In this document: positions 1 through 64,000 of the stretch, in pieces
How positions within the stretch are numbered: position 1 is the first letter of the stretch
Layout of the letters: the number at the start of each line of letters is the position of its first letter
Assembly: GCA_017630405.1 (NCBI GenBank)
Contig: JAGBVH010000007.1
Coordinates: 6,506-70,505 of the forward strand
Source of the DNA: Alphaproteobacteria bacterium
GTDB lineage: Bacteria; Pseudomonadota; Alphaproteobacteria; Rs-D84
Length of the DNA: 64,000 nucleotides
Direction: 5' to 3'
Position numbers and translations under genes: made by a program
Notes under the pieces: generated by a model
The model's database searches: none
Seen by the model: the letters and a program-made list of their open reading frames with translations, nothing else
Told to the model about the DNA's origin: nothing

Positions 1-564
1 ATTTCGGCGCATCCATTGGACCAGTATAAGCATTTAATTCAGCGTGCCAATCTGGCAACAAGTGCTACGCTTGTCACTATGGGCGACCGTAAACCAGTTC
101 AGATTGCCGCGACCGTAAATTCATTTGGCCGTCGTCGTACCAAGACTGGCAAGGAAATGATAACCATTAATGCATCGGATAGTTTTGGCAATATCGATGC
201 TGTTGCATTTGGGGATGCGTCAATTGAATTTGCCCAGACTTTGTCCACAGAAAATGTTGTCTTGATTTCGGGCAAAACCTCTAATCGCGATGACAGGGTT
301 TCGATATTTGTTGACTCGATTATACCGCTGGCACAATGGGTGGCCAAAATTACCAAAAAAATGACCTTGGATATTCGAAATCAAGAAGTTCTGGCGGATG
401 TAAAGAAGGCACTGATTGCATTGCCGCGTGGATTTACCAAGGTGGTTCTGAATCTGCATGGTGCGGACAAGGTTGCAACATTGGCACTGCCGGGGGGTGT
501 TGAGTTGGGTAATACAACGATTACAGACTTTGCGGGTTTGGGTATCAAGGTGGAGATTGAATAA
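1..564 (+). CDS. dnaE: DNA polymerase III alpha subunit, C-terminal end (5' part lies upstream of the window)
   Basis: The frame is open from nt 1 (ISAHPLDQYKHLI...). This matches the SGHP(L/I)..Y motif and the OB-fold/C-terminal tail of DnaE. Stop TAA is at 562-564. Confidence 0.8.
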   Translation: MSAHPLDQYKHLIQRANLATSATLVTMGDRKPVQIAATVNSFGRRRTKTGKEMITINASDSFGNIDAVAFGDASIEFAQTLSTENVVLISGKTSNRDDRVSIFVDSIIPLAQWVAKITKKMTLDIRNQEVLADVKKALIALPRGFTKVVLNLHGADKVATLALPGGVELGNTTITDFAGLGIKVEIE

Positions 565-565
565 C

Positions 566-1411
566 ATGAAGCATATTCCTGTTTTGTTAAGTGCGGTTTT
601 GGATGCTTTGGGCGATATTTCCGGCAAGCATATTGTGGATTGTACTTTTGGTGCGGGCGGATATACTCGTGCGTTTCTTGAACGCGGGGCGGCTGTGACA
701 GCATTTGACCGCGATCCAAATGTTTTAGTGGACGTGGAAAAGTTCAAGACAGAATTTGGTGATAGGTTCAATTTTATACCAAAACCGTTTTCAAATCTGG
801 CGGAAATTTCGGGGCCGTTTGATGCGATTGTGTTTGATTTGGGAATTTCTTCGATGCAGATTGATATCCCAGAACGCGGCTTTTCTTTTCGTGCGGATGC
901 GCCACTTGATATGCGTATGTCTGAACAAGGCACAACTGCTGCTCAGTTAATTGCTGAAAGTGATGTGAACGATTTGGCAAATATATTGCGTGAATATGGG
1001 GATGTGCGCAAGGCGACAATTTTGGCGCGTGCTATGAAGGATACCCTGCCCCAGACAACCTTTGAGTTGCGCGACCTGATTCATAACCCAAAGGATATCG
1101 CACCGGTATTTCAGGCGTTGCGTATTGCCGTTAATGATGAAATGGGCGAAGTGCGCAGCGCGTTGGAAGCGGTGCCTGATTTATTAAATGCTGGTGGCAA
1201 ATGTATATGTGTGACATTTCATTCGCTGGAAGACAGAATTGTTAAGAATACTTTCCGCAATTGGACGACTGTCCCTGGCGACCCACGATTGCCGACAGTG
1301 GGGACAGCACCGTTTGTCGCAATAAAGATGGCCCTGCCTACCCAACAAGAACTGGATGAAAACCCACGTGCGCGATCGGCCCATATGCGCGGCGTGATAA
1401 AATCATATTGA
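566..1411 (+). CDS. rsmH: 16S rRNA (cytosine1402-N4)-methyltransferase
   Basis: MKHIPVLLSAVLDAL..DCTFGAGGYTRAFLE..GISSMQID..FHSLEDRIVK are RsmH/MraW signatures. ATG 566 lies 1 nt after the dnaE stop. The track start at 458 overlaps dnaE and reads as nonsense. Confidence 0.9.
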   Translation: MKHIPVLLSAVLDALGDISGKHIVDCTFGAGGYTRAFLERGAAVTAFDRDPNVLVDVEKFKTEFGDRFNFIPKPFSNLAEISGPFDAIVFDLGISSMQIDIPERGFSFRADAPLDMRMSEQGTTAAQLIAESDVNDLANILREYGDVRKATILARAMKDTLPQTTFELRDLIHNPKDIAPVFQALRIAVNDEMGEVRSALEAVPDLLNAGGKCICVTFHSLEDRIVKNTFRNWTTVPGDPRLPTVGTAPFVAIKMALPTQQELDENPRARSAHMRGVIKSY

Positions 1412-1470
1412 CCCACCCCCGTAATTTTTTGTAGCATTAGTAAAACGAGAAGGAAAAAGGAAGAAATATC

Positions 1471-2007
1471 ATGAAAAAATTATTATTCGCAATGTTGGCT
1501 TTTATTGCTGCGATGCCTGTGGCGAACGCGGTTTGTCCTGTTTGTACAATCGCTGTTGGGGCGGGACTTGAAGGTGCACGCCTGATTGGGGTTGAAGATA
1601 TTATTACTGGCATTTGGGCGGGTGGTTTGACTCTGTCTTTGGTGGGTTGGACCGCAAACTATATGCGCAAGCGCGGGGTCAAGGCGCGTATTTGGTATGC
1701 ATTGAACTTTGTTGTATATTACGCGTTGTTGGCGATGGTTTATTTTGTGCCATCTGGCAATCCAATTGTTGTATTTAATGAGTTTTGTATTTGGGGAATT
1801 GACCAGTTTATGTTGGGTGCAATTGTGGGTACTGTTGTGTTCTTTGCTATGCAGGTTTGGTATGAAAGAATCAAAAAAAACAATGGCGGGCATGCCTTGT
1901 TCCCATTCCAGAAGGTTGTTATGCCATTTGGCGGTCTGTTGATTGCTACTTTGATTTTCTGGGCGATTATCAGATGGCTGCCAGAAATCGGTATTGTTTT
2001 GTGCTAA
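1471..2007 (+). CDS. Integral membrane protein of unknown function
   Basis: N-terminal signal/TM segment (MKKLLFAMLAFIAAMPVANA) followed by a CPVC motif and several further hydrophobic segments. An RBS-like aggaaaaaggaag lies upstream. Confidence 0.6.
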   Translation: MKKLLFAMLAFIAAMPVANAVCPVCTIAVGAGLEGARLIGVEDIITGIWAGGLTLSLVGWTANYMRKRGVKARIWYALNFVVYYALLAMVYFVPSGNPIVVFNEFCIWGIDQFMLGAIVGTVVFFAMQVWYERIKKNNGGHALFPFQKVVMPFGGLLIATLIFWAIIRWLPEIGIVLC

Positions 2008-2032
2008 GTTTTTAAGAAAAGGAAGGTAAAAT

Positions 2033-2641
2033 ATGAAAAAAGCGAAAAAATTGTCATTAAACGAAATGATCGAACAGGTTGATGCTGCCAAGAAAGTAAA
2101 TCCGTTGGATTTGTCTTCGGACCAGGACTTGTCAATCGCATTGATGAACTTGATTTCATTGGAAGAACACTTCTTTTTCAGTGGGGCCAAGACACAAAAG
2201 ACAAGTTTTTATGACCTGATTAATGTTGTGCGCAATATGCGTAAAGAATTAATGGAACGCATTGTTCAGAAGTCAACCGCAGAAAACGGTGAAGTTTGGT
2301 GTATTTCTAAACATTTGTTGGCGGCTTCTATGCGTTTGATGGAAGTTGGCACCAAGGCTTTGGGCGCAGGTAATACCAAAGATGCGTATGATATGTTTAA
2401 TCGCGCATACGACTTGTATTCTCTGTTCTGGGGATTGAACATGAATCTGATTGATACCACAGGTGTTCAGAAAATCGCACCAGAAGCATATGATGCGGCG
2501 GCTCGTGATAAAGAGTGCAGCATTGATATGGCGCAGAAAACGACAAAGAAATCCAAGGCTGCCAAAGCAGATACAGAAAAATCAACAGTTAAGCGTTTGG
2601 GGGCTTGGGTTAAAAATGCCGTTAACTGCTGCATTGAATAA
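2033..2641 (+). CDS. Hypothetical protein (202 aa, helical, Lys-rich C-terminus)
   Basis: Long ORF with RBS aaggaagg 6-12 nt upstream. It has no competing same-strand ORF and no family I recognise. Confidence 0.55.
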   Translation: MKKAKKLSLNEMIEQVDAAKKVNPLDLSSDQDLSIALMNLISLEEHFFFSGAKTQKTSFYDLINVVRNMRKELMERIVQKSTAENGEVWCISKHLLAASMRLMEVGTKALGAGNTKDAYDMFNRAYDLYSLFWGLNMNLIDTTGVQKIAPEAYDAAARDKECSIDMAQKTTKKSKAAKADTEKSTVKRLGAWVKNAVNCCIE

Positions 2642-2648
2642 TTTGGTA

Positions 2649-2678
2649 TTGATTCCAATTGTTCGAAAATGCTATAAT
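2649..2678 (+). promoter_or_regulatory. Sigma70-like promoter for the Cys-rich protein operon
   Basis: TTGATT (2649-2654), an 18 nt spacer, then TATAAT (2673-2678), about 15 nt upstream of the GTG start at 2693. Confidence 0.5.
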
Positions 2679-2692
2679 GTCATAAAGAGAGA

Positions 2693-5110
2693 GTGAAATT
2701 GAAACATCGCATTATTGATTTTCGTTTGTTAACAGCACTTTTTGCTACGCTGATGGCTTCGTCAGCAGTGGTTGCAGACCAGATGCCTAATCCACGCGGT
2801 GGCACAAATACTGTGGCGCGCGGCAATGCTTCAAGCGAGAAAGAACGCGTTGTGTCACGTGTTGCGGATAACACTGTCCATCGTGTGTCGAATGATGCGA
2901 CTGCCCGTGTGGCAAAAACTGTAAAACCTTCTACGACACGTTCGGTTAAGCGTCAAATGACAGCTATATCTAATCGACCAGATGTTGTGACCGCTCGCGT
3001 TGGATCAATAGGTGTGGTGCGCAGTGCGAATCCTGTCCGTAGCACAACAAGTAATGTGGCGCGCAGCGCAACGAATGTTTCTAATGTGTCGCGTGCGGCA
3101 ACTTCACGCGCGACTGCTGTGTTTAGTGATATTTCAAAAATTGGTGGCGGGTACGCAACATGTCGTGATGCCTATGCTACCTGTATGGACCAATTCTGCG
3201 CAAATGCAAATGATACTTATCGCCGTTGCTATTGCAGTCAAAAGTTCACAGAATTTCGTGATACAGAATTGGTATTGGATGAAGCCAAGAGATTGCTTTT
3301 ACAATTCCAAGATAATAATTTGAACGCTGTTGACAAGACCGCGGCCGAGGTTAATGCAATGTATACAGCAACCGTTGGCGAAGCGGCAATTAAAACTGAT
3401 GTTAGTGGCGCACAGTCTGTATTAAATGAAATTGGCGATTTGCTGTCGGGTAAAAAGGCTGTGTCCAAAGAAACATCGGCATCTGCGTTGGGATTGTTGG
3501 ATGTTGATTTTGGTATGGATATGGAAGATATCTGGTCTGGGGGCTCATCGTCTTCATCGATATTTGGTGGTAATGCTACAACTAATATGGCGGATCTTGA
3601 AGGCGCGGCACTGTACAAGGCTGTAAACACTCAATGTCTTGAGGTTGTGGCATCTGCTTGTGAAAACGATGCCGTGTTAAGTATGGCGACCAATTCATAT
3701 AATATTATGATTACACAGGATTGTAATGCCTATGAAAAGAAGGTGAATACTCAGCGCAAGGCCGTTGAAGATTCTGTGCGTCAGGCAGAAAAATATTTGC
3801 GCGAAGCACGTTTGGACGAATATCGCACACATAACAGTGCCGATGTTAATGAATGTGTGGCCAAGGTTCGTAACGCAATTACACAAGATACAGCATGTGG
3901 CACAAACTATGCACGCTGTTTGGATTATTCAGGTGTTTATATAAACTCTACAACTGGTGAACCTATTTATAGCCCTCGCCTGTTTAAATTGGTTGAGTTG
4001 ATTAAACTGGATGGTTCGGCAGATGTTATGGGCCAGAACGCAGACTTTAATAAATTCTTGGATTCTAAACGCATGTTTGCGACAACAGCATTGGATACTT
4101 GTCGTGATCAGGCAGATATTGTTTGGAACGAATTTAAGCGTAGCGCATTGATTGAAATTGCGCAGGCACAAGATGAAAAAATTGAACAAGTAAAAAATAC
4201 CTGTGTGTCAACAATGGCTGAATGCTATGATACGCAATCTGGTGCTTTAAAGGACTTTAGTGACCAAACAGCGGTTGCGGCTGGTGCTGTATCTGCGTAT
4301 GCAGCACGCCAAATGTGCGCTGACAAGGTTTTGACCTGTGCTGCATTGTATGGCGATACTTCAAATTGCAGATTTGATAATAATGGCAAGTTTACAGGCA
4401 ATCAGGGGTCCTGTGGATTAACAGCGTTGTTGAACTTTGTTGATACAGTTGACACAATCAAGATTAATGACAGTTGTGTTGCTGCGTTACAAGAAAACGC
4501 AAATGAAATATGTACCCCAACATCGGGGGATGGCGTTTATCCTTCGGCGTGCTTTAATAAGTCACAAACGGATATTGAAGGAATGGTAACCAATCGTGCC
4601 GAGCTTGTATGTAATATAGCGGATTTTGGGATTTTGGGTAAAGATATGGAGGCAACTATTAGCAGCACCAAAGACGCGATTGTTCAAAACATTAAGGACG
4701 ATATCGAATCCGCATTGATGGCTGAGTGCGAGGCGCAAAATGGTATTTGGTTCAGCCGCGATGTGGTTGGCGGTGAATCAGAAGAAATTGGCCTGTCGAT
4801 TTTGGAGCCAGAGGCATTGTTCTATACCAAACTGTTTGGTGGCTCGGTGCCAAGTAAGTTTACCGCCAATTCATCTGATGTAAAGCAAGCTTATGGTATC
4901 TGTGCGGAAAATTCAATGCGCTATGCGTGTATGAATCAGGATACAATGACCGGTGGTCATGGATATGCTAAATACGATGCCGCAACAAATAGTTGTGTGT
5001 TCACCAGCGAGTGGTACAAATGGCAGTGTGAAAATGTATTGAACGGCTATTTCGAAAATGAAGTATGTTATTGGAACGCAGAAAATGTTGTCGATGGGGG
5101 TAATGAATAA
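2693..5110 (+). CDS. Large secreted cysteine-rich protein, family member A (805 aa), with an Arg/Ser/Thr-rich N-terminal tract
   Basis: GTG start with RBS aagagagag. Signal peptide LLTALFATLMASSAVVA. Low-complexity tract (VARSATNVSNVSRAATSRATAV). Many Cys residues in conserved motifs are shared with the 34473-36947 product. Confidence 0.8.
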   Translation: MKLKHRIIDFRLLTALFATLMASSAVVADQMPNPRGGTNTVARGNASSEKERVVSRVADNTVHRVSNDATARVAKTVKPSTTRSVKRQMTAISNRPDVVTARVGSIGVVRSANPVRSTTSNVARSATNVSNVSRAATSRATAVFSDISKIGGGYATCRDAYATCMDQFCANANDTYRRCYCSQKFTEFRDTELVLDEAKRLLLQFQDNNLNAVDKTAAEVNAMYTATVGEAAIKTDVSGAQSVLNEIGDLLSGKKAVSKETSASALGLLDVDFGMDMEDIWSGGSSSSSIFGGNATTNMADLEGAALYKAVNTQCLEVVASACENDAVLSMATNSYNIMITQDCNAYEKKVNTQRKAVEDSVRQAEKYLREARLDEYRTHNSADVNECVAKVRNAITQDTACGTNYARCLDYSGVYINSTTGEPIYSPRLFKLVELIKLDGSADVMGQNADFNKFLDSKRMFATTALDTCRDQADIVWNEFKRSALIEIAQAQDEKIEQVKNTCVSTMAECYDTQSGALKDFSDQTAVAAGAVSAYAARQMCADKVLTCAALYGDTSNCRFDNNGKFTGNQGSCGLTALLNFVDTVDTIKINDSCVAALQENANEICTPTSGDGVYPSACFNKSQTDIEGMVTNRAELVCNIADFGILGKDMEATISSTKDAIVQNIKDDIESALMAECEAQNGIWFSRDVVGGESEEIGLSILEPEALFYTKLFGGSVPSKFTANSSDVKQAYGICAENSMRYACMNQDTMTGGHGYAKYDAATNSCVFTSEWYKWQCENVLNGYFENEVCYWNAENVVDGGNE

Positions 5111-5112
5111 AA

Positions 5113-6396
5113 ATGTTGAATATTAATAAAATATTTTTATCAGTTTTTGTAATTGCTTCCTTGGGCGTTGCAGGTTCCGCAGATGCCACATGGCCATCGT
5201 CAGTTAAACAAGAAACATGTTTTGCTCATAGCGGTATTTCAGCGATGACAACGCCGACGGGCATGACTTTTGCGCTTGATAGTGATGCTGGCGATCAACT
5301 TGGTATAAATTTTTATCTGGCCCGTGAGCGCTCTGATAATGGGGCCAAGTTTTGCCCTACTCATGTGATGGCTTGGCGTAAAAATTTAAATGGAAGCAAC
5401 AGTCATCCAAGCCTAGAAAAGTGGAATTATTCCCAATGGGGTGAAGATGAATGTTTTTGGGTTTGTCACGAAGGTTATTTTGGGGAAAAATGTAAGGACT
5501 CGAGTACCAACAATACACCCAAAAGTTGTGCAACTAACACGATTGAACTTGTAAGTGGCGAAAATTTAAATAAGGTTGGAAACGATTCAAAATATACCGC
5601 TGTTAGTGATGGTGTTTGGACCAGAACTTGGGATGAAAATTGTAAAAAAACAGACAAGGCCGCACACAAGGAAGCAAAACATGCTGAAACTTGGGCGGTT
5701 AAGCGAGTGACTAAGGATGGCTTTGGCGTGGTCGTACAGAGTCTGCAGTTCTGGGCATATTGTAAACAAAGCACCAAACAGGAAAAGTGCCGTATCAGGG
5801 TACGGCCTGTTGGCGAAGAAATGGTTATGTGTCAAAATGGGTATACGGTCACAACTGACAAGCAGTCGTGTAAGCCTATTGATGTGCGCGCATGTGGACA
5901 GGCGGTAGTTTGTGATGGATGGGATATTTTTGATGATGCGGACCCACAATATAAACGATATCTGGTGGATGGGGACGATTGCTATAAATATCGTTGTGCG
6001 GAATCGGGTTATGGTTTTGCTGGGACTGCTGTTTTGTCATTGGCAGAGAACCGTAAATGTATCGAATGTCCGACTACATATAAGCAAGGCATTTCCGCAG
6101 ATGGCGTTTGTGAAGTTGCAGAGGCTGGCGAGATTTTCTCGAACGGTGAAGTTGGTACAGCGACTGCAACCAATTCGTCTGAAATGTTACAGTGTTGGAA
6201 TGCTGATGATTTTAAGGCCTGTTTGATAACAGGTGCAACGGATACAACATCAACAACAACCGTTGAAAAAGGTTCTGTGGTTAGCCCAATCATAGCCACT
6301 CCTGTTTTAGGGGGTGCGGGATTGCCTAAAAAGGATATCTTGCTTGATTCTGGGAAACAGATTATCAAGGAACCTATTAATAAGATAACGCTGTGA
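5113..6396 (+). CDS. Secreted cysteine-rich protein (427 aa) with EGF-like Cys spacing and a Thr-rich C-terminal tract
   Basis: ATG lies 2 nt after the preceding stop. Signal peptide FLSVFVIASLGVAGSADA. Motif CFWVCHEGYFGEKC. Tract TDTTSTTTV near the C-terminus. Confidence 0.75.
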   Translation: MLNINKIFLSVFVIASLGVAGSADATWPSSVKQETCFAHSGISAMTTPTGMTFALDSDAGDQLGINFYLARERSDNGAKFCPTHVMAWRKNLNGSNSHPSLEKWNYSQWGEDECFWVCHEGYFGEKCKDSSTNNTPKSCATNTIELVSGENLNKVGNDSKYTAVSDGVWTRTWDENCKKTDKAAHKEAKHAETWAVKRVTKDGFGVVVQSLQFWAYCKQSTKQEKCRIRVRPVGEEMVMCQNGYTVTTDKQSCKPIDVRACGQAVVCDGWDIFDDADPQYKRYLVDGDDCYKYRCAESGYGFAGTAVLSLAENRKCIECPTTYKQGISADGVCEVAEAGEIFSNGEVGTATATNSSEMLQCWNADDFKACLITGATDTTSTTTVEKGSVVSPIIATPVLGGAGLPKKDILLDSGKQIIKEPINKITL

Positions 6397-6403
6397 TTAT
6401 ATT

Positions 6404-6425
6404 GGGCGCCAAGTGCGCCCTTTTT
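6404..6425 (+). terminator. Intrinsic terminator after the Cys-rich operon
   Basis: Stem gggcgc (6404-6409) pairs with gcgccc (6415-6420), followed by TTTTT. Confidence 0.7.
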
Positions 6426-6509
6426 ATTGCGTGATTTTCTTAAACTTTCGTTTTTGTTTAGTTTTAATTAATTCATTAGAGTTTATTTAAGAAAATGTGT
6501 CTATTGCCA

Positions 6510-6537
6510 CTTGAAAACATTTTTTGCATAACTATAT
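6510..6537 (+). promoter_or_regulatory. RpoH (sigma32)-type heat-shock promoter of dnaK
   Basis: CTTG (6510-6513), a 17 nt spacer, then aCTATAT (6531-6537). This fits the alphaproteobacterial CTTG-N17-CYTATNT consensus with one mismatch. Confidence 0.55.
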
Positions 6538-6570
6538 GGTGGGTAAGCAAAATTTTTAAGGAGTAAAAAT

Positions 6571-8469
6571 ATGGGAAAAGTATTAGGTATTGACTTAGGT
6601 ACAACTAATTCCGCTATGGCTTTTATGGATGGCGGCGATCCAAAAATTATTGAAAATTCAGAAGGTCAGCGCACTACCCCTTCGGTCGTTGCTTTGACAA
6701 GTGGTGGTGAACAGTTGGTGGGTATTACTGCCAAGAATCAGGCTGTTACAAATCCAGAAAATACAATTTATGAAATCAAACGCTTGATGGGATTGCGCTT
6801 TGACAGCCCCGCGGTTAAAGAAATCGCAGCACGCGTGCCATATAAAATCGTTGCAGGCGAAAATGGCGATGCTTGGGTTGAAATGGACGGCAAGAAATAT
6901 GCGCCTTCTCAGATTTCAGCTATGATTTTGGCTAAATTGAAAAAAGATGCCGAATCCTATTTGGGTGAAACCGTGACCGATGCAGTTATTACAGTACCGG
7001 CATACTTTAATGATTCCCAGCGTCAGGCAACAAAAGACGCAGGTCGTATTGCGGGATTGAATGTTTTGCGTATTGTTAATGAACCAACAGCCGCAGCATT
7101 GGCATACGGCTTGGATAAAGGCAAAGACGGCGTTATCGCGGTTTATGACCTTGGTGGTGGTACATTTGACGTGTCTATCTTGGAAATTGTTGATGGCGTG
7201 TTCGAAGTAAAATCTACAAACGGTGATACAGCATTGGGTGGTTCGGACTTTGATGCACGTATCTTGGAACACCTGATTGCCGAATTCAAGGCCCAGACAG
7301 GTATCGATTTGTCCGGTGACAAGTTGGCGTTGCAGCGTTTGAAAGAAGCGGCAGAAAAGGCAAAAATCGAATTGTCTTCCAAGACAACAACCGATATCAA
7401 CCTGCCTTTCTTGACAGCAGATGCCACAGGTCCAAAGCACTTTAATACAACATTGACACGCGCAAAGTTGGAATCTTTGGTTGCGGACTTGATTGAACGC
7501 ACAATCGAACCTTGCAAAAAAGCATTGAAAGATGCTGGTCTGGATAAATCACAGATTAACGAAGTTATCTTGGTTGGTGGTCAGACACGTATGCCAAAGG
7601 TTGCAGAAACAGTTAAAGAATTCTTTGGTCGCGAACCGCACAAGGGCGTAAACCCAGACGAAGTTGTTGGTATGGGTGCCGCAATTCAGGGTGGTGTTCT
7701 GAAAGGCGAAGTCAAAGATGTTTTGTTGTTGGATGTGACACCTTTGTCTTTGGGTATTGAAACATTGGGTGGTGTATTTACGCGCCTGATTGACCGCAAT
7801 ACAACAATTCCTACCAAGAAGTCACAAGTATTTAGTACTGCAGAAGACAATCAGTCTGCTGTGACTATCCGTGTATTCCAAGGCGAACGCGATATGGCAG
7901 CTGATAACAAACTGTTGGGTCAGTTTAATCTGGAAGGTATTGCGCCTGCCCCACGTGGCATGCCACAGATTGAAGTGTCTTTTGATATTGATGCGAACGG
8001 TATTGTACATGTATCTGCCAAGGATAAAGGTACGGGCAAAGAACAGGCGATTTCTATTAAATCCGATGGCGGGTTGTCAGAAGATGAAATCAAACGCATG
8101 GTTGATGAAGCGGCTGAAAATGCTGAAGCAGACAAGAAAAAGCGCGCGTTGGCAGAAGCCAAGAATACAGCCGAAACTGCTATCTTTAGCATTGAAAAGT
8201 CACTGAAGGAACATGGTGATAAAATCAGCGAAGATGAAAAGAAAGCAATTGAAGCTGCGAAACAGGAACTGGCCGACGAATTGGCCAAGGCTGATGCGAC
8301 CGCTGAATCTTTGAAGGAAAAGACAGATGCGTTAAGCGAAAAAGCCATGAAGTTGGGTGAAGCCGTCTATAAAGCGGCACAGGCCGAACAGCAGGCAAAC
8401 GCAGGTGCCGGCGAAGAAAAGAAAAACGAAGACGGCACAGTCGATGCAGACTTTTCTGAAAAGAAATAA
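6571..8469 (+). CDS. dnaK: Molecular chaperone DnaK (Hsp70)
   Basis: [28 protein letters not shown] and a full-length Hsp70 body. RBS aaggag. Confidence 0.98.
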
Positions 8470-8500
8470 AAAATAAGTCCCCCATTTGGGGGATTTTTTT
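8470..8500. terminator. Bidirectional intrinsic terminator between convergent dnaK and pfk
   Basis: Hairpin tccccc-attt-ggggga, with an A-run on the 5' side and a T-run on the 3' side. Confidence 0.75.
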
Positions 8501-9578
8501 ACTTATAAATTCCAATATATATTCCCATATCGCGCGCAACTTCCAATAATGGGTCGTCAGGGGCGACATAGGCATTTGATGTCATAAGTTCTGGGATCTT
8601 TGGATCACGCAGAAACTCGCCACCCGCGACAAAATCTGATAATGTGACAGTGTGGACATCGTTACATTCCAATGCGGTCATAACATATGTTTCGTTGTTT
8701 TCAATCGCGTCCAATGCGCAATCCGCAAAGCGTGTGGCAAGAATTCTGTCAGATGCTGTTGTGTCGCCTGCGCGTTGAATGTGTTCTGGGAATGCGGTGC
8801 GGTTCACTATACCAGCTGCTGTTAATTTGCGTGCAATCATATCTGCTGGACGACCCGAATGGCCGCGCAGCGAAATGCCTTCGGATACCATAATGATACC
8901 ATAGTCGTTTTGACTGTTTTTAATGTGCGCAACAACATCATCGTCATCGAATTTGATTTCTGGGATAAGAATTACTTCGGCCCCCGCCGCAATGCCAGCA
9001 TGTAATGCCAGATTGCCACAGTCGCGCCCCATTGCCTGAACCACAAACCAACGGTGGTGACTGCGTGCGGTTAACATTAACTGGTCACAATAACAGGTTA
9101 ATTGCTGAACCGCGGTATCAAAACCGATTGTTCTGTCCGTCAATGGCATATCCATATCAATCGTTTTTGGGATGCATATCAATTGGACATCTTGGTATAT
9201 TTCACGATTTGCCCAGGCCAAGGATAAACTGCCGTTGCCACCAACCAAAATCAGTGCGTCTAGATTTAGTGTCTTGATTGCAGCGCGCAGTTTTTTGTTA
9301 AACTGAGCCAGTTTTCCCTGCTCTATGGCGGTTTCAAAGTTTAATGCGCCGGCGTGCCCATTGTGCAGAAAACTGCCCGCCAGACGCGCGTTCTCAATCG
9401 GCAACATTGTTTCACAAAGACGAACCGCCGCAGGTGGGTTTACACACAAACCGTCTGTGCCATCCATTATCCCCCAAACGCGCCAGCCACGCAGTGTTGC
9501 ACCGCGCACAATGCGATGAATTACTGTGTTCAAACCACTGCAATCACCACCAGTCGTTATAATGCCTATGTTTTTCAT
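8499..9578 (-). CDS. pfkA: 6-phosphofructokinase (PfkA family; ATP versus PPi specificity not resolved)
   Basis: MKNIGIITTGGDCSGLN, LILVGGNGS, PKTIDMD and MGRDCGNLALHAG motifs. Confidence 0.85.
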   Translation of the reverse strand: MKNIGIITTGGDCSGLNTVIHRIVRGATLRGWRVWGIMDGTDGLCVNPPAAVRLCETMLPIENARLAGSFLHNGHAGALNFETAIEQGKLAQFNKKLRAAIKTLNLDALILVGGNGSLSLAWANREIYQDVQLICIPKTIDMDMPLTDRTIGFDTAVQQLTCYCDQLMLTARSHHRWFVVQAMGRDCGNLALHAGIAAGAEVILIPEIKFDDDDVVAHIKNSQNDYGIIMVSEGISLRGHSGRPADMIARKLTAAGIVNRTAFPEHIQRAGDTTASDRILATRFADCALDAIENNETYVMTALECNDVHTVTLSDFVAGGEFLRDPKIPELMTSNAYVAPDDPLLEVARDMGIYIGIYK

Positions 9579-9692
9579 AATCTCTTCCCTTCTTTTTTCT
9601 TTGTAATTATATCATAAATAAGTTGACAAAGAAATATTATTTGCAATAATTTGTCCATAATCAGAAATAATTTAACCATACAGAGGTATCAC

Positions 9693-10832
9693 ATGACCAA
9701 AAAAGCAAACATGGGTAAAATCAAACGCTCGACAGACGATATGATTGACGATGCAATCGCACAGCAGAATGATTGGCAGGAAAATCGCAGAACCTATACA
9801 CGCGGATTTTTGAAATCCCTTAATATGTTCGCTCGTCCTTCGGCAAAAAAAGTAGAAAGTCAATCTGAGGCAAAAATAGAAGTTAAAGAAGCGCGTAACA
9901 ACAAGACCGGTGTAAAGGCATACTGGTTCCCTATTATGTGCGCACTGTTTGTTATCTTTATGGTCATTTGGTTGGTGTTTATCGGTGTTCATCGCGAACC
10001 ACGCGTGTTGGCGGTGCCAAATATTCCAGAACCAACCGTTCAGCAGATAAAAAAATATGAAACACCAAGTTTTGATATCGTTCGTATCCAGCATGATGGC
10101 AGCATTGTTGTTGCAGGTCGCTGGAAAGCGAATACTAATGTTTCTGTATTGGTTAATAATAAAGTTGTATCAACACAACGCACAGATGAAAATGGCGAAT
10201 TTGTATATGCGCCAACCACACCTTTTGCGGCGGGCAACTATACATTTGCCTTGTTGGGTACTGACCCAGAAGTAAAATCTGATGACAAGGTGTTTGTTTA
10301 TGTTTCCGAACATGGATATAAAAACTCGTTGTCTTTGTTGATGACCAAAGATGGCAGCACTTTGTTGCAGGGTCCATACTTGTTAAAAGATGGTGATTTG
10401 ACAGTATCAAAAATCGACTATCTGGATTCGGGTCGTATGATTGTCACAGGTACTGCGTTGCCAAGATTGCGTGTATCAATGATTTTGAATCATAAATATT
10501 TGGGCTTTGCACGCGTGTCCGATTACAGAAACTTTGGACTGGGTGCGGATATTGGCGATTTGGAGCCAGGCAAAGAATATGAATTAATTGTTCGTCTGCA
10601 CGATGGTGCCGGTCGCACAGTTGCAAATATCATACACAAATTTACAGCACCTGAAATGACTGGTGATGACGACACATTTTATACTGTTCGTCGTGGCGAC
10701 TGTTTGTGGGTAATTGCACGCAACTTTATGCGCCGCGGCATCTTGTTCAGCATCATCGCAGAACGCAATAATATTGAAAATCCTGATTTGATTTTCCCAA
10801 AACAGAAATTACAAATTCCAGTAATAAAATAA
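9693..10832 (+). CDS. Membrane-anchored LysM peptidoglycan-binding protein
   Basis: ATG 9693 has RBS agagg 6 nt upstream. One TM segment (AYWFPIMCALFVIFMVIWLVFIGV). C-terminal LysM (YTVRRGDCLWVIARNF...LIFPKQKLQIP). Confidence 0.8.
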   Translation: MTKKANMGKIKRSTDDMIDDAIAQQNDWQENRRTYTRGFLKSLNMFARPSAKKVESQSEAKIEVKEARNNKTGVKAYWFPIMCALFVIFMVIWLVFIGVHREPRVLAVPNIPEPTVQQIKKYETPSFDIVRIQHDGSIVVAGRWKANTNVSVLVNNKVVSTQRTDENGEFVYAPTTPFAAGNYTFALLGTDPEVKSDDKVFVYVSEHGYKNSLSLLMTKDGSTLLQGPYLLKDGDLTVSKIDYLDSGRMIVTGTALPRLRVSMILNHKYLGFARVSDYRNFGLGADIGDLEPGKEYELIVRLHDGAGRTVANIIHKFTAPEMTGDDDTFYTVRRGDCLWVIARNFMRRGILFSIIAERNNIENPDLIFPKQKLQIPVIK

Positions 10833-10853
10833 ACAACAGCAAAGGTAATAAAC

Positions 10854-11480
10854 ATGCCATATAAGAATATAGAATTGCGTCGTCAGCGTGGTCGCGAAAG
10901 ATATCTGCGTCAACGCGAAGAACGTCTGAAATATGCACATGAGTATTACATGAAAAATATCGATGAAATGCGTGAAAAGAATCGCGTTCGCGCACATGAA
11001 AGTCGCGACAAATACAAGGCAAGAATACAAGCGTATCTTGAAAAGAATAAAGAAACAAGAAACGCAAAATGTCGCGCATATTATCACGAGCACAAAGATC
11101 GTTTGGCCGCACGCGTCAAAGAATATCATATTGAACATCATGATGAAATTGCTTTGAAACGCGCCCAGGCAAAAGCAGAATTGCGCAACGCACGCCAAAT
11201 GTGCCCTGCTTTCAAGTTTGTTGATAAGATACGTTTGGCCAATCCAGAACTGTACATGACCAAATATCGCATTGGTTCTAATTTGGCACATAAGGCCGCC
11301 AAGACATGCGTAGCAATTGTGGCGGGCGATTATACATTGTGCCCGATTTGTAGCAACTGCACTATGTCTGGCAAAGAAATGGAATGTAAATGTCCAATGC
11401 CAAATGTATTTGAATTCGAAAACGCTGTATCTGAAATCCGTCAGCGCGCTGCAGATATCGTTATGGCTAATCAGAAATAA
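10854..11480 (+). CDS. Basic repeat protein with Cys-rich C-terminal domain (paralogue of 11914-12915)
   Basis: Reiterated basic R/K..Y..(E/H)(H/N) units (RERYLRQREERLKYAHEYYMKN...RAYYHEHKDRL...KEYHIEHHDEI). The C-terminal MCPAFKF..LY(M/L)TKY..C.. block is shared with the downstream paralogue. Confidence 0.65.
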   Translation: MPYKNIELRRQRGRERYLRQREERLKYAHEYYMKNIDEMREKNRVRAHESRDKYKARIQAYLEKNKETRNAKCRAYYHEHKDRLAARVKEYHIEHHDEIALKRAQAKAELRNARQMCPAFKFVDKIRLANPELYMTKYRIGSNLAHKAAKTCVAIVAGDYTLCPICSNCTMSGKEMECKCPMPNVFEFENAVSEIRQRAADIVMANQK

Positions 11481-11484
11481 AATC

Positions 11485-11904
11485 ATGACACCAAAAGAAA
11501 TAACTTCGTTATTGGCATCGCTTGAGAAAAACTCTGGGCAGTTAACTAAAAAGCATTTGAAAAAGATTTACGCCCTGTTGATTGCAAGCGGTCAATTTCC
11601 GGTCTGTCCTTGGTGCCTTGAGTATATTTATAACATTAACGATTTTACATGGGATCATATAGTTCCCAAATCCTGTGGTGGCACAGACGACCTTTCAAAT
11701 CTGCAACCAATGCACAAATCGTGTAATAACGAGATGAAACAACATTTTGTTTATACTACTGAATATAAGTATGATATTTGTGAGGCATTGGAACAAGATA
11801 TCAAAAAAGAGCGTGCTAGTTCCTGTAAGAAACAGGTTGACGAAACCAACAAAAAACATACTAAAGAGCGTTATAAAAACACTAAACGCGGCAAATGCCG
11901 ATAG
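11485..11904 (+). CDS. HNH endonuclease
   Basis: CPWCLEY...FTWDHIVPKSCGGTDDLSNLQPMHKSCNNEMK, a CxxC plus DH..N..N HNH core. ATG 11485 lies 5 nt after the preceding stop. Confidence 0.8.
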   Translation: MTPKEITSLLASLEKNSGQLTKKHLKKIYALLIASGQFPVCPWCLEYIYNINDFTWDHIVPKSCGGTDDLSNLQPMHKSCNNEMKQHFVYTTEYKYDICEALEQDIKKERASSCKKQVDETNKKHTKERYKNTKRGKCR

Positions 11905-11913
11905 TTTATTAAC

Positions 11914-12915
11914 ATGAAATCTTCTGATTTAAAATCATGGTTGAACAGTGGGGCGCACATTATTTATGCGACCACTGGCAGACCATCCAAACATGTGAGC
12001 ACACTGGCGGAAGTGTTTCTGGAATATTATCTGTTTGATGCGGACACACCAAAAACAATCGAAGATTTCTTAACCACCGAAGAACTAAACGATGTTTTTA
12101 CAGCAGACCAGATTATGAATCTGATGTGTGGGCGCGCATGTTTACACAACGATTTAGTCAGCCTGATTCATACTAAGTTGCCGTTTGAAATAAGCCTTGG
12201 GCGACTGTACAAATTAAATGCCAATGCATTCTTGATGGGGGCGGCCGAAATATCCCCCGCCGAGATGGTAAATCTGTCCAAGAAAGAAACTGAAGAAAAA
12301 CAGAAAAAGAAACGAGAAACCAAAGCTGAATACAATCGTAGATATCGTGAAAAACACGCCGATAAAATTAAACAGCAACAGAAAGAATATTATCAGGCCA
12401 ATCGCGAACAACGATTGGCGCGTGCGCGTGCGCGTTATGCTGAAAATCCCGAAACTTTTAGTGCCAGATTACATACATACTATGTGACACATACCGAAAA
12501 ATGTCTGGCGCGTGACAGAAAATATCGACAAGAAAATCATGAGCACATTTTACGCCGTAATCGCGCCTATCGTATCGCCCATCCAGATTCTAATAAAGAA
12601 AACTATCAAAGAATTAAAGCGCGTAAAGAATTAGCCAAAACAATGTGTCCGGTCTTTATGTATATTTGTGAATTGCGCGCCACGAACTTGGAAAAATATC
12701 TGACCAAATATAAAAAAGTTCAGGATATCGCGGGTCAAGCAATCCGCGCTGGCTGTGTGGCACTGGGCAATCAGGACATAACACAATGCCCGATTGTAAT
12801 GGGTGGTGTTTCAAAGCGCACACAATGTCAAATGCAATTGGCGTTTGAATTTCGTGGAGCGGTCGGTCGTGTGGCACAAATCGCCCAAGAAATTAAAGCA
12901 AATCAAAAACACTAA
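11914..12915 (+). CDS. Basic repeat protein with Cys-containing C-terminal domain (paralogue of 10854-11480) plus a unique N-terminal domain
   Basis: RRYREKHADKIKQQQKEYYQANREQRLARARARYAENPE...YYVTHTEK...; MCPVFMYICELRATNLEKYLTKYKK aligns with MCPAFKFVDKIRLANPELYMTKYRI of the first paralogue. Confidence 0.65.
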   Translation: MKSSDLKSWLNSGAHIIYATTGRPSKHVSTLAEVFLEYYLFDADTPKTIEDFLTTEELNDVFTADQIMNLMCGRACLHNDLVSLIHTKLPFEISLGRLYKLNANAFLMGAAEISPAEMVNLSKKETEEKQKKKRETKAEYNRRYREKHADKIKQQQKEYYQANREQRLARARARYAENPETFSARLHTYYVTHTEKCLARDRKYRQENHEHILRRNRAYRIAHPDSNKENYQRIKARKELAKTMCPVFMYICELRATNLEKYLTKYKKVQDIAGQAIRAGCVALGNQDITQCPIVMGGVSKRTQCQMQLAFEFRGAVGRVAQIAQEIKANQKH

Positions 12916-12975
12916 AAGTCACGCCCGAATTTATTCTGGACATTTGTTTTTGTTTTATATAGAATCACACTCATC

Positions 12976-13049
12976 GCGGGCGTAGTATAATGGTAGAACG
13001 AAAGCTTCCCAAGCTTTAGGCGAGGGTTCGATTCCCTTCGCCCGCACCA
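12976..13049 (+). tRNA. tRNA-Gly (anticodon CCC)
   Basis: Acceptor gcgggcg pairs with cgcccgc. Anticodon stem aaagc/gcttt with loop ttCCCaa. T-arm gggttcgattccc. Encoded CCA. Confidence 0.9.
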
Positions 13050-13056
13050 AGAATTC

Positions 13057-13079
13057 AACCGGCATCTCGCCGGTTTTTT
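13057..13079. terminator. Intrinsic terminator after tRNA-Gly (also abuts the stop of the convergent 13078-13680 gene)
   Basis: Stem ccggc, loop atctc, stem gccgg, followed by TTTTTT. Confidence 0.7.
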
Positions 13080-13680
13080 AATACTTCTGTCGTTGATGAC
13101 GACGGTTCATTTCCAATTGCTGGACGGCATTTTTATACTTGCTCACAAGTTTTTGCATTTTGGGTTCGCCGTACAAGGATTTCCAGTCGATAGTATAATA
13201 CTGTTTGTCATAGGGATAAGGATTATGACGAACCAAATAATCCTCGCCGTGATATTTCACAAAGCGATTAATGCGGCTGGCATATCGGACAGAATCACGC
13301 TTAGCTGTTTCTGGTTGTATCAATTCGTAATCTGCTAGATTCAATGAATTTGTGGTTTTTATAGCATCTGCATATGCTGCGGTTAAAATTTCTTTGGTTG
13401 CCTTTGGTGTTGCATCTCGAACTTTCTTGGGCACATAAAGTAAAGTTCCATACAAACCAATCATAGAAACGATAATAAAAGCAGCCAGAACCGCCATTGT
13501 TTCCATTCGTTCTTCGGCTTTGCGCTTTTCTTTCAATTCCTGTACAAATCTGCCGTCACAATCAGAAGACGTTTTTCTTAAACCCCTAAAACGGCGACTG
13601 TGTTTTGGTTCGTTTATTTCTTTATAATGTCGCATCGCCATTATGGCTGCGACCTTTCGTCCCGTATTCATTACCACCAT
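13078..13680 (-). CDS. Hypothetical single-pass membrane protein (200 aa)
   Basis: One TM segment (MAVLAAFIIVSMIGLYGTLLYV). Basic N- and C-termini. No recognisable family. Confidence 0.5.
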   Translation of the reverse strand: MVVMNTGRKVAAIMAMRHYKEINEPKHSRRFRGLRKTSSDCDGRFVQELKEKRKAEERMETMAVLAAFIIVSMIGLYGTLLYVPKKVRDATPKATKEILTAAYADAIKTTNSLNLADYELIQPETAKRDSVRYASRINRFVKYHGEDYLVRHNPYPYDKQYYTIDWKSLYGEPKMQKLVSKYKNAVQQLEMNRRHQRQKY

Positions 13681-13751
13681 TTCTTTTCCTTTGACTTTAA
13701 TTTTTTATTTATTCCTAGTATAGTACGCCATGGATTTTTTGCAATAAACAT

Positions 13752-13780
13752 TTGACTTTTTTGATTTTTTGGGTCATAAT
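13752..13780 (+). promoter_or_regulatory. Sigma70-like promoter upstream of rpsP
   Basis: TTGACT (13752-13757), a 17 nt spacer, then CATAAT (13775-13780). This implies a leader of about 130 nt. Confidence 0.4.
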
Positions 13781-13916
13781 GGGGTCGCAAATCCCAAAGA
13801 TTGCCATTATTATAAAACCAGTTCGCAGTATGCGTGTGGTACATCAACCGGCGAGTTTCGCTCTTGATGGCGGTTTTCTTTGTGGTTAAAACAGTTAATA
13901 AAAAAGGAGCAAAATT

Positions 13917-14366
13917 ATGGCAACTGTTATTCGTTTGGCACGTCATGGTGCAAAAAAACGCCCATACTATCACATTGTTGTGACAGATTCACGCAACGCA
14001 CGTAATTCGGGCAATGTTTTGGAAGTCGTTGGTAAATATGATCCAATGCAGGCAAAAGACAGCGATAAACGCGTAATCTTGAAAATGGATGAAGTCAAAG
14101 CTTGGTTGGCAAAAGGGGCCCAGCCTTCTGACCGCGTGTACAAGTTCTTGGCAAAAGCTGGCTTGGTAAAAGCAAAGGCTATCCCAGTTCAGACAAAGAA
14201 ACACTTGCAGTCTGAAAAGACTTTGATGAAAATCAAGGACAAAGCTGACAAATTAGCTAAAATCGCAGAAGAAAAAGCCGCCGCAGAAGCAGCAGCCAAG
14301 GCTGCAGCAGAAGCTGAAGCAGCCGCACCTGCAGAAGAAGCACCAGCAGCAGAAGTTGCAGAATAA
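13917..14366 (+). CDS. rpsP: 30S ribosomal protein S16 with Ala/Glu-rich C-terminal extension
   Basis: MATVIRLARHGAKKRPYYHIVVTDSRNARNSG..., then the tail AAAEAAAKAAAEAEAAAPAEEAPAAEVAE. RBS aaggag. Confidence 0.95.
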   Translation: MATVIRLARHGAKKRPYYHIVVTDSRNARNSGNVLEVVGKYDPMQAKDSDKRVILKMDEVKAWLAKGAQPSDRVYKFLAKAGLVKAKAIPVQTKKHLQSEKTLMKIKDKADKLAKIAEEKAAAEAAAKAAAEAEAAAPAEEAPAAEVAE

Positions 14367-14382
14367 TATATAATTTTGCCCT

Positions 14383-14427
14383 GCCCGATATGCTGGATTG
14401 GTATAATTTCGGCATGTCGGGCTTTTT
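14383..14427 (+). terminator. Long hairpin plus T-run after rpsP (terminator or attenuator inside the S16 operon)
   Basis: gcccgatatgc (14383-14393) pairs with gcatgtcgggc (14412-14422) with one G-U, followed by TTTTT. Confidence 0.55.
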
Positions 14428-14449
14428 GCAACTGATAAAGGAATTGAAC

Positions 14450-14785
14450 ATGGCGATTACCGACAAGTATTTGATAAATCCTGATGTGGAATTATATGCG
14501 GTTGATAACAAAATGGTTACAACTGCACCATGCGTACATAAGGATGGCGCACCTGACGCAGATTTAGACTGCCCATATGATGGCACATATTGCAGACAAA
14601 AAGAATGTCGATTAATCAAGTGGAAAAAGTCTGTAGAATATCACGCAACACATAAAATAGATAATCTGATAGTTACAAGTGCGAACATGTTCGAAGGTTG
14701 CCCTTTGGGTTCACGCGAACGCTATTGTATTCGCAAGATTCGCTATGAAAAAATGATTCAGGAATTAAGACACCATGTTAAATAA
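14450..14785 (+). CDS. Hypothetical Cys-containing protein (111 aa) between rpsP and rimM
   Basis: ATG 14450 has RBS aaaggaa upstream. The ORF overlaps the rimM start by 11 nt. Six Cys residues. No KH-domain similarity. Confidence 0.5.
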   Translation: MAITDKYLINPDVELYAVDNKMVTTAPCVHKDGAPDADLDCPYDGTYCRQKECRLIKWKKSVEYHATHKIDNLIVTSANMFEGCPLGSRERYCIRKIRYEKMIQELRHHVK

Positions 14786-15236
14786 TAAAATCTTGGTTGG
14801 GAAAATTGTCGCGCCACAGGGAATCCGTGGCGAGGTTCGTATTCAGACATATTCTGATGCGCCAAGCGACTTTAAAAAGTTCAAGATAATCAGCGACAAG
14901 TTTGTATCTGACGACTTTAAGTTTGTGCGCACGGTGCCAAATTCTACTGTTATAATCGCAAAAATTCGCGGTGTTGATGACAGAAATACAGCAGAAATGT
15001 TGCGCGGAACACAACTGTTTATTGGGCGCGGCGATTTGCCGGAATTAAAAGAAAACGAATATTACCAGACTGATTTAATCGGAATGAGTGTCAATCAGCG
15101 TGGCAATATCATAGGACGCGTTTCCTGTGTCCAGAACTATGGCGCGGGAGATATCTTGGAACTGGAAAATGGTGACATGGTGTCGTTTGTCGGCGCAAAG
15201 GTTGATTTTGATACAGGTGTTATCTATATAAACTAG
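14775..15236 (+). CDS. rimM: 16S rRNA processing protein RimM
   Basis: KILVGKIVAPQGIRGEVRIQTYSD...YYQTDLIGM, a RimM N-terminal domain plus a PRC barrel. Lies in the canonical operon position. Confidence 0.85.
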   Translation: MLNNKILVGKIVAPQGIRGEVRIQTYSDAPSDFKKFKIISDKFVSDDFKFVRTVPNSTVIIAKIRGVDDRNTAEMLRGTQLFIGRGDLPELKENEYYQTDLIGMSVNQRGNIIGRVSCVQNYGAGDILELENGDMVSFVGAKVDFDTGVIYIN

Positions 15237-15278
15237 TGCGGGCAATGGGGAACGCAGATAAAAAAGGATAAAAAGATT

Positions 15279-15566
15279 ATGAAAAAAGATAAGAAGGTTG
15301 TTTTTAAATTTGAAGGTACTAGCAAGGGCTTTTCAACAGCATGCACAGCCAAATTTGACGCACCAACTGTTCCTTGTTCTACATTAAAAATGTATAAAAA
15401 TGGTGTGGACAGCAAAGTTGTTGTCGCTGTCAAAGAAGATACGGAAGTAAGCATACTTATGCCGGATTACGCACGCAGCGCAGAAACAATTGAAACTATG
15501 TGCGGTTTGGGCCAGGCTTTCTGTGGCCTGTGTCAGTTCAAGGCAATTAAAGGTCGTCAAAAATAA
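15279..15566 (+). CDS. Small Cys-motif protein, array member 1 (95 aa)
   Basis: RBS aaaaggataaaaag. Motifs C-x10-C (ACTAKFDAPTVPC) and C-x6-C-x2-C (MCGLGQAFCGLCQF) are shared with the next two ORFs. Confidence 0.6.
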   Translation: MKKDKKVVFKFEGTSKGFSTACTAKFDAPTVPCSTLKMYKNGVDSKVVVAVKEDTEVSILMPDYARSAETIETMCGLGQAFCGLCQFKAIKGRQK

Positions 15567-15580
15567 GCGCGAGGTAACAA

Positions 15581-15865
15581 ATGGCGACAACAAATGTAAT
15601 TATCAGTACAATCAATCACGATAAAGTGCGTGTTTGCAAGTTGCCGAACACATCAGAAGAACTTCGGAATTGCCCTTTGCGCAGATTCCAGGGGCTGAAC
15701 GGTATCACATATCGTGAAACGACACAGGAAGGCAGCGGATTGCGTAAGGTACATATTGGCGCAGATATGAGTTCGGACAACGCTTGGTTGACTGTGGACT
15801 GTTTGTACTCGGTTGCTAAATACATATGTAAACACTGTGAATACAACAAAGAAAAACAGAGATAA
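15581..15865 (+). CDS. Small Cys-motif protein, array member 2 (94 aa)
   Basis: RBS gaggtaac. VCKLPNTSEELRNC, then DCLYSVAKYICKHCEY. The Cys spacing matches members 1 and 3. Confidence 0.6.
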   Translation: MATTNVIISTINHDKVRVCKLPNTSEELRNCPLRRFQGLNGITYRETTQEGSGLRKVHIGADMSSDNAWLTVDCLYSVAKYICKHCEYNKEKQR

Positions 15866-15867
15866 CT

Positions 15868-16158
15868 ATGGCAAACAGCACAGAAATAACTTTTCGTTTC
15901 CAAAGAACACCACTGACATTAAAAGTGAACTGCTGTGCTGATTTTGACACACGAATTAAAGATTGTTGTGTGATACGCACTTGTGCAAACTGTGGCACAA
16001 AGGTTGCTCTTTATCAGAATGCGCCAAATTTGGTCGATATTGATACGGGACAAATTTTTAACCTGGAAGATTGTGTTAATATCGAGCATTTTCAGAAAGC
16101 TTGCAGTGCAATGTGTAAAATCTGTCAGTTTAACGCGTGTAATACCAAGGTAAAATAA
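15868..16158 (+). CDS. Small Cys-motif protein, array member 3 (96 aa)
   Basis: ATG lies 2 nt after the previous stop. NCCADFDTRIKDCC, then ACSAMCKICQFNAC. The stop lies 3 nt before trmD. Confidence 0.6.
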   Translation: MANSTEITFRFQRTPLTLKVNCCADFDTRIKDCCVIRTCANCGTKVALYQNAPNLVDIDTGQIFNLEDCVNIEHFQKACSAMCKICQFNACNTKVK

Positions 16159-16161
16159 CAA

Positions 16162-16848
16162 ATGCATTTTAACATATTGACCATTTTTCCAGAAATGTTC
16201 CCTGGCACCCTGTCAGGTGGCGTGGTTGGACGCGCACTGGATAAAAAGATTTGGTCGTATGATGTTATTAATATTCGCGACTTTGCCATAAATAACTATG
16301 GCAGTGTTGATGATACTCAATTCGGTGGTGGCGCAGGTATGGTTATGCGACCAGACGCACTAGGTGACGCATTGGATTCTATCAAAAACAAGGGCAAGAT
16401 TATCTATTTTTCACCACGCGGACCACGCCTTGACCAGAAAATGGTGCGCGATTTTGTGGTCGATAATGATGCGACATACACCCTGCTCTGTGGTCGATAC
16501 GAAGGAATTGACGAGCGAATCATCGAAGAATATGATATAATGGAACTTTCCATTGGTGATTACATACTGTCAGGTGGCGAAATCGCCGCGCAAGTTTTTG
16601 TTGACAGTTGCGTTCGTCTGATGGATAATGTGGTCCACGGTGGGACTGAGACCACCAATAACGAAAGTTTCGAAATCGGCGGGTTGGAATGGCCGTTATA
16701 TACCCGTCCGTCAGTATGGCGTGGACGAAGCGTCCCAGAAGTCCTGCTGTCCGGTCACCACGGCAATATCGAACGGTGGCGGAAACAACAATCGGTTGAC
16801 ATAACAAAAGAACGTCGACCGGACTTAATAAAGGAAAATGAAAAATGA
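16162..16848 (+). CDS. trmD: tRNA (guanine37-N1)-methyltransferase
   Basis: [15 protein letters not shown]...[11 protein letters not shown]...[11 protein letters not shown]...[11 protein letters not shown], the TrmD SPOUT signatures. Confidence 0.95.
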
Positions 16849-17237
16849 GCATTATTAAAAAAATCGAAGCAGCCCAGGTTGCTAAACTGCAGGGCGACAA
16901 AAAAATCCCAAACTTCAAAGCTGGGGATACATTGAAAGTTCACGTTAAAATTAAAGACGGTGACAAATTCCGTATCCAGATGTTTGAAGGTGTTGTTATC
17001 GCACGCGATGGCGGCATGGGAAATAATGCATCCTTTACAGTACGTCGTGAATCTTATGGTGTTGGTGTAGAACGCAAGTTCCCACTGTACAGCCCAGCAA
17101 TCGAAAAGATTGAAAAGGTTCGTATCGGTAAAGTACGTCGTGCTAAATTGTTCTTCCTGCGTGGTCTGTCAGGTAAAAAGGCGCGTATCGTCGAAGACTT
17201 GGCTGCTACATCTGCAGAAAAGAGCGCAAACAAATAA
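16845..17237 (+). CDS. rplS: 50S ribosomal protein L19
   Basis: [36 protein letters not shown]...SFTVRR...[15 protein letters not shown] overlap with trmD. Confidence 0.95.
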
Positions 17238-17240
17238 TAA

Positions 17241-17262
17241 ATCCGCTTCGGCGGATTTTTTT
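17241..17262 (+). terminator. Intrinsic terminator after rplS
   Basis: Stem atccgc, loop ttcg, stem gcggat, followed by TTTTTT. Confidence 0.8.
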
Positions 17263-17298
17263 ATTGTGTTTATTAAATATGATTGTAAAATAATCGGT

Positions 17299-17646
17299 AT
17301 GAAAAAGATACTTTTGTTATTATCGATTATGTTTTCGATGTCCGCAAATGCCGTGGAATATGTTAATCGCAGCAATGCCGTTGTTCGCGTTATGGACAAG
17401 GCCGCCGGCAAGGTTCAAATGGTGACAATTCCTGTTAACAGCGAAACACAGGTTGAAAAACTGTATATCAATGTTCGCACCTGTAAACAAACAGACCCAT
17501 TTCAGGCCGAAGACTATTTCGCGTTTATTGAAATATCCAAGATTGACGAAGGTACTATATTCAGTGGCTGGATGAGCCGTAATGAACCTGGGGATAATCC
17601 GTTGCAGAATGCGGACTATGATGTTTGGTTAGTTAAGTGCGAGTAA
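17299..17646 (+). CDS. Secreted DUF2155-family protein
   Basis: Signal peptide MKKILLLLSIMFSMSANA. VVRVMDKAAGKV...INVRTCKQTDPFQAEDYFAFIEI resembles the alphaproteobacterial DUF2155 pattern (recalled from memory). Confidence 0.6.
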   Translation: MKKILLLLSIMFSMSANAVEYVNRSNAVVRVMDKAAGKVQMVTIPVNSETQVEKLYINVRTCKQTDPFQAEDYFAFIEISKIDEGTIFSGWMSRNEPGDNPLQNADYDVWLVKCE

Positions 17647-17653
17647 GTAAAAA

Positions 17654-18025
17654 ATGATTATCGAAAATTTAGACGGTTTTGTTTTGGGGAAAGCTTCTTT
17701 GAGTGCACAATCCGGTCAACCATGGCCCTTTCACGGTGCACCTATTGCAATTTACACAGATTTAAACCTTGCTAAAAAAGCAGTGATTGAATCTCAGACA
17801 AACTTTTCAAAACCGCACCCTGTGTGGACATCTGTTTATGCGGTTTCGGCATCTAATATTGACTGTGTGGAACTACATGGTGACGGAACATTTGTAACCG
17901 TACAGGCGCATAAGATTATTACTAAAAATCCTGTATTCTATAGCGCAAGCACCACCGTCAGCAACAATGCCCTGTCTTTTGCGCGCGCACGCAAAATACA
18001 AAATTTTATGAACAAGCTTAAATAG
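17654..18025 (+). CDS. Hypothetical protein (123 aa)
   Basis: ORF tightly packed 7 nt after the previous stop. No recognisable motif. Confidence 0.45.
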   Translation: MIIENLDGFVLGKASLSAQSGQPWPFHGAPIAIYTDLNLAKKAVIESQTNFSKPHPVWTSVYAVSASNIDCVELHGDGTFVTVQAHKIITKNPVFYSASTTVSNNALSFARARKIQNFMNKLK

Positions 18026-18035
18026 GAGGGAGCAA

Positions 18036-18341
18036 ATGGATTTTATTAAAAAATATTTCAAGATTTTTATCGGCGTTGCCGCACTTATTATGGTTGTTGT
18101 GGTGTTTTTCTTTTCACAGCGCAGTAACGATTTGGAAACTGGAACACTAAAAGACTGGCCGGCAGCCACATCCGAACGGCGTATTTCTGCTGCGCAAATT
18201 TTGACCGGCGCAGACAAAGATATCGATTTGCTGGTCGCGTGTATCGACAAAATGGCAACCCTGCCCGACAGTGGCGAAATGGCAATTCGTGACGCAGCAT
18301 CGTTATGCTATACAGGGATTCAACTGAAAGAAAATCTGTGA
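18036..18341 (+). CDS. Hypothetical membrane-anchored protein (101 aa)
   Basis: RBS aggaggg. N-terminal TM segment IFIGVAALIMVVVVFFF. Confidence 0.5.
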   Translation: MDFIKKYFKIFIGVAALIMVVVVFFFSQRSNDLETGTLKDWPAATSERRISAAQILTGADKDIDLLVACIDKMATLPDSGEMAIRDAASLCYTGIQLKENL

Positions 18342-19027
18342 TGAGATTTTTATTATTTGCTTTTATCTTGGCCGGTTGCAGTTGTGGCGCGCCACAATAT
18401 GCCGGCCATAATTATTTGGGTGCAAAATATATCAATTCGCCATTGGGCGAAGGTGTATTGCCCGATACAGACCCACTAATTCGTTTTGATGCATTTGACT
18501 GTACCACTTTTGTTGAAACAGTATTGGCGGACGGCGATGTAAAAAAACTTAATCAAATCAGATATAAAAACGGCACGATTGATTTTGTTTCACGCAATCA
18601 CTTCATAGAATCAGACTGGTTGGTCAATAATTCAAATCTGGTAGAAAATATTAGTTCTGAATTTGGCAAAACGGCTGTTCGGTATGTGAAAATAGACAAA
18701 AAGTCTTGGTTCAAAAAAACGCACAATATCGATACAGACTTTGAAACGCAAGATATTGCACTGGAGTATTTGCCCTATAATGCGTTTGATGATATCTCTG
18801 TATCCGAACCTATGATTGTGTTATTTGTTACTGACAACACAAAAATACATGATAAAATAGGCACAGACTTAGCCGTTGTGCATATGGGATTTCTGATGCC
18901 GAATGGTGTTTTGCGACATGCGTCTTCGGCACAAGGACGGGTTGTGGACGTGAACTTTAAGGAATACATAACACAGCGCAAACAAAACAAAAACAACATC
19001 GGTATCGCATTGGTGAAAATAAAATGA
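18341..19027 (+). CDS. Lipoprotein, DUF1460 / amidase-like family
   Basis: Lipobox MRFLLFAFILAGC. PLIRFDAFDCTTFVETVLA matches the DUF1460 core as I recall it. TGATG overlap with the upstream ORF. Confidence 0.55.
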   Translation: MRFLLFAFILAGCSCGAPQYAGHNYLGAKYINSPLGEGVLPDTDPLIRFDAFDCTTFVETVLADGDVKKLNQIRYKNGTIDFVSRNHFIESDWLVNNSNLVENISSEFGKTAVRYVKIDKKSWFKKTHNIDTDFETQDIALEYLPYNAFDDISVSEPMIVLFVTDNTKIHDKIGTDLAVVHMGFLMPNGVLRHASSAQGRVVDVNFKEYITQRKQNKNNIGIALVKIK

Positions 19028-20145
19028 ACGAAGAAAAAATTATTGTAATGGATATGGGTAATTTAAAGGGGGACGAATCTTTGGAACGCCCTACTTTGTG
19101 TCTTGGGATTGAATCTTCGTGCGATGAAACATCCGCAGCAATTGTTGATTCTAATCGCAACATATTGTCACATATCATTTATTCCCAGATTCCAGAACAT
19201 CAGAAATTTGGTGGCGTGGTTCCAGAATTGGCGGCGCGCGCACATATTTTGGCGATTGATGAAGTTATTAAACAAACCCTTGAACGCGCCGGTAAGACTA
19301 TTGTTGATATTGATGTTGTTGCTGCCACTGCTGGGCCTGGGTTAATAGGCGGTGTTTTGGTTGGCTGGATGGCCGCCACAGGTATCGCACACGCAACAGG
19401 CAAACCATTGGTCGCCGTTAATCATCTGGAAGGTCACGCACTTGTGCCGCGTCTTTGCGCGACGGTTGCTGACGGCACCAACGGTTCAACCGCTGTTGAG
19501 TTTCCATATTTATTGATGCTAGCATCGGGCGGACATTGTCAGATTCTGCTGGTGCGCGGAGTTGGTCAATACGAATTGATTGGTCAAACACTTGATGACA
19601 GTGCTGGCGAAGCATTTGATAAAGTTGCAAAAATGCTGGGACTTGGGTATCCTGGTGGCCCTGTTGTGGACAAGCGCGCCCAAGGCGGCAACCCAAAGGC
19701 ATTTAAGTTCCCGCGTCCATTATGCGACAAACCAGGGTGCGATTTTTCATTCAGCGGTATCAAGACCGCGGCCCGTACATTTTTAGATAAAAACCCTGCC
19801 CCACACAGCGAAGAATTTATAAACGACTTTTGCGCTTCGTTCCAATCATCGGTTGTAGACTGTATAATTAATCGCTTGGGCAACGCTATGCAGGACCAGC
19901 GCGTTATCAACGCTGCACCAAAAACATTAGTTGTTGCGGGTGGTGTGGCCAAAAACAGCGCGATACGCAGTGCGATGGAAAAACTGGCCGCTGATAACGG
20001 AATGATTTTTGCAGCACCGCCAATGAATCTGTGTACCGATAATGGTGCGATGATTGCGTGGGCAGGACTGGAAAATTATAAAATCGGCAATATTGTTAAG
20101 GAACCTATTGCACCACGCCCAAGATGGCCACTGACAGAATTATGA
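19024..20145 (+). CDS. tsaD: tRNA N6-adenosine threonylcarbamoyltransferase TsaD
   Basis: LGIESSCDETSAAIV...VNHLEGH...ASGGH...GYPGGP...GGVAKN. The conserved core starts about 25 aa after the ATGA-overlapped ATG, so the true start may be 19048 or 19054. Confidence 0.9.
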   Translation: MNEEKIIVMDMGNLKGDESLERPTLCLGIESSCDETSAAIVDSNRNILSHIIYSQIPEHQKFGGVVPELAARAHILAIDEVIKQTLERAGKTIVDIDVVAATAGPGLIGGVLVGWMAATGIAHATGKPLVAVNHLEGHALVPRLCATVADGTNGSTAVEFPYLLMLASGGHCQILLVRGVGQYELIGQTLDDSAGEAFDKVAKMLGLGYPGGPVVDKRAQGGNPKAFKFPRPLCDKPGCDFSFSGIKTAARTFLDKNPAPHSEEFINDFCASFQSSVVDCIINRLGNAMQDQRVINAAPKTLVVAGGVAKNSAIRSAMEKLAADNGMIFAAPPMNLCTDNGAMIAWAGLENYKIGNIVKEPIAPRPRWPLTEL

Positions 20146-20180
20146 TTGAACTGATTGCCCAGATATGATACTGTTATAGT

Positions 20181-20669
20181 ATGATACAGTCAAAGGATGA
20201 TTTTTATCGCGCTGCGACCAGCAAATTGCTGAAGCAGATTGACAGTATGAATATGACGGATGTCGATCGCCATCAGGCAAAGAAACTGGTTATGCTGTTC
20301 AGGAATCGTTTCAAGGATCCTGAAGTAAAAATGGCCACATTTGGGCCAGATTTGAATAATAATATATCTGCCTTCACTTATGATTCAGATGGTTTTTGTA
20401 AGGCATCTAGTTGTACATTTAGTGATATGTTGGGACCAAAAGATTGGCAACTGATGTACATAAACGATTTGTGGACCTTTGGACCACATCATTATTTGAT
20501 GCATATTCCAAGCAAGCAGGTATTTGATTTAACGGCCGACCAATACACCCATTCTGGCATAGAAATTCCTTATTATATGGGATATCCAGTGCGTCTTGAC
20601 CAAAACGAACGCAAAAGTGCAGAAAGATTTGCCGCAGTATTAAATATTAACAAGAAACAAAACGATTAA
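20181..20669 (+). CDS. Hypothetical protein (162 aa)
   Basis: Long ORF on the operon strand. No recognisable family. Confidence 0.45.
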   Translation: MIQSKDDFYRAATSKLLKQIDSMNMTDVDRHQAKKLVMLFRNRFKDPEVKMATFGPDLNNNISAFTYDSDGFCKASSCTFSDMLGPKDWQLMYINDLWTFGPHHYLMHIPSKQVFDLTADQYTHSGIEIPYYMGYPVRLDQNERKSAERFAAVLNINKKQND

Positions 20670-20673
20670 GATT

Positions 20674-21909
20674 ATGCAAAAACCAGAGCCTGCCGTAAAA
20701 CCAGATACTATTTTTAGTGTGACCGATGCATCTGCATTACTTAAGGGCGTTGTTGAGACCGCTTTCCCACGCATAAAAATTCGTGGTGAATTATCACAAA
20801 TTACACGCGCCACTTCTGGGCATATGTATATGACCATCAAAGATTCTGGGGCCGCTATTTCGGTTATAGTATGGCGTGGTACACCGATAAGTTTTAAACT
20901 TGAAGAAGGTATGGAAGTTGTTGTCACAGGTAAATTTACGACCTATCCAGCACGCAGCAACTATCAAATTATTGTCAGCGAAATTGAAATGGCCGGCGTT
21001 GGCGCAATATTGAAAATGCTGGAGGAACGCAAACAAAAACTGGCTGCCGAAGGATTATTTGACACTTCGCGTAAAAAGCCCCTGCCACGCTTGCCACAAA
21101 CAATCGGTGTGGTGACCAGCCCGACAGGCGCAGCGTTTCAGGATATTCAAAACCGTTTGCGCGAAAGATTTCCAGTGCGTGTGTTGCTTTATCCTGCAAC
21201 TGTTCAAGGTGCGACTGCAGCGACAGAAGTTGCGGCAGGTATCGAATACTTTAACAAAATGCGCAATGTGGATGTAATTATTGTTGCGCGTGGTGGTGGC
21301 TCGCTGGAAGACCTGTTGCCTTTTTCCGAAGAAGTGGTTGTGCGCGCCGCTGCGGCCAGTCAAATACCACTTATATCCGGTGTAGGACATGAACCCGACT
21401 GGATGCTGATTGATTTTGCAGCGGACTATCGTGCGCCAACACCAACCGGTGCCGCCGAAGCCGTTGTGCCAACTAAATTAGCATTGTCACAGGAATTGGA
21501 TAATATGTGGGTGCGAATTTCGGGCAATTTTATGACACGCTTGAACAACGCAAAACAGCGCATAGAATCAATCGATATCAAAAGCCCGAAACAGATGGTC
21601 ATGGAACAGGCGCAAAGACTGGACGATCTGGGCAGAACACTTGGCATAATCATTGGCGCAAAATTGATGAGCGCACATCAGAAAATCGATGCGATTTCTG
21701 GGTTCCCAAATATATTACAAAATCGTATGGGGCAACTTAATCAATCGGTTGCTCATATGGGGCAAATGCTGCAATCGTTAAGTTACAAAAATGTCTTGGC
21801 ACGCGGATACGCAATTGTGCGTGACAAGGATAACAAAATCATAAGTCGTGCCGATGATGGGCGCCCTGCGTCAATCGAATTTGCAGATAGGGTCATTGAT
21901 TTGACTTGA
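20674..21909 (+). CDS. xseA: Exodeoxyribonuclease VII large subunit
   Basis: N-terminal OB fold (SVTDASALLKGVVETAFPRIKIRGELSQ...GHMYMTIKD), then IGVVTSPTGAAFQDI and ARGGGSLEDL. Confidence 0.9.
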   Translation: MQKPEPAVKPDTIFSVTDASALLKGVVETAFPRIKIRGELSQITRATSGHMYMTIKDSGAAISVIVWRGTPISFKLEEGMEVVVTGKFTTYPARSNYQIIVSEIEMAGVGAILKMLEERKQKLAAEGLFDTSRKKPLPRLPQTIGVVTSPTGAAFQDIQNRLRERFPVRVLLYPATVQGATAATEVAAGIEYFNKMRNVDVIIVARGGGSLEDLLPFSEEVVVRAAAASQIPLISGVGHEPDWMLIDFAADYRAPTPTGAAEAVVPTKLALSQELDNMWVRISGNFMTRLNNAKQRIESIDIKSPKQMVMEQAQRLDDLGRTLGIIIGAKLMSAHQKIDAISGFPNILQNRMGQLNQSVAHMGQMLQSLSYKNVLARGYAIVRDKDNKIISRADDGRPASIEFADRVIDLT

Positions 21910-21968
21910 AAAACAGCCCTGTTTGCACTATAATAAAATGTGAAGCAAAAAACAAAAAGGATAAGCAT

Positions 21969-22346
21969 ATGACAATGAATTTGAACCCAATGATTGCGGG
22001 TCAGTTGAAATTGATTCTGAAACGCAATGATATTAGTATCGAAATAAACCGCCAACCAGGCGTGGACACGTACAGTGTTTTGGACCCTAAGGGCGAAGCG
22101 TTGATTGTTTACTCGAATGGTTGGGACTATGGTATGTACTCTATCACGGCGCTGGGCGAAACGGTTGCTGATATTCAGTGGAGTGAAAATGAAAACAAAA
22201 CTACACCGGAACAAAAAGCCGTTTTTGAAATCGGTGACTTAATCGGTGATAAGATGCGCGAATTGAAACAAAAAGCAAAAATGTCTGAAGCCGAAAAAAG
22301 CACATTCGAAAAACTGGCAGAATACACAAAAGAAATCTCTAAATAA
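21969..22346 (+). CDS. Hypothetical protein (125 aa)
   Basis: ATG 21969 has aaggat upstream. The track start at 21906 is a TTG overlapping the xseA stop. Confidence 0.45.
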   Translation: MTMNLNPMIAGQLKLILKRNDISIEINRQPGVDTYSVLDPKGEALIVYSNGWDYGMYSITALGETVADIQWSENENKTTPEQKAVFEIGDLIGDKMRELKQKAKMSEAEKSTFEKLAEYTKEISK

Positions 22347-22357
22347 AACAACTAATC

Positions 22358-22386
22358 AAAAGCCCCATAATTATGGGGCTTTATTT
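22358..22386. terminator. Bidirectional terminator between convergent genes
   Basis: Stem agccccat, loop aatt, stem atggggct, flanked by A-rich sequence on the 5' side and T-rich sequence on the 3' side. Confidence 0.7.
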
Positions 22387-22387
22387 A

Positions 22388-24079
22388 TTAAATATTTTTT
22401 ATCAATGTTTTTGCCATTGTTATTGATTCCTGAGTAATTTCGGCACCGCTTATTATTCGTGCGATTTCGTTTAACCTGTCATCCACGCCTATTTCCGCAA
22501 CAGATGTTATTGTTTTTTCATCCACAACCGATTTGGATATCTTGAAGTGACGGTCCGCATAACCCGCAACCTGCGCCGAATGAGTGATAACAAGTGCCTG
22601 TGATTCATTGGCCAGCTTGTTCAGGCGCAATCCAACCGCAGCAGCGGTCGCACCACTGATACCTGTATCGATTTCATCAAATACAAAGGTTAGCAAATCT
22701 TCGCTGGCAGCCAGAACCACACGCATAGCCAACATAAGGCGTGCCAGTTCACCCCCAGATGCCGCGCGATGTAATGGTGCAAAAGGCGACCCTGGGTTGG
22801 TTTTTATCATAAATGTAATGTCATCCGCCCCCAGACCACATGCCGGACATTCGTCCATTTGCACCATAAAATCAGCCGATCCAAGTTTTAAATCAGGCAA
22901 TTCATGCAACAACTGTGCCCGCAGATTATCGGCCGCCACTTTGCGCGCCGCGCTTAACGCAGATGCGGCCGCATCAAATTCCGATTTATATTGTGATACA
23001 AGAGTTGTTAACTTCTTTAACTCAGCATCCGAATTATCTATGGTCGCCAATTGCCGTGACATTTCGGCCAAGCGCACGGGCAGTTCATCCGCAGAAACAC
23101 GATGCTTGCGCGCGGCTGCACGAATTGCAAACAGACGCTCTTCCAAGGAATCAATATCGACCGCGTCTGTATTTTCAGGGGTCAAGCTTTGCGTTATGTT
23201 CGCAACGGACTCTGCCAAGTCATAAAGTTTATCTATCTGTTCCTGATATGGATTTTCATCACCACGAACGCGTTGCAAAATATGCGCAACCGCAAACAAT
23301 TGAGAATCCAACGAATTGCCACGCGGATTAAGTGCTTCTAGGGCCTCGCCCAGAATTGCGGCGTTCTTTTCTGCGTTCATCATAGTGGCGCGTTGGGTTG
23401 TTAATTCTTGCTCTTCCCCAGGCTGAACATTAAGAGATTTTAATTCCGCAACATTATGTTCAAGGAATTCTCGTTCAGCCTCGGCACGATTAAGCAATTC
23501 GCGCAATTCACCTAATCTGTTTTGCGCATCATGGTATTTAGTGTATGCCACCTTGGTCGCTGCCAAAAGGTTCGAAAAATTATCAATATTATTCTTGGCA
23601 AATAAATCCAAAGTATGACGATGCGTTGACTGATTCAGTAATGTATGATTTGCGAACTGACCATGAATCTCGACCAGGGCATCGCCAACCGCCTTGAGCG
23701 TTTTTACCGATACGGGCGTGTCGTTTATCCATGCGCGGCTTTTCCCATCCACAGATAATGTTCTGCGCAAGATTACACCGTCCGCGCAATCTATATCAAA
23801 ATCCGCCAGTAATTCACGCACGACCAAAGGCGCACTGTCGAATTCTGCGATTACAGATGCCATATCACACCCATGACGAACCAAACCAACATCAGAACGC
23901 GCCCCCAATGCCAACGACAGCGCATCCATCAAGATACTTTTACCTGCGCCCGTTTCACCGGTTAATATGTTTAAACCACGTCCGAATTCCAGATTCAGTT
24001 TTTCAATCAACACAATATTTGATATATTTAATCCAACTAACATGCTGGGATTATAACGAAAAAAGCCCCCAAGGTTCAA
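22388..24079 (-). CDS. recN: DNA repair protein RecN
   Basis: NILTGETGAGKSILMDAL (Walker A), a long coiled coil, then SGGELARLMLA and FVFDEIDTGISG. The conserved N-terminus (MLVGLNISNIVLIEKL) begins at ATG 24043. The track start at 24079 is a TTG. Confidence 0.95.
   Translation of the reverse strand: MNLGGFFRYNPSMLVGLNISNIVLIEKLNLEFGRGLNILTGETGAGKSILMDALSLALGARSDVGLVRHGCDMASVIAEFDSAPLVVRELLADFDIDCADGVILRRTLSVDGKSRAWINDTPVSVKTLKAVGDALVEIHGQFANHTLLNQSTHRHTLDLFAKNNIDNFSNLLAATKVAYTKYHDAQNRLGELRELLNRAEAEREFLEHNVAELKSLNVQPGEEQELTTQRATMMNAEKNAAILGEALEALNPRGNSLDSQLFAVAHILQRVRGDENPYQEQIDKLYDLAESVANITQSLTPENTDAVDIDSLEERLFAIRAAARKHRVSADELPVRLAEMSRQLATIDNSDAELKKLTTLVSQYKSEFDAAASALSAARKVAADNLRAQLLHELPDLKLGSADFMVQMDECPACGLGADDITFMIKTNPGSPFAPLHRAASGGELARLMLAMRVVLAASEDLLTFVFDEIDTGISGATAAAVGLRLNKLANESQALVITHSAQVAGYADRHFKISKSVVDEKTITSVAEIGVDDRLNEIARIISGAEITQESITMAKTLIKNI
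24050..24079 (-). promoter_or_regulatory. Possible sigma70 promoter immediately upstream of the recN ATG (24043)
   Basis: On the minus strand: TTGAAC (24079-24074), an 18 nt spacer, then TATAAT (24055-24050). The ATG lies 7 nt downstream of the -10 box. Confidence 0.35.
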
Positions 24080-24084
24080 GGACT

Positions 24085-24528
24085 TTATGCGACCTGCTCT
24101 AATTCAAAATCATGCGTCCACAGAATATATCCACGCACACGATATTTTGGATATATGCGTTTAAGCAATTCGATATATTCACGTACCTGCGCCATATATT
24201 TATCATAAAAAACTGTTTTATCCGTATCTGTTTTATAATCCAAAATATCAATAGTCTGTGATGCTTCATCTATACGCAAGCGATCAATGCGGCGGCTTAC
24301 AAAACGACCAAACACAGTACCAGCAACAGGAACTTCGGCACGCGACAATGAATCAAACAGACAGCACAACTCTGGTCGCGACATAATTCTAGCCACCAAT
24401 GTTTCATCACCCACCAGAACACCATCCACTGTTGATATATGTTGCAATCTGCGATGAACAGTTTTGCCTACTTCTGTTGCACGCTTGATTTGATCTGCTG
24501 ATTTCAAGATATTATTTAATGTCGTCAT
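24085..24528 (-). CDS. PD-(D/E)XK nuclease domain protein (AddA/RecB C-terminal nuclease module encoded as a separate ORF)
   Basis: GKTVHRRLQHI...AEVPVAG...GFVSRRIDRLRID...IDILDYKTD...YMAQVREYIELL, a RecB-family nuclease motif set. ATG 24528 overlaps the helicase stop (ATGACGACATTAAATAA). Track residues upstream of this ATG look like out-of-frame noise. Confidence 0.75.
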   Translation of the reverse strand: MTTLNNILKSADQIKRATEVGKTVHRRLQHISTVDGVLVGDETLVARIMSRPELCCLFDSLSRAEVPVAGTVFGRFVSRRIDRLRIDEASQTIDILDYKTDTDKTVFYDKYMAQVREYIELLKRIYPKYRVRGYILWTHDFELEQVA

Positions 24529-27127
24529 TTGTAATCCTGATATATTCTTGTTCGCTGTCCGATGCCAATACGCGCCACAATTGATTATGCCACGACAATT
24601 CGCCCGATGTTTTGTTTGGTGTGAATCCATAGATATACAATTCGTCACGCGCACGCGTCATCGCCACATACAACAAACGATAATATTCCGCGATTCTGAT
24701 TTTCATTAAAGCATCGGCCGCATCGGCCCTTGATGCACTACTGTCTTCGCGCGGCGACCATAGCCATACAGGATATTTGCTGTTTTCGATTGGCAAAATC
24801 TTTTCTGGTTTTGGTGTGCGCACTGTGTCGATTAAGAATACGACCGGCGCTTCCAAACCTTTACTGCCATGAACTGTAACAATACGCACCCCACTTGATG
24901 CATCCATATCGCGTTTAATTTCGCTGCCACCTGTGATGAACCATTTCAAAAAGTGACGAAGTGTGCCGGTCTGTGTTCTTTCGTATGCCAAACAAATTGT
25001 CATAAATTCTTCCAGTGGGTCTATAACCTGTTCGCCCAATGCCGAAATCATACTTTTGCGAACCGAATTATTATTTAGCACACTATCAAAAAATGAATAT
25101 GGCGCCATTTGAGCGGACCAAATTAGATACTGACTAAGCTGTTCATAAACATCCATATGATGCTGGGCCAGCACTTCAAAAACCGTCATCTTTGGCGCGT
25201 TTGGATCTTCACAATGGCGTGCATAATTTGTATCATTTTTAATTTTACAAACATTAAAAATATCAAGTTGATTCATACGGAATATAGGACTTCTTAATAC
25301 GCAACATAAACTATAATCATCAGCCGTATCAAGACACCAACGAATAAGATTTAGCAAGTCTGCAACCGCAGGAAATTGTGGCAAAATAATACGGTCGCTG
25401 CCCGCCACTTCTATACCCCGCCGCTTTAATGAAGCGACCAAAGGCACCGCCAATGGATTGCGTTGTTGAACCAAAACCATTATATCGGATGCTTTATGTT
25501 TTCCAGAATCAATCAATGATTTTATTCTATCCGATATTTCAGAAATATAATCTTGAATCGTTTTTTCGGTTTCTTGTTTTGAACACAGTTTATGTAATTC
25601 AACAGCGCCAGAATCATTTTTTCTGAAACACTTATGCGTATTGTTAACAAAGCCAGTTTGCGCAACTATATCAGCATCAGAGAAGAACCTGTCAACGGTA
25701 GCAAGTATTGGCGCAGTTGAGCGAAAACTTTGCGTCAGTGGCACTTCACGCAAGCTGCGCATATTGTGTTCAATTTGGCTAGCAATATCTGCACGACTGG
25801 TCGCAAAAGCCGCAGGATCCGCACCTTGGAATCCATAGATAGACTGTTTTGTGTCGCCTACAACAAACATAGAGTGTGGCATTTGTGTAGTATCGCCATC
25901 CGTAAAGAAATCGCCAGACATCATTCGCAGAATATCCCACTGCAGCGGAGAAGTATCCTGCGCTTCGTCCACCAGGATGTGCGCCAATGACAAATCAAGT
26001 TGATTTAAAACCCAGCCCATTGTGTCTGGAGACGAAAACAACTTACGCGTATATAAAATCAAATCTTCAAAATCAAGAAGGTTTCTGGACTGTTTTATTT
26101 CGCGATAGATTCTTGTAAATGCCGCCGACAAATCGAACAAAGCAACTGTATCATCGAACAGCATTTTGTTCACATAGTATTGGTTAAGTTCATAAACGCG
26201 TTCTTGTTCAGCAACCAAATAATCCTTTTTCGACACTATGGATTTTTTGCCGCCATCCGCCTTTAAATACGCACCTTTGTATTTTTGAAAATCTATAGTC
26301 GTATCAATATACTGTTTCGTTAAGCTAATAATTTGATTTATGTACTGTGCCGGCTTTTTTGCGCCATTTTGCTCAATTTCGGCCAATTCGACTATTTTTT
26401 CCAGTTTTTTGCGATCGAATCCCGTATCAGTGACCGAATCAAGTTTTAAGAATTTCTTAATCGTTTCAATAAAGTATTCGCGATAGCTAATAAAGTCGTC
26501 TATCTGAAAAAACTGTTTATATTGGGAACTTAAAATCCCCATCAGGTCTGTTAAATATGTTTCCGACACCCGCCCCACGATATGTTCAAAAGCAGCATAT
26601 ATGTTTGATGAATTGTCCGGCCTTTTTATCAGTTTATCAAACGCATCTTGTAATAACACACGCTGTGCTGAATCAGACACCAATGTCCACGATGGAGACA
26701 AGCCAGCCTCGAGCGGGAAACGATGTAAAATCTCTTCACAAAAACCATGAATGGTTTTTATTTTCATAATATCTGGATTGTCGATGTACTTAAAAAAGAT
26801 TTCACGCGCATGCGCAATATCTTTATCCGTTGCAGGCTTGTTTATGGCGATACCATCAAGCAAATCACGCAAAGCTTCATCAGATGCCATTGCCCATTTA
26901 CGCAACGCAGCCAATATACGATTACGCATTTCGCCCGCACCGGCATTAGTATAAGTTAAACATAATATCCCAGAACGGCCACAATCATCACTGCGGAACA
27001 ATATTCGCAATAAACGCTGGACCAAAACACTGGTTTTACCAGTTCCTGCGTTCGCCTGAACCCAAACATTTTCAAGCGGATTTGCCGCTATATCTTGCTC
27101 TGGTGAAAGAGTGTGTTTTTTTGCCAT
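24512..27127 (-). CDS. addA: UvrD/AddA-type ATP-dependent helicase (871 aa, no nuclease domain in frame)
   Basis: NVWVQANAGTGKTSVLVQRLLRIL (AddA-type Walker A), ILVDEAQDTSPLQW, FVVGDTKQSIYGFQGA, TVHGSKGLEAPVVFL and LLYVAMTRARDELYI. Confidence 0.85.
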   Translation of the reverse strand: MAKKHTLSPEQDIAANPLENVWVQANAGTGKTSVLVQRLLRILFRSDDCGRSGILCLTYTNAGAGEMRNRILAALRKWAMASDEALRDLLDGIAINKPATDKDIAHAREIFFKYIDNPDIMKIKTIHGFCEEILHRFPLEAGLSPSWTLVSDSAQRVLLQDAFDKLIKRPDNSSNIYAAFEHIVGRVSETYLTDLMGILSSQYKQFFQIDDFISYREYFIETIKKFLKLDSVTDTGFDRKKLEKIVELAEIEQNGAKKPAQYINQIISLTKQYIDTTIDFQKYKGAYLKADGGKKSIVSKKDYLVAEQERVYELNQYYVNKMLFDDTVALFDLSAAFTRIYREIKQSRNLLDFEDLILYTRKLFSSPDTMGWVLNQLDLSLAHILVDEAQDTSPLQWDILRMMSGDFFTDGDTTQMPHSMFVVGDTKQSIYGFQGADPAAFATSRADIASQIEHNMRSLREVPLTQSFRSTAPILATVDRFFSDADIVAQTGFVNNTHKCFRKNDSGAVELHKLCSKQETEKTIQDYISEISDRIKSLIDSGKHKASDIMVLVQQRNPLAVPLVASLKRRGIEVAGSDRIILPQFPAVADLLNLIRWCLDTADDYSLCCVLRSPIFRMNQLDIFNVCKIKNDTNYARHCEDPNAPKMTVFEVLAQHHMDVYEQLSQYLIWSAQMAPYSFFDSVLNNNSVRKSMISALGEQVIDPLEEFMTICLAYERTQTGTLRHFLKWFITGGSEIKRDMDASSGVRIVTVHGSKGLEAPVVFLIDTVRTPKPEKILPIENSKYPVWLWSPREDSSASRADAADALMKIRIAEYYRLLYVAMTRARDELYIYGFTPNKTSGELSWHNQLWRVLASDSEQEYIRITNDDIK

Positions 27128-27216
27128 TTCTGCCCTTGCTTTATCAATAGGATTTTAGTATAAATCCAAAAGAACTGCAAGATATATCAAGCACTGAAAG
27201 GACTAGGGGGAAAATA

Positions 27217-29145
27217 ATGGATATTACACAAGTATTGTTGTTTGGTGGTGCGACTTTGGGCGGCCTATTATTTATCACATTGATAGTATTGTTTTTTGTG
27301 TCGCGCAAATCTCAAAAAATTATGAATTCGTTGCTGAATATTATGCTACAACCCCAGCGTGTTAAAGTAGAAGATGCCAAGCGCGTACTGTCCTCCGTGC
27401 TGGCAGATGAAATCAATAAAATTGAACAATCCTTTCAAACAATGCGCGATACACTTAATGCACAAATCGCACAAGCAAATGAACTTAAGCATTCGTTAAC
27501 GGTTCAAAATGACAGGTTAATTGCCTTGGCAGACGAGGCAACCAAGAAAATCGCTGTTATGTCAGGCCGATTGGACAATACTGTTGGCGGTCTGGGCGCA
27601 GTTGTAAGTTCTGACGCTTGGCAGGATGTAGAAAACTCAACCGACAGATTCAGCAATACCGTTAACGACTTAATGGCGCACATAACTGAAACCGCAAACA
27701 ATACCACACAGCAAACAGCACAAATTCAATCACAAATCGATTCTTGGCTGGAAAGCAGCAAGAACTTGTCCGAAGGATTAAGTGGTGAATTTGATAAAAA
27801 CAAAGAACATATGCAGAATATAACAACAGAATCCGAGACTATGCAGAACAAACTGTCAGAACTGGCCAAGTCTGTAAATGATGGGTTTGATAAAATAAAA
27901 TCGACCGCATCCGATTATGAATCTATTATGACAAACAATAACAAGCAGTTGGATAATCATTTAAACAAACTGGACGCGTTCTCGAAACAGTCCAAGAAGC
28001 AATTAACCAGCCAAATGAACACATTGACCAATACAGCCAATGTTGTTGGCGGCCAGATTCGCTTGGCAGAAACTTCTGTTGACAAACAATTACGCAAACT
28101 GACCGAGGTTGTTGAAAAACTGATGTCAACCGCCACAACCACGGAATCTTCGGTGCGCGGAATTTCTGGGGAACTGGCAGCATTGACCAACAGTTTTGAT
28201 AATGAAATCAAAGAATTTGCAACCGGTGTTGTATCAGAACTTAAGACAGTATCAGGCGTTGCCAATGTGACACTTGAAAACACCAAGACCGCAGCAAACG
28301 CATTTTCGGATTCAGTAAAGACTATGGCGACCAGCGTGCGTGAAACACTGATCGAAATGAACACAGCGCACACACAATTGTCTGGCCAATCAGCAAACCT
28401 GATTAAAATGTCAAACGAAACAACCGCACAACTGCAGCCACTGTCTGTATTAATCGAAAAATACTATTCGGCCCTGCCCGATTTGTCACGCGGTAGCATC
28501 GAAGCCAGTGAAACACTTGAGAAAATCGTAGCAAGCCTGAATGAAAAACTTAATCTGATGAAGAGCACTGTTGCAGAATCTACAACCGCTGTATCTGAAT
28601 CTGCTATCAAATTGGAGGACTTGGCCGGTACATCACGTCAGCAGATGATTGACCTGATGTCTGATTATGCCAAGGCTGTTAACACTATGCAGACACTAAA
28701 CAAACAAATGATGGTTGCACGCGCAACAGCACCGATGGATGCGATTAAGACCGCGCCTGCGGAATCGTTTGGTCGCATCAGCAGTCAGGACTTTGTTGCA
28801 CAAAGCGAACGCATGTTCGAAAAACTGCATGAACAGTCCATGGATTTGACACGCGCAACGGGCGCAGAAATTCCAGATATTGTTTGGAAGAAACATCACG
28901 CGGGCGACAGCAAAATCTTTTCTAAATGGCTAGCAAAAATGCTAAAAGCCGCTGATAAAAAACAAATCCATAATATGGTTAAATCAGACACCGTATTCCG
29001 CAACCAAGCAACACAGTTTGTGCGCGGATTTGACAAGGTTCTGACAACCGCACAACAGGCAGATAACGCCGACAAGTTGGCGGCCGCGCTTATTAAAACG
29101 GATTTGGGCCAGATTTATTCGGCACTTAAACCAAACATTCAATAA
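27217..29145 (+). CDS. Membrane-anchored long coiled-coil protein (642 aa)
   Basis: RBS aggggga. N-terminal TM segment (VLLFGGATLGGLLFITLIVLFFV). About 450 aa of Q/N/T/S/E-rich helical sequence. A distinct C-terminal domain (DIVWKKHHAGDSKIFSKWLAKML...). Confidence 0.7.
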   Translation: MDITQVLLFGGATLGGLLFITLIVLFFVSRKSQKIMNSLLNIMLQPQRVKVEDAKRVLSSVLADEINKIEQSFQTMRDTLNAQIAQANELKHSLTVQNDRLIALADEATKKIAVMSGRLDNTVGGLGAVVSSDAWQDVENSTDRFSNTVNDLMAHITETANNTTQQTAQIQSQIDSWLESSKNLSEGLSGEFDKNKEHMQNITTESETMQNKLSELAKSVNDGFDKIKSTASDYESIMTNNNKQLDNHLNKLDAFSKQSKKQLTSQMNTLTNTANVVGGQIRLAETSVDKQLRKLTEVVEKLMSTATTTESSVRGISGELAALTNSFDNEIKEFATGVVSELKTVSGVANVTLENTKTAANAFSDSVKTMATSVRETLIEMNTAHTQLSGQSANLIKMSNETTAQLQPLSVLIEKYYSALPDLSRGSIEASETLEKIVASLNEKLNLMKSTVAESTTAVSESAIKLEDLAGTSRQQMIDLMSDYAKAVNTMQTLNKQMMVARATAPMDAIKTAPAESFGRISSQDFVAQSERMFEKLHEQSMDLTRATGAEIPDIVWKKHHAGDSKIFSKWLAKMLKAADKKQIHNMVKSDTVFRNQATQFVRGFDKVLTTAQQADNADKLAAALIKTDLGQIYSALKPNIQ

Positions 29146-29146
29146 A

Positions 29147-29175
29147 GAAACCGCCAAATGGCGGTTTTCTTTTAT
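29147..29175. terminator. Bidirectional terminator between 27217-29145 and tmk
   Basis: Stem accgcc, loop aaat, stem ggcggt, followed by TTTTCTTTT and preceded by an A-run. Confidence 0.7.
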
Positions 29176-29855
29176 CTTTTCTTTTGTATCATACTATCAA
29201 TTATTGGTCGGATTTCATTAAACACCTGTTCCTTGGTCATACGCGTACCATTTGGCAGCATCTCGTCCACTATGGTCCAATTATTTGGATTTCTGGCAGC
29301 AACATGACGATACACATTTGACACATCATACAACAGCTGAAAATCAGATTCGTGTATATCTGGCTTGCCGTTCTGGTATTCTTTCAGCCCAGTATTGCGC
29401 ATTTCATAAGCAACCTTGGGATCAAGGTACAAATAGATATTATAATCTGGACGCAAAATTCCCATCTGGGTAAATTCCAGATTTTCCAGATAATCTATCT
29501 TGGAATCCCACTGTTCACGCGGTGTCTTGGCCACAGAAAATACATTACTGTATGAATAGCGGTCCAAAATAACCCAATGCCCTGTTTCCAACCAATGTTT
29601 TATGATCGGTGTGTGCTGCTGACGATCAAGCGCATATGGCAGCATAGTGTATTCGGCAGGTAAATCGCGTATGCCACCGAATTTACCGTTCAGGTAATCT
29701 CGTACCAACTGACCAAAGAACGCTTTGTACTGCGGGAAATCAAGCGTTTTAACAGGTATGCCCAATGATGTTAGATATTCAACGATATTCATCACCTGTG
29801 TATGTTTTCCGGCCTTATCAGCACCTTCGACCGCAATCAAACGACCTTGTTTCAT
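29172..29855 (-). CDS. tmk: Thymidylate kinase family protein
   Basis: RLIAVEGADKAGKHTQ (P-loop), LDFPQY, and YALDRQQH...VILDRYSYSN (a DR(Y/H)-type motif). Confidence 0.65.
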   Translation of the reverse strand: MKQGRLIAVEGADKAGKHTQVMNIVEYLTSLGIPVKTLDFPQYKAFFGQLVRDYLNGKFGGIRDLPAEYTMLPYALDRQQHTPIIKHWLETGHWVILDRYSYSNVFSVAKTPREQWDSKIDYLENLEFTQMGILRPDYNIYLYLDPKVAYEMRNTGLKEYQNGKPDIHESDFQLLYDVSNVYRHVAARNPNNWTIVDEMLPNGTRMTKEQVFNEIRPIIDSMIQKKR

Positions 29856-29877
29856 ATTTTCCCCTTTTGTTTTTATG

Positions 29878-29903
29878 TATAAAAACCCGCATAAAGCGGG
29901 TTG
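29878..29903 (-). terminator. Intrinsic terminator after rpoD
   Basis: On the minus strand: stem acccgc, loop tttat, stem gcgggt, followed by TTTTT. Confidence 0.7.
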
Positions 29904-29908
29904 TGTTA

Positions 29909-31996
29909 TTAATCTTCCAAGAAGCTGCGCAATTTACGCGCGCGTGTTGGATGTTTTAATTTATTAAGAGCCTTTTGCTCAATCTGACGGATACGTTCGC
30001 GAGTCACGCCAATATATTCACCAACCTCTTCCAATGTGCTGGTTTTATTGGTGGACATACCAAAACGCTGGCGCAGAACTGTTTCTTCTTTGGGATCCAA
30101 TTCAGACAGAATCTGGGTGACAATTTTACGAAGATTCTTTTGCGCTGCAGATGTAAATGGATTCTTGGCTGTTTCGTCAGCGATAATCTCGATACGAGAA
30201 CTATCATCTTCTGTACCAACCGGCGCTTCCAAGGAAATTGGTTTAAGATTAACCTTCATAGCCTTGTGGATTTTATCAACCGGCAGATAAATTATCTTGG
30301 ACAATTCTTCGGCTGTTGGTTGACGGCCGTATTTATGCATAAACTGACGCGACGCACGCTGAATCTTGTGGATATTGTCAATCATATGCACAGGGATGCG
30401 AATTGTACGCGCCTGATCCGCAATACTGCGTGAAATACCCTGCTGAATCCAGTTAGTCGCATAGGTCGAGAATTTATTACCCAAGCGATAATCAAACTTG
30501 TCAACAGCCTTCATCAAACCAATATTTCCGTCCTGAACCAAGTCCGAGAAATCCAATCCAAGACCACGGTTGCTGGACTTTTTAGCAAACTTGATAACCA
30601 AGCGCAAGTTGGCTTCTATCATTTCGCGTTTGGCGCGGGCCGCTTCGGCCTGACCACGACGAACCAGTTCCACAACCTTTTTATATTCTGCAGTTGGTTG
30701 ACCTGTTTCGTTCGCAATAGCGGTAATGTCTTCTTGGATTTTAAGAATGTCTTTTTCGTGTTTCTTGGCAAAGTTCGCCCAAACAGGATTCTTGTGCTTG
30801 GCCAACTTTTTAACCCAATTGCGGTTTAATTCGTTGCCCACATATTCCGCCAAGAAATCTTCGCGCTTAATCTTGTTTGCCAACGCCAAGCGCAACAGTT
30901 TACCTTCTAGTCCCATCAACAACTGGTCGCGTTTAGTCAACTGTTCAAGAATTTCAGCATTGCGGTCATCGTTAAGGCGAATCTTGCTGACATGTTCAAA
31001 CAATTCCAGACGCTGTTTTGCGTATTTCTTTTCCAACGCTTCATCAGGTTTGTTCGAAGTCAACAGATTTTCCAAACGCTTGGCTTGTAATTTCTGCATG
31101 CTGTTAAAGATGCGTTTAATTTTCGAGAATAATTCGGTCACCATTGGCATCAAGGCTTCTTCCATAACTGGAATTGGCACGCCAGATGTTCCGCGCGGTG
31201 TATCTTCTTTCTTTACACCATCTTCATCGTCCATGTCTTCATCTTCGTCATCTTCTTCGTCATCAACAGCAGCGTCCGCCAAATCGTCCAAATCTTCGTC
31301 ATCCAGTTCATCAACGTGCTCTACACCCTTGGATTTAAGCGCTTCGGACAAAGCGGCCAAAGATTTTTGTTCAGAATCACTGGAATACATCACTTCAAGA
31401 TTAACGATATAACGCAAACGAACATCTTCGTCCAGCAACTGTTGATACCAATCCAGCATAGCCTTGATTGTCATCGGGCTTTCGCACAGGCCATAGACCA
31501 TAAGGCGAGACGCTGCCTCTATACGCTGGGCAATTGCGACTTCGCCTGCGGCTGTCAACAACTGAACCGTACCAATCTGTTTCAGATACGATTGAACTGA
31601 ATCCTGAACGCCCAAAACCAGCGAACCTGTCTGACTGCGTTCCAACTGTTTGGCATAGTGTTCATAGTCATCATCGTTGACATCTACCTGCTCTGCATCT
31701 GCGTTTAAAACATTACGCGTTTTATCGTGCGGGCCATCAGAGTCATCTTCATCATAATATTTACCCAAATCCTGAGGATAATTATCAGATTCCAGAATTT
31801 CTAGCCCCAAATCCTGTTGAAAGAAGTCCAAGACTTCATCATGTTCTTCCGTTGGAACTTCGTCCGCTTCAGTTGCGGCCTGAAAGTCCATGCGTGACAT
31901 ATAACCAACCTCTACCGCGCTGGTCGCAAGTCTTTGTAAGTTTTCTGGCAAGGAATCAATCAGCAGTCTTGTTGCTTCGTCTAACTTCTTGTTCAT
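29909..31996 (-). CDS. rpoD: RNA polymerase primary sigma factor RpoD
   Basis: Regions 1.1 to 4.2 are present (EANLRLVIKFAKK, DLVQDGNIGLMKAVDKFDY, YATNWIQQGISRSIADQARTIRIPVHM, TLEEVGEYIGVTRERIRQIE). There is a long acidic insert (DELDDEDLDDLADAAVDDEEDDEDEDMDDED). Confidence 0.98.
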   Translation of the reverse strand: MNKKLDEATRLLIDSLPENLQRLATSAVEVGYMSRMDFQAATEADEVPTEEHDEVLDFFQQDLGLEILESDNYPQDLGKYYDEDDSDGPHDKTRNVLNADAEQVDVNDDDYEHYAKQLERSQTGSLVLGVQDSVQSYLKQIGTVQLLTAAGEVAIAQRIEAASRLMVYGLCESPMTIKAMLDWYQQLLDEDVRLRYIVNLEVMYSSDSEQKSLAALSEALKSKGVEHVDELDDEDLDDLADAAVDDEEDDEDEDMDDEDGVKKEDTPRGTSGVPIPVMEEALMPMVTELFSKIKRIFNSMQKLQAKRLENLLTSNKPDEALEKKYAKQRLELFEHVSKIRLNDDRNAEILEQLTKRDQLLMGLEGKLLRLALANKIKREDFLAEYVGNELNRNWVKKLAKHKNPVWANFAKKHEKDILKIQEDITAIANETGQPTAEYKKVVELVRRGQAEAARAKREMIEANLRLVIKFAKKSSNRGLGLDFSDLVQDGNIGLMKAVDKFDYRLGNKFSTYATNWIQQGISRSIADQARTIRIPVHMIDNIHKIQRASRQFMHKYGRQPTAEELSKIIYLPVDKIHKAMKVNLKPISLEAPVGTEDDSSRIEIIADETAKNPFTSAAQKNLRKIVTQILSELDPKEETVLRQRFGMSTNKTSTLEEVGEYIGVTRERIRQIEQKALNKLKHPTRARKLRSFLED

Positions 31997-32031
31997 TCAC
32001 TAACCCTTGTGCGTTATTTAAGGTTTAACGA

Positions 32032-32574
32032 TTATTTCTTTTTCTTGTTGTTTGCCTGTTTTTGTGCCTTGGCAACCGCTTCGTGGATTGCAGATTCAGA
32101 CACCAGACCCAAAACAATCGGGCTTTGAATTTGAATGATAGAATATGATTTATGTGTTTTGTTGCGAATAGAAGCAACAGTTGGATTTGTGCTGCGCATC
32201 AGGCGTGCAACCTGGCCGTCTGACAGTTCTGGATAGTTTTTCAAAATCCACAACACACCACCCAAGCGATTCTGGCGATGCAATTTTGGTGTATAGCCAA
32301 CGCCACGCTTGTTCTGTTTCTTTTGTGCCTCGACAATTTCTTCGCGCAAAGTCAGGCGCGCAGTTGTATCTGCTTCGCACTTTTCGATATCTTCGCGCGT
32401 AACCTGACCCGTCAAAATTGGATTCAAAGGTTGAATTTTATATGTTTCTGCATCGGCAATATTTTTCACTTCAAGTTCATGCATGCCGCAGAAATCCGCG
32501 ATTTGTTCAAAAGTCAACGCTGTGTTTTCAATCAACCACAGTGCTGTAGATTTAGGCATATATGGATAGTTCAT
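32032..32574 (-). CDS. DUF1013 domain protein (alphaproteobacteria-specific)
   Basis: MNYPYMPKSTALWLIENTALTFEQIADFCGMHELEVKNIAD matches the DUF1013 N-terminus as recalled. The track start at 32604 adds 10 aa. Confidence 0.65.
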   Translation of the reverse strand: MNYPYMPKSTALWLIENTALTFEQIADFCGMHELEVKNIADAETYKIQPLNPILTGQVTREDIEKCEADTTARLTLREEIVEAQKKQNKRGVGYTPKLHRQNRLGGVLWILKNYPELSDGQVARLMRSTNPTVASIRNKTHKSYSIIQIQSPIVLGLVSESAIHEAVAKAQKQANNKKKK

Positions 32575-32661
32575 GGAAATTTCCTCTATTGTTAACGGGG
32601 GCAATATACACTAATATTGCCCCAATTTCAACCTATTTTTATTATTTTTTGTGTTTTTTGT

Positions 32662-34080
32662 TTAGGCTTTTTTAACTATTTTATAGCCATCTTTGCCATC
32701 CAATACGGTCCAACCGGCCGCATCGATTTGCGCGCGCAAGGCATCGGCCGTTGTCCAATCCTTGTTGGCCTTGGCCGTGGCGCGTTGGTCTGCCAACGCA
32801 ATAATATTCGCAGGTGCAGATTCATGTTCTAAATCAACCTGTTTTTGTGCCCTGTCCATAAATTGCAAGCCCAGCAATCTGTCAACAAATTCAAATAATG
32901 CTAATTTTGTTGCAGGATTTACAGATGTATCTTTTAACAATTCTTGAACCACAACCAATGATTCTGCAGTTTTCATATTATCAGACGCTGGTGCCAATAT
33001 CTTATCGTGCCATTCGTTATAAATCACAGAATTTAATTCACCCACATTATCACTATTCATTAAATCTGCAATTTTACGAACAATATTTTTATATCCTGTT
33101 GCAGCAGCATCTAATGAATCAAACGAAAATTCCAGTGGCTGACGATAATGACCTTGAAGCAACAGATACCGAAACGCCATTGGATCATAACCACGTGCAA
33201 TTAAATCACGTACAGTATACGCAGTCCCTTCTGACTTTGACATTTTGCCATCTTTCAGCATTAACCAAGCAAAATGCATCCAATACGAAACCCAAGGCGC
33301 CCCAACAATTGGTTCAGACTGTGCGATTTCGTTTGAATGATGAACCTTGGCGTGTTCTTGACCGCCAACATGTAAATCAAAATGCTGTCCCAGATATTTC
33401 ATGCTCATTGCACTGCATTCACTGTGCCATCCAGGAAATCCAACACCCCATGGGCTGTCCCATTCCATCTGACGCTTTACATCGGTTGGTGAAAATTTCC
33501 ATAATGCAAAGTCAGTAGAATTACGTTTGCCTGTATCATCAATACGTGCACCGCCACGCAATTCAGACAAATTTTGTCCGCCCAATGCACCATAGTTCGC
33601 AAATTTAGACGTATCATAATATATACCATCGCCCGGTATTTCATATGTATAACCAAGTGCTTCTAACTTTTTTACTTGCTCTATTTGTTCTGCAATATGA
33701 TCTGTTGCACGTGGCAAGTATGTTGGGCGAATTATGTTTAATAATTCCGCATCGTGTAAAAATCCATCAATATATTTTTGTGCAACATCCCAAACAGACA
33801 TATTTTCACGTGCTGCACCCTTTTCCATTTTATCATCACCACTGTCTGCATCACTTGTCAAATGTCCAACGTCTGTAATGTTTGTAACATGCGTAACATC
33901 ATATCCATTTTCAATAAACACACGTTTGATAATATCACTGTTTACAAAAGTACGCATATTTCCAATATGTGCATCCCAGTATACAGTTGGACCGCATGTA
34001 TAGAAACCCATTTTTCCGGGCGTTAATGGTTTGAATTCTTCCAGTTTTCTGCTCATTGTGTTATAAAGTCTTATCGTCAT
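32662..34080 (-). CDS. cysS: Cysteine--tRNA ligase
   Basis: [18 protein letters not shown] (HIGH), [12 protein letters not shown], and KMSKSEG (KMSKS). Confidence 0.97.
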
Positions 34081-34283
34081 AATGCGTTCCTTTTCGGTTT
34101 AAGTTCTTTGAAATTTTAGTAATTGTGTGATTGAAATGCAAACAAAATCAGTTTGCGAAAGTGCGATTCTAGCGACAACAGTAAAAATTAATAAAGCGAA
34201 CTGTCATGTTTGTATTATGACACCGCGACACCGCGAAAGTCAAGATACAACTATTAAATTCTGGGCATAGAATTGATAAACAA

Positions 34284-34311
34284 CAAAAATTAAACCCACC
34301 GTTTGGTGGGT
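34284..34311 (-). terminator. Intrinsic terminator after tRNA-Ser(GCU)
   Basis: On the minus strand: stem acccacc, loop aaac, stem ggtgggt, followed by TTTAATTTTT. Confidence 0.65.
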
Positions 34312-34321
34312 TGAATTTTTA

Positions 34322-34410
34322 TGGCGGAGCGTATAGGACTCGAACCTATGGACCAAAAAATCTCGGTCACAGATTAGCAATCTGCTGCATTACCACTCTG
34401 CCAACGCTCC
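34322..34410 (-). tRNA. tRNA-Ser (anticodon GCU)
   Basis: The reverse complement reads ggagcgt..gcaga-ttGCTaa-tctgt, a long variable arm, then ggttcgagtcc..acgctcc-g-cca. Confidence 0.9.
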
Positions 34411-34472
34411 GTGTGAGGGTCATTATATAGAATCATACAAATAAATGCAAGCGCGAATTTTGATATTTTTGA

Positions 34473-36947
34473 TTAAATGCCCTCAGGTACCAATATCAAA
34501 TCTATCACACTGCCATCTGAGCCTTGTTTAGAACAATAATTGGTTATATCATTGTTTGTCCAGCCATCTGGGCAGACCTGACTTCTGTCTGAAATATTGT
34601 CTGTTACAAGCCAAACCGACTCGCTGGTCGCCGGAGCCTCTTTTGGGTACGCCGCCACACACTTGGCAGAATACCCCCACTGACTGCGACGCGCACCATT
34701 TTCCCAACAAGAGCAAATGCCCCATGAAGCAATATCTGTACCCAGTGCATAATCCTTGGGGCACATATTTTCTTTTTCGCCTATGCCATACAAGGACTCA
34801 ATTGTATCACCACCATATGAAGTATTGTCGTTTTCAGTATATAAACATAAATTATCGCTGTCATAGCCAGACTTAATGAACTGCGTTTCAACAAAACGCC
34901 CCTGCAAGTCCATGCATTGTGTGGACAATATGTCAACAATCTGATTGTAAACTTCGGTTGCAACACCCGTTGAACGAATTGCACGATGAGTAACCGTTGT
35001 GCCGTCATCGTGCAACAAGCCATAAAGCAGTTTTGCTTCATTTGCTGTCGATTGCGCCAAATGATATATCGTCTCATTATTATTTGTGTCACTTGTGACA
35101 TACATATAATCCAGACCGCCAAAGGCCGCCTCGACCATTTCTGGGGCACTGCACGCTTCAATTTCTGCCAGATGTTTGGCGCATTCTGATTTGTATGTTT
35201 TTAACTGTGTCCCGTCTTCATTTAGCATCACTTCGTACAGCGTAAACCAATCCGGTGCTTGCCCTGTTCTGAACAGGCCGCTGTACGGATAATAGAAGTT
35301 TTCATAGTTGGTTCCGCCATAACTGTCAAAGCATTGCTTTACAATTGCGCGACACGCCGCCAATGTATCCGCTTCTTGTCTTTCCTGAATATACATAGCA
35401 ATAATGTCGCCATCGAACATATTGTTACAAGATTCGACATAATCCGTACACATTTTGCCAGTCAATGCGATTTTGTCTGGCTGTAATGCCACACTGCCCG
35501 AACCTGACAAACCAGACATAGCAGAAGTTATTGCACCATCGCCATTGATATAACAGGAAGAAACATAGTCAAAACAACCCTGCTTGATTTCATCGACCTT
35601 GGACCGTTGCGCATAGTAAATATCCAGCAATGCCTTGTCCAAATATTCCTGCCATACTATATCCGCATTTTCCACGCACTTGTCCAGCGCATCAGCAGCA
35701 AATTTTTTGGTGCGCGCCTCAAAATTATTTACAAATGTGCGATTATTGGAATTTGATGACAACTTTTGATCGGCGGCTTCAACACCGTCTTTGAACACCA
35801 GCATTTCTTGTAGTTTATAAAAGTCAACCACGCCAGCAATCGGTTTGCCTGTTGATATGTCTATGTATTCGCCATTATCAAGACACTTGTGATAATTTGC
35901 CCCACAAACTTGTTCGCTTAATATTGCCGATTCTACTTCGCTGATACATGTGGCAACATTAGAAGAATTGTGTTTCTGACGGTTTTCTATACGCGCCAAA
36001 TCCAGCATTGCACTACCTTCGCGGACAGCAGCCTTCATTTGTTTTTGAGTATTTTCAATCGCGGTTTGAACTGTATTACAATCCTGTTCTACCGCCATAA
36101 GGTATGCAGTTATGGCCCGTTGAAGCGCAGCATCCGTGCAATCGTTTTTGACCGCCTGACGACATTGAGGATAAACAGCGCTGTAAAGATTTTTACCGTT
36201 ATAAGCCGCGATTGCCTGACCCGCGTCGGTCATTCCAAACGCATTTGCTGTATCAAACGCAATATTTATACTGTTCAAATCCGAGAATTTACCCCCGACA
36301 GTACTGTCTTCACCACGGATAGAGTTCATAATCGCCTGAAGCAGCGCCTTGGATGCAGACTTATCATCAGTTAAGGCATTTTCGCCCTCGGACGCGGTTT
36401 TCATTGCCGCCGCCTGTGCCGCGGTCATACCGACAACATCAAGATTTTCCGTAAAGACCGTTAACTGTTCGCCCGCCTGTTGCAAAACATCGCGCTTGGC
36501 CGCCAAGTCATACACCCTGTCATTACAAGAACAGCGGCGATAATCATCATTTTTTAATGTGCAAAACTGATCCATACATGAAAAGTAAGCATCTTTACAC
36601 TGTTCATATGCCGCACCTGTACGCGTATCAATCGTTGATGTGTCTGTCGCCGCGCGAGATACAGTGCGCGATGTACCCGAGGCACGCAACGCAACAGATG
36701 TACGGGTTGGTGCGGATGGTGTGCGGGTCGCAGCACGGGATACAGTTGTCTGTTTTGTCGCAGCGCGTGGCACAACGACCGTTCCGCGAGCGGTATTTGT
36801 ACGCTTGGTTGTTGTAGAAACACGACTTTGCGTTGTGCGGGAATCATTATTTTTTGTCCTTTGAACCGTTGTCCCATCACGAACAGCAGCGTTGGCAAAA
36901 CCAACGCAAAGCAGTAAATTTGCGGCAAAAAACAGAATTTTCTTCAT
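34473..36947 (-). CDS. Large secreted cysteine-rich protein, family member B (824 aa), paralogue of 2693-5110
   Basis: ATG 36947 (MKKILFFAANLLLCVGFANA signal). R/S/T-rich tract (TVSRAATRTPSAPTRTSVALRASGTSRTVSRAAT). Shared motifs CKDAYFSCMDQFC..YRRCSC, QDCN, CGANYHKCLD and ENADIVWQEY. Confidence 0.8.
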   Translation of the reverse strand: MKKILFFAANLLLCVGFANAAVRDGTTVQRTKNNDSRTTQSRVSTTTKRTNTARGTVVVPRAATKQTTVSRAATRTPSAPTRTSVALRASGTSRTVSRAATDTSTIDTRTGAAYEQCKDAYFSCMDQFCTLKNDDYRRCSCNDRVYDLAAKRDVLQQAGEQLTVFTENLDVVGMTAAQAAAMKTASEGENALTDDKSASKALLQAIMNSIRGEDSTVGGKFSDLNSINIAFDTANAFGMTDAGQAIAAYNGKNLYSAVYPQCRQAVKNDCTDAALQRAITAYLMAVEQDCNTVQTAIENTQKQMKAAVREGSAMLDLARIENRQKHNSSNVATCISEVESAILSEQVCGANYHKCLDNGEYIDISTGKPIAGVVDFYKLQEMLVFKDGVEAADQKLSSNSNNRTFVNNFEARTKKFAADALDKCVENADIVWQEYLDKALLDIYYAQRSKVDEIKQGCFDYVSSCYINGDGAITSAMSGLSGSGSVALQPDKIALTGKMCTDYVESCNNMFDGDIIAMYIQERQEADTLAACRAIVKQCFDSYGGTNYENFYYPYSGLFRTGQAPDWFTLYEVMLNEDGTQLKTYKSECAKHLAEIEACSAPEMVEAAFGGLDYMYVTSDTNNNETIYHLAQSTANEAKLLYGLLHDDGTTVTHRAIRSTGVATEVYNQIVDILSTQCMDLQGRFVETQFIKSGYDSDNLCLYTENDNTSYGGDTIESLYGIGEKENMCPKDYALGTDIASWGICSCWENGARRSQWGYSAKCVAAYPKEAPATSESVWLVTDNISDRSQVCPDGWTNNDITNYCSKQGSDGSVIDLILVPEGI

Positions 36948-37023
36948 CTCTGATAGAAATATTAGCAAATTTGTAAAAATCAGTGCAAGTGAATAATAAA
37001 GTTTTGAAATTTATTTTTTCTTG

Positions 37024-37052
37024 TTGCATTGATTATAAATTTAATATATTAT
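37024..37052 (+). promoter_or_regulatory. Sigma70-like promoter of the tRNA cluster
   Basis: TTGCAT (37024-37029), a 17 nt spacer, then TATTAT (37047-37052), 11 nt before the first tRNA. Confidence 0.45.
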
Positions 37053-37063
37053 ATCTGACGCCT

Positions 37064-37150
37064 GCGGATATGGCGAAATTGGTAGACGCGCTAGTTTCAG
37101 GTACTAGTGGTAGCAATACCTTGGAAGTTCGAGTCTTCTTATCCGCACCA
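37064..37150 (+). tRNA. tRNA-Leu (anticodon CAG)
   Basis: Acceptor gcggata pairs with tatccgc. Anticodon loop ttCAGgt. Long variable arm. Encoded CCA. Confidence 0.9.
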
Positions 37151-37155
37151 GTTTT

Positions 37156-37231
37156 GGGGTTGTAGCTCAGTTGATAGAGCGCTACGTTCGCATCGTAGAG
37201 GTCGTGGGTTTGAGTCCCATCAGCTCCACCA
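37156..37231 (+). tRNA. tRNA-Ala (anticodon CGC)
   Basis: Acceptor ggggttg pairs with cagctcc, including G3-U70. Anticodon loop ttCGCat. Encoded CCA. Confidence 0.9.
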
Positions 37232-37237
37232 AGTTTT

Positions 37238-37258
37238 GCCGCGAAACGCGGCTTTATT
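37238..37258 (+). terminator. GC-rich hairpin plus TTTATT between tRNA-Ala and tRNA-Leu(UAA) (weak terminator or processing element)
   Basis: Stem gccgcg, loop aaa, stem cgcggc, followed by tttatt. Confidence 0.35.
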
Positions 37259-37268
37259 AAAAGTCTTC

Positions 37269-37355
37269 GGGGATATGGCGGAATGGTAGACGCTGAGGAC
37301 TTAAAATCCTTTGGTCATTGCGACCGTGTGGGTTCGAGTCCCACTATCCCCACCA
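37269..37355 (+). tRNA. tRNA-Leu (anticodon UAA)
   Basis: Acceptor ggggata pairs with tatcccc. Anticodon loop ctTAAaa. Long variable arm. Encoded CCA. Confidence 0.9.
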
Positions 37356-37374
37356 CACAATTATCTGTATTCTT

Positions 37375-37451
37375 GGATGTGTAGCTCAGCTGGTTAGAGC
37401 GCTTCGTTCACATCGAAGAGGTCGTTGGTTCGAGTCCAATCACATCCACCA
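37375..37451 (+). tRNA. tRNA-Val (anticodon CAC)
   Basis: Acceptor ggatgtg pairs with cacatcc. Anticodon loop ttCACat. T-arm gttggttcgagtccaat. Encoded CCA. Confidence 0.9.
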
Positions 37452-37457
37452 TAAATT

Positions 37458-37485
37458 AAACCCCGCAAATGCGGGGATTTTCTTT
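37458..37485. terminator. Bidirectional terminator (tRNA cluster / accD-accA)
   Basis: Stem ccccgc, loop aaat, stem gcgggg, followed by ATTTTCTTT and preceded by an A-rich run. Confidence 0.7.
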
Positions 37486-39232
37486 ATATATGCTCGTCCG
37501 AGACATGTTCGGGCTGATATATTTCAACATCACGAGTCATGGCAAAAAACTTGTCATTTCTGCGCGGCTGAATTTCTTCAATCGGAATTTGTTGTAATTC
37601 TGTAATATGTTTTGCCACAGAATTTGCCAATAATTCCATTGTTGTCTGCCAATCAGTATGTGCACCACCCGCAGGCTCTGGGATGATTTCATCTATGACA
37701 TTAAGATTCGCCATGTCGCGCGCTGTCAACTTCATCGCTTTAGCAGCCACAGCCTTGAACTTGTTGTCTTTCCATAAAATGCTGGCACAAGATTCAGGCG
37801 CAATCACCGAATAAATTGCGTTTTCCAGCATCAAAATACGGTCTGCAGTACCAATTGCAATAGCACCACCAGAACCACCCTGCCCCACATTAACGGCGAC
37901 ATATGGAGTCTTGATACCCAAACCGACCGCCATGGAAGCCGCCACAGCCTGAGACTGCCCACGCTCTTCACCTTCGCGGCCTGCGAATGCACCGGCAGTA
38001 TCAAACAATGATATCAATGGTAATTCAAACTTTTCAGCCAATTTCATCATACGCTGCGCCTTGCGATAGCCGTCTGGATTCGGCATACCAAAGCGATGTT
38101 TTTGACGTGTTTCAATTGTGCGGCCCTGTTCCTGACCGATTATAACAGCTGGAATGCCGCGCCAGAATCCGATACCCGACCCCATAGCAGCATCTTCGGC
38201 ATACAGTCTGTCACCAGCCAGATATGTCCAATCATCAACGATGCCATTGATATAGTCCAAGAAGTGCGGACGATTTTCATGACGCGCAAGCAAAACCTTG
38301 TCATAGGCTTCGTTTTCGCCCATACCACGCAACTTTTTAGAAGAATCGTGCACAGGTGTTGTGACGCTAATCTGTTTAGGTTCGCGTGTCTGCTTGGTCA
38401 AAACCGCCAAAATCTTGGCCAATCTCGCTGGCAAGTCTGGACGCGCGACAACCATATCAACCATGCCGTGTTCGTATAAATAATCAGCGGTCTGGAAATT
38501 TGATGGTAATTTTTCGCGAATATTTTGTTCGATAACACGACGACCCGCGAATCCAATACGCGCGCCCTTTTCCGCGATATGAATATCGCCCAGCATCGCA
38601 AACGATGCCGTCACACCACCAAATGTTGGATCAGTTAACAGAACAATATAAGGTATTTTATTCGCATGTAAACGATTAACAGCAGCCGTTGTACGCGCCA
38701 TCTGCATAAGCGACAAGATGTTTTCCTGCATGCGGGCACCACCACTGGATGTGACCATAATAAATGGATGCTTGGTTTCAATTGCGTGTTCCATCGCCGC
38801 AATAATAGCATCACCCGCTGCACGCCCCATAGACCCCATCATAAACAACCCGTTCAAGATACAAACAGTCGCTGGGATTCCACCTATTTCGCCATCAGCA
38901 GAAGTGACCGCATCAAAGCAACCCGTTTCATCACGGGCCGCCGCCAATCTGTCACGATATGCCAATCTGTCTTCGAATTCCAATGGGTCATCAGAAACTG
39001 TCGGCGGGGTTAACTTTTCCCATGTATTATCATCAAACAACAAATCAAATCGCTGTTTTGGGGTCATAATAAAGGCACGACCACAGCGTGGGCAAATGTA
39101 ATGATTTTCTTTGTAATCCTTGGAATAAACCAATCTGCCACAGGATTCACACTTAATCCACATCAGGCGGCGAACGCGGTCATAGCGTTCACGATTGCGA
39201 TTTTTTATTCCAGATTTTTTACCAAACAACAT
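37484..39232 (-). CDS. accD/accA: Acetyl-CoA carboxylase carboxyltransferase, fused beta (AccD) plus alpha (AccA) subunits
   Basis: The N-terminal half has the AccD Zn ribbon (CESCGRLVY...CPRCG) and GGARMQE. The C-terminal half has AccA motifs (ARHENRPHFLDYI, GMPNPDGYRKAQRMMKLAEKF, GQGGSGGA) in one frame. Confidence 0.9.
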   Translation of the reverse strand: MLFGKKSGIKNRNRERYDRVRRLMWIKCESCGRLVYSKDYKENHYICPRCGRAFIMTPKQRFDLLFDDNTWEKLTPPTVSDDPLEFEDRLAYRDRLAAARDETGCFDAVTSADGEIGGIPATVCILNGLFMMGSMGRAAGDAIIAAMEHAIETKHPFIMVTSSGGARMQENILSLMQMARTTAAVNRLHANKIPYIVLLTDPTFGGVTASFAMLGDIHIAEKGARIGFAGRRVIEQNIREKLPSNFQTADYLYEHGMVDMVVARPDLPARLAKILAVLTKQTREPKQISVTTPVHDSSKKLRGMGENEAYDKVLLARHENRPHFLDYINGIVDDWTYLAGDRLYAEDAAMGSGIGFWRGIPAVIIGQEQGRTIETRQKHRFGMPNPDGYRKAQRMMKLAEKFELPLISLFDTAGAFAGREGEERGQSQAVAASMAVGLGIKTPYVAVNVGQGGSGGAIAIGTADRILMLENAIYSVIAPESCASILWKDNKFKAVAAKAMKLTARDMANLNVIDEIIPEPAGGAHTDWQTTMELLANSVAKHITELQQIPIEEIQPRRNDKFFAMTRDVEIYQPEHVSDEHI

Positions 39233-39235
39233 TTA

Positions 39236-39514
39236 TTATCCATTCATCTTTTTTGTTAATTCACGACTTGGTTTGAACAAAATCGTTGTGCTGGCCGGCA
39301 GCGGCATAGGCCGACCCGTGCAAGGATTATAACCAATCTTGGTTGCGCGTGCGCGTGGCTGAAAAGTGCCAAAACCACGAACTTCTATTCTGTCACCGTT
39401 GGCAACCGCTTCTATCATATGATCCGAAACAGTATCCAAAATAGCGGACGCATCGGATGCGCGCATATGTTTAAACTGAACCTGCATAGAGCGAACTATA
39501 TCTGAACGTTTCAT
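39236..39514 (-). CDS. ihfB: Integration host factor beta subunit
   Basis: GDRIEVRGFGTF...GYNPCTGRPMPLP...ILFKPSRELTKKM resembles the IHF-beta RIEIRGFGSF..GRNPKTG..FKPGKEL pattern. Confidence 0.75.
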   Translation of the reverse strand: MKRSDIVRSMQVQFKHMRASDASAILDTVSDHMIEAVANGDRIEVRGFGTFQPRARATKIGYNPCTGRPMPLPASTTILFKPSRELTKKMNG

Positions 39515-39658
39515 GTTTTTATATCCTTTATCTTGCCTTCCATTATTTACATCTTAACACATTTTATCAAGAATAAAGTTTTTTTATCTTTGGAATAGGT
39601 TCCTGTGCCGAAAATCCGCACTTTGTGATAGCCTTGTATTTATAAACGGAGAGAAAAA

Positions 39659-40360
39659 ATGACAGATTTATTTGCATCACACACAAATACAGACAGACAA
39701 AATCAAGATAGAATGCCTTTGATTGGGGATTTTGCTCCAAATTTTCGCGCAACAACAACCAACGGGGATATTATTTTCCCAGACGATTTCGCTGGCAAGT
39801 GGGTTGTGTTCTTTTCGCACCCTTCGGACTTTACGCCTGTGTGCACATCCGAATTTATAGTGTTCCAAGAAACATATGATGAATTCAAAAAGATGAATAC
39901 AGAACTGCTGGGGCTGTCGATTGGGTCGATTCCTTCCCATTTGGCATGGATTCGCGCCATCCAAGAAATAAGTAATGTAAAAATCACTTTCCCTGTAATC
40001 GCAGATGTAAATATGAGCATCGCAAAAAAGTATGGGATGGTTGCGCCCGCAGTATCAAATACTATGGCAGTTCGCGCGGTATTTATTATCGACCCAAGTG
40101 GCACAATCCGCGCAATTTTATACTATCCCGCTATACTTGGCAGATGTATCGATGAAATCAAGCGCGCGGTCATAGGACTGCAAACGGCGGACAAATTTGG
40201 AATCGCCATACCTGCCGATTGGACACCAGGGCGTGATGTACTGGTCAGCGCACCTGCGACCACAGAAGAACTTCGAAAAACTAATAATCAAAGACCTTGG
40301 TTTTTAGCATATAAAAAATTACCCGAGAGTGAAATCTATGCAAAAATTTATAAAAAATAA
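39659..40360 (+). CDS. Peroxiredoxin (1-Cys / Prx6-like)
   Basis: WVVFFSHPSDFTPVCTSE active-site motif. RBS ggagag. Confidence 0.85.
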   Translation: MTDLFASHTNTDRQNQDRMPLIGDFAPNFRATTTNGDIIFPDDFAGKWVVFFSHPSDFTPVCTSEFIVFQETYDEFKKMNTELLGLSIGSIPSHLAWIRAIQEISNVKITFPVIADVNMSIAKKYGMVAPAVSNTMAVRAVFIIDPSGTIRAILYYPAILGRCIDEIKRAVIGLQTADKFGIAIPADWTPGRDVLVSAPATTEELRKTNNQRPWFLAYKKLPESEIYAKIYKK

Positions 40361-40398
40361 ACAGATAAACCCCACGCCAAAATGCGTTTCGTTCTGGT

Positions 40399-40743
40399 TC
40401 AGAATACCAAAGGAAAATCCCGAATATCAAGTGGCACGCCGTCACGTTCAGGATCCCACTGATAAATAGACATAACGACTGTTCGGTCTGGATTAAATTT
40501 TACACCCTCGGCCCGCAAGGCACGATATTGACTGTCTGGCATACCAGGGTTTAAAACACCGTCTTTGAAAACCACGCGATGCCATGGCAGATGCCAATAC
40601 GCCTTGTTATTAGATGCATATCCAACAAAGCGCGCACACCGTGGCCGACCAATCATTTGGGCAATCTGGCCAAATGTCGCAACCCGCCCATAGGGGATGC
40701 GCGCAACGACTTCGTAAACTTTTTCATTGAATGTTTTTTCCAT
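40399..40743 (-). CDS. atl: Alkyltransferase-like (ATL) protein: MGMT DNA-binding domain with Trp replacing the acceptor Cys
   Basis: VYEVVARIPYGRVATFGQIA...LPWHRVV. The canonical PCHRV is replaced by PWHRV. Confidence 0.75.
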   Translation of the reverse strand: MEKTFNEKVYEVVARIPYGRVATFGQIAQMIGRPRCARFVGYASNNKAYWHLPWHRVVFKDGVLNPGMPDSQYRALRAEGVKFNPDRTVVMSIYQWDPERDGVPLDIRDFPLVF

Positions 40744-40788
40744 AATTTTCAGTTTATCAACCGGTATAAAAAAGTCAAATATTTACCC

Positions 40789-40817
40789 TTGCAAAATAAT
40801 CACATGCTGTATATAAT
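40789..40817 (+). promoter_or_regulatory. Sigma70 promoter of tRNA-Ser(CGA)
   Basis: TTGCAA (40789-40794), a 17 nt spacer, then TATAAT (40812-40817), 10 nt before the tRNA. Confidence 0.6.
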
Positions 40818-40827
40818 GACCCGCACA

Positions 40828-40917
40828 GGAGCAGTGGCAGAGTGGTTGAATGCGCACGACTCGAAATCGTGTATAGGGGCAACTCTATCAAGGGTTCAAA
40901 TCCCTTCTGCTCCGCCA
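40828..40917 (+). tRNA. tRNA-Ser (anticodon CGA)
   Basis: Acceptor ggagcag pairs with ctgctcc. Anticodon stem cacga/tcgtg with loop ctCGAaa. Long variable arm. Encoded CCA. Confidence 0.9.
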
Positions 40918-40924
40918 GAATTAA

Positions 40925-40951
40925 AGAACCGCCGATTGGCGGTTTTTTTTT
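40925..40951. terminator. Bidirectional terminator (tRNA-Ser / amiC)
   Basis: Stem aaccgcc, loop gatt, stem ggcggtt, followed by a T-run. Confidence 0.75.
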
Positions 40952-42122
40952 AAACTTCAAAGTTATAATTTTTAACCGAGCGCACAATTGCATCAACCAA
41001 CTTATCCTGATGCGCGGCGGTTTTAAGCAATTTTTCTTCGGATGCATTGGACAGGTGCCCCAATTCCAACAACGCCCCCGGCACAGTTGAACGCAATACA
41101 GCAAATGGCGCATGGCGAACATCAGGCCCTGCCTGTTGTGTAATGGATGCACGCTTGAACGCTTTGGCACAGCCATTGGCGTATTCTTCACTCATTTCCG
41201 CGACCGCATGCTGTTGTAATGAAGACAATGCGATACGGATATTTTCTTCGAATTCAGTAAAGCCCTCTACCCCGATTTTGTCCGCGGCATTTTCAGCCTC
41301 GGCTAGTTTTTTAGCCTCTTCGTCAGATGCTTTTTCAGATAATGTGTATATCGAGAAACCTTTCATCGCGCGACTTGGGTTCGCGTTAGCGTGCAGCGAT
41401 ATGAACAGGTCTGCCTTGCGCTTCTCGGCAATAGCGGCACGATCCGCAAGTTTAAGATAGCGATCATCACTGCGCGTTAGGTGTGTTTTAAAGCCGTTTG
41501 CATCAAGCTTTGTCTTTAACTTGCGCGCAACAGACAAAACAATATCTTTTTCACGAGTTCCGCCCTTGCCTATACAGCCAGGGTCCTTGCCACCATGCCC
41601 CGCGTCCACAACAATTACATATTTGCGCGCCGCAGTTATTGCAGTGGTTGTTGATGCAGTCGAAGTTGTGTATGACGATGAAGCAGTCGATGCATTGTTC
41701 GCACCAGCAACAAAATCCAAAACTAATCGATAGTCATTGTCGCCATTTGGTTCAAGAACCATAATCTGGGACTTTGGAATTTGGGCAATTGATTGTTTTA
41801 AATTCGCTGTAATCTTTAATGTATCGCCGCTCTGTGCCTGTGTCACAGATTTGACCAATCCAGATGAGGCCAGCGATGCTGAAATTCCATTGTTCGCACC
41901 AGTATTTGCCAATGATATAATCAGCTGATTTGGTAAATAGGTCAGATTATATGATGGACGCAAAGCCGTTTCTATAACAAGGCGCGTTTTATTACCAGGC
42001 TGAACACCTGTACGCATACTGCGCAAAGTATTACGCGCAGCAAATGCAACACGTGGCATAGCGGCGAACGCCATAACACCAAATCCTGTGACTTTTAATA
42101 ATGAACGTCTGCTGATTTTCAT
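40950..42122 (-). CDS. amiC: N-acetylmuramoyl-L-alanine amidase (AmiC-like, Tat-exported, AMIN domain)
   Basis: ATG 42122 gives MKISRRSLLKVTGFGVMAFAAMP (twin-arginine signal). VVDAGHGGKDPG...SLHANA...LLELGHLSN are amidase_3 motifs. Confidence 0.85.
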   Translation of the reverse strand: MKISRRSLLKVTGFGVMAFAAMPRVAFAARNTLRSMRTGVQPGNKTRLVIETALRPSYNLTYLPNQLIISLANTGANNGISASLASSGLVKSVTQAQSGDTLKITANLKQSIAQIPKSQIMVLEPNGDNDYRLVLDFVAGANNASTASSSYTTSTASTTTAITAARKYVIVVDAGHGGKDPGCIGKGGTREKDIVLSVARKLKTKLDANGFKTHLTRSDDRYLKLADRAAIAEKRKADLFISLHANANPSRAMKGFSIYTLSEKASDEEAKKLAEAENAADKIGVEGFTEFEENIRIALSSLQQHAVAEMSEEYANGCAKAFKRASITQQAGPDVRHAPFAVLRSTVPGALLELGHLSNASEEKLLKTAAHQDKLVDAIVRSVKNYNFEV

Positions 42123-42171
42123 GGAATATATTATATCAAAAACTGATAATCGGTTCAAGTGCCTTTCAGGA

Positions 42172-42200
42172 ATAAAAATCCGCCAATCGGCGGATCTTTT
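42172..42200 (-). terminator. Intrinsic terminator after 42202-43452
   Basis: On the minus strand: stem atccgcc, loop gatt, stem ggcggat, followed by TTTTT. Confidence 0.7.
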
Positions 42201-42201
42201 A

Positions 42202-43452
42202 TTATTTACTTACACAGTTTGCAAATCCCTGCGCGACCAATGATTGCTCGGCCGGAGTCAATTCTGCAACCGGAATCATATAACAGCGTGCGCTATCGCG
42301 AATCACAAAAACTTTGGTCCCGCGAATATATGCCTGTTGCATATCATCTATCTGGGCACTGTTCAAAAATGCGTTAGGCGTTGTGGATTCTTGGACCATG
42401 GCGGCATTAACAACCTGATACGCCATATCATAATTGTACAACTCTGAACGAGATGTGACCTCCATCGCGATACTCTGGTTCGCATATGGATTTTCAACCT
42501 GTTGTTGAGTGTTGGTTGGGTAAGCCGAACCTAACGCCAAAGCAGCAACTGTCTGCAACGCAGTTGAACCATTATTACCTGTTGGATGAGATACTGTATT
42601 CATCTGCTGGTTATCACCACAAGCAAGATTCATACGATTTGTATAACTGGCCAAGACAGCATCAACCGCAGCTTGCCAATCATCGCCCTTGGAATTTAAA
42701 TCAAGCGACACAATCTTGTCCGCCCAACCCCAAATATTTGCACCAACATTACCGGCATTGGCAAAACGGGTCACCATTTCAGCACTGCCCCCTGGGACAC
42801 CAGCGCCACAGGCATCGGTCAACAATGTTTTTAACATACTGTCGGTTTGTGTACCATATGACAACGCAATCGTATGGCACGCCATAGCCGCTTCTAGTTC
42901 GCGACGACGGCTGATACACAAATCAGAACTTGATTTCGCCAACTGATCCGCCATATTCATCATAGACAGATAGGATGTCATTTCCTGTTGGATATACTGT
43001 GGACACAAACGCGCAGCAGTATTCATACCGCCCGTTGCCACATGTGTATTTGTATTATACTGAGGCAGCAGAATATCCGTATCACGCTGCAAACACAGCA
43101 AAGCATAATTATACAATTCGTTTGGTGATGCATATGTACATTTTGGCGCGCTTACCCCCGGAACAACCGCCGTATCACCACAATATTCCGCAAAGCATTG
43201 AAACAATTTCTGACGGCACGCTGTATCAACATCCAACTGGGTCACCATATAGTATGTGTTACGTTGATTTGCCTTGTATGCCTGGGCCAGACCGGCATTA
43301 CCGCGCAAATTTGTACCCGCAGTTGTATTTGTAACCAACGATACGCCGCGCGAAGAGCCATCAGCACCAACAGTACCAGCAGACACCGCGACCGCAGAAT
43401 TACCCAATAAACATGCGCCTATTACACCAAATATACTAAGAAAATGTTTCAT
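42202..43452 (-). CDS. Secreted Cys-containing protein (416 aa), possible distant member of the Cys-rich family
   Basis: Signal peptide MKHFLSIFGVIGACLLGNSAVA. DTACRQKLFQCFAEYCGD resembles CRDAYATCMDQFC of the large paralogues. Confidence 0.65.
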   Translation of the reverse strand: MKHFLSIFGVIGACLLGNSAVAVSAGTVGADGSSRGVSLVTNTTAGTNLRGNAGLAQAYKANQRNTYYMVTQLDVDTACRQKLFQCFAEYCGDTAVVPGVSAPKCTYASPNELYNYALLCLQRDTDILLPQYNTNTHVATGGMNTAARLCPQYIQQEMTSYLSMMNMADQLAKSSSDLCISRRRELEAAMACHTIALSYGTQTDSMLKTLLTDACGAGVPGGSAEMVTRFANAGNVGANIWGWADKIVSLDLNSKGDDWQAAVDAVLASYTNRMNLACGDNQQMNTVSHPTGNNGSTALQTVAALALGSAYPTNTQQQVENPYANQSIAMEVTSRSELYNYDMAYQVVNAAMVQESTTPNAFLNSAQIDDMQQAYIRGTKVFVIRDSARCYMIPVAELTPAEQSLVAQGFANCVSK

Positions 43453-43547
43453 AAAATCCCTCTCGTTGTCATGATTTTATCATATTCTAAAAAAAAAGGC
43501 AAACATTCATTTGCTTTCCTGTTTCTGTTTGATATCATAAGAGCATT

Positions 43548-44622
43548 ATGATTATGCCAAATGAATTTTTCACACAAATCGCCGACGACATTTCTGCCGT
43601 AAGGGGGTTTCTTTGACCCGGAAAAACTAAAATCCGAAATTGATGAACTTAATACCAAGGTTAATGATGAAAACCTGTGGGATAATCCCGATAATGCGCG
43701 GGTGATTTTACAGAAAAAATCCAGCCTTGAAAAATCCTTAAACGAATTACTGGATTTAGAAGCGGAATACAAAAACCTGGTTGATTTGTATGAAATCGCA
43801 CCCGAAGATGCCGAGGTTTTGGCCGCGATTGAGCAGTTAGCCCACAAAGCGCACAGTGCGAAATTCATTACCCTGTTCCGCGAACCTGCGGATAACAACG
43901 GGGCATTTCTGTTTATTCAAGCGGGCGCAGGCGGGACTGAAGCTCAAGACTGGGCACAGATGATGTCACGCATGTATGCCCGCTGGGCTGAACGCCATGG
44001 TTTTGTCTGCGAAGTTATCGAAGAACACGAAGGCGACACAGCCGGGATAAAAAACATAACATATCGCATATCTGGCGAACGCGCATATGGCTGGCTAAAA
44101 AATGAAATCGGTGTGCACAGATTGGTGCGCATATCGCCTTTTAATGCTAATGGCAAACGCCAAACCAGCTTTGCGTCGGTTGATGTGTGGCCGGATATCG
44201 ATGATACAATTGAAATTGAAATCAACGATAAAGATTTACGCATTGATACATACCGTTCTTCGGGTGCAGGTGGCCAACATGTTAATAAAACTGACAGCGC
44301 GGTTCGTATTACACATATTCCTACGAATACGGTTGTCACATGTCAAAATGAACGCAGCCAGATTCAAAATCGCGAAATGGCCATGAAGATGTTGCGCAGT
44401 AAACTTTATGAACTTGAAATGCAAAAGCGTGCTGCTGAAGAAGACAGCACACGCGCCGCACAAAAGAAAATCGAATGGGGCAGCCAGATACGAAACTATG
44501 TGCTGTATCCATATCAACTGGTCAAAGATGTGCGCACTAATGTGGAAAAAACGGACTCGGGTGCTGTTTTGGATGGGGATTTAGATGAATTTATGCTGGC
44601 ATCCCTGCAACAATCCGCCTAA
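43548..44622 (+). CDS. prfB: Peptide chain release factor 2, made by programmed +1 frameshift (join 43548..43613, 43615..44622)
   Basis: Frame 0 reads MIMPNEFFTQIADDISAVRGFL, then TGA. Frame +1 continues DPEKLKSEIDELN... with SPF (RISPFNANGKRQTSF) and GGQ (SGAGGQHVN). Confidence 0.95.
43602..43617 (+). promoter_or_regulatory. RF2 autoregulatory +1 frameshift site
   Basis: AGGGGG (internal SD), then ttt, then CTT TGA C. This is the canonical shifty site. Confidence 0.9.
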
Positions 44623-44663
44623 TATCTTGACTTTTGTGTTTTTTACAGTAGGATTCCTGCCCC

Positions 44664-45476
44664 ATGTTAAATAACAACGAAAAATTTTATTACGACATAA
44701 TTGTTAATTCCTGTCCACAGGCAACAAACATTCGTCATCCAGATATCAAGGGCGCAGTATGTCCTGTATTTTTAGCAGACACACGCGAAGGCACCAAGGT
44801 ATTTAGATTTAATGAAGCGTCCGTCGCTTTTCGGAATCGTAGCATTGGGAACTTATTAGTCGACAACGGAATTCTGACACCGGCCATAACAACTCATGGT
44901 TACAGAAGTACTTGGTACGAAAAATACAACTATTGCCCAGACAAAACTTTGTATGAACACCTGACAGCGAAAGAGTTTGACGACAAACAAATTGAATCTG
45001 TTTATAAACAGGCGCTAACACAAATGGCCGAAATGGCAAAAGTCAAACCTATATCGTTTTCCCATAACAACCTAATGAATTATCAAGAAGTGTTCGTTGC
45101 TTCTATGAAACAAAGACTTCATCCGGCATTGGTGGAATTTTATGGATATTTTGTTCGCGTATTGGCAGGTGGGGATGCCCCCAAACTGGTTCACAATGAC
45201 CTGAATCAAAAAAACATACTAACCACCGAAGATGGAACACTTACACGCATTCTTGATTTGGACGCTGTTGCGTTGGCAAATGAAAGCTTTGCCGTTATGA
45301 TGGCACTGCGGTATTATCCACTTAATAATCATCACGAAATGATCGAATTTTATCAGGATATTACAGGCCATAAACTAAACGAAAAAGCAATTATGCTGGG
45401 GATACAGTTTCTGAATACAATACGCAGCACACGCCACAGATTTGACAGACTGTTTTTACACAGCCCGCAACGCTAA
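44664..45476 (+). CDS. Phosphotransferase-family (APH/choline-kinase-like) protein
   Basis: LVHNDLNQKNIL....ILDLD (HxDxxxxN ... D catalytic/Mg motif). Confidence 0.6.
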   Translation: MLNNNEKFYYDIIVNSCPQATNIRHPDIKGAVCPVFLADTREGTKVFRFNEASVAFRNRSIGNLLVDNGILTPAITTHGYRSTWYEKYNYCPDKTLYEHLTAKEFDDKQIESVYKQALTQMAEMAKVKPISFSHNNLMNYQEVFVASMKQRLHPALVEFYGYFVRVLAGGDAPKLVHNDLNQKNILTTEDGTLTRILDLDAVALANESFAVMMALRYYPLNNHHEMIEFYQDITGHKLNEKAIMLGIQFLNTIRSTRHRFDRLFLHSPQR

Positions 45477-45490
45477 TATTCTATGCACGC

Positions 45491-45519
45491 TTGATTTCAA
45501 CCTCAAAAGGGGTTATAAT
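45491..45519 (+). promoter_or_regulatory. Sigma70 promoter of tRNA-Arg
   Basis: TTGATT (45491-45496), a 17 nt spacer, then TATAAT (45514-45519). Confidence 0.6.
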
Positions 45520-45529
45520 ACCTTGCGCT

Positions 45530-45606
45530 GTGCCCATAGCACAACTGGATAATGCGCCACCCTCCGAAGGTGGAGATTGTGGGTTCGAATCCCGCTGGGC
45601 ACGCCA
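45530..45606 (+). tRNA. tRNA-Arg (anticodon CCG)
   Basis: Acceptor gtgccca pairs with tgggcac. Anticodon stem ccacc/ggtgg with loop ctCCGaa. T-arm gtgggttcgaatcccgc. Encoded CCA. Confidence 0.9.
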
Positions 45607-45611
45607 AAATT

Positions 45612-45637
45612 AAACCGCCAATTCGGCGGTGTTTTTT
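45612..45637. terminator. Bidirectional terminator (tRNA-Arg / glycosyltransferase genes)
   Basis: Stem accgcc, loop aattc, stem ggcggt, followed by gTTTTTT. Confidence 0.7.
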
Positions 45638-46451
45638 ATCGTGTTATCGGTAGTTTTTCTGGAATTGGCGCACCCGACACTTCATTCGCATAGCAATTTG
45701 GCAAATGACCGATATCTATGGCCTGATAGCCAAGCGCGGCCAAGTCATACGCAAACACAGTCGCCGCAGGGCCACACGCAATCAAAAACAAGCAATCCTT
45801 CGGATAAGATTTGGCCTGTGCCATGACCGCATCATATTCTTCAAACGCATTTTTCGACCCAACCTCGATATGATAATGCTTTTTAATACTTGAAAAAATT
45901 TCTGGTGTAATTTCAAATCGGCCCGCGGACGAATATATAAACACAACTGTACGATCCGCCCATATCTTGCGATATTCCGGAATGCCAGACACTAGAAAAT
46001 CAGAATGTCTTGATATATTTGCATTGGCATAAGTCTCGCGCAGGCGCATCATTGTCAAAATGCTGGGATATCTGGTAAAGTATTCACGAAAGAATCCTGC
46101 CGTTGTTGGACGCGGCGGAATCCCAACCAGACATTTACCGTTTGGATTTTTCAAAATTTGTCGCATGCGGCGTTGCAATTCTGGCGAATTATCCTGATAA
46201 CAAATCTTCTTTTTGCCCAACGCTAAATTAAATTCTCCATCGCCAAGACGCGCCAACGAGGCCCCATTTTGTAATAATTTGACAGTATCTGGGATGCTTA
46301 GCACATTTGGATATGGAAATGGTTTAGAGTATAAAAACCGTTCACGAACCGCACGCCGACCATTGCCCGATGGACAGAACAAAGATGCGACTAATGATAC
46401 CGGCTTCCAAAAATATTTAAGCATAAAAATTTGAAAATTCATTTCAATCAC
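45636..46451 (-). CDS. GT-D type glycosyltransferase (DUF1792 family)
   Basis: SLARLGDGEFNLALGKK is the DUF1792 GDGE motif region. Size is about 270 aa. Confidence 0.65.
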   Translation of the reverse strand: MIEMNFQIFMLKYFWKPVSLVASLFCPSGNGRRAVRERFLYSKPFPYPNVLSIPDTVKLLQNGASLARLGDGEFNLALGKKKICYQDNSPELQRRMRQILKNPNGKCLVGIPPRPTTAGFFREYFTRYPSILTMMRLRETYANANISRHSDFLVSGIPEYRKIWADRTVVFIYSSAGRFEITPEIFSSIKKHYHIEVGSKNAFEEYDAVMAQAKSYPKDCLFLIACGPAATVFAYDLAALGYQAIDIGHLPNCYANEVSGAPIPEKLPITR

Positions 46452-46453
46452 CT

Positions 46454-47359
46454 TTAATAATTTTCTATGATTGCGTTGTAATATTTGCGATATAAATCAA
46501 ATGTAAAGAATCTTTTGACTGTCATATCCCAAGGCTTAATTTTCCCAGCATAATGCAACATCACCGGATAACGCATATCACGATATTGTGTCGCATTCAT
46601 TGTTTTCAAGAAACTGTATCCACCACCAACAATCGCGTTAAACTTTCGCGACATTGATTTAATGCGATTTTTACAGATTGTGTTCAGCATATCTTGGTCC
46701 GGATATCTGGTCTGATTATTTTCCGCCCACTCTATCATTTTTGGATAGATATTATCCTGACGAAACTGTGCAATATTCATAACAAGAAATCCGCTATTGA
46801 TGTATGTAGGGCTGTCAAAGCAACCTGCTAACAAATTCGTTCCAATATCAAACTCATTCGCATCACGCAAATCACGCACGAACAAAGTATCCACATCGGC
46901 ATAGATTATTCTGTCCACCGTTTCAGGCAGCATTTTTGGCAACATACAACGCCACCATATCGCGTGCGACCAGCGACCACAATGCGCGCCGTCATAATCA
47001 TGATTAGGCTTAAGAAATATTATATTTCCATTTGTATGGCGCGCCGATATAAATTTCTTGATTTTATTTTGATGTGTTTTTGTGATATCGGTCACGCAAT
47101 AAATATCGTATTCGCATTCCGGTGAGTTTCCCAATAAAGATGTTATTGCCGTCAATGCCAACGGTATATACTTTTCATTGAAACAGAACGCAACATTTAT
47201 GCGCTTGTTATAATTTGTTGTGTTTGGCGTATAGTTAAACCGCGGGAAAGTAGCCCAGGAAACAAAGTTCTTTTTCGCAACCTTGGTTGGGATAAACAAA
47301 TCGATTATATGTAGTAATCCGCGCTTAATTTTGAAGTAAAATACAGCCAATTTTTCCAT
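46454..47359 (-). CDS. Glycosyltransferase family 8
   Basis: NVAFCFNEKYIPLALTAITSLL, IYADVDTLFVRDL (DxD) and INSGFLVMNI. ATG 47359 has ggggg upstream. The track start at 47395 is a GTG inside the structured region. Confidence 0.8.
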   Translation of the reverse strand: MEKLAVFYFKIKRGLLHIIDLFIPTKVAKKNFVSWATFPRFNYTPNTTNYNKRINVAFCFNEKYIPLALTAITSLLGNSPECEYDIYCVTDITKTHQNKIKKFISARHTNGNIIFLKPNHDYDGAHCGRWSHAIWWRCMLPKMLPETVDRIIYADVDTLFVRDLRDANEFDIGTNLLAGCFDSPTYINSGFLVMNIAQFRQDNIYPKMIEWAENNQTRYPDQDMLNTICKNRIKSMSRKFNAIVGGGYSFLKTMNATQYRDMRYPVMLHYAGKIKPWDMTVKRFFTFDLYRKYYNAIIENY

Positions 47360-47399
47360 ATCTTGCCCCCGTTTTTTGTATAAAATAAAGACCACAAGA

Positions 47400-47640
47400 T
47401 AGTGGTCGGGGAGTTAAGAAAATCATACGAAAGAATGACCCTGTTGGTTTTCGGGAAGCCCCTGTTGTATAACCAACAGCCCCCCGACATAGCGGGGAGC
47501 GCGGCAGTCATATGGACCGCCACACCAGCGGATTCCGGTGCCAACACAGCACCGCTTTCGTAAGGGATTTCTTAAGTCCCTGACACCTGTTCCCACAGGC
47601 ATCACTACTATCGTACAAGAACGAATTCCTAAAGGCAACT
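47400..47640. ncRNA. Candidate structured RNA / riboswitch-like leader of unknown class (strand unresolved)
   Basis: Visibly GC-richer than its flanks. Nested perfect helices: 47405-47411/47482-47488, 47441-47449/47471-47479, 47536-47541/47549-47554, 47563-47567/47577-47581 and 47586-47590/47595-47599. Only implausible ORFs cover it. Confidence 0.4.
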
Positions 47641-47724
47641 GTTTTTAACAATTAGTATGTCGATACATTTTTCTTGCCCGCGGGGATTGGTTGGTCTAGA
47701 CTTAAACAAAAGGACGAATAGGAA

Positions 47725-48186
47725 ATGTTTCGCAATTTTATAATCTTGGCTGCTGCCCTGCCCGCGCTTTGCGCATGCAACAGCATACATATGAAACCAG
47801 ACAGTTTGGATACTGGGACCACTATATATGCGGACCGTGGTGGGCACTCTATGCTTCATAACATAAAGCATCAACTGGAAAATCGCGGATTTGATATCGT
47901 GGTCGGTAAAGCAAAATCCGCGGAAGATATCGGCGATGATTCAAGCAGTATCAAAATCGACAAAAGCGTTGTTCCAAATAATGTACAGTACATAGTCAAA
48001 GTTTCTGAAAGCGAAGAAAAATTTCGCCCTATTTGGTGTGCGCTGAACGGATTCTGGTGGTGGAATTTTAGCGTATCAATTGCGGATCAACGCAATGGAC
48101 AAGAGATTCTTAGTTGGCGAGGTCGTGGGTGCGCGAACAGTTCACTTAGAAAACTAAATGCAATTTTGGATAAAATGGAACAATAA
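47725..48186 (+). CDS. Lipoprotein of unknown function
   Basis: MFRNFIILAAALPALCAC lipobox-like signal. RBS aggacgaatagga. Confidence 0.6.
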   Translation: MFRNFIILAAALPALCACNSIHMKPDSLDTGTTIYADRGGHSMLHNIKHQLENRGFDIVVGKAKSAEDIGDDSSSIKIDKSVVPNNVQYIVKVSESEEKFRPIWCALNGFWWWNFSVSIADQRNGQEILSWRGRGCANSSLRKLNAILDKMEQ

Positions 48187-48187
48187 T

Positions 48188-49399
48188 ATGAAAGTAAAAA
48201 TCTATGCCAGAAACAAAATCAGTAAAGAAATTCAAGAAAGTATCGCAAATACCCATATTATAGCCAACAAGGAATTACAGATAATAACACTGCCCCGGGG
48301 ATTTATATCTGTAGATAATGAACATCGAAACTATGGCGCGTTTGACAGCGATGGACAATTCTGTACAGCAAGCACCTTCTGGCGTTTTGGCAAAAAGAAA
48401 CGCACGCCTAGGTCACCCATGGATATTGTCGATTACATTGATTGTGATGCAGTATATTGTGGGTGGGGCATGACATTTCATTTTGGACATTTCCTGACCG
48501 AGGGACTGGGGCGCGTGTGGCCGGTGCTGGATAAAAAATATGCAAATTGTAAATATGTTTTTATTCAAAAGCCGGATATACCATTCCCAAAATATGCACG
48601 AAAAATTTTGAACTTGATTGGTATACCGGACGAAAATATTATCGTGCTTGATAAAACAACACAGTTTAGAAATCTGATTGTGCCAACACAATGCTTTGAT
48701 TTTAGAACCGCAATATCAAAACGCATGAAGAAAATGTATGACACGATTGCAAGCAATGTTACCCCAGAAAATCACGACACATATGAAAAAATATATTTTT
48801 CCAGGTCTAAACTGGGTGCCAATCGAACATTTGGGGAAGTTAATGTTCAAACCATTTTTGAAAATAATGGGTTCAAAGTCATTTGGCCGGAACAATTGAC
48901 ACTGGATGACCAAATATACCTGGCCAAGAATGCGCGCGTTATTGCCGGTGTTGCGGGGACCGCGTTGCACCTGGGCGTATTTATGAAACCGAACGGTCAA
49001 ATCATTCAACTAAAACGAAACTTGATTCCAGAAGATTGTTCCGATGTACAATATTTGCTGGCATGGTTGCAAAATGCAGATATTACTTTTATTGATGCAA
49101 GCGTCGAAATGAAACGGACAGAACATTCGACCGCCCTGCCACAAATTATTGGTGACACAAAATATCTTGAACAATTCTTGAACGATGCTGGTTTTATATG
49201 GCAAAAAAATGACTTTAAGCGTTATAATGAACGCAAGGAATATTCAAAAGAATTAGTCAAAGCAATATTGGCAAAAGTCCTTAGACGAGTATCTAAGCCA
49301 TTTATTCGTATCATTGCTTTATTTGGAAAAGACAAGCAGAGACGAAAAGAGATTAGAACGCGTCTGGAAGATAAAATCAAAAATATATTTGCTAAATAA
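48188..49399 (+). CDS. Glycosyltransferase, GT61/DUF563-like
   Basis: FHFGHFLTEGLGRVWP and IAGVAGTALHLGVF resemble the DUF563 pattern as recalled. ATG 48188 lies 1 nt after the upstream stop. Confidence 0.5.
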   Translation: MKVKIYARNKISKEIQESIANTHIIANKELQIITLPRGFISVDNEHRNYGAFDSDGQFCTASTFWRFGKKKRTPRSPMDIVDYIDCDAVYCGWGMTFHFGHFLTEGLGRVWPVLDKKYANCKYVFIQKPDIPFPKYARKILNLIGIPDENIIVLDKTTQFRNLIVPTQCFDFRTAISKRMKKMYDTIASNVTPENHDTYEKIYFSRSKLGANRTFGEVNVQTIFENNGFKVIWPEQLTLDDQIYLAKNARVIAGVAGTALHLGVFMKPNGQIIQLKRNLIPEDCSDVQYLLAWLQNADITFIDASVEMKRTEHSTALPQIIGDTKYLEQFLNDAGFIWQKNDFKRYNERKEYSKELVKAILAKVLRRVSKPFIRIIALFGKDKQRRKEIRTRLEDKIKNIFAK

Positions 49400-49427
49400 A
49401 AAATCCCCCAAACGGGGGATTTTTTTA
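49399..49427. terminator. Bidirectional terminator (GT61 / rubrerythrin)
   Basis: Stem atccccc, loop aaac, stem gggggat, with an A-run on the 5' side and a T-run on the 3' side. Confidence 0.8.
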
Positions 49428-50045
49428 ATCGATAACGCTGTATTCACAGAAGCCTTCGTTTGTGTCACAACGGGATGTTGTGCCTTCGCTGATGAAGTAC
49501 CCCTGGTCGTGCAAGCACGCTGGGCATACAGATGGTGCCTCGGTCCCAATGTGCCACATACCACAGTTTGTGCAACGCCACATAACAATTTTATCCTGTT
49601 TGAACAATGTACCGTTTTCAATTGCTTCGACCAATGCACGGAAGCGTGATTCATGATAGCGTTCCGCATAACCAATGTTTTTCAAAATTTCCGCAATTGC
49701 CGGAAAGCCTTCTTGGGCCGCAATCTGAGCAAATTTTGGATACATTTCTGTGTTTTCTTCGTGTTCGCCATATGCTGCAGCCTGCAGGTTTTCCAATGTT
49801 GTGCCTACTTTGCCCGCTGGGAAAGATGCTGTGATTTCCAAATCGCCACCTTCCAAGAATTTGAACAAACGAGATGCGTGTTCTTTTTCTTGATCAGCGG
49901 TTTCTAAAAAGATTTTGGAAATTGCCTGATAGCCTTCCTTTTTAGCGGCATTGGCAAAAAATGTGTAACGATTACGCGCCTGAGATTCGCCCGCGAACGC
50001 AATTAACAGATTTTTTTCTGTCTGAGTGCCTTTTAATGATACCAT
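49425..50045 (-). CDS. rbr: Rubrerythrin
   Basis: Ferritin-like diiron motifs (GESQARNRY, EKEHA, EHEE). C-terminal rubredoxin-like CTNCG...CPAC. Confidence 0.9.
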   Translation of the reverse strand: MVSLKGTQTEKNLLIAFAGESQARNRYTFFANAAKKEGYQAISKIFLETADQEKEHASRLFKFLEGGDLEITASFPAGKVGTTLENLQAAAYGEHEENTEMYPKFAQIAAQEGFPAIAEILKNIGYAERYHESRFRALVEAIENGTLFKQDKIVMWRCTNCGMWHIGTEAPSVCPACLHDQGYFISEGTTSRCDTNEGFCEYSVID

Positions 50046-50117
50046 TGTGTACTTCTCCTTTATGTTTTAGTGTTTCTGATTGGGATTTTACCAGAGAAAA
50101 TACACAAAATCAAAAAA

Positions 50118-51627
<1,510 letters not shown>

Positions 51628-51660
51628 TTATAACCTTTGTGCCTATTATAACTTAAAAAC

Positions 51661-51689
51661 TTGCAATTTCCAGTCTAAAAGAGTATAAT
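51661..51689 (+). promoter_or_regulatory. Consensus sigma70 promoter of ssrA
   Basis: TTGCAA (51661-51666), a 17 nt spacer, then TATAAT (51684-51689). Confidence 0.7.
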
Positions 51690-51695
51690 TGATGG

Positions 51696-52037
51696 GCCAC
51701 GCGAGTGGTGATGATTCTGAAGCCTTTGTGCAATAGTCATTTTGGACTGGGGGGCGGTACCCCACAGCTCCACCATTATTTGATATGATTTTTGGTCGTA
51801 TTTGATTATGGGGCTGACATAGATTCGACAGATGATGAAAGACAAAATGGTTGAATCCGACATGGTGTCGTTAAAAACCAACTAAAAACTGAATGGCGAT
51901 AGAATCGCTGCGAACGACAATGTTCGCCTTGCAATGGCTGCCTAATATGGCGTTGAATACGGTTGGCGATTGTTAGCCGTGTTCGTTTAAGCAATTGCGG
52001 GGTTTGCCGGTACCTGGCACCAGAAATCCGGCGTTTT
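51696..52037 (+). ncRNA. ssrA: Circularly permuted (two-piece) tmRNA gene: acceptor piece to 51775 (..CAGCTCCACCA), spacer, then coding piece from 51810 (GGGGCTGA..)
   Basis: The 3' acceptor strand cagctcc-a-cca (51765-51775) lies upstream of the 5' strand ggggctg (51810-51816). Together they form a 7 bp acceptor with G3-U70. agattcgac D-analogue. Tag ORF GCG AAC GAC AAT GTT CGC CTT GCA ATG GCT GCC TAA (51910-51945) encodes ANDNVRLAMAA. Terminator hairpin at 52006-52037. Confidence 0.85.
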
Positions 52038-52067
52038 ATTATTTATTAAACAAGGAAAGGCATAAAA

Positions 52068-52289
52068 ATGTTTGGAAAAATTAAAAAAGTATTCTTTACG
52101 GGTGTATTCGGTGTTTTGTACATCACTTTTATCGCACAGTTGGTTTATGTTTTAGGCTGGGTTGATGGTGAAACAAAGCTGATTGCGATGGGTGCATTGA
52201 TGTTGGAATGGTTAGTTCTGATTGCAGCACGCTATCTGTCAAAGCGTTCAAGCAACAGCGCGCAACATAACAACTTCCGCCGCCGTTAA
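52068..52289 (+). CDS. Small two-TM membrane protein (73 aa)
   Basis: RBS aaggaaagg. Two hydrophobic segments. Followed by a strong terminator. Confidence 0.5.
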   Translation: MFGKIKKVFFTGVFGVLYITFIAQLVYVLGWVDGETKLIAMGALMLEWLVLIAARYLSKRSSNSAQHNNFRRR

Positions 52290-52297
52290 AAAAATCA

Positions 52298-52322
52298 ATC
52301 CCCCAAATTGGGGGATTTTTTT
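52298..52322 (+). terminator. Intrinsic terminator
   Basis: Stem atccccc, loop aaatt, stem gggggat, followed by TTTTTT. Confidence 0.8.
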
Positions 52323-52382
52323 CAAGACATAGGTTTTCATAGTTCTTGAAAATTATATTATTTATATTATATTTACTGGGCT

Positions 52383-54143
52383 ATGAAACAATATATTTTA
52401 CCACTTCGCGATTTAGTCGTACATCCGTCACTGACAGTGCCGGTGTATATTGATAATCCTGTATCTGTCGCCTGTATCGAGGCTGCCATGAACGCGGACC
52501 GCCGTGTGGTGCTGGTTCCACAGCACAGTTGGGCGTATCCTGCGACCGTTGAAGACATATACTACATTGGAACAATTGGCGATATTGTTCAGGTTCTGCG
52601 TATGCCTGATGGGGCCGTACATGCGATTGTAAAAACGACTGGCGTTGTGGCACTTAATGACACGACTGTTCAAAACGGAATCTTTACCGCAGATATCAAC
52701 CCGATTGAAATCGCAGACGACATGGAAAGCGAGACAACCATTGCTTTGCGCGATAAAATCGCAGACTGCCTGCAGACAATTGCTGCTAGTATTCGCAAGT
52801 TCAAAATGGAAAAACTGCGTAATGTTATCCAGAACTATCCCCTGCCCGCGTTTGTGGATTCTGTAGTTGAAATGGCCGACATCGACACAGACAATGCACT
52901 TAAGATTTTGTGTGCCCCTTCGTGGCAGGACAAAATGATTCTGTTGCTGGAACAGGTAAAATTACTTAGCGAAACATTTAAAATCGAAGATTCTATTAAC
53001 CGCCGTATTCATCAGCAAATGGAAAACGGCCGGCGCGAGGCTATATTACAAGAAAAAATGCGCGCCATCCAAAAGGAAATGGGCGAAGATTCTGAAGAAA
53101 TGGATTCGGAAAATATGCGAAAAAAGATTCAGAAGTCCGCTATGCCAACCGAGGCTAAAGAAAAAGCAATGAGCGAGTGGAAGCGTATGCGCTCTATGTC
53201 ACCTATGTCCAACGAAGGTGGATTGCTTAAAACATATTTGGACGAATTGCTGTCTATGCCTTGGGACAAATCTGATAATACGCCGATTGATTTGAATAAT
53301 GCGCGTGAAATTTTGGATTCCCAACATTCTGGGATGCGTGGGGTCAAAGAACGCATACTGGAACATATTGCGGTGATGAAAAAGACTGGCGGCAATCAGG
53401 GCACTATTCTGTGCTTTGTTGGTGCGCCAGGTGTTGGGAAAACATCGCTGGGTAAATCAATCGCTGCGGCATTGGGCCGAAAATATCAACGCATTTCATT
53501 GGGTGGCATATCAGACGAGGCGCACTTCCGCGGCCATCGCAAAACATATATCGGCGCACAAACTGGGCGTATTATGGATGCGCTTAAACGCTGTAAGTCA
53601 AACAATCCCGTCATTGTTCTTGATGAAATTGATAAAATGGGACGTGATTGGCGCGGAGACCCTGAATCTGCGCTGTTGGAAATTTTGGATCCAGAACAGA
53701 ACAAGACTTTCCGCGATCATTATCTGGAAGTGGATTTTGACCTGTCCAAGGTTATGTTTATCGCGACCGCAAACAGCCTTAACCTGTCTAACGCTTTAAA
53801 AGACCGTATGGAAATTATCGAAATTCCTGGTTATTCTATGGACGACAAAGTTCAAATTGCACGCGAACATTTGATTGGACGCGCAGCACGCGACACGGGC
53901 TGGAATACTGACGACATTATTATTTCCGATGATGCGTTGCGACACATTATTCAAAAATATACCTCGGAACAAGGTGTGCGCGAAGTTCAGCGCGAACTGA
54001 CTGCTATTTTGCGCCGCGCTTTGTTGGAAAATAACTGCGTGGACACAAAAACAGAATTTACAAATGAAAAAATTGACCAGTTGTTGTCTGTGCGTCAATC
54101 TGCTGGATTTTCCAAAAAAATAGGATTTGGGGTGCACGCATAA
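52383..54143 (+). CDS. lon: Lon N-terminal plus AAA+ domains without the proteolytic domain (586 aa)
   Basis: ILPLRDLVVHPSLTVPVYI (Lon N-domain), GAPGVGKTS (Walker A), VIVLDEIDKM (Walker B) and EQGVREVQRE (sensor 2). The ORF stops at ..SKKIGFGVHA, where the Ser-Lys protease domain would begin. Confidence 0.85.
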   Translation: MKQYILPLRDLVVHPSLTVPVYIDNPVSVACIEAAMNADRRVVLVPQHSWAYPATVEDIYYIGTIGDIVQVLRMPDGAVHAIVKTTGVVALNDTTVQNGIFTADINPIEIADDMESETTIALRDKIADCLQTIAASIRKFKMEKLRNVIQNYPLPAFVDSVVEMADIDTDNALKILCAPSWQDKMILLLEQVKLLSETFKIEDSINRRIHQQMENGRREAILQEKMRAIQKEMGEDSEEMDSENMRKKIQKSAMPTEAKEKAMSEWKRMRSMSPMSNEGGLLKTYLDELLSMPWDKSDNTPIDLNNAREILDSQHSGMRGVKERILEHIAVMKKTGGNQGTILCFVGAPGVGKTSLGKSIAAALGRKYQRISLGGISDEAHFRGHRKTYIGAQTGRIMDALKRCKSNNPVIVLDEIDKMGRDWRGDPESALLEILDPEQNKTFRDHYLEVDFDLSKVMFIATANSLNLSNALKDRMEIIEIPGYSMDDKVQIAREHLIGRAARDTGWNTDDIIISDDALRHIIQKYTSEQGVREVQRELTAILRRALLENNCVDTKTEFTNEKIDQLLSVRQSAGFSKKIGFGVHA

Positions 54144-54520
54144 TGGTAAAAACAAAAAACTTTGTTTTGAACGGTAAAAATGTTGCGATTCCAAACGACA
54201 AGAAATTGTTGGAACAAATCGAACGATTCCAAAAGATTGAACAATATGCGCGCGCACAGGAAAAACTGACCATAAAAACAGCCGAACAACAATCAAGAAA
54301 CCATCCAGATAAACGCGATTTTATTATCCAAGCAGATACTGACAAATATCAAATAACTGCTATTAACTCTGCGGTTCCAACTTCACTGTTGCTGCTGCGC
54401 GGGGATTCTTGGGATACTATGATACAGGACAAAGCTGATAATTCTGTTGTGATAGAAGATGGTGCAGTTGCTGGATTGTACTTTGAACTGTTGAATCAAT
54501 TAAAGGAAATACATAAATGA
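54143..54520 (+). CDS. Hypothetical protein (125 aa) occupying the position of the missing Lon protease domain
   Basis: TAATG overlap with the lon stop and ATGA overlap with tsaB. No similarity to the Lon protease domain. Confidence 0.5.
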   Translation: MVKTKNFVLNGKNVAIPNDKKLLEQIERFQKIEQYARAQEKLTIKTAEQQSRNHPDKRDFIIQADTDKYQITAINSAVPTSLLLLRGDSWDTMIQDKADNSVVIEDGAVAGLYFELLNQLKEIHK

Positions 54521-55056
54521 TTCTGATTATCAATACTTCGGGCGGGAATTTGGAATTTGTATTGGATGGACAATACAAATCTGTTGCTGTGGAAAAACAG
54601 TCTGTTGCCCTGCCTGCAGAATGTGAAAAGTTTATTACCGAGTGCGGCACAAAATGGTCCGACATTGATGCAATTGGTGTGGTTGTAGGACCAGGTAGTT
54701 TTACTGGCATTCGCCTTGGCATCGCATATGCCAAAGGAATTGCAATGGGGCTGAATATACCTGTGGTTGGAATTAGTTTGTTTGATTTATATTTGGCCGC
54801 CACACCAGATGCTTTTGTTGCGATTGATTCTGGTCGCGGCGATTTCTTTGTAGCCGCAAATGGATTAGCACCACAAACAATGGAAATAGAAGAATTAGAG
54901 ACAAAACAAATGGAATGGCCACGCACCGTTGGGCACAGACCTTTTGATTTGAGGCTGGGGGTAAATATCGTAAAAGAAAAAATAGCATCTGGGGATTTGG
55001 CGCCTGTTGTGCCAATGTATTTACGCCCCAGTTATGCCGAGCAAAACAAAAAATAA
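54517..55056 (+). CDS. tsaB: tRNA threonylcarbamoyladenosine biosynthesis protein TsaB
   Basis: ILIINTSGG...IDAIGVVVGPGSFTGIRLGIAYAKGIAMGLNIPVVGIS. Confidence 0.85.
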   Translation: MILIINTSGGNLEFVLDGQYKSVAVEKQSVALPAECEKFITECGTKWSDIDAIGVVVGPGSFTGIRLGIAYAKGIAMGLNIPVVGISLFDLYLAATPDAFVAIDSGRGDFFVAANGLAPQTMEIEELETKQMEWPRTVGHRPFDLRLGVNIVKEKIASGDLAPVVPMYLRPSYAEQNKK

Positions 55057-55068
55057 AGAGAAAATAAT

Positions 55069-55440
55069 ATGACTAAAGAATTTTATACAAAACACAAAGA
55101 TGAGATTGAAAAAGCCATTAAAAACGCGACTGTGTCATATAATATGAATTCCAGTAAAAATGGAAAAGTTGCTGTACATGTTTATGACATCGCAACCAAG
55201 AAAGTTTGTATTTCTGTGTTAGCGGTTAAAAATCGTGAAAACCACATAACATCTAAATATATTCTTAAAATCACCGTTGCCCATGACACAAAGGCAAAAA
55301 AAGAATTCGCAATCACCAAAGATACCGGACATTACGCATGCAGGTTGTTTAATACTTTATCAGCAAAACATGACGCGCAAATCGCAAAAACACAGCTGAA
55401 AAAGAACTTTGACAATCAAGCATTTAAAATGAAACGCTAA
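55069..55440 (+). CDS. Small protein, array member 0 (123 aa; divergent relative of the next three ORFs)
   Basis: RBS aagagaaaa. Similar size to the next three ORFs. The C-terminal pattern GHYACRLFNTLSAKHD parallels DTDFAYRVYEKMMREHE. Confidence 0.5.
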   Translation: MTKEFYTKHKDEIEKAIKNATVSYNMNSSKNGKVAVHVYDIATKKVCISVLAVKNRENHITSKYILKITVAHDTKAKKEFAITKDTGHYACRLFNTLSAKHDAQIAKTQLKKNFDNQAFKMKR

Positions 55441-55462
55441 CTTGTGAGCAAGAGGTTTGATA

Positions 55463-55864
55463 ATGGCAAATATTTTTCAGAAGATTTTTTTGCCGGAATA
55501 TAAATGGCGAGCATTGGATGCGATATCGCACCATACAATCACACATGTGTTTACGCGCTGGACCAAGCCAGGCAAAAACGGGACAGAAGATTATAAATGT
55601 TCCAAAAGAAGTTTCTTGATTAATGCGAGGGATATATCGATTATCTCGTCCCAGCATTATGACGAACAACTGGCGCGTCCTGATAACCCATATGTACCAA
55701 TTGAAAGTCCAGTACATGTGTCACTGGATGTCGCTGCAAATTGTGATGGCGCGCAACAGGAGCTGCATGAATATGACACTGATTTTGCGTACCGCGTTTA
55801 CGAAAAAATGATGCGTGAACACGAAAAAAGAAACGAACAAAACAACACAACAAAGGTCAGATAA
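55463..55864 (+). CDS. Small protein, array member 1 (133 aa, starts MANIFQKIF)
   Basis: ATG 55463 has RBS agagg. MANIFQKIFLPEYKWRALD...DTDFAYRVYEKMMREHEK. Confidence 0.6.
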   Translation: MANIFQKIFLPEYKWRALDAISHHTITHVFTRWTKPGKNGTEDYKCSKRSFLINARDISIISSQHYDEQLARPDNPYVPIESPVHVSLDVAANCDGAQQELHEYDTDFAYRVYEKMMREHEKRNEQNNTTKVR

Positions 55865-55865
55865 T

Positions 55866-56240
55866 ATGGCAAATTTTTTTCAGAAGTTTTTCAGACCGGA
55901 ATATCAATGGCAACTGATGGACCTGGTCAAGGAATGCGATATAAAAGAAGAATTTTGTAGTTTTGATACAGACCACATCACCCCATGCGGTCATCCAGTG
56001 TTCGGCAAGGGTTCAACGTGGAAGTACAGTCTGCACACCGAAGACACATATATGGTCGCGACACGCTTTTGCGACACAGCCCTCAGTCGCCCTATATCCG
56101 TTAGTTTGTATGTACATCGCAAACGCAAAAATGGGGACAAGCGCAATTCTGAGCACAGAGAAAAAGATACCGAGTTCGCGTATAAAATGTATGCACTGAT
56201 GCGCGACAAATACATCACAGAACGCGAATTTACATGGTAA
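55866..56240 (+). CDS. Small protein, array member 2 (124 aa, starts MANFFQKFF)
   Basis: ATG lies 1 nt after the previous stop. MANFFQKFFRPEYQWQLMD...DTEFAYKMYALMRDKY. Confidence 0.6.
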   Translation: MANFFQKFFRPEYQWQLMDLVKECDIKEEFCSFDTDHITPCGHPVFGKGSTWKYSLHTEDTYMVATRFCDTALSRPISVSLYVHRKRKNGDKRNSEHREKDTEFAYKMYALMRDKYITEREFTW

Positions 56241-56252
56241 AGGAACAATAGC

Positions 56253-56606
56253 ATGGCTAATATCTTTCAAAAGATTTTTTACAAAGATTATCAATGTCAG
56301 ATTATCGATATGATACGCGACTATGATGTGCACTACAGATATGACGAATGGATAAAACTTGGTGCAAAGGGTGACACTAAATGTTCTGAACGCGCATACT
56401 CTATTCGCGATAAAAAATTCTTTATCATCGTGACATGCAGATACGATGAAACTGCGTTACCCAAAACTTCGTATCGTCTGTACATGGAAGACTATAGACC
56501 GAATACACTTATCCCGGCGCAGGCAACACAGCAAAACACTAAATTTGCTGAAGCAATCTATAACAAAATGTTAGATAAATACGCAGCAACACACAATGTT
56601 AGATGA
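56253..56606 (+). CDS. Small protein, array member 3 (117 aa, starts MANIFQKIF)
   Basis: RBS aaaggaac. MANIFQKIFYKDYQCQIID...NTKFAEAIYNKMLDKY. Overlaps the rimI start by 11 nt. Confidence 0.6.
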   Translation: MANIFQKIFYKDYQCQIIDMIRDYDVHYRYDEWIKLGAKGDTKCSERAYSIRDKKFFIIVTCRYDETALPKTSYRLYMEDYRPNTLIPAQATQQNTKFAEAIYNKMLDKYAATHNVR

Positions 56607-56982
56607 ACTGGCAAATCTTCATAAATTATGCTTTCCGCATAAACCGTGGGGTGCGGATGATTTTGCCGACCTGAAAAAATCAGGTTGCGAAATTATCGCA
56701 AGCCAAAACGGTTTTATAGTATATCGCGCAACACTGGACGAAGCAGAAATTATCACAATTGGCGTACATCCCGATGCGCGCCGCACTGGCATTGCTGCTG
56801 CCATGTTGGGGATTGCAGAGGCAGACTTGAAAAAACAAGGTATAAAACATATATTTCTAGAGGTGGCGGCGGATAACGCCCCTGCCCGCGCGCTGTATGA
56901 ACAGAATGGGTTTGTTCAAATCGGTGTGCGCCCAAAATACTATGACGGCACTGATGCCATAATGATGCGAAAGGATATATAA
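56596..56982 (+). CDS. rimI: Ribosomal-protein-alanine N-acetyltransferase (GNAT)
   Basis: IITIGVHPDARRTGIAAAMLGIAE...IFLEVAADNAPARALYEQNGF. Usual partner of tsaB. Confidence 0.8.
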   Translation: MLDELANLHKLCFPHKPWGADDFADLKKSGCEIIASQNGFIVYRATLDEAEIITIGVHPDARRTGIAAAMLGIAEADLKKQGIKHIFLEVAADNAPARALYEQNGFVQIGVRPKYYDGTDAIMMRKDI

Positions 56983-58050
56983 ATGTCTGAATACAAGGTC
57001 AGTAATGCATATGTCTTGAAATCCGTGCCAAAGTCGGATGATGCACCATATGGTGTGATTCCGGCCGATACGATTGATACTAACCGCCCAACAATAATCG
57101 CGCTTAGTGGTGAACTGACCGATAATCCACGCTTTGCAAATCATTATATCAAGCAATTGAAACAAGTTCTGGCGAATGGCGGTGTTGATAATGCGACAAT
57201 ATATTCCGTATATTATGACTTTGGTTCACGCGACACAACCAGCGAACGCGTACAGTTATTTCAACGCGCATGTCACAGAATCCGCAACATGAGTCAGGAT
57301 ATCAACACAATAAACGCCAAAATCAAGATGATGGACGAAAATGAACCCAGTCCGAAATACATTGAACGACTTTACAACATATTGCTGGCACCGATACTTG
57401 CGACCGATGATTCGGGTATGCGACCAGATATCAACACCGTTGCACAGCGCGCATCATACATTCGTTTCTATGCACATTCGCACGGGGCGGCGGTGGCAAC
57501 TATGCTGGGCAAGATTATGGCGCAAAAAATGTCCAAAATGGGATATAAGATAAGCGAAATTCGCGATGCACAGAAAAACATTATTGTTATTCAGCATGGT
57601 CCTATTACACCACTGGAAAGACCTAACTTTACAACTCTTTCTTTTGCATCTGCTTCGGACACCAAAGCGAACCTGCACAACAGGCTGTACGAATACGCAT
57701 TTGATAATTCATTTGATTTATATCCTTCATATTTTGGTCGTGCGGGTGCACATGTATTTACCGCTGGCACATTAAGCACTTCTTTGACCAAGGAACATGA
57801 TAATGATGGTCTGTTGAACAACGATATACTTACCGAAGATGGGCGCATTATCTTTGCCACCCAGCGCAACGCGATTATAAATTCAATTCAATATGCTGGC
57901 CAGCCAGTTCCACCTATTCGTGAACTGGTATCTGGCGAAGGTGTTGATTTCGATGAAATGGCAACCAATGGCGCGTGGTTCTGCAAACTAATGATGAGCG
58001 AAATCAAAAATCAGATTCCACAAATTCCAGCACACGATTATCAAATATAA
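56983..58050 (+). CDS. Putative alpha/beta-hydrolase-like protein (355 aa) with a GxSxG-like elbow
   Basis: IRFYAHSHGAAVATML (A-H-S-H-G nucleophile-elbow-like). No signal peptide. Starts immediately after the rimI stop. Confidence 0.5.
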   Translation: MSEYKVSNAYVLKSVPKSDDAPYGVIPADTIDTNRPTIIALSGELTDNPRFANHYIKQLKQVLANGGVDNATIYSVYYDFGSRDTTSERVQLFQRACHRIRNMSQDINTINAKIKMMDENEPSPKYIERLYNILLAPILATDDSGMRPDINTVAQRASYIRFYAHSHGAAVATMLGKIMAQKMSKMGYKISEIRDAQKNIIVIQHGPITPLERPNFTTLSFASASDTKANLHNRLYEYAFDNSFDLYPSYFGRAGAHVFTAGTLSTSLTKEHDNDGLLNNDILTEDGRIIFATQRNAIINSIQYAGQPVPPIRELVSGEGVDFDEMATNGAWFCKLMMSEIKNQIPQIPAHDYQI

Positions 58051-59278
58051 CATCGCGCGAACGCAGTGGTGATTCCAAGTGCATATCCGCAGCATGGCGG
58101 GTGCGCGACAGTGCGACATAAGTTTGTCCATGCGCAAATGCACCACGAGATATATCAACCACAACCGCATCAAGTGTCTTGCCCTGCGCCTTGTGTATCG
58201 TCATGGCATATCCAAGGTTTAGTGGGAACTGTTTATAGGACCCTACTTCGTTTTCAACCAACCTGTCGTTTTCATCACGACTGTATTCTATCTTTTCCCA
58301 CTTGTCTGGTTTTACAGCAACCAAATCGCGCGAGTCTGATAATAACTGCACAATTATTTCACGCGCGCCAAGACTTCTGACTATTCCCATAGAGCCGTTA
58401 TGCCATTTATCCGAATTTTTAACAAATACGACCAATGCGCCGACCTTTAATGTCAGATTTAATGGTGCAGGCACATCGCGTTCAGCAAAAGTGCCAGACA
58501 AGATACCATTATAAGAAACTTCGGGTTCTGGTATTTGTGCCAAACGGTCTGCATTTATACGCTCGGCCACAGCACGAAACGGCGTGATAATAACCGCATT
58601 GGAACGACGCTCGGTATTATCTATACGACAAGAGTTAAAAAATTCCAACGCCCCAGTATCATTATTACGCAACCGCACCAGATTTTCCAACAGTGGCATA
58701 TCGTGTTGACGATACACTAAATCAAAGTTGTACTTTATAAAGTTGGCGCGCTTGTAAACATTACTATCAAAGAAGTACGCATTTGGATGACCATATTCCG
58801 ATGTATAGTATTGGGTTGCTTCGCGCGTGATAACAGGTGGCAATTGAAACAAGTCGCCAATGGCAACAACCTGAATTCCACCAAATGGTTCATTGTTACG
58901 ACGAGCATAGCGCGCCAAAATATCAATCGCATCCAATAAATCAGGCGCAACCATTGATATTTCATCAATTACCAGAATATCTGTGGCCGTTAAAATATTT
59001 CTTGGCTTTGCCTTTAGTTTCAATAATTCCGGCAGAATAAAATCACGAGGCTGGATTTGAAACAAAGAATGAATAGTTTGGCCGCCAACATTAAGAGCCG
59101 AAACCGCGGTTGGGCACGCACAAACCACGCGCTTTTTGGTTGCAGACTTAAGATAATTTACAAAAGTTGATTTGCCAGTACCCGCAGGCCCCAGAATAAG
59201 TATGTTCGAATTTGTCCGCTCGATAGCATTAAAGGCGGCCATTTGGGTTTCGTTTAATATTTGAGGTAATACGGTCAT
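58004..59278 (-). CDS. Pif1/RecD-family (AAA_30) DNA helicase
   Basis: ILILGPAGTGKSTFV (Walker A), ILVIDEISMV (Walker B), and HKAQGKTLDAVVVDI...YVALSRTR (UvrD_C_2-like end). Confidence 0.8.
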   Translation of the reverse strand: MTVLPQILNETQMAAFNAIERTNSNILILGPAGTGKSTFVNYLKSATKKRVVCACPTAVSALNVGGQTIHSLFQIQPRDFILPELLKLKAKPRNILTATDILVIDEISMVAPDLLDAIDILARYARRNNEPFGGIQVVAIGDLFQLPPVITREATQYYTSEYGHPNAYFFDSNVYKRANFIKYNFDLVYRQHDMPLLENLVRLRNNDTGALEFFNSCRIDNTERRSNAVIITPFRAVAERINADRLAQIPEPEVSYNGILSGTFAERDVPAPLNLTLKVGALVVFVKNSDKWHNGSMGIVRSLGAREIIVQLLSDSRDLVAVKPDKWEKIEYSRDENDRLVENEVGSYKQFPLNLGYAMTIHKAQGKTLDAVVVDISRGAFAHGQTYVALSRTRHAADMHLESPLRSRDVIFDNRVLEFVESDF

Positions 59279-59330
59279 TGGCTTAATAGTGCCACAATTC
59301 TATAAAAAGTAAAATTAAATAATTTTTGGC

Positions 59331-59358
59331 TTGCATGATTTTATAAAATATATATAAT
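59331..59358 (+). promoter_or_regulatory. Sigma70-like promoter of tRNA(CAU)
   Basis: TTGCAT (59331-59336), a 16 nt spacer, then TATAAT (59353-59358). Confidence 0.5.
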
Positions 59359-59367
59359 GTCCGCCGT

Positions 59368-59444
59368 GGGTTAGTAGCTCAGTTGGTTAGAGCGGAGCGC
59401 TCATAACGCTTTGGTCGTGGGTTCAAGTCCTACCTAACCCACCA
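59368..59444 (+). tRNA. tRNA with CAU anticodon, more likely tRNA-Ile2 (lysidine) than elongator Met; not an initiator
   Basis: Acceptor gggttag pairs with ctaaccc (1-72 paired, so not fMet). Anticodon loop ctCATaa. The ttggtcgtgggttcaagtcc segment resembles E. coli ileX as recalled. Confidence 0.85.
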
Positions 59445-59452
59445 AAGTTTAA

Positions 59453-59479
59453 ATCCCTGTCGTATGATGGGGATTTTTT
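59453..59479 (+). terminator. Intrinsic terminator after tRNA(CAU)
   Basis: atccc...gggat hairpin followed by TTTTTT. Confidence 0.55.
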
Positions 59480-59603
59480 GATTAAAATTAAATTGCAAAC
59501 ACTATTTTTTATGTTAAACAAAAAAAATTCTTGATTTTGTGTTTTTTTACCTTGCGCTGGTGGCGGTAAATTTTCTACCATAAAGTATAAAAGAGAGGAA
59601 GAA

Positions 59604-62600
59604 ATGGGGAAAATTCGCAGTTTTCTGGGCTTTTTTGTATTTTTGACAGGACTGATTTTTGCGACAAATTCGTTTGCGACCGGCTATTCGTGCCCTGCGT
59701 ACGCTAAGTATTCAAGTTGTAATCCTGGATTTTTCTTGTCCAAAAATGGCGCCTTCCAAGCCTCTCCGGAAGCAGGTAACGCGTGTACAAAATGTCCAGA
59801 CAATGCGGTTGTCTGCCATGGTGGAACCGAAGCCCCTGTTTACGATATTGAATTGAACTCTAATGGATTGGCGGCAACAGAAGTAGTCGCGACCCTTTAC
59901 CGTAGTGCTACCGCTGGCTTCTGTACAGATGCCGAAAACTGTGTGGCAGACGGCAGCAGTGTTATTGAACCAGGCGCAAAGATTGATACATCTATATTTC
60001 CAACAGATTTAAATGGCGTGATGTTCTTGGATGGGTATTATGCATCACCAACCAGTTCAGCGAATCGTCTTATCGATGGCAACGGAAATTTAGCAACCAA
60101 TATCAGCGGCACCTTATCGAATACAGTCGAGGGGCCATTGGTCGTTTATCTGCACTCTTCTCTGGATTTAGAGCTGAATCCAAATGGCGGTACTGGTGGT
60201 ATCATCTTGCACCGTGTTCAATATAAACAGGCTGCAACAAAAGTTTTAACATTACCGACACGTTCGGGTTATACGCTTTTGGGTTATTATGACAATCCAG
60301 AAGGAGCTGGTAAACCATACTTTAACGGCTCTGGTCAGCCAACTTTTGCAACCTGGGAATCCGCACAACCCAAGACATTGTATGCTATCTGGGGCGAAGC
60401 AACCTATACTGTAACATATAACGCTAATGGTGGCGCGGGCACAATAGCCGACAGCACATTCCAATACGATATCGATTCGACACTGTCAGAAAACTCTTTC
60501 ACACGCGAAGGTTATACTTTCGCAGGTTGGAACAGCGATTTGACCGCTGCTAATAATGGCGAAGTACAATATGTGAACAATGCCACAATCAGCATAAGCG
60601 AAGCTGATTTGCCAAGTGGTGTTTATTCGCTGTATGCGGTATGGGCTGCAAACAAGTACACCATTACATATGATGTAAATGGCGGCACAAACACAGTCGA
60701 ATCTACAGAATGCACATATGACAAGGATTGCACATTATCTGCAACCATACCAACACGCGTAGGATATGCGTTTGGCGGCTGGACATATAACGGCAACACA
60801 TATGCCTCGGCCGATACCGTCAGGAACCTGACCGCAACAAACAACGGTTCTATCACAATGACAGCCGTTTGGAACGCAAACCAGTACACAGTATCGTTTA
60901 ATCCAAATGGTGGTACCGGCGGTCAAAGCGCAGATATCACTGTGACATACGATGCTACAATGCCTGCAATCGACACAACTGCACCTTATAAGTCAGGCGC
61001 GATATTCGCGGGCTGGGCATATAACGGCACAAAGTACTATGAAGCTGATGGCAGCAGCACAGTTAAATGGAATGTAGCGAGTAACACAACATTGACCGCT
61101 GTTTGGACAGCAAGAACAGAATATACTGTTATCTATAACGCGAACGGTGGCAATGGCAGCATGGCCAGCAAGACATGCACATATGGTGCAGACTGCGTAC
61201 TGGATACGGCAAGTGCTTTGTCTATGGCACACTATGCGTTTAATGGCTGGGCAACAAGTACAGATGGTGCTCCAATATATACAGACGGCCAGACAATCAA
61301 TGTGTCTGTTTCAGATTGGCCAGATGGCGTATTGAACCTGTATGCGACATGGACACCATATACCCTTACAATCAAGTATAATGCCAATGGCGGTAATGGT
61401 CAGATGAGCGATAGTGTATTTGATAACAATGCCCAGAGCGCAATCTTGAGCAAGAACACATTTGTCCGCGAACACTATACATTTGGTGGTTGGGCAACAA
61501 GCGCAAATGGTGCAAAGGTCTATGACGATGCACAAGATGCCAAGACAGAATTGGCCGCTGCGCAGAATAACTTTGCGACCAAGACTCTGTACGCTGTATG
61601 GAACGGTGACAATTATACTGTAACATATGACGCAAATGGTGGTACCGGCACAACAGCTGCAACAACAGTAACATATCCAACACAGGCAACATTGTCCAAC
61701 AATGGATTCAGTCGCATTGGATATTACTTCGCTGGCTGGGCTGCGAACAGCACCGCAGCAACCGCACAGTATCAAGCGGGCGACAAGATGTCTGTAACAG
61801 GTGACACCACACTGTATGCGGTATGGGCTGCAAACAAGTACACCATTACATATGATGTAAATGGTGGCACAAGCACAGTCGAATCTACAGAATGCACATA
61901 TGACAAGGATTGCACATTATCTGCAACCATACCAACACGCGTAGGATATGCGTTTGGCGGCTGGACATATGACGGCAACACATATGCCTCGGCCGATACC
62001 GTCAGGAACCTGACCGCAACAAACAACGGTTCTATCACTATGACAGCCGTTTGGAACGCAAATGAATATACATTGTCATTTGATTTGAACGGTGGCACAG
62101 GAACTGTACCTGCTGCAATCAAGGTAAAGTATAACAACAAGCCTTCGAATATCGCTGGCAACATGCCAACCAAGGCCGAAATGATATTCGCTGGATACGA
62201 ATACAACGGCAAGTTGTACTTTAACGCAAGCGGTGTGGCAACACGCATCTGGGATGTTGCAAGCGATGCTACATTGACAGCCAGCTGGACAACCAGAACG
62301 CAATTCACAGTTGTCTTTAATAAGAACGGCGGTACATTTACACTGTCAGACCAGACCTGTGAATACGGCGACACATGTACGCTGACAAAACTGGGAACTA
62401 ACTATACCATGACAGGCCATACATTTGGTGGTTGGGCATTGGGCGCAGATGAAGCAGCCGTATATGCTGACGGTGCTGTGATAAGCATATCGGGCTCGGA
62501 TGCACCAGACGGTATATTGAACCTGTATGCCGTGTGGGTACCAAACACCATGACATATAAGTATAACGCCAATGGTGGTGCAGGACAGATGACAGATAGC

Positions 62601-64000
62601 GTGTTCACATTTGATGCCGCAACCGCAAATCTGGCTACAAACAAGTTCACACGCGACCACTATACATTCGGTGGATGGGCGACAAGTGCAAATGGCGCAA
62701 AGGTCTATGACGATGCCCAGGACGTTAAGTCCGAAGTAGCAGGCACCCAAAGCGGTTCCAAGACACAAACTCTGTACGCAGTATGGAATGGCAACAACTA
62801 TACCGTAACATATAGTGCCAATGGTGGTACCGGCACAACAGCCGCGACAACAGTAACATATCCAACACAGGCAACATTGTCCAACAATGGATTCAGCCGC
62901 ATTGGATATCACTTTGTTGGCTGGGCTGCGAACAGTGACGCAACAACCGCACAGTATCAAGCGGGCGACAAGATGACTGTAACAGGTGACATCACTCTGT
63001 ACGCGGTATGGTCAATGAACAAGTATGACATTGCCTTTAACGGCACAGATGGCACAGGAACTGGCCCTGAAATAATCAGCGCGACTTATGGTCAGACTTA
63101 CACCCTGCCCGACTGCACATTTGTCAGAACAGGATATAGTTGTGCCGGCTGGAAATATGGCGAAACAACCTATAAGGCTGGCGACAGCGTCAAGAACCTG
63201 ACAGACAAAGACGGTGAAACTGTCATGATGACTGCGGTTTGGACACCAAACACATATACAGTGACATTGGTGACAACCAACCCTGTGGATGTGTCACAAA
63301 AGACAACCAAGGATGTATATCTGGTCTATGACACAGGCTGGTATTCCGATCAAGGCGCAAACAATGCGATTACCAATGTCGAAGTACCAACATATGATGG
63401 TTATGGGTTTGGTGGGTATATCACTGACAGCGGTGTTACAGTTGTGAATACAGACGGCAGTCTGACAAGCAACAAGACATTTACGACCATAAATGTCAGT
63501 GCAACATCCAAGTGGACAGCAGGTCAAGTAACTTGCGCAGCAGGAACATACTATCTGGGAACAGGCACACAGTGCAGCACTGAATGTCAAGAAAACCACT
63601 ACTGCCCAGGTGTGACAGTATCGGTTGACAGCGGTGTAGCGGGTCTGGAAACATGTCCAACAGGCTATCCGTACGCAGACAATAATGCTGTACGCGAAGG
63701 TCAGTGCTACACAACCGAATGTAAGCCAGTCGCAAATGGCACAACAGACGGCCGTGACTACTTCGACAACTCGCTGGATACATGTAAGGTAGTATCTTGT
63801 GAAAATGGTTATTACTTGAACGACGGCGTATGTAGCATATGCGAGGCAGGCAAGTACTGTAACGGCGGAACAAGCACACCAATACTGTGTCCAAAAGAAT
63901 ATCCAAACACTGATGCAGGCGCACAATCGATAGAAGCGTGCTATAGCGAATGTGAAAACACAGCTAACGCCGATAACATGACAGGACGTGCGTACTATGG
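59604..64000 (+). CDS. Giant secreted/surface protein with InlB-B / Listeria-Bacteroides (Flg_new) repeats between Cys-rich modules (3' end beyond the window)
   Basis: Not in the ORF track because it has no stop in the window. I translated the frame by hand from ATG 59604 (RBS agagagga) at several points up to 64000 and found no stop. Signal peptide MGKIRSFLGFFVFLTGLIFATNSFA. At least 13 units of the type YTVTYNANGG.G......Y......L..N.F.R.GY.F.GW.........Y........LYAVW. Confidence 0.9.
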   Translation, partial: MGKIRSFLGFFVFLTGLIFATNSFATGYSCPAYAKYSSCNPGFFLSKNGAFQASPEAGNACTKCPDNAVVCHGGTEAPVYDIELNSNGLAATEVVATLYRSATAGFCTDAENCVADGSSVIEPGAKIDTSIFPTDLNGVMFLDGYYASPTSSANRLIDGNGNLATNISGTLSNTVEGPLVVYLHSSLDLELNPNGGTGGIILHRVQYKQAATKVLTLPTRSGYTLLGYYDNPEGAGKPYFNGSGQPTFATWESAQPKTLYAIWGEATYTVTYNANGGAGTIADSTFQYDIDSTLSENSFTREGYTFAGWNSDLTAANNGEVQYVNNATISISEADLPSGVYSLYAVWAANKYTITYDVNGGTNTVESTECTYDKDCTLSATIPTRVGYAFGGWTYNGNTYASADTVRNLTATNNGSITMTAVWNANQYTVSFNPNGGTGGQSADITVTYDATMPAIDTTAPYKSGAIFAGWAYNGTKYYEADGSSTVKWNVASNTTLTAVWTARTEYTVIYNANGGNGSMASKTCTYGADCVLDTASALSMAHYAFNGWATSTDGAPIYTDGQTINVSVSDWPDGVLNLYATWTPYTLTIKYNANGGNGQMSDSVFDNNAQSAILSKNTFVREHYTFGGWATSANGAKVYDDAQDAKTELAAAQNNFATKTLYAVWNGDNYTVTYDANGGTGTTAATTVTYPTQATLSNNGFSRIGYYFAGWAANSTAATAQYQAGDKMSVTGDTTLYAVWAANKYTITYDVNGGTSTVESTECTYDKDCTLSATIPTRVGYAFGGWTYDGNTYASADTVRNLTATNNGSITMTAVWNANEYTLSFDLNGGTGTVPAAIKVKYNNKPSNIAGNMPTKAEMIFAGYEYNGKLYFNASGVATRIWDVASDATLTASWTTRTQFTVVFNKNGGTFTLSDQTCEYGDTCTLTKLGTNYTMTGHTFGGWALGADEAAVYADGAVISISGSDAPDGILNLYAVWVPNTMTYKYNANGGAGQMTDSVFTFDAATANLATNKFTRDHYTFGGWATSANGAKVYDDAQDVKSEVAGTQSGSKTQTLYAVWNGNNYTVTYSANGGTGTTAATTVTYPTQATLSNNGFSRIGYHFVGWAANSDATTAQYQAGDKMTVTGDITLYAVWSMNKYDIAFNGTDGTGTGPEIISATYGQTYTLPDCTFVRTGYSCAGWKYGETTYKAGDSVKNLTDKDGETVMMTAVWTPNTYTVTLVTTNPVDVSQKTTKDVYLVYDTGWYSDQGANNAITNVEVPTYDGYGFGGYITDSGVTVVNTDGSLTSNKTFTTINVSATSKWTAGQVTCAAGTYYLGTGTQCSTECQENHYCPGVTVSVDSGVAGLETCPTGYPYADNNAVREGQCYTTECKPVANGTTDGRDYFDNSLDTCKVVSCENGYYLNDGVCSICEAGKYCNGGTSTPILCPKEYPNTDAGAQSIEACYSECENTANADNMTGRAYY
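60630..61811 (+). repeat. Internal super-repeat copy 1 (five B-repeat modules, 1182 bp)
   Basis: 60630-60880 differs from 61812-62062 at only 4 positions that I can see. The 3' end (61585-61811) is also highly similar to 62770-62996. The middle is more diverged. Confidence 0.85.
61812..62996 (+). repeat. Internal super-repeat copy 2 (1185 bp)
   Basis: Tandem to copy 1 and in frame. Same order of five modules. Confidence 0.85.

Follow-up and report, generated by a model that had tools for sequence, protein, structure and literature searches.

Known stalk-and-head and cysteine-rich envelope proteins

Streptococcal M protein and other stalk-plus-tip fibrillar proteins are highly expressed and join a conserved helical stalk to a hypervariable distal part that recombination reshuffles. 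M proteins themselves are Cys-free dimeric coiled coils of Gram-positive bacteria, held by a C-terminal LPXTG anchor. The chlamydiae, whose genomes are reduced, export two Cys-rich envelope proteins, OmcB and OmcA, by the Sec route; OmcB is beta-rich and its basic N-terminal segment binds polyanions. The variant-specific surface proteins of Giardia and the Cys-rich coats of gut parasites are likewise disulfide-rich and variable, and are proposed to resist gut proteases; the Giardia proteins are eukaryotic, contain numerous CXXC motifs and are anchored by a C-terminal transmembrane segment. Trimeric autotransporter adhesins present a head-and-stalk layout on the Gram-negative surface.

The Cys-rich secreted protein described here is encoded in a 64,000-nucleotide stretch of alphaproteobacterial DNA (the window; contig JAGBVH010000007.1) and recalls each of these systems in part. 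Comparison with M protein bears on how the family may work; the differences are that there is no LPXTG signal, that the variable head is C-terminal, that a basic tail at the N-terminus is the putative anchor, and that the stalk is a bundle with conserved Cys. In contrast with OmcB and OmcA, whose Pfam models are unmatched at E<=1, the fold is modelled as all-helical and has no PDB match. The conserved module lacks the CXXC pattern of the Giardia proteins and has no Pfam match, and the C-terminal beta-barrel anchor and YadA-type domains of the trimeric adhesins are absent, the model being a helical bundle. Our preferred reading, held tentatively and as a little short of an even chance, is that this is an abundant, exposed stalk-and-head envelope protein under diversifying selection, its localisation and function being what we infer from the features described below.

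The gene and its expression signals

Coordinates of the gene, its parts and its neighbours are collected in Table 1. The true start is probably the TTG at 2699 (803 aa), since the ribosome-binding site overlaps the GTG at 2693 and the N-termini of orthologues align better with the downstream codon. A promoter and a terminator of its own had been proposed for the gene, and promoter-like and terminator-like elements are indeed where they should be. The distance between TTGATT-N18(TG)-TAnAAT and the start is constant in 76 of 76 related species loci, and the position of an AGAGAGA ribosome-binding site is equally constant in all 76; expression signals of such strength and conservation suit an abundant structural protein. 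The orthologue is single-copy and syntenic, with rsmH upstream in 79 of 80 loci, and is a core member of its family. A link to the cell-division gene cluster, which the position after rsmH might bring to mind, found nothing in its support.

Table 1. Features of the locus and of the paralogous gene (positions in the window)
Feature	Position	Strand	Basis or remark
178-aa membrane protein, CPVC straight after the signal peptide	1471..2007	+	in 42/80 loci
202-aa protein, no signal peptide, ending NCCIE	2033..2641	+	in 65/80 loci
Promoter-like site TTGATT-N18-TATAAT, extended -10 TG	2649..2678	+	best match of the region, 10/12
Ribosome-binding site AGAGAGAG	2686..2693	+	sequence read; conserved in orthologous loci
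Gene for Cys-rich secreted protein	2693..5110	+	ORF, 805 aa (803 aa from TTG 2699)
Signal peptide, aa 1-28, predicted cleavage AVVA/DQ, no lipobox	2693..2776	+	sequence
Polycationic disordered tail, aa 29-133	2777..3091	+	pLDDT <35
Most conserved segment (junction), aa 134-182	3092..3238	+	86% mean identity to window protein, 41 orthologues
Helical stalk with conserved Cys, aa 183-560	3239..4372	+	common to paralogue and whole family
Acidic Cys-rich variable head, aa 561-805	4373..5107	+	pLDDT 75-90 for aa 590-800
427-aa secreted protein, 20 Cys, EGF-like motifs, hypervariable	5113..6396	+	ORF; 2 nt after upstream stop
Intrinsic-terminator-like hairpin GGGCGC-CAAGT-GCGCCC then TTTTTATT	6404..6420	+	after second gene
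Paralogue, 824 aa, 28 mature Cys, same tail-stalk-head plan	34473..36947	-	ORF and BLASTP

Tail, stalk and head

Both paralogues had been said to carry a signal peptide followed by a tract rich in R, S, T, A and V with the word SRAAT, and so they do; the signal peptides are of the Sec type (cleavage at ..AVVA/DQ and ..FANA/AV). Across 41 orthologues of the 805-aa protein the N-terminal hydrophobic segment is conserved and is followed by xQAPNPR. It is not a lipoprotein signal: the peptide ends ..SSAVVA/DQMPNPR, with no lipobox, and the first Cys is residue 157. Anchors at the other end are likewise missing, the C-terminus (..CYWNAENVVDGGNE) offering neither an LPXTG sortase signal nor a hydrophobic tail. 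The C-terminal 245 aa are modelled as a mixed alpha/beta Cys-rich domain without a terminal aromatic residue, and neither a Pfam match nor a C-terminal beta-barrel translocator of the autotransporter or trimeric autotransporter adhesin kind was found. Pfam and NCBIfam place no cytoplasmic-type domain in the exported protein.

The motif [VA]-[AS]-R-[AS]-A-[TA] recurs in the tail some 10-16 times in degenerate form; the repetition is seen in the protein only, the DNA having no tandem repeats, and the Arg count of the tail is 13-17 in all but one of the 41 orthologues. The junction that follows has the pattern SRAAxARATAVFxDxSKIGGGYxxCRxAYxTCMDQFC..YRRCxC, and five of the 16 Cys that never vary in the family lie within it. 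From this junction, mean identity to the window protein falls to 69-79% in the stalk, 37% in the head and 31% in the tail. Charge is distributed as a dipole: the tail averages +11.6, the stalk segments jointly about -18 and the head about -16 (-15.8; -22 in the window protein).

An AlphaFold model of the conserved module, built from 115 diverse family members, is all-helical with helices of up to 55 aa (pLDDT 84.4, pTM 0.66). It replaced a poor full-length model made from the 41 orthologues (pLDDT 60, pTM 0.35), which had no Foldseek match. With the better model the best Foldseek hits are at E=1.3 (PDB) and 0.58 (BFVD), and TM scores do not exceed 0.23 among the 50 matches listed per library. 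Resemblances to ciliary inner proteins, flagellin, exocyst subunits and pyocin S5 (E>1, TM<0.25) were set aside as generic long-helix noise. The helical fold of the family, modelled with confidence, is a new one in that nothing in the PDB matches it.

A family of small-genome gut Alphaproteobacteria

The sequence-only reading presented the 805-aa protein as the founding member of a family that it could not assign to any characterised one. The first part must be given up, as public data hold more than 1,100 homologues (a lower bound) in 800 clusters at 50% identity, carried by at least 584 species genomes, mostly of Candidatus Enterousia or gut Alphaproteobacteria. The second part stands: Pfam, NCBIfam, sequence searches of the PDB and Foldseek were all negative. 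Pfam gives no match to the 805-aa protein at E<=1 and a single chance-level one to the paralogue (E=0.077, below cut-off); NCBIfam gives nothing meaningful for the window proteins. Against PDB sequences the orthologue profile reaches E=2.2 at best and the family profile matches nothing. Nine long distant relatives yield no significant domain (DUF7631 at 21.9 bits, below its 27-bit cut-off), and no domains were found in the longer family members, of up to 1,176 aa. As for whether homologues might be widespread and already annotated, which the sequence-only reading had considered, widespread they are, but every one is annotated only as a hypothetical protein. The alphaproteobacterial host was correctly named. 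So far the family is seen only in MAGs of small-genome gut Alphaproteobacteria, Candidatus Enterousia and relatives, which the literature assigns to the order Rs-D84; in publications on Enterousia and Rs-D84 no mention of this family was found.

These bacteria are widespread in human, ruminant, bird and insect guts and have genomes of less than 1 Mb. That two family genes of ~2.4 kb are kept in such tiny genomes, under a strongly conserved promoter, makes it likely that they are central to how the cell is built or to its contact with its surroundings.

As a working definition, family members combine a signal peptide and an Arg-rich tail with a stalk module in which 16 Cys are invariant, among them those of C-x6-C-M-D-x-x-C and R-C-x-C. 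A search with the family profile recovers the two window proteins at E=1.4e-169 and 2.4e-123 and finds no third copy in the window. As had been proposed, the two genes are genuine paralogues in which the spacing of the Cys is conserved (BLASTP, 32% identity over 512 aa, E=1e-57). The alignment, claimed for most of their length, runs from residue 61 to 553 in the 805-aa protein and from 27 to 511 in the paralogue, so that the N-terminal ~62% aligns and the C-terminal ~250 aa do not. All of the motifs that had been quoted are present in both: CRDAYATCMDQFC..YRRCYC in one and CKDAYFSCMDQFC..YRRCSC in the other, QDCN and CG.NY..CLD...TG.PI in common, and DQADIVWNEF / ENADIVWQEY as paired versions of a single motif. 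The paralogue has an orthologue group of its own (899 matches at E<=0.001; 56-99% identity among the 120 matches listed). The other Cys-rich proteins of the window (5113-6396, 42202-43452 and 59604-64000) show no detectable relatedness to the 2693-5110 protein.

Across the family, variable C-terminal modules are set on a constant N-terminal one. Such a layout would also suit a protein that is released, whether as an effector or toxin or to capture nutrients, and that acts on microbes nearby or on cells of the host; its Arg-rich tail would bind or penetrate target membranes (Arg-rich tracts do bind anionic surfaces) and its head would set target specificity. The host fits this too, appearing partner-dependent and without standard transporters (PMC12306168). 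We nevertheless consider this improbable: Pfam, PADLOC-independent sequence searches and Foldseek reveal no toxin, enzyme or pore-forming fold, neither an immunity gene nor a secretion system lies nearby, and a gene that belongs to the syntenic core and is driven by a strong, conserved promoter of housekeeping style is not what an effector would lead one to expect. In some family members the head bears Cys-rich repeats that are shared with a giant Listeria-Bacteroides-repeat protein of the window, a point in favour of our preferred reading; repeats of the CxxCPxGxYCxGG type, present in the head of some members, are a point in common with the Giardia proteins.

Strain variation and the location of the protein

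Two conspecific strains, whose flanking DNA is ~99% identical over ~30 kb, differ sharply within this locus. Nucleotide identity drops to 69-70% in the tail, 69-78% in the distal head (4651-5100) and 52-63% in the downstream gene (5113-6396), while the stalk regions remain 94-100% identical except at 3751-4200 (84-91%). The paralogue behaves similarly, its head (aa 614-814) being 60-81% identical and aa 1-610 ~99%. With dS at 0.54-2.1 in the variable parts versus 0.01-0.13 in flanking genes, the variable parts are imported alleles and not the outcome of local decay. Other secreted genes serve as controls: those for a LysM protein and an AmiC-like amidase are 99% identical in the same two strains. 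The middle of the housekeeping gene cysS has likewise been replaced by recombination in this pair, so that mosaicism is not specific to surface genes. Positive selection was considered and is not demonstrated, dN/dS being below 1 everywhere (0.23-0.39 in the variable parts, 0.07-0.14 in the stalk). The strain-variable locus could serve for strain typing.

A conserved stalk with strain-variable ends suggests, on the evidence of sequence, an exposed surface protein. Sec export and cleavage of the signal peptide would leave three parts. The tail (~105 aa, disordered, ~15 Arg, about +12) may hold the protein on an anionic component of the envelope, the proposed partners being LPS, peptidoglycan-associated polymers or membrane lipids. 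The stalk (~400 aa) would be an elongated helical bundle with ~8 conserved disulfides and form the conserved structural core. The head (~245 aa), acidic and rich in Cys, would combine with the co-transcribed 427-aa protein into an exposed, fast-changing end that faces the outside world, whether this means phage, the immune defences of the host, or a partner cell or substrate. Recombination would exchange alleles of head, tail and partner gene among strains while the stalk stays fixed, and the many disulfides may confer resistance to gut proteases. Should it prove to lie on the surface, the protein would lend itself to antibody targeting, labelling or enrichment of an uncultured lineage.

An outer membrane is to be expected in an alphaproteobacterium, and no route across it is known for a folded helical protein with only a Sec signal. 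The neighbourhoods of the locus show no beta-barrel, lipobox, autotransporter or secretion-system genes, and with a Sec signal alone this weakens the case for the surface. Single copy number, synteny and a fixed Cys count, moreover, fit a housekeeping role in the envelope as well, and so count against our preferred reading. The protein might instead be a periplasmic structural element, a helical rod remaining between inner and outer membranes with its basic tail bound to peptidoglycan or membrane lipid, and serving as a spacer, a tether or an envelope scaffold cross-linked by disulfides, with a function like that of the cysteine-rich envelope proteins of chlamydiae. The Sec signal without a visible way through the outer membrane, the core, single-copy, syntenic gene beside rsmH in 79 of 80 species and the fixed number of Cys all agree with this, as do a LysM protein and peptidoglycan amidases encoded in the window, one of the amidases combining a Tat-like signal with an AMIN domain; we take such proteins as signs of a normal periplasm. 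A scaffold has no obvious need, however, for allele-swapped head, tail and partner while other secreted genes stay 99% identical, and the repeats that some relatives' heads share with the giant Listeria-Bacteroides-repeat protein are of a domain type typical of surface proteins. We regard a periplasmic location as unlikely; it would still make the family a new kind of envelope scaffold, if of narrower interest.

Cysteines and disulfides

Each of the 41 orthologues has exactly 28 Cys in its mature form, and a comparison of 115 family members shows 16 positions at which Cys never varies. The other Cys-rich secreted proteins of the window have even counts as well (28, 20 and 12), and Cys makes up 3.1-4.7% of these proteins versus mostly 0-1.3% of the annotated housekeeping proteins of the window. 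Cys counts that are strictly even and never vary are the textbook mark of disulfide pairing, and disulfides are accordingly what sequence alone would predict for the 805-aa protein. It is puzzling, then, that its host has no respiratory chain (PMC12306168) to account for the formation of 14 disulfides per protein, a point against an exposed, disulfide-rich stalk and head.

One way out would be to see the Cys as mainly metal-binding or redox-active and the protein as a periplasmic metal or redox buffer, in keeping with an anaerobic habitat, a host without a respiratory chain for DsbB-type oxidation (PMC12306168) and a conserved CPVC membrane protein encoded upstream. An even and invariant set of 28 Cys in every orthologue is hard to square with such a buffer; the conserved blocks contain no CxxC, CxxCH or His-rich metal motifs, and Pfam and NCBIfam match no metalloprotein family. 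We hold this to be very improbable.

Neighbouring genes

The two-gene operon that the sequence-only reading described is confirmed as far as the tight coupling to a Cys-rich secreted gene is concerned; across species it is common but not constant, the downstream gene being detected in 59 of 80 loci and absent from locus L081. Homologues of the 427-aa protein in these 59 are only 20-32% identical, and between conspecific strains protein identity is 28%. The divergence of the head and that of the 5113-6396 gene co-vary when stalk and RsmH are controlled for (partial Mantel r=0.56, p=0.001), as might be expected if the two products interact, but adjacent genes may share recombination tracts and so co-vary without interaction.

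With its genome of less than 1 Mb, the host does not respire, lacks standard transporters and is suspected of depending on a partner (PMC12306168), which we count in favour of an exposed protein. A more ambitious proposal, a long shot in our estimate, would combine the family, its hypervariable Cys-rich partner and the CPVC membrane protein in a lineage-specific surface apparatus: a disulfide-stapled stalk with an exchangeable tip, by which tiny-genome Enterousia cells would attach to the mucosa of the host or to a partner organism and live off it. The 14 disulfides would then be made by a new oxidative folding pathway that is independent of a respiratory chain.

Homologue and PDB searches with the upstream neighbours returned nothing informative. 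The 202-aa protein has no Pfam, NCBIfam or PDB match. The 178-aa protein has no match in Pfam or NCBIfam and lacks what would place it with the DsbB or VKOR disulfide oxidoreductases (no profile match, and of the two conserved periplasmic Cys pairs of such enzymes only one, the CPVC pair); any functional link to the 805-aa protein is speculative. It is lineage-restricted, and its CPVC and NGGHA motifs are at least 90% conserved.

Two paralogues and the extent of their family

The 805-aa cysteine-rich secreted protein and its paralogue are related by BLASTP at 32% identity (E=1e-57), with residues 61-553 of the former aligned to residues 27-511 of the latter. The sequence-only reading had the two aligning along most of their length; their paralogy stands, but the common part amounts to only ~62% of that length and the C-terminal ~250 residues lie outside the alignment. 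The motifs quoted there as common are all found in both products, as is the N-terminal arrangement that it described: a Sec-type signal peptide followed by a low-complexity Arg/Ser/Thr/Ala/Val-rich tract containing SRAAT. TTG 2699 as the start is the better match to orthologue N-termini, and would correct the 805-aa protein by two residues.

A word-indexed search (8,000 candidates scored, cut-off E<=0.001) yields at least 1,109 homologous proteins; the best 120 of these are 48-98% identical at a query coverage of 81-100% (most >95%), and every name given among them is 'hypothetical protein'. A profile run exhaustively against 1.84 billion cluster representatives matches 800 clusters (clustering at 50% identity), 382 of them at E<=1e-30, and when each species is represented by a single genome, at least 584 genomes contain a relative. 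With homologues in such numbers, the protein is not, in the database sense, the founding member that it had been taken to be. The MAGs from which the homologues come are titled either Candidatus Enterousia or as uncultured Alphaproteobacteria or Rickettsiales, and derive from guts: rumen, colon, human (Hadza) and chicken, among others. Published work assigns Enterousia to Rs-D84, an uncultured order of Alphaproteobacteria; its genomes, of less than ~1 Mb, encode no TCA cycle, no respiratory chains and no standard transporters, and the cells are suspected of depending on a partner (PMC12306168).

The paralogue represents a separate orthologue group, with 899 matches at E<=0.001; identities span 56-99% in the 120 listed. 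Since the groups are separate and both types co-occur on one 933-kb contig, the duplication appears to be older than much of the diversification of these bacteria. Pfam and NCBIfam hold nothing for either protein, nine long relatives have no significant Pfam match, and PDB sequence searches with two profiles are without a match; together with the Foldseek search described below, this bears out the earlier statement that no characterised family was recognisable. The family is large, real and wholly uncharacterised, so far comes only from MAGs of gut Alphaproteobacteria, and is previously undescribed by anyone, although its homologues are abundant in databases.

Anatomy, cysteines and predicted fold

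The plan of the protein (see the table) is drawn from an alignment of 41 orthologues (A1) and one of 115 diverse family members (A2). The mature N-terminus has a conserved xQAPNPR. The tail that follows (Ala 21%, Ser 14%, Arg 13%, Thr 12%, Val 11%) consists of degenerate [VA]-[AS]-R-[AS]-A-[TA] words spaced by 4-10 residues, with no repeat found at the DNA level; Lys is almost absent, 40 of the 41 orthologues have 13-17 Arg here, and the mean net charge of the segment is +11.6. The head, in contrast, has a mean net charge of -16 (-22 in the 805-aa protein). Variation among family members, which reach 1,176 aa and 70 Cys, resides mainly in the head.

Features of the two paralogous genes and their products, with nucleotide identity between strains
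Feature	Position	Strand	Remarks
805-aa Cys-rich protein gene	2693-5110	+	ORF intact
Paralogue gene	34473-36947	-	ORF intact; 824 aa from ATG, 831 aa from upstream TTG
Ribosome-binding site AGAGAGAG	2686-2693	+	overlaps GTG 2693
Signal peptide	aa 1-28		no lipobox
Tail	aa 29-133		disordered in structure model
Junction	aa 134-182		most conserved part; 86% identity to 805-aa protein
Stalk	aa 183-560		69-79% identity to 805-aa protein
Head	aa 561-805		acidic, Cys-rich; 37% identity to 805-aa protein
Signal peptide and tail	2701-3000		strains 69-70%
Junction and first stalk part	3001-3750		strains 94-100%
Mid-stalk	3751-4200		strains 84-91%
Distal head	4651-5100		strains 69-78%
Whole downstream gene	5101-6300		strains 52-63%; protein 28%
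Paralogue, first part	aa 1-610		strains ~99%
Paralogue head	aa 614-814		strains 60-81%

Sixteen Cys (residues 157, 164, 169, 179, 181, 315, 323, 344, 388, 402, 409, 470, 504, 511, 542 and 549) are invariant in 115/115 family members, and the number of Cys after the signal peptide is exactly 28 in 41/41 orthologues. Mature Cys counts are also even in the window's other Cys-rich secreted proteins (28, 20 and 12), while its annotated housekeeping proteins mostly have 0-1.3% Cys. Because the counts are fixed and even against this low background, a classic signature, these residues probably form structural disulfides; that they instead serve a metal or redox role strikes us as highly improbable.

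The full-length AlphaFold model is poor (pLDDT 60, pTM 0.35); its tail is disordered, and aa 590-800 of the head have a good pLDDT of 75-90. Modelling aa 140-600 on the diverse alignment gives a confident result (pLDDT 84.4, pTM 0.66) that is all-helical, its longest helices running to 55 residues, with a tiny hairpin at the invariant YINxxTGEPIY motif. The lowest Foldseek E-values are 1.3 for the PDB and 0.58 for BFVD, and the matches listed are generic long-helix proteins with TM scores <=0.23. Within the reach of these tools, the predicted fold is without a counterpart among solved structures.

Gene neighbourhood and expression signals

In 79/80 species loci rsmH precedes the gene; a 178-aa membrane protein (42/80) and a 202-aa protein (65/80) are encoded between the two, and another Cys-rich secreted gene (20-32% identity, a weak resemblance) follows in 59/80, with none in locus L081 of a related genome. 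A TTGATT-N18(TG)-TAnAAT promoter and an AGAGAGA ribosome-binding site are at a fixed position in 76/76 loci examined, and in the window a GC-rich hairpin and then a T-run lie 3' of the second gene. The proposal of a two-gene operon with its own promoter and terminator is thus well supported for this genome.

The 178-aa protein (1471-2007, +) is predicted, by sequence reading, to span the membrane four times beyond its signal peptide; it has a CPVC immediately following that peptide and an NGGHA motif, both >=90% conserved. It is lineage-restricted (691 homologues, with only hypothetical-protein names among 120 listed) and has no Pfam family. Because it is encoded just upstream of the 28-Cys protein, in a host said to be without a respiratory chain, it is a candidate for the handling of thiols and disulfides, or of metals. 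The 202-aa protein (2033-2641, +) is without a signal peptide and has no match in Pfam, NCBIfam or PDB; its C-terminus reads NCCIE, as it does in orthologous loci with readable 3' ends.

Mosaic differences between strains

Contigs L082 and L084, from one ENA sample, have the gene order of the window and are 99-100% identical to it over most of ~30 kb. Divergence within the Cys-rich genes is confined to blocks (see the table). Because dS is 0.54-2.1 in the variable blocks compared with 0.01-0.13 in rsmH, PFK, the LysM-protein gene and dnaK, these blocks are alleles brought in by recombination rather than products of decay in place. The dN/dS ratio, 0.23-0.39 for the variable blocks and 0.07-0.14 for the stalk, stays below 1 throughout and so gives no sign of positive selection. 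Between the strains, identity stays at 99% in other secreted genes (LysM protein, AmiC-like amidase).

Across 52 species, head divergence follows that of the downstream gene when stalk and RsmH are controlled for (partial Mantel r=0.56, p=0.001), while tail divergence is hardly related to it (r=0.15). Head and partner gene being adjacent, a single recombination tract could carry both. The partner (5113-6396, +; L082 12367-13668) encodes a secreted 427-aa protein with 20 Cys and EGF-like motifs; at 28% protein identity between two strains, against ~99% for its flanking genes, it is conserved only C-terminally (CYKYRCA.SGYGFAG ... LPKKDILLD). The central part of cysS (32707-34056, -; L084 11052-12476) is only 61-74% identical in nucleotides and 66% in protein between the strains, with no difference in the first 19 codons and almost none in the last ~60; the gene, too, looks to have undergone an internal recombinational replacement. 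L084 also has an additional Cys-free 631-aa gene (5642-7534) between tRNA-Leu and tRNA-Val, corresponding to ~37365 in the window's tRNA cluster (37064-37451), where it is absent.

Possible location and role

The functional role of the family is one that we infer from sequence patterns. An abundant envelope protein of tail-stalk-head plan, its tip towards the outside, is the reading that we tentatively favour, because the combination of a conserved stalk with invariant Cys, an acidic head and partner gene that vary between strains, a polycationic tail and strong signals for expression that are themselves conserved resembles what is seen in major exposed surface proteins. The main weakness of a surface location is topology: apart from a Sec signal there is neither a barrel nor a lipid anchor, and no exporter is encoded nearby. 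This is what the sober alternative, a periplasmic scaffold, would lead one to expect; we nevertheless consider it unlikely, and a released effector more improbable still.

The tests of membership that were run for known systems place the 805-aa protein in none of them. It would work most like fibrillar stalk-and-tip surface proteins, its pattern resembling the stalk-and-tip logic of M-protein; the Cys-rich envelope theme is common to chlamydial OmcB, which also has a basic N-terminus, and that of a Cys-rich gut surface to the VSP coats of Giardia. The family may be of a variable secreted or surface type; its core is conserved while its ends vary strikingly, and the modelled helical fold has no PDB match.

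Other features of the window

A giant secreted protein of >1,465 aa (59604-64000, +, running off the window's end) has 13 Listeria-Bacteroides repeats and, at both ends, Cys-rich modules of the CxxCPxGxYCxGG type that also occur inside some family heads. A secreted 416-aa protein with 12 mature Cys and no Pfam match (42202-43452, -) is encoded directly upstream of, and in the same orientation as, an amidase (40950-42158, -) with a Tat-like signal, Amidase_3 and a weak AMIN match that narrowly misses the Pfam cut-off.

A cluster at 45636-49399 encodes three glycosyltransferases (GT-D fold of the DUF1792 type, GT8 and GT61). In streptococci, GT-D and GT8 pairs glycosylate serine-rich surface proteins; to link the cluster with the Ser/Thr-rich tails is pure speculation.

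The window has a GC content of ~43%, and its remainder is housekeeping: dnaK, rpoD, cysS, recN, obg, tRNAs and tmRNA. A Lon-like protein of 586 aa (52383-54143, +) has substrate-binding, AAA and lid domains, the protease domain being absent, and the ORF that follows (54143-54520) has no Pfam match. A single 582-aa gene (37484-39232, -) fuses AccD-type (Carboxyl_trans with zinc ribbon) and AccA-type carboxyltransferase subunits, as judged from the domains of its L084 orthologue. The tmRNA gene (51682-52036, +) encodes the tag peptide AANDNVRLAMAA and is marked by ARAGORN with an asterisk, which we take to denote the permuted two-piece form known from Alphaproteobacteria.

Follow-up and report, generated by a model that had tools for sequence, protein, structure and literature searches.

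Few bacterial gene clusters are as highly conserved as rpsP-rimM-trmD-rplS. What, then, are the three small open reading frames (designated O1, O2 and O3) that lie between rimM and trmD in the window analyzed here, i.e., a 64-kb stretch of DNA from the gut bacterium Candidatus Enterousia, an alphaproteobacterium of the order Rs-D84, and how did they come to be there? Enterousia is an anaerobic fermenter with a reduced genome of less than 1 Mb (PMC12306168), and presumably depends on partners. That paper on Enterousia is confined to genome reduction, no title among the other papers listed concerned the genes of this junction, and a literature search on rimM, trmD and zinc returned nothing relevant. 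O1, O2 and O3 are each annotated as ‘hypothetical protein’ in GenBank. The cluster is composed of the following features:

13752-13780, promoter-like TTGACT-17-CATAAT upstream of rpsP
13917-14366, plus strand, rpsP (bS16; PF00886, E 2.5e-23), which opens the cluster
14383-14427, plus strand, hairpin with a 15-bp stem followed by U5, terminator- or attenuator-like, directly 3' of rpsP
14450-14785, plus strand, orfX, a member of the Enterousia-only family A (family A HMM, E 2.9e-29), in the rpsP|rimM junction
14775-15236, plus strand, rimM (PF01782, E 2.2e-15; PRC barrel, E 3.8e-5)
15279-15566, plus strand, O1, family B, subfamily K, 95 aa, Cys22/33/82/85 (GenBank MBO5833456.1)
15581-15865, plus strand, O2, family B, subfamily J, 94 aa, Cys19/31/83/86 (GenBank MBO5833457.1)
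15868-16158, plus strand, O3, family B, subfamily O, 96 aa, invariant Cys22/33/83/86 (GenBank MBO5833458.1)
16162-16848, plus strand, trmD (PF01746, E 8e-44), starting 3 nt past the O3 stop codon
16845-17237, plus strand, rplS (bL19; PF01245, E 1.2e-42)
17239-17258, plus strand, terminator-like hairpin closing the unit, with an 8-bp stem (AAATCCGC/GCGGATTT) and then TTTTATT

A preliminary description of this locus had reported three open reading frames of 94-96 aa on the strand of rimM and trmD and between them, separated by gaps of 2 to approximately 40 nt, and this layout is confirmed: the array occupies positions 15279-16158, and the successive spacers from rimM through O1, O2 and O3 to trmD measure 42, 14, 2 and 3 nt. 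Shine-Dalgarno (SD)-like motifs are present upstream of O1 (AAGGA, at 10 nt) and O2 (GAGG), in agreement with the ribosome-binding sites that had been proposed, and the view that O1-O3 are genuine genes is upheld by dN/dS values of 0.08-0.25 relative to their nearest relatives. Furthermore, the exact sequences of O1-O3 recur on six to eleven independent contigs. The base composition of the array does not differ from that of its surroundings, and scanning it against Rfam and for repeats returned nothing relevant. No terminator was found between rimM and rplS, and the proposed sharing of a unit with rimM, trmD and rplS is accordingly matched by a tightly packed, terminator-free stretch. The hairpin after rpsP has a predicted free energy of -28.7 kcal/mol (z -4.8, with no shuffled sequence equally stable), and a GC-rich hairpin with a T-run was judged by eye to follow rpsP at the same position in most related loci. 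Because this strong hairpin and U-run follow rpsP, the genes of the rimM|trmD array are probably expressed below the level of rpsP.

Pairwise comparison links the three proteins only weakly, as O1 matches O3 with a BLASTP E value of 3e-5 and O2 yields no significant pairwise BLASTP match. Their paralogy, as originally suggested, is nonetheless supported by profiles from which the subfamily of the query was excluded. With an HMM built from other subfamilies only, O1 scores 13.4 bits and O2 18.6 bits, and none of 300 shuffles reaches either value; with an HMM of subfamilies K, I and G, i.e., with the O-type and J-type sequences left out, O3 scores 23.4 bits and O2 21.4 bits, and none of 500 O3 shuffles attains the O3 score. 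Alignment of subfamily profiles with hhalign returned a probability of 94% over approximately 85 columns. On this profile similarity O1, O2 and O3 are homologous, anciently diverged paralogues that are approximately 10-25% identical, and all three are assigned to family B on the basis of four invariant Cys residues together with profile similarity of 13.4-23.4 bits, above all shuffles.

The signature of family B is C-x5-11-C-x43-57-C-x2-C in a protein of approximately 85-110 aa. Four Cys columns, and no more, are invariant across 78-83 homologues, even as overall identity drops to approximately 20%, while few other columns are conserved (some hydrophobic positions) and the alignment holds no conserved stretch of 7-10 columns. 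The preliminary description had made conservation of the Cys columns in related genomes a decisive check, and the four columns held in 83 members; the motifs that it quoted and its four-Cys core likewise stand, but the additional, fifth Cys at the upstream end of its ‘C-x6-8-C-x2-C’ motif is not conserved. O3 carries eleven Cys residues in total, the four invariant ones included. Members of the family are mostly basic, with a median pI of 9.2 and 63% of them above 9. A C-terminal K-Q-R/K tail is common to family B and to unrelated families in gaps of this kind, and it coincides with a purine-rich AAA-CAA-AGA-TAA stretch just before the next ATG, its Arg being mostly encoded by AGA or AGG. The tail probably results from the constraint that the SD sequence of the next gene places on this stretch, and it supplies part of the basic charge; its interpretation as a secretion or recognition signal was dropped in favor of this simpler constraint.

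To what extent is the array particular to this genome? The survey set comprised 860 kb of DNA, in 80 loci, from 80 related species. All 88 family B matches in this set lie within the rimM|trmD junction and on the operon strand; neither the remainder of the 64-kb window nor tsaB loci totaling 164 kb yielded a match. The family is present in 61 of the 80 species, at one to seven copies each, whereas the junction is empty in nine; across species, there are thus 0 to 7 copies, and at least 22 subfamilies can be distinguished. A search of related genomes for the same arrangement had been called for and was thus successful, yet the term ‘insertion’, applied to a single genome, does not survive it: the array is a gene family that is resident in the genus and at this junction, where it expands and contracts. 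Array order is common to the members of a clade, and neighboring copies of the same subfamily (H-H in locus L007, and X'-X', of a family other than B, in locus L072) indicate tandem duplication. Neither a Rosetta-stone fusion nor a compensating extension of RimM was found in species without B genes.

Protein searches gave the same picture of a narrow distribution. A single-sequence search of 5.8 billion proteins with O3 returned its own 95%-identical cluster only, while the family B profile retrieved 26 proteins in a word-indexed search and, in a full HMMER search of 1.84 billion representatives, 17 real proteins and one spurious repeat protein. The genes of the distant members P0004, P0039, P0040 and P0041 come immediately after rimM and, on contigs long enough to include it, precede trmD, and the hosts of distant members possess a TrmD at least 85% identical to that of the window. 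No homologues outside Candidatus Enterousia were found in these protein searches, and family B is, as far as its sequences trace it, restricted to the genus and to one junction. That no described family accounts for these proteins was also substantiated, as Pfam, NCBIfam, PHROGs, PADLOC, PDB sequences and Foldseek gave no match for family B: the best PHROGs hit was not significant (E 0.02), PADLOC did not match O1-O3, orfX or four other family B members, and the structure model of O2 found nothing significant by Foldseek in the PDB (best E 0.32) and nothing at E ≤0.001 in BFVD (best E 0.028). No KH domain was detected in O1-O3 or orfX at E values up to 1, nor among the family-wide Pfam matches listed. 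A zinc-ribbon or treble-clef assignment likewise found no support in Pfam, NCBIfam or the PDB, and structure prediction places the single CxxC within a long helix.

The AlphaFold2 model of O2 is of moderate quality (pLDDT 72), and that of O1 is too poor for use (pLDDT 53). Judging from the former, family B would be a small alpha/beta protein of approximately 90 aa, in which an N-terminal strand ends in the first Cys and the second Cys, 5-11 residues further on, starts a short helix; two more strands would come next, before a long C-terminal helix bearing the third and fourth Cys as Cys-x2-Cys. Given the invariance of the four Cys residues, the proteins may bind a metal, most likely with all four thiols coordinating a single structural Zn2+ that would pin the C-terminal helix to the sheet. 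No hydrophobic N-terminal segment or signal peptide was seen in family B, which points to a cytoplasmic location.

Selection on family B is purifying. Among 90 pairs, dN/dS has a median of 0.18, compared with 0.13 for rimM and 0.07 for trmD, and no within-subfamily pair exceeds 0.48. For the genes of the window, dN/dS amounts to 0.086 for O1 (versus locus L003), 0.081 for O2 and 0.245 for O3 (each versus its nearest relative), the last figure resting on few substitutions. Identity to the nearest relative is mosaic, being 68-82% for O1 and O2 and 98-99% for O3, and dS reaches 1.5-2.0 for O1 and O2 versus 0.03-0.4 in the surroundings. Within family B, the next start codon lies a median of 4 nt past the stop codon (15 nt or less in 73 of 94 cases), which suggests translational coupling.

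Small genes also occupy other junctions of conserved gene pairs. In orfX, the start at 14450 is preceded by AAGGA 8 nt before the ATG, while an ATG at 14390 lies inside the post-rpsP hairpin. Family A, to which orfX belongs, has invariant Cys residues at positions 41, 48, 84 and 93 (orfX numbering) in 70 sequences, all 87 of its matches lie in the rpsP|rimM junction, and neither orfX nor the family has a Pfam or PDB sequence match; families A and B have so far been named only ‘hypothetical protein’. A second array had been pointed out between tsaB and rimI, in the same window:

54517-55056, tsaB (PF00814)
56596-56982, rimI (GNAT)

This array exists, and small-ORF arrays do recur inside conserved gene pairs as had been noticed, but it is no paralogue of the rimM|trmD array: it consists of a site-specific family (designated S) that is unrelated to family B and lacks the Cys motif. 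At least three junctions behave alike, with family A representing a second Cys4 family and family S an unrelated one.

The explanation that we favor, with moderate confidence, is that family B is a paralogue family exclusive to Enterousia and to one site, whose members are Cys4, metal-stabilized binding modules that are read from the operon and act in translation maturation. According to this explanation, O1-O3 would lack a promoter or terminator of their own and be read from the rimM-trmD-rplS transcript, with translation proceeding by coupling, since only a few nt separate each stop from the start that follows. The array would grow by tandem duplication in place and shrink by clean deletion, while homologous recombination between Enterousia lineages would swap alleles. 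Least certain is the proposal that the proteins bind the co-expressed translation-maturation machinery, for which RimM and the 30S head, or TrmD and tRNA, are candidate partners. A median pI of 9.2 and the operon context suggest an affinity for RNA or ribosomes, and Zn binding and a ribosome role are both plausible. The nine empty junctions and a copy number of 0-7 argue that the family is dispensable and ill-fitting for a core ribosomal role, and the unrelated families at other junctions also count against such a role; family B would rather be an accessory than a core component. Moreover, the position of the array may be explained by the sites that a genome of less than 1 Mb offers for the expression of new genes, and not by a functional link. 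Further points against the favored explanation are the contribution of the K-Q-R tail to the basic charge, the unextended RimM of species without B genes and the probable expression of the array below the level of rpsP. A more far-reaching version, in which Enterousia is evolving fast-diversifying translation-maturation accessories, with B, A and S proteins binding the enzymes or substrates encoded adjacent to them, each species having its own repertoire and A and B constituting new Cys4 folds, appears improbable to us.

Several known systems offer partial parallels. The Bacillus-type operon has the order rpsP-ylqC-ylqD-rimM-trmD-rplS, where ylqC encodes a KH-domain protein (UPF0109). Like O1-O3, ylqC and ylqD are small accessory genes of unclear function within the same conserved operon, with which they are co-transcribed (as O1-O3 probably are); unlike O1-O3, they lie between rpsP and rimM and are single-copy, widely conserved, of KH fold and devoid of a Cys4 motif. 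The Zn-ribbon proteins bL31, bL33, bL36, uS14 and bS18, with their Cys-containing (C+) and Cys-free (C-) paralogues, resemble family B in being small, basic, metal-binding Cys4 proteins that are encoded with translation genes and have paralogous copies, the metal in family B being putative. However, they carry two CxxC knuckles on beta-hairpins, as opposed to C-x5-11-C and one CxxC in a predicted long helix, and they are universal, whereas family B is dispensable, confined to one genus and without a sequence or fold match. Haloarchaeal genomes each encode many one-domain zinc-finger proteins, which are C(P)xCG paralogues and similarly represent numerous small Cys4 proteins, mostly of unknown function, in one lineage; they are, in contrast, archaeal and scattered across the genome, with two CPxCG knuckles and no detectable homology to family B.

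It is conceivable, though rather unlikely, that the array encodes conflict or partner-interaction modules, i.e., a diversified binding repertoire that uses a constitutive essential operon merely for expression, and these could be immunity proteins or antitoxins, anti-phage decoys, or effectors against a host or partner organism. Small cytoplasmic proteins encoded in tandem, deeply diversified on a fixed scaffold and varying from 0 to 7 copies recall the orphan immunity arrays of polymorphic toxins, in which copy number also varies among close relatives. The divergent O1 and O2 alleles in near-identical flanks resemble the outcome of balancing or diversifying selection, and both the unrelated arrays at other junctions and the reduced, presumably partner-dependent way of life of the host (PMC12306168) are compatible with such a role. 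Immunity arrays, however, follow a toxin gene and usually contain a mixture of unrelated folds and toxin-tip fragments, whereas the present array is one homologous family flanked by rimM and trmD, with no toxin, secretion or defense gene adjoining it. One family at one site throughout a genus is atypical for immunity or defense islands, and the lack of PADLOC and PHROGs matches, of a visible signal peptide and of any within-subfamily pair above the dN/dS ceiling given above argues in the same direction. A role as electron or thiol carriers, in which the four Cys residues bind iron (rubredoxin-like or as an Fe-S cluster) or form a dithiol pair, is considered improbable. The CxxC among the four invariant Cys residues and the anaerobic, fermenting host (PMC12306168) would suit it, as would Fer4-type Pfam matches in 4 of 78 members, but the latter (best E 0.018) fall well short of the Pfam thresholds and mirror nothing beyond the spacing of the Cys residues; moreover, no rubredoxin, ferredoxin, thioredoxin or glutaredoxin profile matches the family, and 0-7 deeply diverged copies would be unusual for a redox carrier.

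The genes might also be largely functionless hitch-hikers that arose and duplicated at permissive junctions and are kept as their deletion endangers essential neighbors. This is quite improbable, even if nine species show no visible cost of an empty junction, at least three junctions behave alike with an unrelated family at each, and homologues beyond the genus are lacking: dN/dS values near that of rimM, four Cys residues that stay invariant at such low overall identity and retention in 61 of 80 species despite strong genome reduction all speak against it. An origin in mobile DNA, whether as integron-like cassettes, a phage moron or another insertion between rimM and trmD, is already contradicted by the present evidence and retains only a very slight probability. 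Superficially, promoterless, co-oriented and tightly packed small ORFs of variable number behind an upstream promoter do resemble integron cassettes. However, spacers of 2-14 nt are too short for attC, no flanking or inter-ORF repeats and nothing integrase-like in the flanks were found, all members are homologous and confined to a single location, and their composition is that of their surroundings. The match to a phage or mobile family that would have spoken against the original proposal was sought by blastn and tblastn in 50,697 phage records and by tblastn in 72,556 plasmid records, and none emerged, nor did the BFVD comparison reveal one. A relationship to the thioredoxin-like mitoribosomal and complex I proteins (mL53, mS25, mL43 and NDUFA2) is equally remote and essentially refuted. 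Plant mL53 was the best PDB sequence match of the family B profile, with two N-terminal Cys residues aligned and an E value of 0.28 that is not significant, and the alphaproteobacterial, ribosomal context would be fitting. Against an alignment of NDUFA2, MRPL53, MRPS25 and MRPL43 and the plant fragment, however, hhalign returned a probability of 0.8%. Of the 34 weak Pfam matches of 78 members, the 25 that occur most often include neither PF05047 nor PF10780, and O1-O3 match neither; the best 50 Foldseek PDB matches listed contain no mitoribosomal protein, and in the reference alignment the Cys pair of mL53 lies in helix 1, whereas a position closing strand 1 would have been required; the identity was rejected.

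In a lineage with a genome of less than 1 Mb, two junctions of a highly conserved cluster thus hold genus-specific families of Cys4 mini-proteins, which evolve under purifying selection, number 0 to 7 copies and are absent from all other DNA surveyed; the tsaB|rimI junction behaves likewise with its unrelated family. Whichever explanation applies, families A and B are unannotated and have no Pfam or PDB sequence match, and family B is also without a fold match. If family B does act on translation, it would be an unusual example of a core machine receiving additions that are lineage-specific and diversify fast; if it does not, these loci would show a minimal genome inventing, expressing and turning over genes inside essential operons by means of translational coupling.

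Three ORFs of approximately 95 codons, designated O1, O2 and O3, lie between rimM and trmD at the sites reported in the preliminary description, and their homology was confirmed using HMMs that exclude each ORF's own subfamily. The region comprises the following features:

12976-13046, tRNA-Gly, the sole Rfam family in the region
13752-13780, promoter-like site ahead of rpsP
13917-14366, rpsP (strong Pfam match)
14383-14427, plus strand, hairpin directly 3' of rpsP
14450-14785, plus strand, orfX, a member of family A in the rpsP-rimM junction
14775-15236, rimM, upstream of O1-O3 (strong Pfam match)
15279-15566, plus strand, O1, ORF of 95 aa
15581-15865, plus strand, O2, ORF of 94 aa
15868-16158, plus strand, O3, ORF of 96 aa
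16162-16848, trmD, downstream of O1-O3 (strong Pfam match)
16845-17237, rplS, downstream of O1-O3 (strong Pfam match)
17239-17258, clean terminator after rplS

Pairwise similarity within the array is weak: O1 and O3 match each other at E 3e-5, and no pairwise match of O2 is significant. All ORFs in the rimM-trmD gap of 80 related species-level loci were clustered by BLAST and compared by hhalign, which unites three clusters (63, 15 and 5 members) with 94% probability over about 85 columns. Against an HMM of the 63-member cluster, built without relatives of O1-O3, O1 scores 13.4 bits and O2 18.6 bits, above 300 of 300 shuffles, and O3 fails; an HMM of subfamilies K, I and G, without O-type and J-type sequences, gives O3 23.4 bits and O2 21.4 bits, with none of 500 O3 shuffles reaching the O3 score. 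As these tests leave out each ORF's own subfamily, all three ORFs are members of one family, designated B. Its 83-member alignment contains four invariant Cys columns, with the signature C-x5-11-C-x43-57-C-x2-C (first gap most often 6 residues, 10-11 in the window ORFs) and a median distance of 9 residues between the last Cys and the C-terminus; mean column identity is about 20% (78-sequence alignment). The additional Cys 6-8 residues ahead of the CxxC pair, to which the preliminary description drew attention, is not conserved in the family.

Pfam returned no match for O1-O3 singly or for 78 family B members scanned one by one, nor did NCBIfam, PHROGs or PADLOC. Nothing significant was found among PDB sequences (best E 0.28) or by Foldseek (best E 0.32 against PDB, 0.028 against BFVD); the one lead of note, plant mitoribosomal mL53, which headed the PDB sequence matches, was rejected when a profile-profile test gave it a probability of only 0.8%. 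A phage or mobile-element origin, raised earlier as a finding that would speak against a novel family, gained no match among phages (blastn and tblastn) or plasmids (tblastn). A full HMMER search of 1.84 billion representative proteins yielded only 17 genuine relatives; those located on contigs sit immediately downstream of rimM and, where the contig extends that far, immediately upstream of trmD. On contigs that hold most of the trmD gene, the hosts' TrmD is about 90-92% identical to that of the window.

A two-piece (permuted) alphaproteobacterial tmRNA in the window (51657-52035, plus strand; tag peptide AANDNVRLAMAA) helped to place its organism taxonomically. In TrmD the window matches the 80 species-level genomes at 85-94% identity; most of these are animal- and human-gut MAGs labelled Candidatus Enterousia or 'Alphaproteobacteria bacterium'. 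Enterousia, of the order Rs-D84, has genomes of about 0.75-1.0 Mb and is fermentative, without TCA cycle or respiration (PMC12306168). GenBank lists O1-O3 one after another as MBO5833456.1 to MBO5833458.1, each a 'hypothetical protein'; identical sequences occur on 6-11 independent contigs, which rules out an assembly artefact.

The layout of these genes, as read from the sequence, suits co-transcription and coupled translation. Spacers from rimM through O1, O2 and O3 to trmD measure 42, 14, 2 and 3 nt, the O1 start is preceded at 10 nt by AAGGA and the O2 start at 7 nt by GAGG, and no terminator-like site was found between rimM and rplS. Across family B, the distance from stop to next start has a median of 4 nt and is at most 15 nt in 73 of 94 cases. 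Several unrelated gap families of the 80 loci share recurrent (Q/E)-K-x-(R/K) C-termini, whose codons form a purine-rich AAA-CAA-AGA-TAA stretch with the next ATG 0-5 nt on (e.g., window 15850-15867 and 15552-15566); this tail probably reflects the downstream gene's Shine-Dalgarno sequence, which would constrain the C-terminal codons, rather than a protein signal. The hairpin after rpsP (15 bp followed by U5, dG -28.7 kcal/mol, z -4.8) was missed by the terminator scan, probably due to its 3-8 nt loop limit. Judged by eye, most related loci possess a GC-rich hairpin and T-run at this position with differing stem sequences. The hairpin probably acts as a conserved attenuator between rpsP and the genes that follow, which are therefore probably read by partial read-through. 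Rfam and repeat scans of the region returned nothing beyond the tRNA-Gly and no meaningful repeat.

Spacer length between rimM and trmD spans 6 bp to about 2100 bp (78 loci with both genes). Family B is present in 61 of the 80 loci, with one copy in 44, two in 13, three in two, and five and seven copies in one each, placing the window in the upper tail. In 860 kb of related DNA all 88 matches fall in this junction, two seeming exceptions being start-codon artefacts that overlap the rimM end; no further copy was found in the 64-kb window or in 164 kb around tsaB (30 metagenome contigs). At 38% identity the family splits into at least 22 subfamilies, and clades share array orders, such as D-R/S-B, M-N, G-C', A-P-H-Q, and K-J-O, the order of both the window and its closest relative. 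Some arrays hold neighbouring copies of a single subfamily (H-H in locus L007; X'-X', of a non-B family, in L072), which indicates tandem duplication in place. The junction is empty in nine species, and the scatter of empty junctions across a coarse trmD+rplS tree suggests repeated loss.

Over 10100-16900, the window's identity to L003, its nearest relative, is 97-100% across orfX and the rimM start (14400-14900), 68-82% in O1 and O2 (dS 1.5-2.0), 98-99% in O3 (dS 0.05), 81-87% over the trmD start, and 54-70% at 10800-12800, a mosaic pointing to frequent homologous recombination between lineages of Enterousia. A 200-aa minus-strand ORF (13078-13680) is absent from this relative. Tandem duplication, deletion and homologous recombination would, with moderate confidence, account for turnover of the array. 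Excluding one partial match at a contig end, RimM is 52-81% identical across the 80 loci save the nearest relative (95%), while TrmD is 85-94% and bL19 83-98% identical; among the four core genes, median dS is largest for rimM (1.12; others 0.39-0.65). RimM identity is higher where related B subfamilies (K, I, J) are shared, a pattern that linkage within a recombination block or co-evolution could explain.

Against the same relative, dN/dS is 0.086 for O1, 0.081 for O2 and 0.245, from few changes, for O3. The within-subfamily median is 0.18 (90 family B pairs), compared to 0.13 for rimM, 0.07 for trmD, 0.05 for rplS and 0.04 for rpsP in the same species pairs; family B genes are therefore protein-coding and constrained about as rimM is. 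The main rival reading, that the array constitutes a conflict or partner-interaction repertoire, draws on the deep allelic divergence within near-identical flanks and on the host's dependent lifestyle, but is opposed by this purifying selection inside subfamilies; signatures of toxin, defence or secretion functions, which it would call for, are also lacking. A toxin-immunity island was ruled out, as the flanks are rimM and trmD, and an integron cassette array was rejected because the spacers are too short for attC sites and repeats are lacking. Comparative analysis has shown family B to consist of real, homologous, constrained, single-junction genes of variable copy number.

No hydrophobic N-terminal segment was seen. 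The median pI is 9.2 (63% of members above 9, 6% below 7), with values of 9.2, 8.9 and 8.0 for O1, O2 and O3. The AF2 model of O2 (39 sequences; pLDDT 72, pTM 0.59) predicts short N-terminal strands, a short strand 19-21 opened by Cys19, helices 25-29 and 32-38 with Cys31 just ahead of the second, strands 42-48 and 55-61, and a long helix 68-93 bearing Cys83 and Cys86; the O1 model is poor (pLDDT 53). A single structural metal site is the simplest reading, because four invariant thiols occur on three separate structural elements of a presumably cytoplasmic protein. With moderate confidence, these would be cytoplasmic alpha/beta proteins with a structural Cys4 site, probably for Zn.

Two other junctions harbour variable families. 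Family A, absent from the preliminary description, has invariant Cys at C41, C48, C84 and C93 (CPYD-x4-C ... CP-x8-C), occurs only in Enterousia at 0-3 copies per species, with 87 of 87 matches in the rpsP-rimM junction, and has no Pfam or PDB match or known relatives; orfX probably starts at 14450, since the ATG at 14390 falls inside the hairpin stem. The third junction contains:

55069-56606, plus strand, tsaB-rimI junction array, four ORFs without Pfam match

Three of these four are paralogues of family S, with N-terminus MAN(I/F)FQK(I/F)F (MANIFQKIF), which has 19 matches in this junction and none around trmD; in 22 related metagenome contigs (from loci L089-L118) the spacer measures between -7 and about 1700 bp. 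A paralogue array does recur here, as proposed earlier, but the Cys motif is missing from family S, which is unrelated to either A or B. Between tsaB and a Lon-like gene (52383-54143) lies a 125-aa ORF without Pfam match (54143-54520, plus strand), with a detectable homologue in one of 30 related contigs; lon-tsaB, with a spacer of between about 0 and 720 bp, may be a fourth variable junction. Past tRNA-Met, a stretch of ~1.9 kb (59450-61300) is without long ORF or Rfam match at gathering thresholds, its G+C slightly above its surroundings.

In some clades (L050, L052, L053, L059-L061, L070, L074, L077, L078 and others) the rimM-trmD junction also houses non-B families. These include C' (about 100 aa, Cys pattern WCSCVYTCDQF...DATCP) and D', a short Cys4 family of 62-66 aa. 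A 409-aa protein occupies the junction in two species (L033/L034, 4770-5999), and L072 carries an apparent fusion of a C' and a B-like domain (4514-5185). On a short metagenome contig (L085), a kinase-like ORF, by sequence reading, and an 83-aa Thioredoxin_3 protein (PF13192; 561-812) upstream of rimM replace rpsP and family A, with a B-family gene still following rimM.

As judged across these loci, every junction hosts a resident family of its own that grows and shrinks, which weakens the inference of ribosomal function from operon context alone, although all genes flanking the three junctions serve translation. The preliminary description is borne out as an observation, and its reading, a ribosome- or RNA-associated role for proteins resembling a small Zn-binding module, finds partial support. 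Tentatively, the proteins may act as accessory binding modules for the translation-maturation machinery. Family B is an undescribed, genus-restricted Cys4 family with an unusual site-tied, copy-variable arrangement.

Follow-up and report, generated by a model that had tools for sequence, protein, structure and literature searches.

The spacer at 47360-47724 of the window (the whole stretch of 64,000 nucleotides that was analyzed, to which all positions refer) appears, from its sequence, to encode a minus-strand leader RNA of approximately 222 nt, running from about 47603 to 47382. By sequence comparison, this RNA is a distant, extended relative of sRNA-Xcc1: its 3' half is a divergent sRNA-Xcc1, to which a separate 5' domain is tied by two long-range pairings (A:A' and B:B') in essentially every copy of the family. 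The reading that we favor, at slightly better than even odds, is that this self-pairing leader of the Xcc1/c4 type governs an operon of two glycosyltransferase genes, GT8 and GT-D, with transcription termination as its output. The original prediction, which had proposed a novel noncoding RNA or riboswitch, was therefore correct in that a structured RNA occupies a cis-regulatory leader position. However, the RNA is not wholly new, as its 3' half matches the entire sRNA-Xcc1 model below the family threshold, and nothing points to a metabolite ligand.

The GT8 gene (46454-47359, minus strand; Glyco_transf_8 Pfam match, 1.1e-35) lies within a longer minus-strand open reading frame (46454-47395), of which the true ATG is at 47359-47357, 22 nt after the U-tract of the leader. 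The corresponding protein start, MEKL or MERL, is kept in the orthologs of two other genomes (G078 and G092), and a Shine-Dalgarno-like GGGGG can be read at 47370-47366. Downstream on the same strand follows the GT-D gene (45636-46451; Pfam GT-D, 7.1e-36), which probably forms a unit with GT8 under control of the leader. On the other side of the spacer, the plus-strand open reading frame at 47725-48186 starts with a lipoprotein-like signal, and no Pfam match was found for it. The expected glycosyltransferase and lipoprotein neighbors are thus both in place. The description of the spacer as GC-rich and densely folded also held: its GC content is 0.545 at 47400-47599, compared to approximately 0.34-0.42 in the flanking genes, and the 365 nt fold far better than dinucleotide-shuffled sequence on both strands, with z about -5.5 (-5.41 on the minus and -5.66 on the plus strand; none of 100 shuffles reached this).

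A search of both strands against Rfam, which the original prediction had proposed as a check, returned nothing in the spacer at gathering level. A sensitive scan yielded a single meaningful match, to sRNA-Xcc1 (RF02221) on the minus strand (47488 to 47397, model positions 1-87), with 39.9 bits (E 1.5e-5) against a gathering cut-off of 53 bits. As this score is below the cut-off but sister copies in the genus pass it (57.8, 55.9, and 55.5 bits), the window copy was filed as a divergent relative rather than as a threshold member. Matches to RF02221 were found in 54 of 100 genus genomes, three above the cut-off, which makes the window copy a divergent member of a continuous lineage. No match to RNase P, SRP, 6S, cobalamin, or other riboswitch families was found in the spacer at E values up to 10. 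The partial resemblance to the cobalamin core that had been pointed out was not borne out: RF00174 gave no match on either strand at E up to 10, and the cited motifs are not conserved in paralogs.

The Infernal alignment to RF02221 contains the complete three-way junction of sRNA-Xcc1, which spans 47405-47488 on the minus strand and is backed by covariation as well. Its closing stem, P1, pairs 47488-47480 with 47413-47405, with a perfect core of 47405-47411 and 47482-47488. P2 (47479-47441) consists of an outer helix (47441-47449 with 47471-47479), an internal loop of AUACAACA/GAAA, and a GGGG-CUUC-CCC tip. P3 (47440-47421) carries in its loop the element B' (CUUUCGUA, 47433-47426), and the junction leading from P3 to P1 holds the element A' (UUUCUUAA, 47421-47414). 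The domain shares with sRNA-Xcc1 the closing stem P1, the P3 hairpin, and a P2 that has an AUACAA/GAA internal loop and ends in a small hairpin; unlike sRNA-Xcc1, the window RNA measures approximately 220 nt rather than 87, and unlike the RF02221 model it includes a 5' domain (H0, H1 with A, B, and H2) and a strong intrinsic terminator. This 5' domain was covered by no Rfam family, also not in 12 canonical Xcc1 loci searched at E up to 0.1, suggesting that RF02221 describes only the 3' half of the RNA.

Upstream of the 5' domain, promoter-like hexamers can be read on the minus strand, TTGCCT (47638-47633) and TACGAT (47615-47610), separated by a 17-nt spacer, which would place the transcription start at about 47603. 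In 25 homologs, hairpin H0 is preceded at a distance of 5-9 nt by a TATAAT-like -10 element, which often carries TGn; a scan for strict consensus promoters did not call the window copy. H0 itself is a genus-specific hairpin at the 5' end (GAUGCCUGU-GGGA-ACAGGUGUC, 47582-47603), of which the stem (47586-47590 with 47595-47599) is present with all its bases; both sides show changes in all but one of its 8 pairs, and 89.9% of cells are paired. It is followed by H1 (AGGGA-CUUAAGAAA-UCCCU, 47563-47581; stem 47563-47567 with 47577-47581), the loop of which contains element A (UUAAGAAA, 47575-47568), the complement of A'. The H1 stem is 88% paired in the alignment of 34 homologs, and its covariation extends to distant members, where it appears as GGGG:CCCC, GAGG:CCUC, or GGCG:CGCC. 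Element B (UACGAAAG, 47562-47555), the exact reverse complement of B', is the single strand between H1 and the next hairpin, H2a (CGGUGC...GCACCG, within 47555-47528; stem 47536-47541 with 47549-47554), which is 84.8% paired and shows changes on both sides in 5 of 6 pairs. A further hairpin, H2b (47526-47496), differs between subfamilies; together, H2a and H2b make up a variable middle hairpin region (47496-47555).

All five helices recognized beforehand in the spacer (P2, P1, H2a, H1, and H0) are found where they had been placed. The alternative pairing of agcgg with ccgct (47527-47531 with 47552-47556), which had suggested a switch, does exist in the window copy but was not seen in the other family members. 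What is conserved instead are the two long-range pairings A:A' and B:B', which had gone unseen. In the window copy, A (UUAAGAAA) pairs with A' (UUUCUUAA) and B (UACGAAAG) with B' (CUUUCGUA), and the minimum free energy fold contains both pairings as well. The same fold also pairs the 5' strand of H1 with the 3' strand of P1; this candidate was rejected, as it is unsupported in distant members, whereas the H1 hairpin covaries.

Across the family, element B consists of the 7-11 nt directly after H1, and A and B have different sequences in nearly every copy while always matching their partners within it. To describe these homologs, a covariance model, R1, was annotated by hand (224 positions, 45 pairs), since plain MAFFT with RNAalifold missed the 5' domain. 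In an alignment of 34 homologs to R1 (A7), 92.5% of cells are paired, compared to 74% after shuffling and 39-49% when the partners are slid; changes on both sides occur in 46 of 59 pairs, and the covariation score is 0.558, compared to 0.21 (shuffled) and at most 0.10 (slid). The check for covariation that had been proposed thus came out in favor of selected helices: H0, H1, H2a, P1, P2, P2b, P3, and the terminator are all backed by it among these homologs. For the long-range pairings, the counts are 99.5% paired for B:B' (6 of 6 modeled pairs changed on both sides) and 91.7% for A:A' (7 of 7), figures that lean toward these helices, as A7 was fitted to a model already containing both. A duplex test that uses no alignment is free of this bias. 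In that test, the 5' domain paired with its own antisense segment at a mean of -24.1 kcal/mol, compared to -13.5 kcal/mol (sd 3.4) for non-cognate segments, and the cognate partner came out best for 21 of the 24 copies from the genus and for 20 of the 25 from other Pseudomonadota. When scored with R1, the opposite strand of the five loci in the window genome reached only 18-28 bits, and P3 and the terminator are dominated by G-U pairs; both indicate that the structure is strand-specific.

The leader ends in an intrinsic terminator detected by a terminator scan (GACCAC-UAUCUU-GUGGUC followed by UUUAUUUU, 47407-47382, minus strand). It has 3 nt in common with P1: GAC (47407-47405) both begins the terminator and ends the 3' strand of P1. 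The stem has a stability of -8.9 kcal/mol in the window copy, and of -1.0 kcal/mol without the shared GAC. All 34 homologs have a covarying terminator stem with 4-7 U within the next 8 nt; their mean stability is -11.6 kcal/mol, and -4.6 kcal/mol without the 3 nt in common with P1. In 30 of 33 aligned copies, the start codon follows the U-tract at a distance of 2-31 nt, too short to accommodate a separate promoter. With its start codon this close to the terminator, GT8 would be expressed only by read-through.

From the 3-nt overlap we infer that the terminator and P1 form a terminator/antiterminator device. With the 5' domain docked on the Xcc1 domain through A:A' and B:B', and with P1 fully closed, the terminator stem would be incomplete at the U-tract and transcription would read through into GT8. 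If docking were to fail, P1 would fray, the terminator would form, and GT8 would be switched off. The direction of this proposed switch follows from the consideration that the pairs adjoining the U-tract weigh most in termination, so that a closed P1, presumably stabilized by docking, should favor read-through, and an undocked RNA should terminate. Docking might be lost when a free molecule of this leader RNA, or some other factor, captures A and B or A' and B'. Predicted folds show that a shortened P1 is compatible with the full terminator; given this coexistence and an overlap of only 3 nt, the switch is a kinetic argument rather than a demonstrated one.

Two further candidate elements around P1 were rejected. 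The linker (CCCYGAC) can form a hairpin with the 5' strand of P1, which might have served as an anti-antiterminator or off-state partner; it forms in most copies without covariation, and in L022 and L025 P1 has changed to the GCCGGGG/CCCCGGC type without a matching linker. In addition, an RCCA-like tail follows P1 in many copies from Alphaproteobacteria, a trait in common with c4 RNAs (see below), and was considered as a mark for RNase P. Here, however, this position belongs to the covarying terminator stem, and the window copy has ACUA rather than RCCA. The RNase P RNA of the genome lies on another contig.

In its layout, the leader resembles riboswitch expression platforms and T-box leaders: it is structured and promoter-proximal, its terminator lies just before the start codon, and P1 would compete with the terminator base. 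A terminator-based riboswitch that senses a metabolite or second messenger would account for a large, multi-helical RNA with pseudoknots in leader position, and the occurrence of several copies before surface-related genes is reminiscent of c-di-GMP riboswitches. Nevertheless, we consider this explanation very unlikely. Rfam yielded no riboswitch (E up to 10), the elements that stand out most are hypervariable addresses rather than a conserved ligand pocket, and, unlike riboswitch and T-box leaders, the RNA has no specifier/tRNA logic, and its overlap with the terminator is only 3 nt. The genes behind the leaders are also no metabolic or otherwise coherent regulon. A Pfam scan of 34 downstream proteins returned DNA methylases, Rha, XRE-type HTH regulators, PAP2, YadA anchors, porin-like barrels, and GT2 glycosyltransferases, as well as cysteine-rich proteins with Flg_new or Ephrin_rec_like domains and DUF4268, while many of the other downstream proteins start with a signal peptide. 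As these genes are functionally unrelated, nothing about them points to a metabolite ligand.

A close parallel to the proposed self-pairing leader is the c4 antisense RNA of phages, in which an a1b1 decoy is followed by the c4 antisense RNA and then by a2b2. In phages P1 and P7, c4 is a three-helix RNA cut from a leader by RNase P, in which variable a' and b' elements base-pair close to where ribosomes bind the following gene; multi-copy C4-like sRNAs are described in Acinetobacter baumannii (PMC5320573). The upstream a1b1 copies have been listed as a motif (PMC2864571). The window RNA is likewise a small three-helix RNA embedded in the leader of the gene that it would control, its specificity would come from a few variable bases, and its two short recognition elements pair with upstream copies, A and B corresponding to a1b1. 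Family members from other Pseudomonadota can additionally pair with copies that flank the ribosome-binding site, as a2b2 does. Unlike c4, however, one of the recognition elements sits in a junction rather than in a loop, and the window copy has no clear a2b2 site and carries a terminator between the RNA and the gene. The C4 model (RF01695) matched neither the spacer (E up to 10) nor any of 12 canonical Xcc1 loci (E up to 0.1), so we claim a shared design and not homology.

This parallel raises the alternative that the leader is a translational repressor of the c4 type. In read-through transcripts, the C-rich 3' strand of P1 together with A' (GAUUUUCUUAACUCCCC) would then pair with the ribosome-binding region of GT8 (CGGGGGCAAGAUAUGG), the 5' domain would act as a competing decoy, and the terminator would be nothing but the 3' end of the released RNA. 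The evidence for such a role comes mainly from other Pseudomonadota, where the start region of many Xcc1 loci reads A2-GGAG-B2-AUG, with sites matching the locus's own A' and B'; one example is L066, with the start region CCGAAAAGGAGCAAACAGCCAUG and upstream A (CCGAAAAC) and B (CAAACAG) elements. In these bacteria, the antisense segment pairs better with its own translation start than with others (-17.8 vs. -13.0 kcal/mol): the cognate start was the best of all for 9 of 25 copies and among the best three for 14 of 25. The words shared between 5' domain and translation start are also longer within a locus than between loci. Within the genus, this preference is weak (-11.1 vs. -9.5 kcal/mol, rank 1 in 3 of 24), and the sequence shared between 5' domain and translation start is 5.7 nt for cognate and 5.3 nt for non-cognate combinations. 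A B2 or A2 element near the start codon was found in a few genus copies (L026, L033, L018, and L021), while no second B or A site was found near the GT8 start in the window copy. There, pairing is limited to GGGGG with CUCCCC and AAGA with UCUU, in a duplex of approximately -12 kcal/mol. We therefore regard translational repression as an unlikely account of the window copy, and prefer output by termination.

A different explanation, to which we assign a similarly low probability, is that the spacer holds a free-standing gene for a trans-acting sRNA and that its position before GT8 is incidental. In the accessible literature, sRNA-Xcc1 is treated as a free, virulence-linked sRNA, and long-range pairings are not described there; it was detected as an RNA of approximately 88-100 nt in Xanthomonas campestris 8004 (PMC2996969). 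The promoter-like element and terminator of the window copy would suit such a gene. Arguing against it are the fixed orientation and the distance of 2-31 nt to the start codon, and the fact that the variable loops pair with the 5' domain of the RNA itself. Moreover, no Hfq gene was found in the window genome, which is 97.8% complete. The loop of H0 reads ACAGGGAUGU in many copies, which resembles the binding consensus of CsrA. Binding of CsrA to H0 was rejected, since no credible CsrA gene was found in the window genome: the best match, at 19.8 bits, was below the cut-off and lay inside a 583-aa frame.

Five full-length copies scoring 130-185 bits were found with R1 in the window genome, on contigs C2 (the window), C12, C20 (two copies), and C5, preceding genes for GT8, a membrane protein, a Mod-type DNA methylase, a 451-aa secreted cysteine-rich protein, and GT2. 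Two weaker matches in the same genome (G000:C19:35698-35881, 34.5 bits; G000:C22:13015-13238, 27.4 bits) may be degenerate or very divergent leaders. R1 matches were present in 38 of the 41 genus genomes searched, with 1-46 copies each, and most of these leaders precede genes for secreted proteins, glycosyltransferases, DNA methylases, or phage-type proteins. Among sampled genomes, RF02221 was found in 24 of 151 from Alphaproteobacteria and in 31 of 151 from Pseudomonadota, often several times per genome and sometimes in tandem. Like sRNA-Xcc1, the leaders thus occur in multiple copies, on the same strand as and just upstream of accessory or mobile-element genes. sRNA-Xcc1 itself has been found in front of symE in integron cassettes, in front of an ORF6N gene in APSE phages, and in Xylella genomic islands; the genes behind the genus copies, by contrast, are mostly chromosomal and encode surface proteins and glycosyltransferases.

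The leader is not a constant companion of GT8. Two GT8 orthologs (G078 and G092) keep it with different, compensated A and B elements, and four other orthologs lack it. The most extensive set of copies was found in G019, a genome of approximately 1 Mb that carries at least 46 leaders. Among 27 aligned copies from this genome (loci L101-L125 and L040), there are 25 different B elements and 27 unique combinations of A and B, with compensation in every case. Pairwise identity drops from 0.72 outside the addresses to 0.39 in B/B'; where two copies agree at 85-95% of the other positions, their identity in B/B' is only approximately 45%, and for L101 and L108 the values are 0.95 and 0.31. The tandem copies of L040 (154-378 and 670-897) are near-identical except in B and B'.

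Such fast, compensated change of the addresses is hard to explain by drift and suggests selection against cross-talk, which in turn would imply that these RNAs can meet in trans. Helices that act purely in cis would have no reason to diversify so rapidly. On this basis, we tentatively propose, as a possibility that we think less probable than not by some distance, that A/B and A'/B' are private addresses, which would confine the trans pairing of a leader released at its terminator to nascent transcripts from the same locus, giving each locus its own feedback without the need for a protein. If true, this would be a programmable, RNA-only regulatory system for individual genes, derived from a phage immunity RNA and present at 1-46 loci per genome. 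The hypervariable yet always compensated B helix is a natural system in which to study how RNA regulators avoid cross-talk.

The leaders may matter beyond this proposal. Many proteobacterial genomes carry annotations of sRNA-Xcc1 as a free, virulence-linked sRNA of unexplained mechanism, and our data indicate that the Rfam model spans the 3' half of a larger leader that folds back on itself via two covarying address helices. As the same elements match the flanks of the ribosome-binding site outside the genus, a testable c4-like mechanism is at hand for a widespread orphan family. In the gut Alphaproteobacteria with tiny genomes, where up to 46 copies in approximately 1 Mb precede genes for surface proteins and glycosyltransferases, the leader module has multiplied and could be a main setter of surface make-up, apparently without Hfq or CsrA.

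Some loci also bear on how leaders and genes become joined. L054 (G079:C9) and L055 (G074:C14), from two closely related genomes, are 97.5% identical through leader and terminator, after which G074 has a 1.6-kb insertion (approximately 186-1790 in L055) with a gene for a 289-aa membrane protein and a repeat of approximately 269 nt that recurs nearby. In G079, a lipoprotein gene directly follows the leader; in G074, the insertion separates the two. Since the identity ends at the terminator, the junction between leader and gene is also a breakpoint for recombination or insertion. One could therefore ask whether the spacer is not an RNA gene at all but a single-stranded DNA element or a landing pad for recombination, and the presence of sRNA-Xcc1 in integron cassettes (bioRxiv 10.1101/2025.06.18.660453) would agree with this. 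The conserved -10 box, the terminator with its U-tract, and the fixed orientation toward the gene all argue for a transcript, however, and make a DNA element extremely improbable.

A repeated arrangement was observed in L044 (G114:C1:749745-751817), from another alphaproteobacterium, which contains three tandem sRNA-Xcc1 copies above the cut-off, approximately 994 bp apart. Each copy is followed by a small open reading frame, suggesting that a cassette of leader plus gene has been repeated. In several canonical loci from other Pseudomonadota (L059, L065-L067, L071, L072, and L077), the middle of the 5' domain contains a terminator-like hairpin followed by a U-run (ACCGCA...UGCGGUAUUUUUG), suggesting that attenuation may also take place ahead of the Xcc1 domain.

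Within the window, the genes flanking the leader and the small lipoprotein gene encode three glycosyltransferases that differ in fold: GT-D, GT8, and one resembling GT61 (48158-49399); of the glycosyltransferases at 45636-49399, only the GT8/GT-D side sits behind the leader. Other RNA genes in the window include a cluster of five tRNA genes at 37064-37448 and a two-piece (permuted) alphaproteobacterial tmRNA gene at 51657-52035.

Follow-up and report, generated by a model that had tools for sequence, protein, structure and literature searches.

A protease-less LonA descendant with a conserved C-terminal IGF tail in Candidatus Enterousia: a possible Lon-ClpP hybrid protease

The window analyzed here is a 64,000-nucleotide stretch of a metagenome-assembled genome (MAG; 30 contigs, 97.8% complete) of Candidatus Enterousia, family Rs-D84, an uncultured gut bacterium with a tiny genome of about 1 Mb. 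An open reading frame (ORF) on the + strand at 52383..54143, lon-deltaP, encodes a 586-amino-acid (aa) AAA+ ATPase of LonA descent that lacks the S16 protease domain, as judged from the frame itself, Pfam and NCBIfam matches, alignment to 6u5z, and dN/dS. The protein ends in ..LSVRQSAGFSKKIGFGVHA and is on record in identical form from 6 contigs. About 350 nt upstream of lon and on the same strand, ARAGORN placed a two-piece (permuted) tmRNA with the tag AANDNVRLAMAA (51682..52036, +), an arrangement also present in 5 of 10 relatives sampled. Two further features come from a consensus scan only: a bidirectional terminator-like hairpin between an upstream small ORF and lon (52297..52317) and a promoter-like site, TTGAAA-16-TATATT (52346..52373, +; 10/12 matches), whose end lies 10 nt 5' of the lon ATG. 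Downstream lie a 125-aa accessory ORF (54143..54520, +) and tsaB (54517..55056, +; PF00814). The lon stop codon TAA (54141-54143) overlaps the ATG of the 125-aa ORF (54143-54145) as TAATG, and the end of that ORF (ATGA) overlaps the tsaB start at 54517, confirming the overlap and the coupling to tsaB that had been read in a preliminary description of this DNA.

Lon-deltaP retains the Lon N-terminal substrate-binding domain (residues 5-191; 52395..52955, +; LON_substr_bdg PF02190, E 1.3e-24), the AAA+ large subdomain (residues 343-479; 53409..53819, +; AAA PF00004, E 2.9e-22), and the Lon lid, or small AAA+ subdomain (residues 505-549, with sensor-2 R533; 53895..54029, +; Lon_lid PF22667, E 2.7e-12). 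No Pfam match to Lon_C (PF05362), the C-terminal S16 Ser-Lys peptidase domain, was found in the 586-aa protein. The match to TIGR00763 (lon) covers profile positions 2-566 of 795, and its score of 541.2 bits is below the curated equivalog cutoff of 608.05. Residues 13-557 of E. coli Lon (6u5z) align with residues 5-548 of the query (E 2e-128). The Pfam matches and this alignment agree with the preliminary description of a Lon that keeps its N-domain and AAA+ module and lacks the protease domain. The motor is complete in its AAA+ motifs (Walker A G347-S355, pore-1 Y389-I390, Walker B D414-E415, sensor-1 N464, Arg finger R475, and sensor-2 R533), and in an alignment these residues were invariant across two truncated clades, of which the second is described below, and full-length Lons. 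Full-length relatives continue past the junction as ..VRKYDFG....D.[VI]G[VI].NGL[AS]W, which places the AAA+/protease junction about where the preliminary description had put it. MAFFT could not place the tail reliably against full-length Lons, and the junction was read by eye. The NCBI label for the relatives' proteins is "AAA family ATPase" and nothing more.

The order lon to tsaB is found in 97 of 99 loci compared, and no other conserved neighbor of lon was seen in these loci. Truncated and full-length lineages alike have tsaB as the downstream neighbor. ORFs like the 125-aa one are present in only 5 of 98 other loci checked; about 43 loci have no ORF at all between lon and tsaB, and tsaB starts at most 31 nt past the lon stop in about 43 of 97. 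The 125-aa ORF gave no Pfam match to Lon_C and an hhalign probability of 0.09% against it. Its AF2 model (pLDDT 90) had no match in the PDB below E 0.1 by Foldseek, and none that was Lon-like. Because it is translationally coupled on both sides, the 125-aa ORF could be taken for a protease domain that has diverged or for a partner that the truncated Lon requires, but its rarity at other loci and its lack of likeness to Lon_C already contradict this explanation, to which we give practically no credence. Pfam, hhalign, Foldseek, and poor conservation together exclude a Lon_C remnant, and they bear out the earlier statement that the ORF is unrelated to Lon; the idea of a conserved partner did not survive the comparison of loci. 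The 125-aa ORF is a variable cassette that does not belong to the Lon system.

A lon form of about 585 aa occurs in over 260 genomes from 14 genera of family Rs-D84, one closed genome included. The short lon was matched in 262 of 271 family genomes, public genomes yielded 233 matches to it, and a frame of 585 to 598 aa is present in 23 of 24 same-genus genomes. No second or stand-alone copy of Lon_C was found in the source genome, and Lon_C was likewise not found in the 24 genomes of the same genus, in representative genomes of 12 other genera that carry the short lon, or, at E<=1, in the closed long-read genome of a relative (OZ007020.1). These absences leave the earlier suggestion of a Lon protease domain supplied in trans without support. 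Because Lon_C is missing from both the protein and the genomes searched, Lon-deltaP is a descendant of LonA and not a Lon protease.

In a phylogenetic tree, the truncated Rs-D84 clade is nested inside the full-length Rs-D84 Lons with a support of 100. The full-length lon of sister genus g15 also adjoins tsaB. In sister genera the lon-tsaB locus contains lon at full length, which means that the stretch coding for the protease was lost by deletion in place. The gene is thus a lon orthologue that lost a segment of ~200 codons in an ancestor of at least 14 Rs-D84 genera. The median dN/dS was 0.078 (153 pairs); the N-domain is the least constrained part (pN/pS 0.26), and residues 301-500 gave a pN/pS of 0.07. 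These data show that strong purifying selection acts on all three remaining parts: N-domain, AAA+ module, and lid.

In a 30-contig MAG of a reduced genome of about 1 Mb, where gene decay is common, one might suspect a pseudogene, a recent truncation, or an artefact of assembly or frameshift. However, the same frame is repeated in hundreds of independent assemblies and in the closed long-read genome, dN/dS is low, and at about 43 of 97 loci the tsaB start lies no more than 31 nt past the stop, which makes any of these very improbable. A truly decaying lon looks different. In an endosymbiont with a tig-clpP-clpX-lon locus, a split lon (P0216) has a 577-aa ORF that also ends near the AAA+/protease junction, but it is still followed by a separate 156-aa Lon_C fragment and has no hydrophobic-G-F tail, whereas Lon-deltaP combines a clean, ancient deletion with a conserved motif. 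The loss of the cutting half is ancient and is neither an artefact nor a recent break. Fourteen genera share the loss, and identity among their Lons falls as low as 53%, which argues against the recent truncation that had been proposed; the shared frame and the purifying selection support the alternative proposal of a cleanly remodelled gene.

In the AF2 model, the last predicted helix comprises residues 561-574, and residues 573-586 (SAGFSKKIGFGVHA; 54099..54140, +) form a C-terminal tail predicted to be disordered (pLDDT below 50). Within the tail, the tripeptide I580-G581-F582 (54120..54128, +) is a candidate ClpP-docking motif by virtue of its invariance and its likeness to the loop of the organism's own ClpX. 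IGF is unchanged in 89 of 89 distinct Enterousia sequences while the flanking residues vary, and every one of the 14 genera with the short lon (Enterousia and 13 more) has [KR][KR]IGF. The ClpX loop of the same genome reads ERRG-IGF-GAHV, compared with SKK-IGF-GVHA in the Lon-deltaP tail, and in all 12 Rs-D84 genomes with a truncated lon whose ClpX was read, the tripeptide is IGF. Across the ORFs of this genome, the background frequency of [ILVM]GF preceded by a basic residue within the last 16 residues is 0.46%. Taken alone, the agreement of the two IGFs means little, since no ClpX tripeptide is more common in the order than IGF. The I-G of the alphaproteobacterial tails may be inherited: the protease domain that was lost opens with a [VI]G[VI] strand, and if the I-G stems from it, only the F would be new. 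The motif lies ~6-9 residues past the last ordered helix of the AF2 model, a shorter tether than the ClpX IGF loop. The C-termini of the lids point to the ring periphery, which bears on the reach of the tail and on tolerance of the 6:7 mismatch.

The source genome encodes ClpP (C19:33586-34167, 248.7 bits) with its Ser, His, and Asp motifs, and 120 of 121 genomes of the family likewise have a ClpP. IGF loops dock AAA+ unfoldases on ClpP, and no receptor other than the ClpP pockets has been established for the hydrophobic-G-F motif of these unfoldases (PMC9035409). The tail might instead be received by a partner other than ClpP, for example, FtsH, an adaptor, or a peptidase not yet recognised: the motif is short, many genes in the genome are unannotated, and there is a weak match to a second ClpP-fold protein (309 aa, 29 bits, contig C25). 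Against such a partner stand the sole established receptor, the absence of any match to Lon_C or HslV in the organism's own genome, and the conservation of only tsaB beside lon, and we judge it improbable. A search of the source genome found no proteins of the proteasome or HslV families, and HslV was rejected as a partner on that basis. ClpA was rejected as well, as none was found in the genome; its sole two-ring Clp protein resembles ClpB, having a middle domain and no docking loop. Given the invariant IGF tail, which the preliminary description did not mention, the protease that is supplied in trans is likely to be ClpP.

Other short Lons came from a search of a 1.8-billion-protein set. The following were ruled out as clean losses: P0213, in which a contig end cuts the gene; P0216, the split lon with its Lon_C piece; P0140, P0161, and P0163, which look frameshifted; and P0191, P0211, and P0259, whose ends fall inside the protease domain. 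A second protease-less clade (P0203 and P0271-P0274), known from five short metagenomic contigs only, is nested in Muribaculaceae-type Lons, and the tree requires at least two losses of the Lon protease domain. Convergent genes lie 20-146 nt downstream of the truncated lon in this Bacteroidales clade and therefore leave no room for Lon_C there. Two small ORFs upstream of lon on these contigs were considered as ClpP, and neither had a ClpP match in Pfam. The Bacteroidales tails read [RK]R[TV]FG[RH]-VGF-S. VGF is also the tripeptide of Muribaculaceae ClpX (NSHV-VGF-TTD; this ClpX is from Muribaculaceae and not from those contigs). The Bacteroidales clade is independent of the Rs-D84 clade, a case of convergence.

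In our proposed mechanism, which we consider somewhat more probable than its opposite, the Lon unfoldase has been rewired to feed ClpP. Lon-deltaP would still form hexamers that use ATP to unfold and translocate substrates. From each lid, at the former attachment site of the protease domain, a flexible C-terminal tail would emerge on the substrate-exit face of the ring; in solved LonA structures, the protease domain lies beneath that face. The [KR][KR]-IGF of each tail would dock on the ClpP heptamer, in the hydrophobic pockets between its subunits that the IGF of ClpX occupies in 6vfs and 6wrf. The Lon N-domain would pick the substrates, the motor would thread them into ClpP for degradation, and a one-piece protease would thereby have become a two-piece one, with ClpP shared with ClpX. 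LonA hexamers are held together in part by the protease ring, a point against the proposal, in which assembly would have to do without that ring. What we infer beyond a functional ATPase rests on a three-residue motif.

The analysis supports the earlier general reading of a protease-less Lon-like unfoldase. The ATPase and pore loops, intact and under selection, would also suit a stand-alone unfoldase, chaperone, or DNA-binding ATPase of Lon descent that never meets a peptidase and remodels or holds substrates, as ClpX does alone; its tail would be used otherwise, for example, in ring assembly, auto-regulation, or adaptor binding. Proteolytically inactive Lon has been reported to have chaperone-like activity, and the I-G of the tail is possibly ancestral, both of which count toward this possibility. 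It leaves unexplained, however, why two independent truncations both end in basic-hydrophobic-G-F-small and why both tails match the ClpX tripeptide of their own lineage; the background rate for such a tail is 0.46%, and we hold this possibility to be rather unlikely. For the full proposal, a natural Lon-ClpP hybrid protease that works through a C-terminal IGF or VGF tail and arose independently in Rs-D84/Enterousia and in a Bacteroidales lineage, we see about an even chance.

LonA (endopeptidase La, TIGR00763, MEROPS S16) is the direct source of Lon-deltaP, and the N-domain, AAA+ module, and lid of the two are colinear; LonA has a Ser-Lys peptidase domain where Lon-deltaP ends in a disordered IGF tail. 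ClpX, ClpA, and ClpC dock on ClpP by IGF, IGL, or VGF loops, and Lon-deltaP likewise carries hydrophobic-G-F on a flexible element, with the tripeptide and its flanks alike in the organism's own ClpX (G-IGF-GA) and in Lon-deltaP (K-IGF-GV). The Clp docking motif, however, is a loop of the large subdomain, whereas that of Lon-deltaP belongs to the small AAA+ subdomain and sits in its C-terminal tail. The motor of Lon-deltaP is also of the Lon type, and it has a Lon N-domain where the Clp unfoldases have a zinc finger or Clp_N; its docking on ClpP is putative. In PAN, Rpt, Mpa, and Cdc48, every ATPase subunit has a short C-terminal peptide, the HbYX tail, that enters pockets of the 20S proteasome ring, as the C-terminus of HslU does in HslV; PMC4106860 deals with the HslU tails. 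The architecture of these systems resembles the docking proposed for the Lon-deltaP tail, but the motif and the receptor differ.

AAA+ proteases are usually divided into fused (Lon, FtsH) and two-piece machines (ClpXP, ClpAP, HslUV, and the proteasome). A literature search found no published report of a protease-less LonA or of a Lon-ClpP pairing. If our proposal is true, a Lon motor on ClpP would be a natural crossing of the divide between fused and two-piece proteases, and ClpP would gain a third, Lon-type class of unfoldase partner and with it a Lon-type substrate selector. One short tail peptide would then be enough to re-partner an unfoldase. Hundreds of gut MAGs label this gene "AAA family ATPase," and in metabolic and proteostasis reconstructions of Enterousia, calls of "Lon present" and "Lon absent" are both misleading.

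The window gene at 52383-54143 (+ strand) is a truncated lon (lon-deltaP) whose 586-aa product ends ..SAGFSKKIGFGVHA. Pfam searches of this + strand ORF identified the Lon N-domain (residues 5-191), the AAA domain (residues 343-479), and the Lon lid (residues 505-549), and found no protease domain (Lon_C, PF05362). Residues 5-548 aligned with residues 13-557 of Escherichia coli Lon (6u5z; E 2e-128), and the NCBIfam lon equivalog was matched at profile positions 2-566 of 795 with 541 bits, under its cutoff of 608 bits. These data confirm the preliminary description of a Lon with N-terminal and AAA+ domains and no protease domain. The Walker A, pore-1 loop (TYIG), Walker B, sensor-1, arginine finger, and sensor-2 motifs of E. 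coli Lon are kept, and all six are invariant in a 33-sequence alignment.

The window belongs to "Candidatus Enterousia" (GTDB order and family Rs-D84), a group of gut Alphaproteobacteria whose genomes are ~1 Mb in size (PMC12306168). A search for a second lon or a stand-alone Lon_C gene, as the preliminary description had proposed, found neither in the window's own genome (1.05 Mb, 97.8% complete), where lon-deltaP is the only Lon-like gene and Lon_C had zero matches. Lon_C was also found in none of 24 same-genus genomes, 23 of which carry truncated lon (69-79% identity; open frames of 586-619 aa), and not in the closed 958,618-bp relative OZ007020.1, even at E ≤ 1. Of 301 genomes sampled from the order, 271 belong to the family, and 262 of these had a match. 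A 5.8-billion-protein collection held hundreds of 585-597-aa clusters without PF05362, named by NCBI only "AAA family ATPase," and the exact window protein is recorded from 6 contigs. The median dN/dS was 0.078 (range, 0.019 to 0.163; Nei-Gojobori, 153 unsaturated pairs), with the strongest constraint in the AAA+ core (pN/pS 0.07). The shared frame in 23/24 genomes and the low dN/dS bear out the earlier suggestion of a gene cleanly remodelled rather than decayed. Truncated lon is neither an artefact, nor recent, nor decaying, and reading it as an artefact or pseudogene is extremely improbable. Contig JAIDWS010000009.1 holds two truncated-lon copies of equal search score (L058/L059; G137:C38:81-1835 and 18831-20585), ~18.7 kb apart and near both ends of the 24-kb contig; the likely explanation is a repeat introduced in assembly or over-circularisation of the contig, not a true duplication.

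Short lon occurs in 14 genera of Rs-D84, at 53-72% identity to the window Lon. Lon_C is retained in the Rs-D84 genera g15, g17, and g24, with full-length frames of 769-808 aa recovered in g15 and g17, and each of the order's five other families has full-length Lon. In a maximum-likelihood tree of 67 Lons, built from columns only as far as the lid, the short alphaproteobacterial Lons came together in one clade with an SH-aLRT of 100, and this clade lies inside the full-length Rs-D84 Lons. A single clade spanning 14 genera does not fit the recent truncation entertained earlier. The gene next after lon is tsaB in 97/99 Enterousia-clade loci, and tsaB also adjoins the full-length lon of g15; therefore, a ~600-bp protease-coding segment was deleted in place in one ancestor.

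The start of tsaB lies -3 to +31 nt from the lon stop in ~43 loci, and in ~50 loci a variable ORF of ~100-125 aa is inserted between the two genes. The window's 125-aa ORF (54143-54520, +) begins at an ATG overlapping the lon TAA and shares an ATGA overlap with the tsaB start; its relatives, a small family, were found in only 5/98 other loci checked. Pfam detected no Lon_C signal in it, and hhalign gave a probability of 0.09% when it was compared with Lon_C from the closest full-length Lon. Its model (pLDDT 90; two strands, helix, five strands, helix) had no PDB match under E 0.1 and none that was Lon-like. Together, these results rule out a diverged Lon_C or its remnant, and the ORF is, as first described, unrelated to lon: it is an accessory cassette.

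Upstream, a two-piece (permuted) tmRNA with the tag AANDNVRLAMAA (51682-52036, +) lies ~350 nt 5' of lon on the same strand. Among 10 sampled relatives, this arrangement was the same in 5 and inverted or more distant in 2, and no tmRNA was found near lon in 3. Between tmRNA and lon is a 73-aa hydrophobic small ORF (MFGKIKKVFFTGVFGVLYITFIAQLVYVLGW..; 52068-52289, +), followed by a strong bidirectional terminator-like hairpin (52297-52317). A promoter-like site ends just 10 nt 5' of the lon ATG; the transcript may therefore lack a leader or carry only a very short one.

The C terminus of the truncated protein carries the tripeptide I580-G581-F582 (IGF), which is invariant in 89/89 distinct Enterousia sequences; K578 and [KR]579 are almost fixed, and the rest of the last 11 residues is variable. 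All 13 other short-gene genera have [KR][KR]IGF followed by 3-9 variable residues. Among own-genome ORFs of at least 150 aa, 1.0% have [ILVM]GF within the last 15 residues, and 0.46% have it with a basic residue before. One other ORF of the genome, 519 aa long, ends ..NGKNKKIGFVK and so shares KKIGF with the Lon tail; that ORF has a signal-like N terminus and looks secreted, so the match is probably chance. In the AlphaFold2 model of the window Lon (mean pLDDT 78.9), the lid ends with helix 561-574 and residues 573-586 have pLDDT <50, which predicts a flexible, extended tail. In full-length relatives, the corresponding position reads ..D.[VI]G[VI].NGL[AS]W. Therefore, in the alphaproteobacterial clade, the I-G may be inherited from the lost domain's first strand, and the F would then be the new element.

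The own genome has a clpP-clpX operon (C19:33586-35457) whose ClpP contains the Ser, His, and Asp motifs; searches of this genome for HslV and proteasome family proteins were negative. ClpP is present in 120/121 family genomes that are ≥90% complete. The only two-ring Clp/Hsp100 ATPase of the genome (C22:2224-4305, outside the window; 693-aa frame) matched the ClpA profile at 154-733 only and has no docking loop; its coiled-coil middle domain is of the ClpB type, so it is a ClpB-like disaggregase, which seems to be missing the N-terminal Clp_N domain. IGF loops of ClpX and ClpA dock in ClpP hydrophobic sites, their flexibility allowing the 6:7 mismatch to be tolerated (PMC9035409). The own ClpX docking loop reads ERRG-IGF-GAHV, compared with SKK-IGF-GVHA in the Lon tail. 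Among ClpX loci read across the order (L242-L265), the tripeptide was IGF in 12/12 truncated-lineage Rs-D84 genomes and IGF or MGF in other families. It was LGF in g15, MGF in g17, and VGF in g24, genera with full-length Lon; the ClpP-docking tripeptide of ClpX thus varies inside one bacterial family.

An exhaustive HMMER search of 1.84 billion representatives recovered divergent Rs-D84 Lons, including P0121, ending ..GRKIGFRTTSVRI, and P0122, ending ..GKKIGFSERF and also followed by tsaB. It also recovered P0203, a 615-aa Lon merely 38% identical to the window Lon. P0271-P0274 (626-627 aa, without PF05362, 61-66% identical to P0203) form one clade with it (support, 100), nested within Muribaculaceae-type full-length Lons, and the tree requires at least two losses of the protease domain. 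This Bacteroidales clade is known from short contigs alone; a convergent gene ends 146 nt past the P0203 stop and 20 nt past that of P0274. The remaining short matches were rejected as clean losses, being contig-end fragments, frameshifts, or a split lon with a Lon_C piece. One AT-rich, endosymbiont-like genome has tig-clpP-clpX-lon (L237; ENA ERZ26051663 contig_3, 2501-4812). Its lon is split: a 577-aa ORF covers N+AAA, and Lon_C stands apart as a fragment of 156 aa. This gene is either decaying or two-piece.

Tails of the P0203 clade read [RK]R[TV]FG[RH]-VGF-S plus 3-4 variable residues, and Muribaculaceae ClpX docking loops read NSHV-VGF-TTD. With IGF/IGF in Rs-D84 and VGF/VGF in Bacteroidales, the Lon tail tripeptide, as read from sequence, matches the ClpX tripeptide of its own lineage in both independent clades. 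The +1 residue is also alike in Lon and ClpX (G and G in Rs-D84, S and T in Bacteroidales/Muribaculaceae). That the tail binds some other partner is an unlikely alternative. The case for ClpP is tempered by a motif of three residues, maybe partly ancestral in one clade, and by a short tether. A truncated Lon acting as a stand-alone unfoldase or chaperone is a real if lesser possibility. Neither a protease-less LonA nor a Lon-ClpP pairing turned up in full-text searches, and published Enterousia papers mention neither Lon nor ClpP.

The Lon ATPase of these bacteria is functional, ancient, and cleanly truncated, its predicted flexible hydrophobic-G-F tail is selected, and ClpP is present; loss and tail have arisen convergently in a second phylum. 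On comparative grounds, we lean toward ClpP docking as the mechanism. Truncated Lon would assemble as a hexamer, its tail would dock on ClpP, and substrates selected by Lon would be delivered to ClpP.
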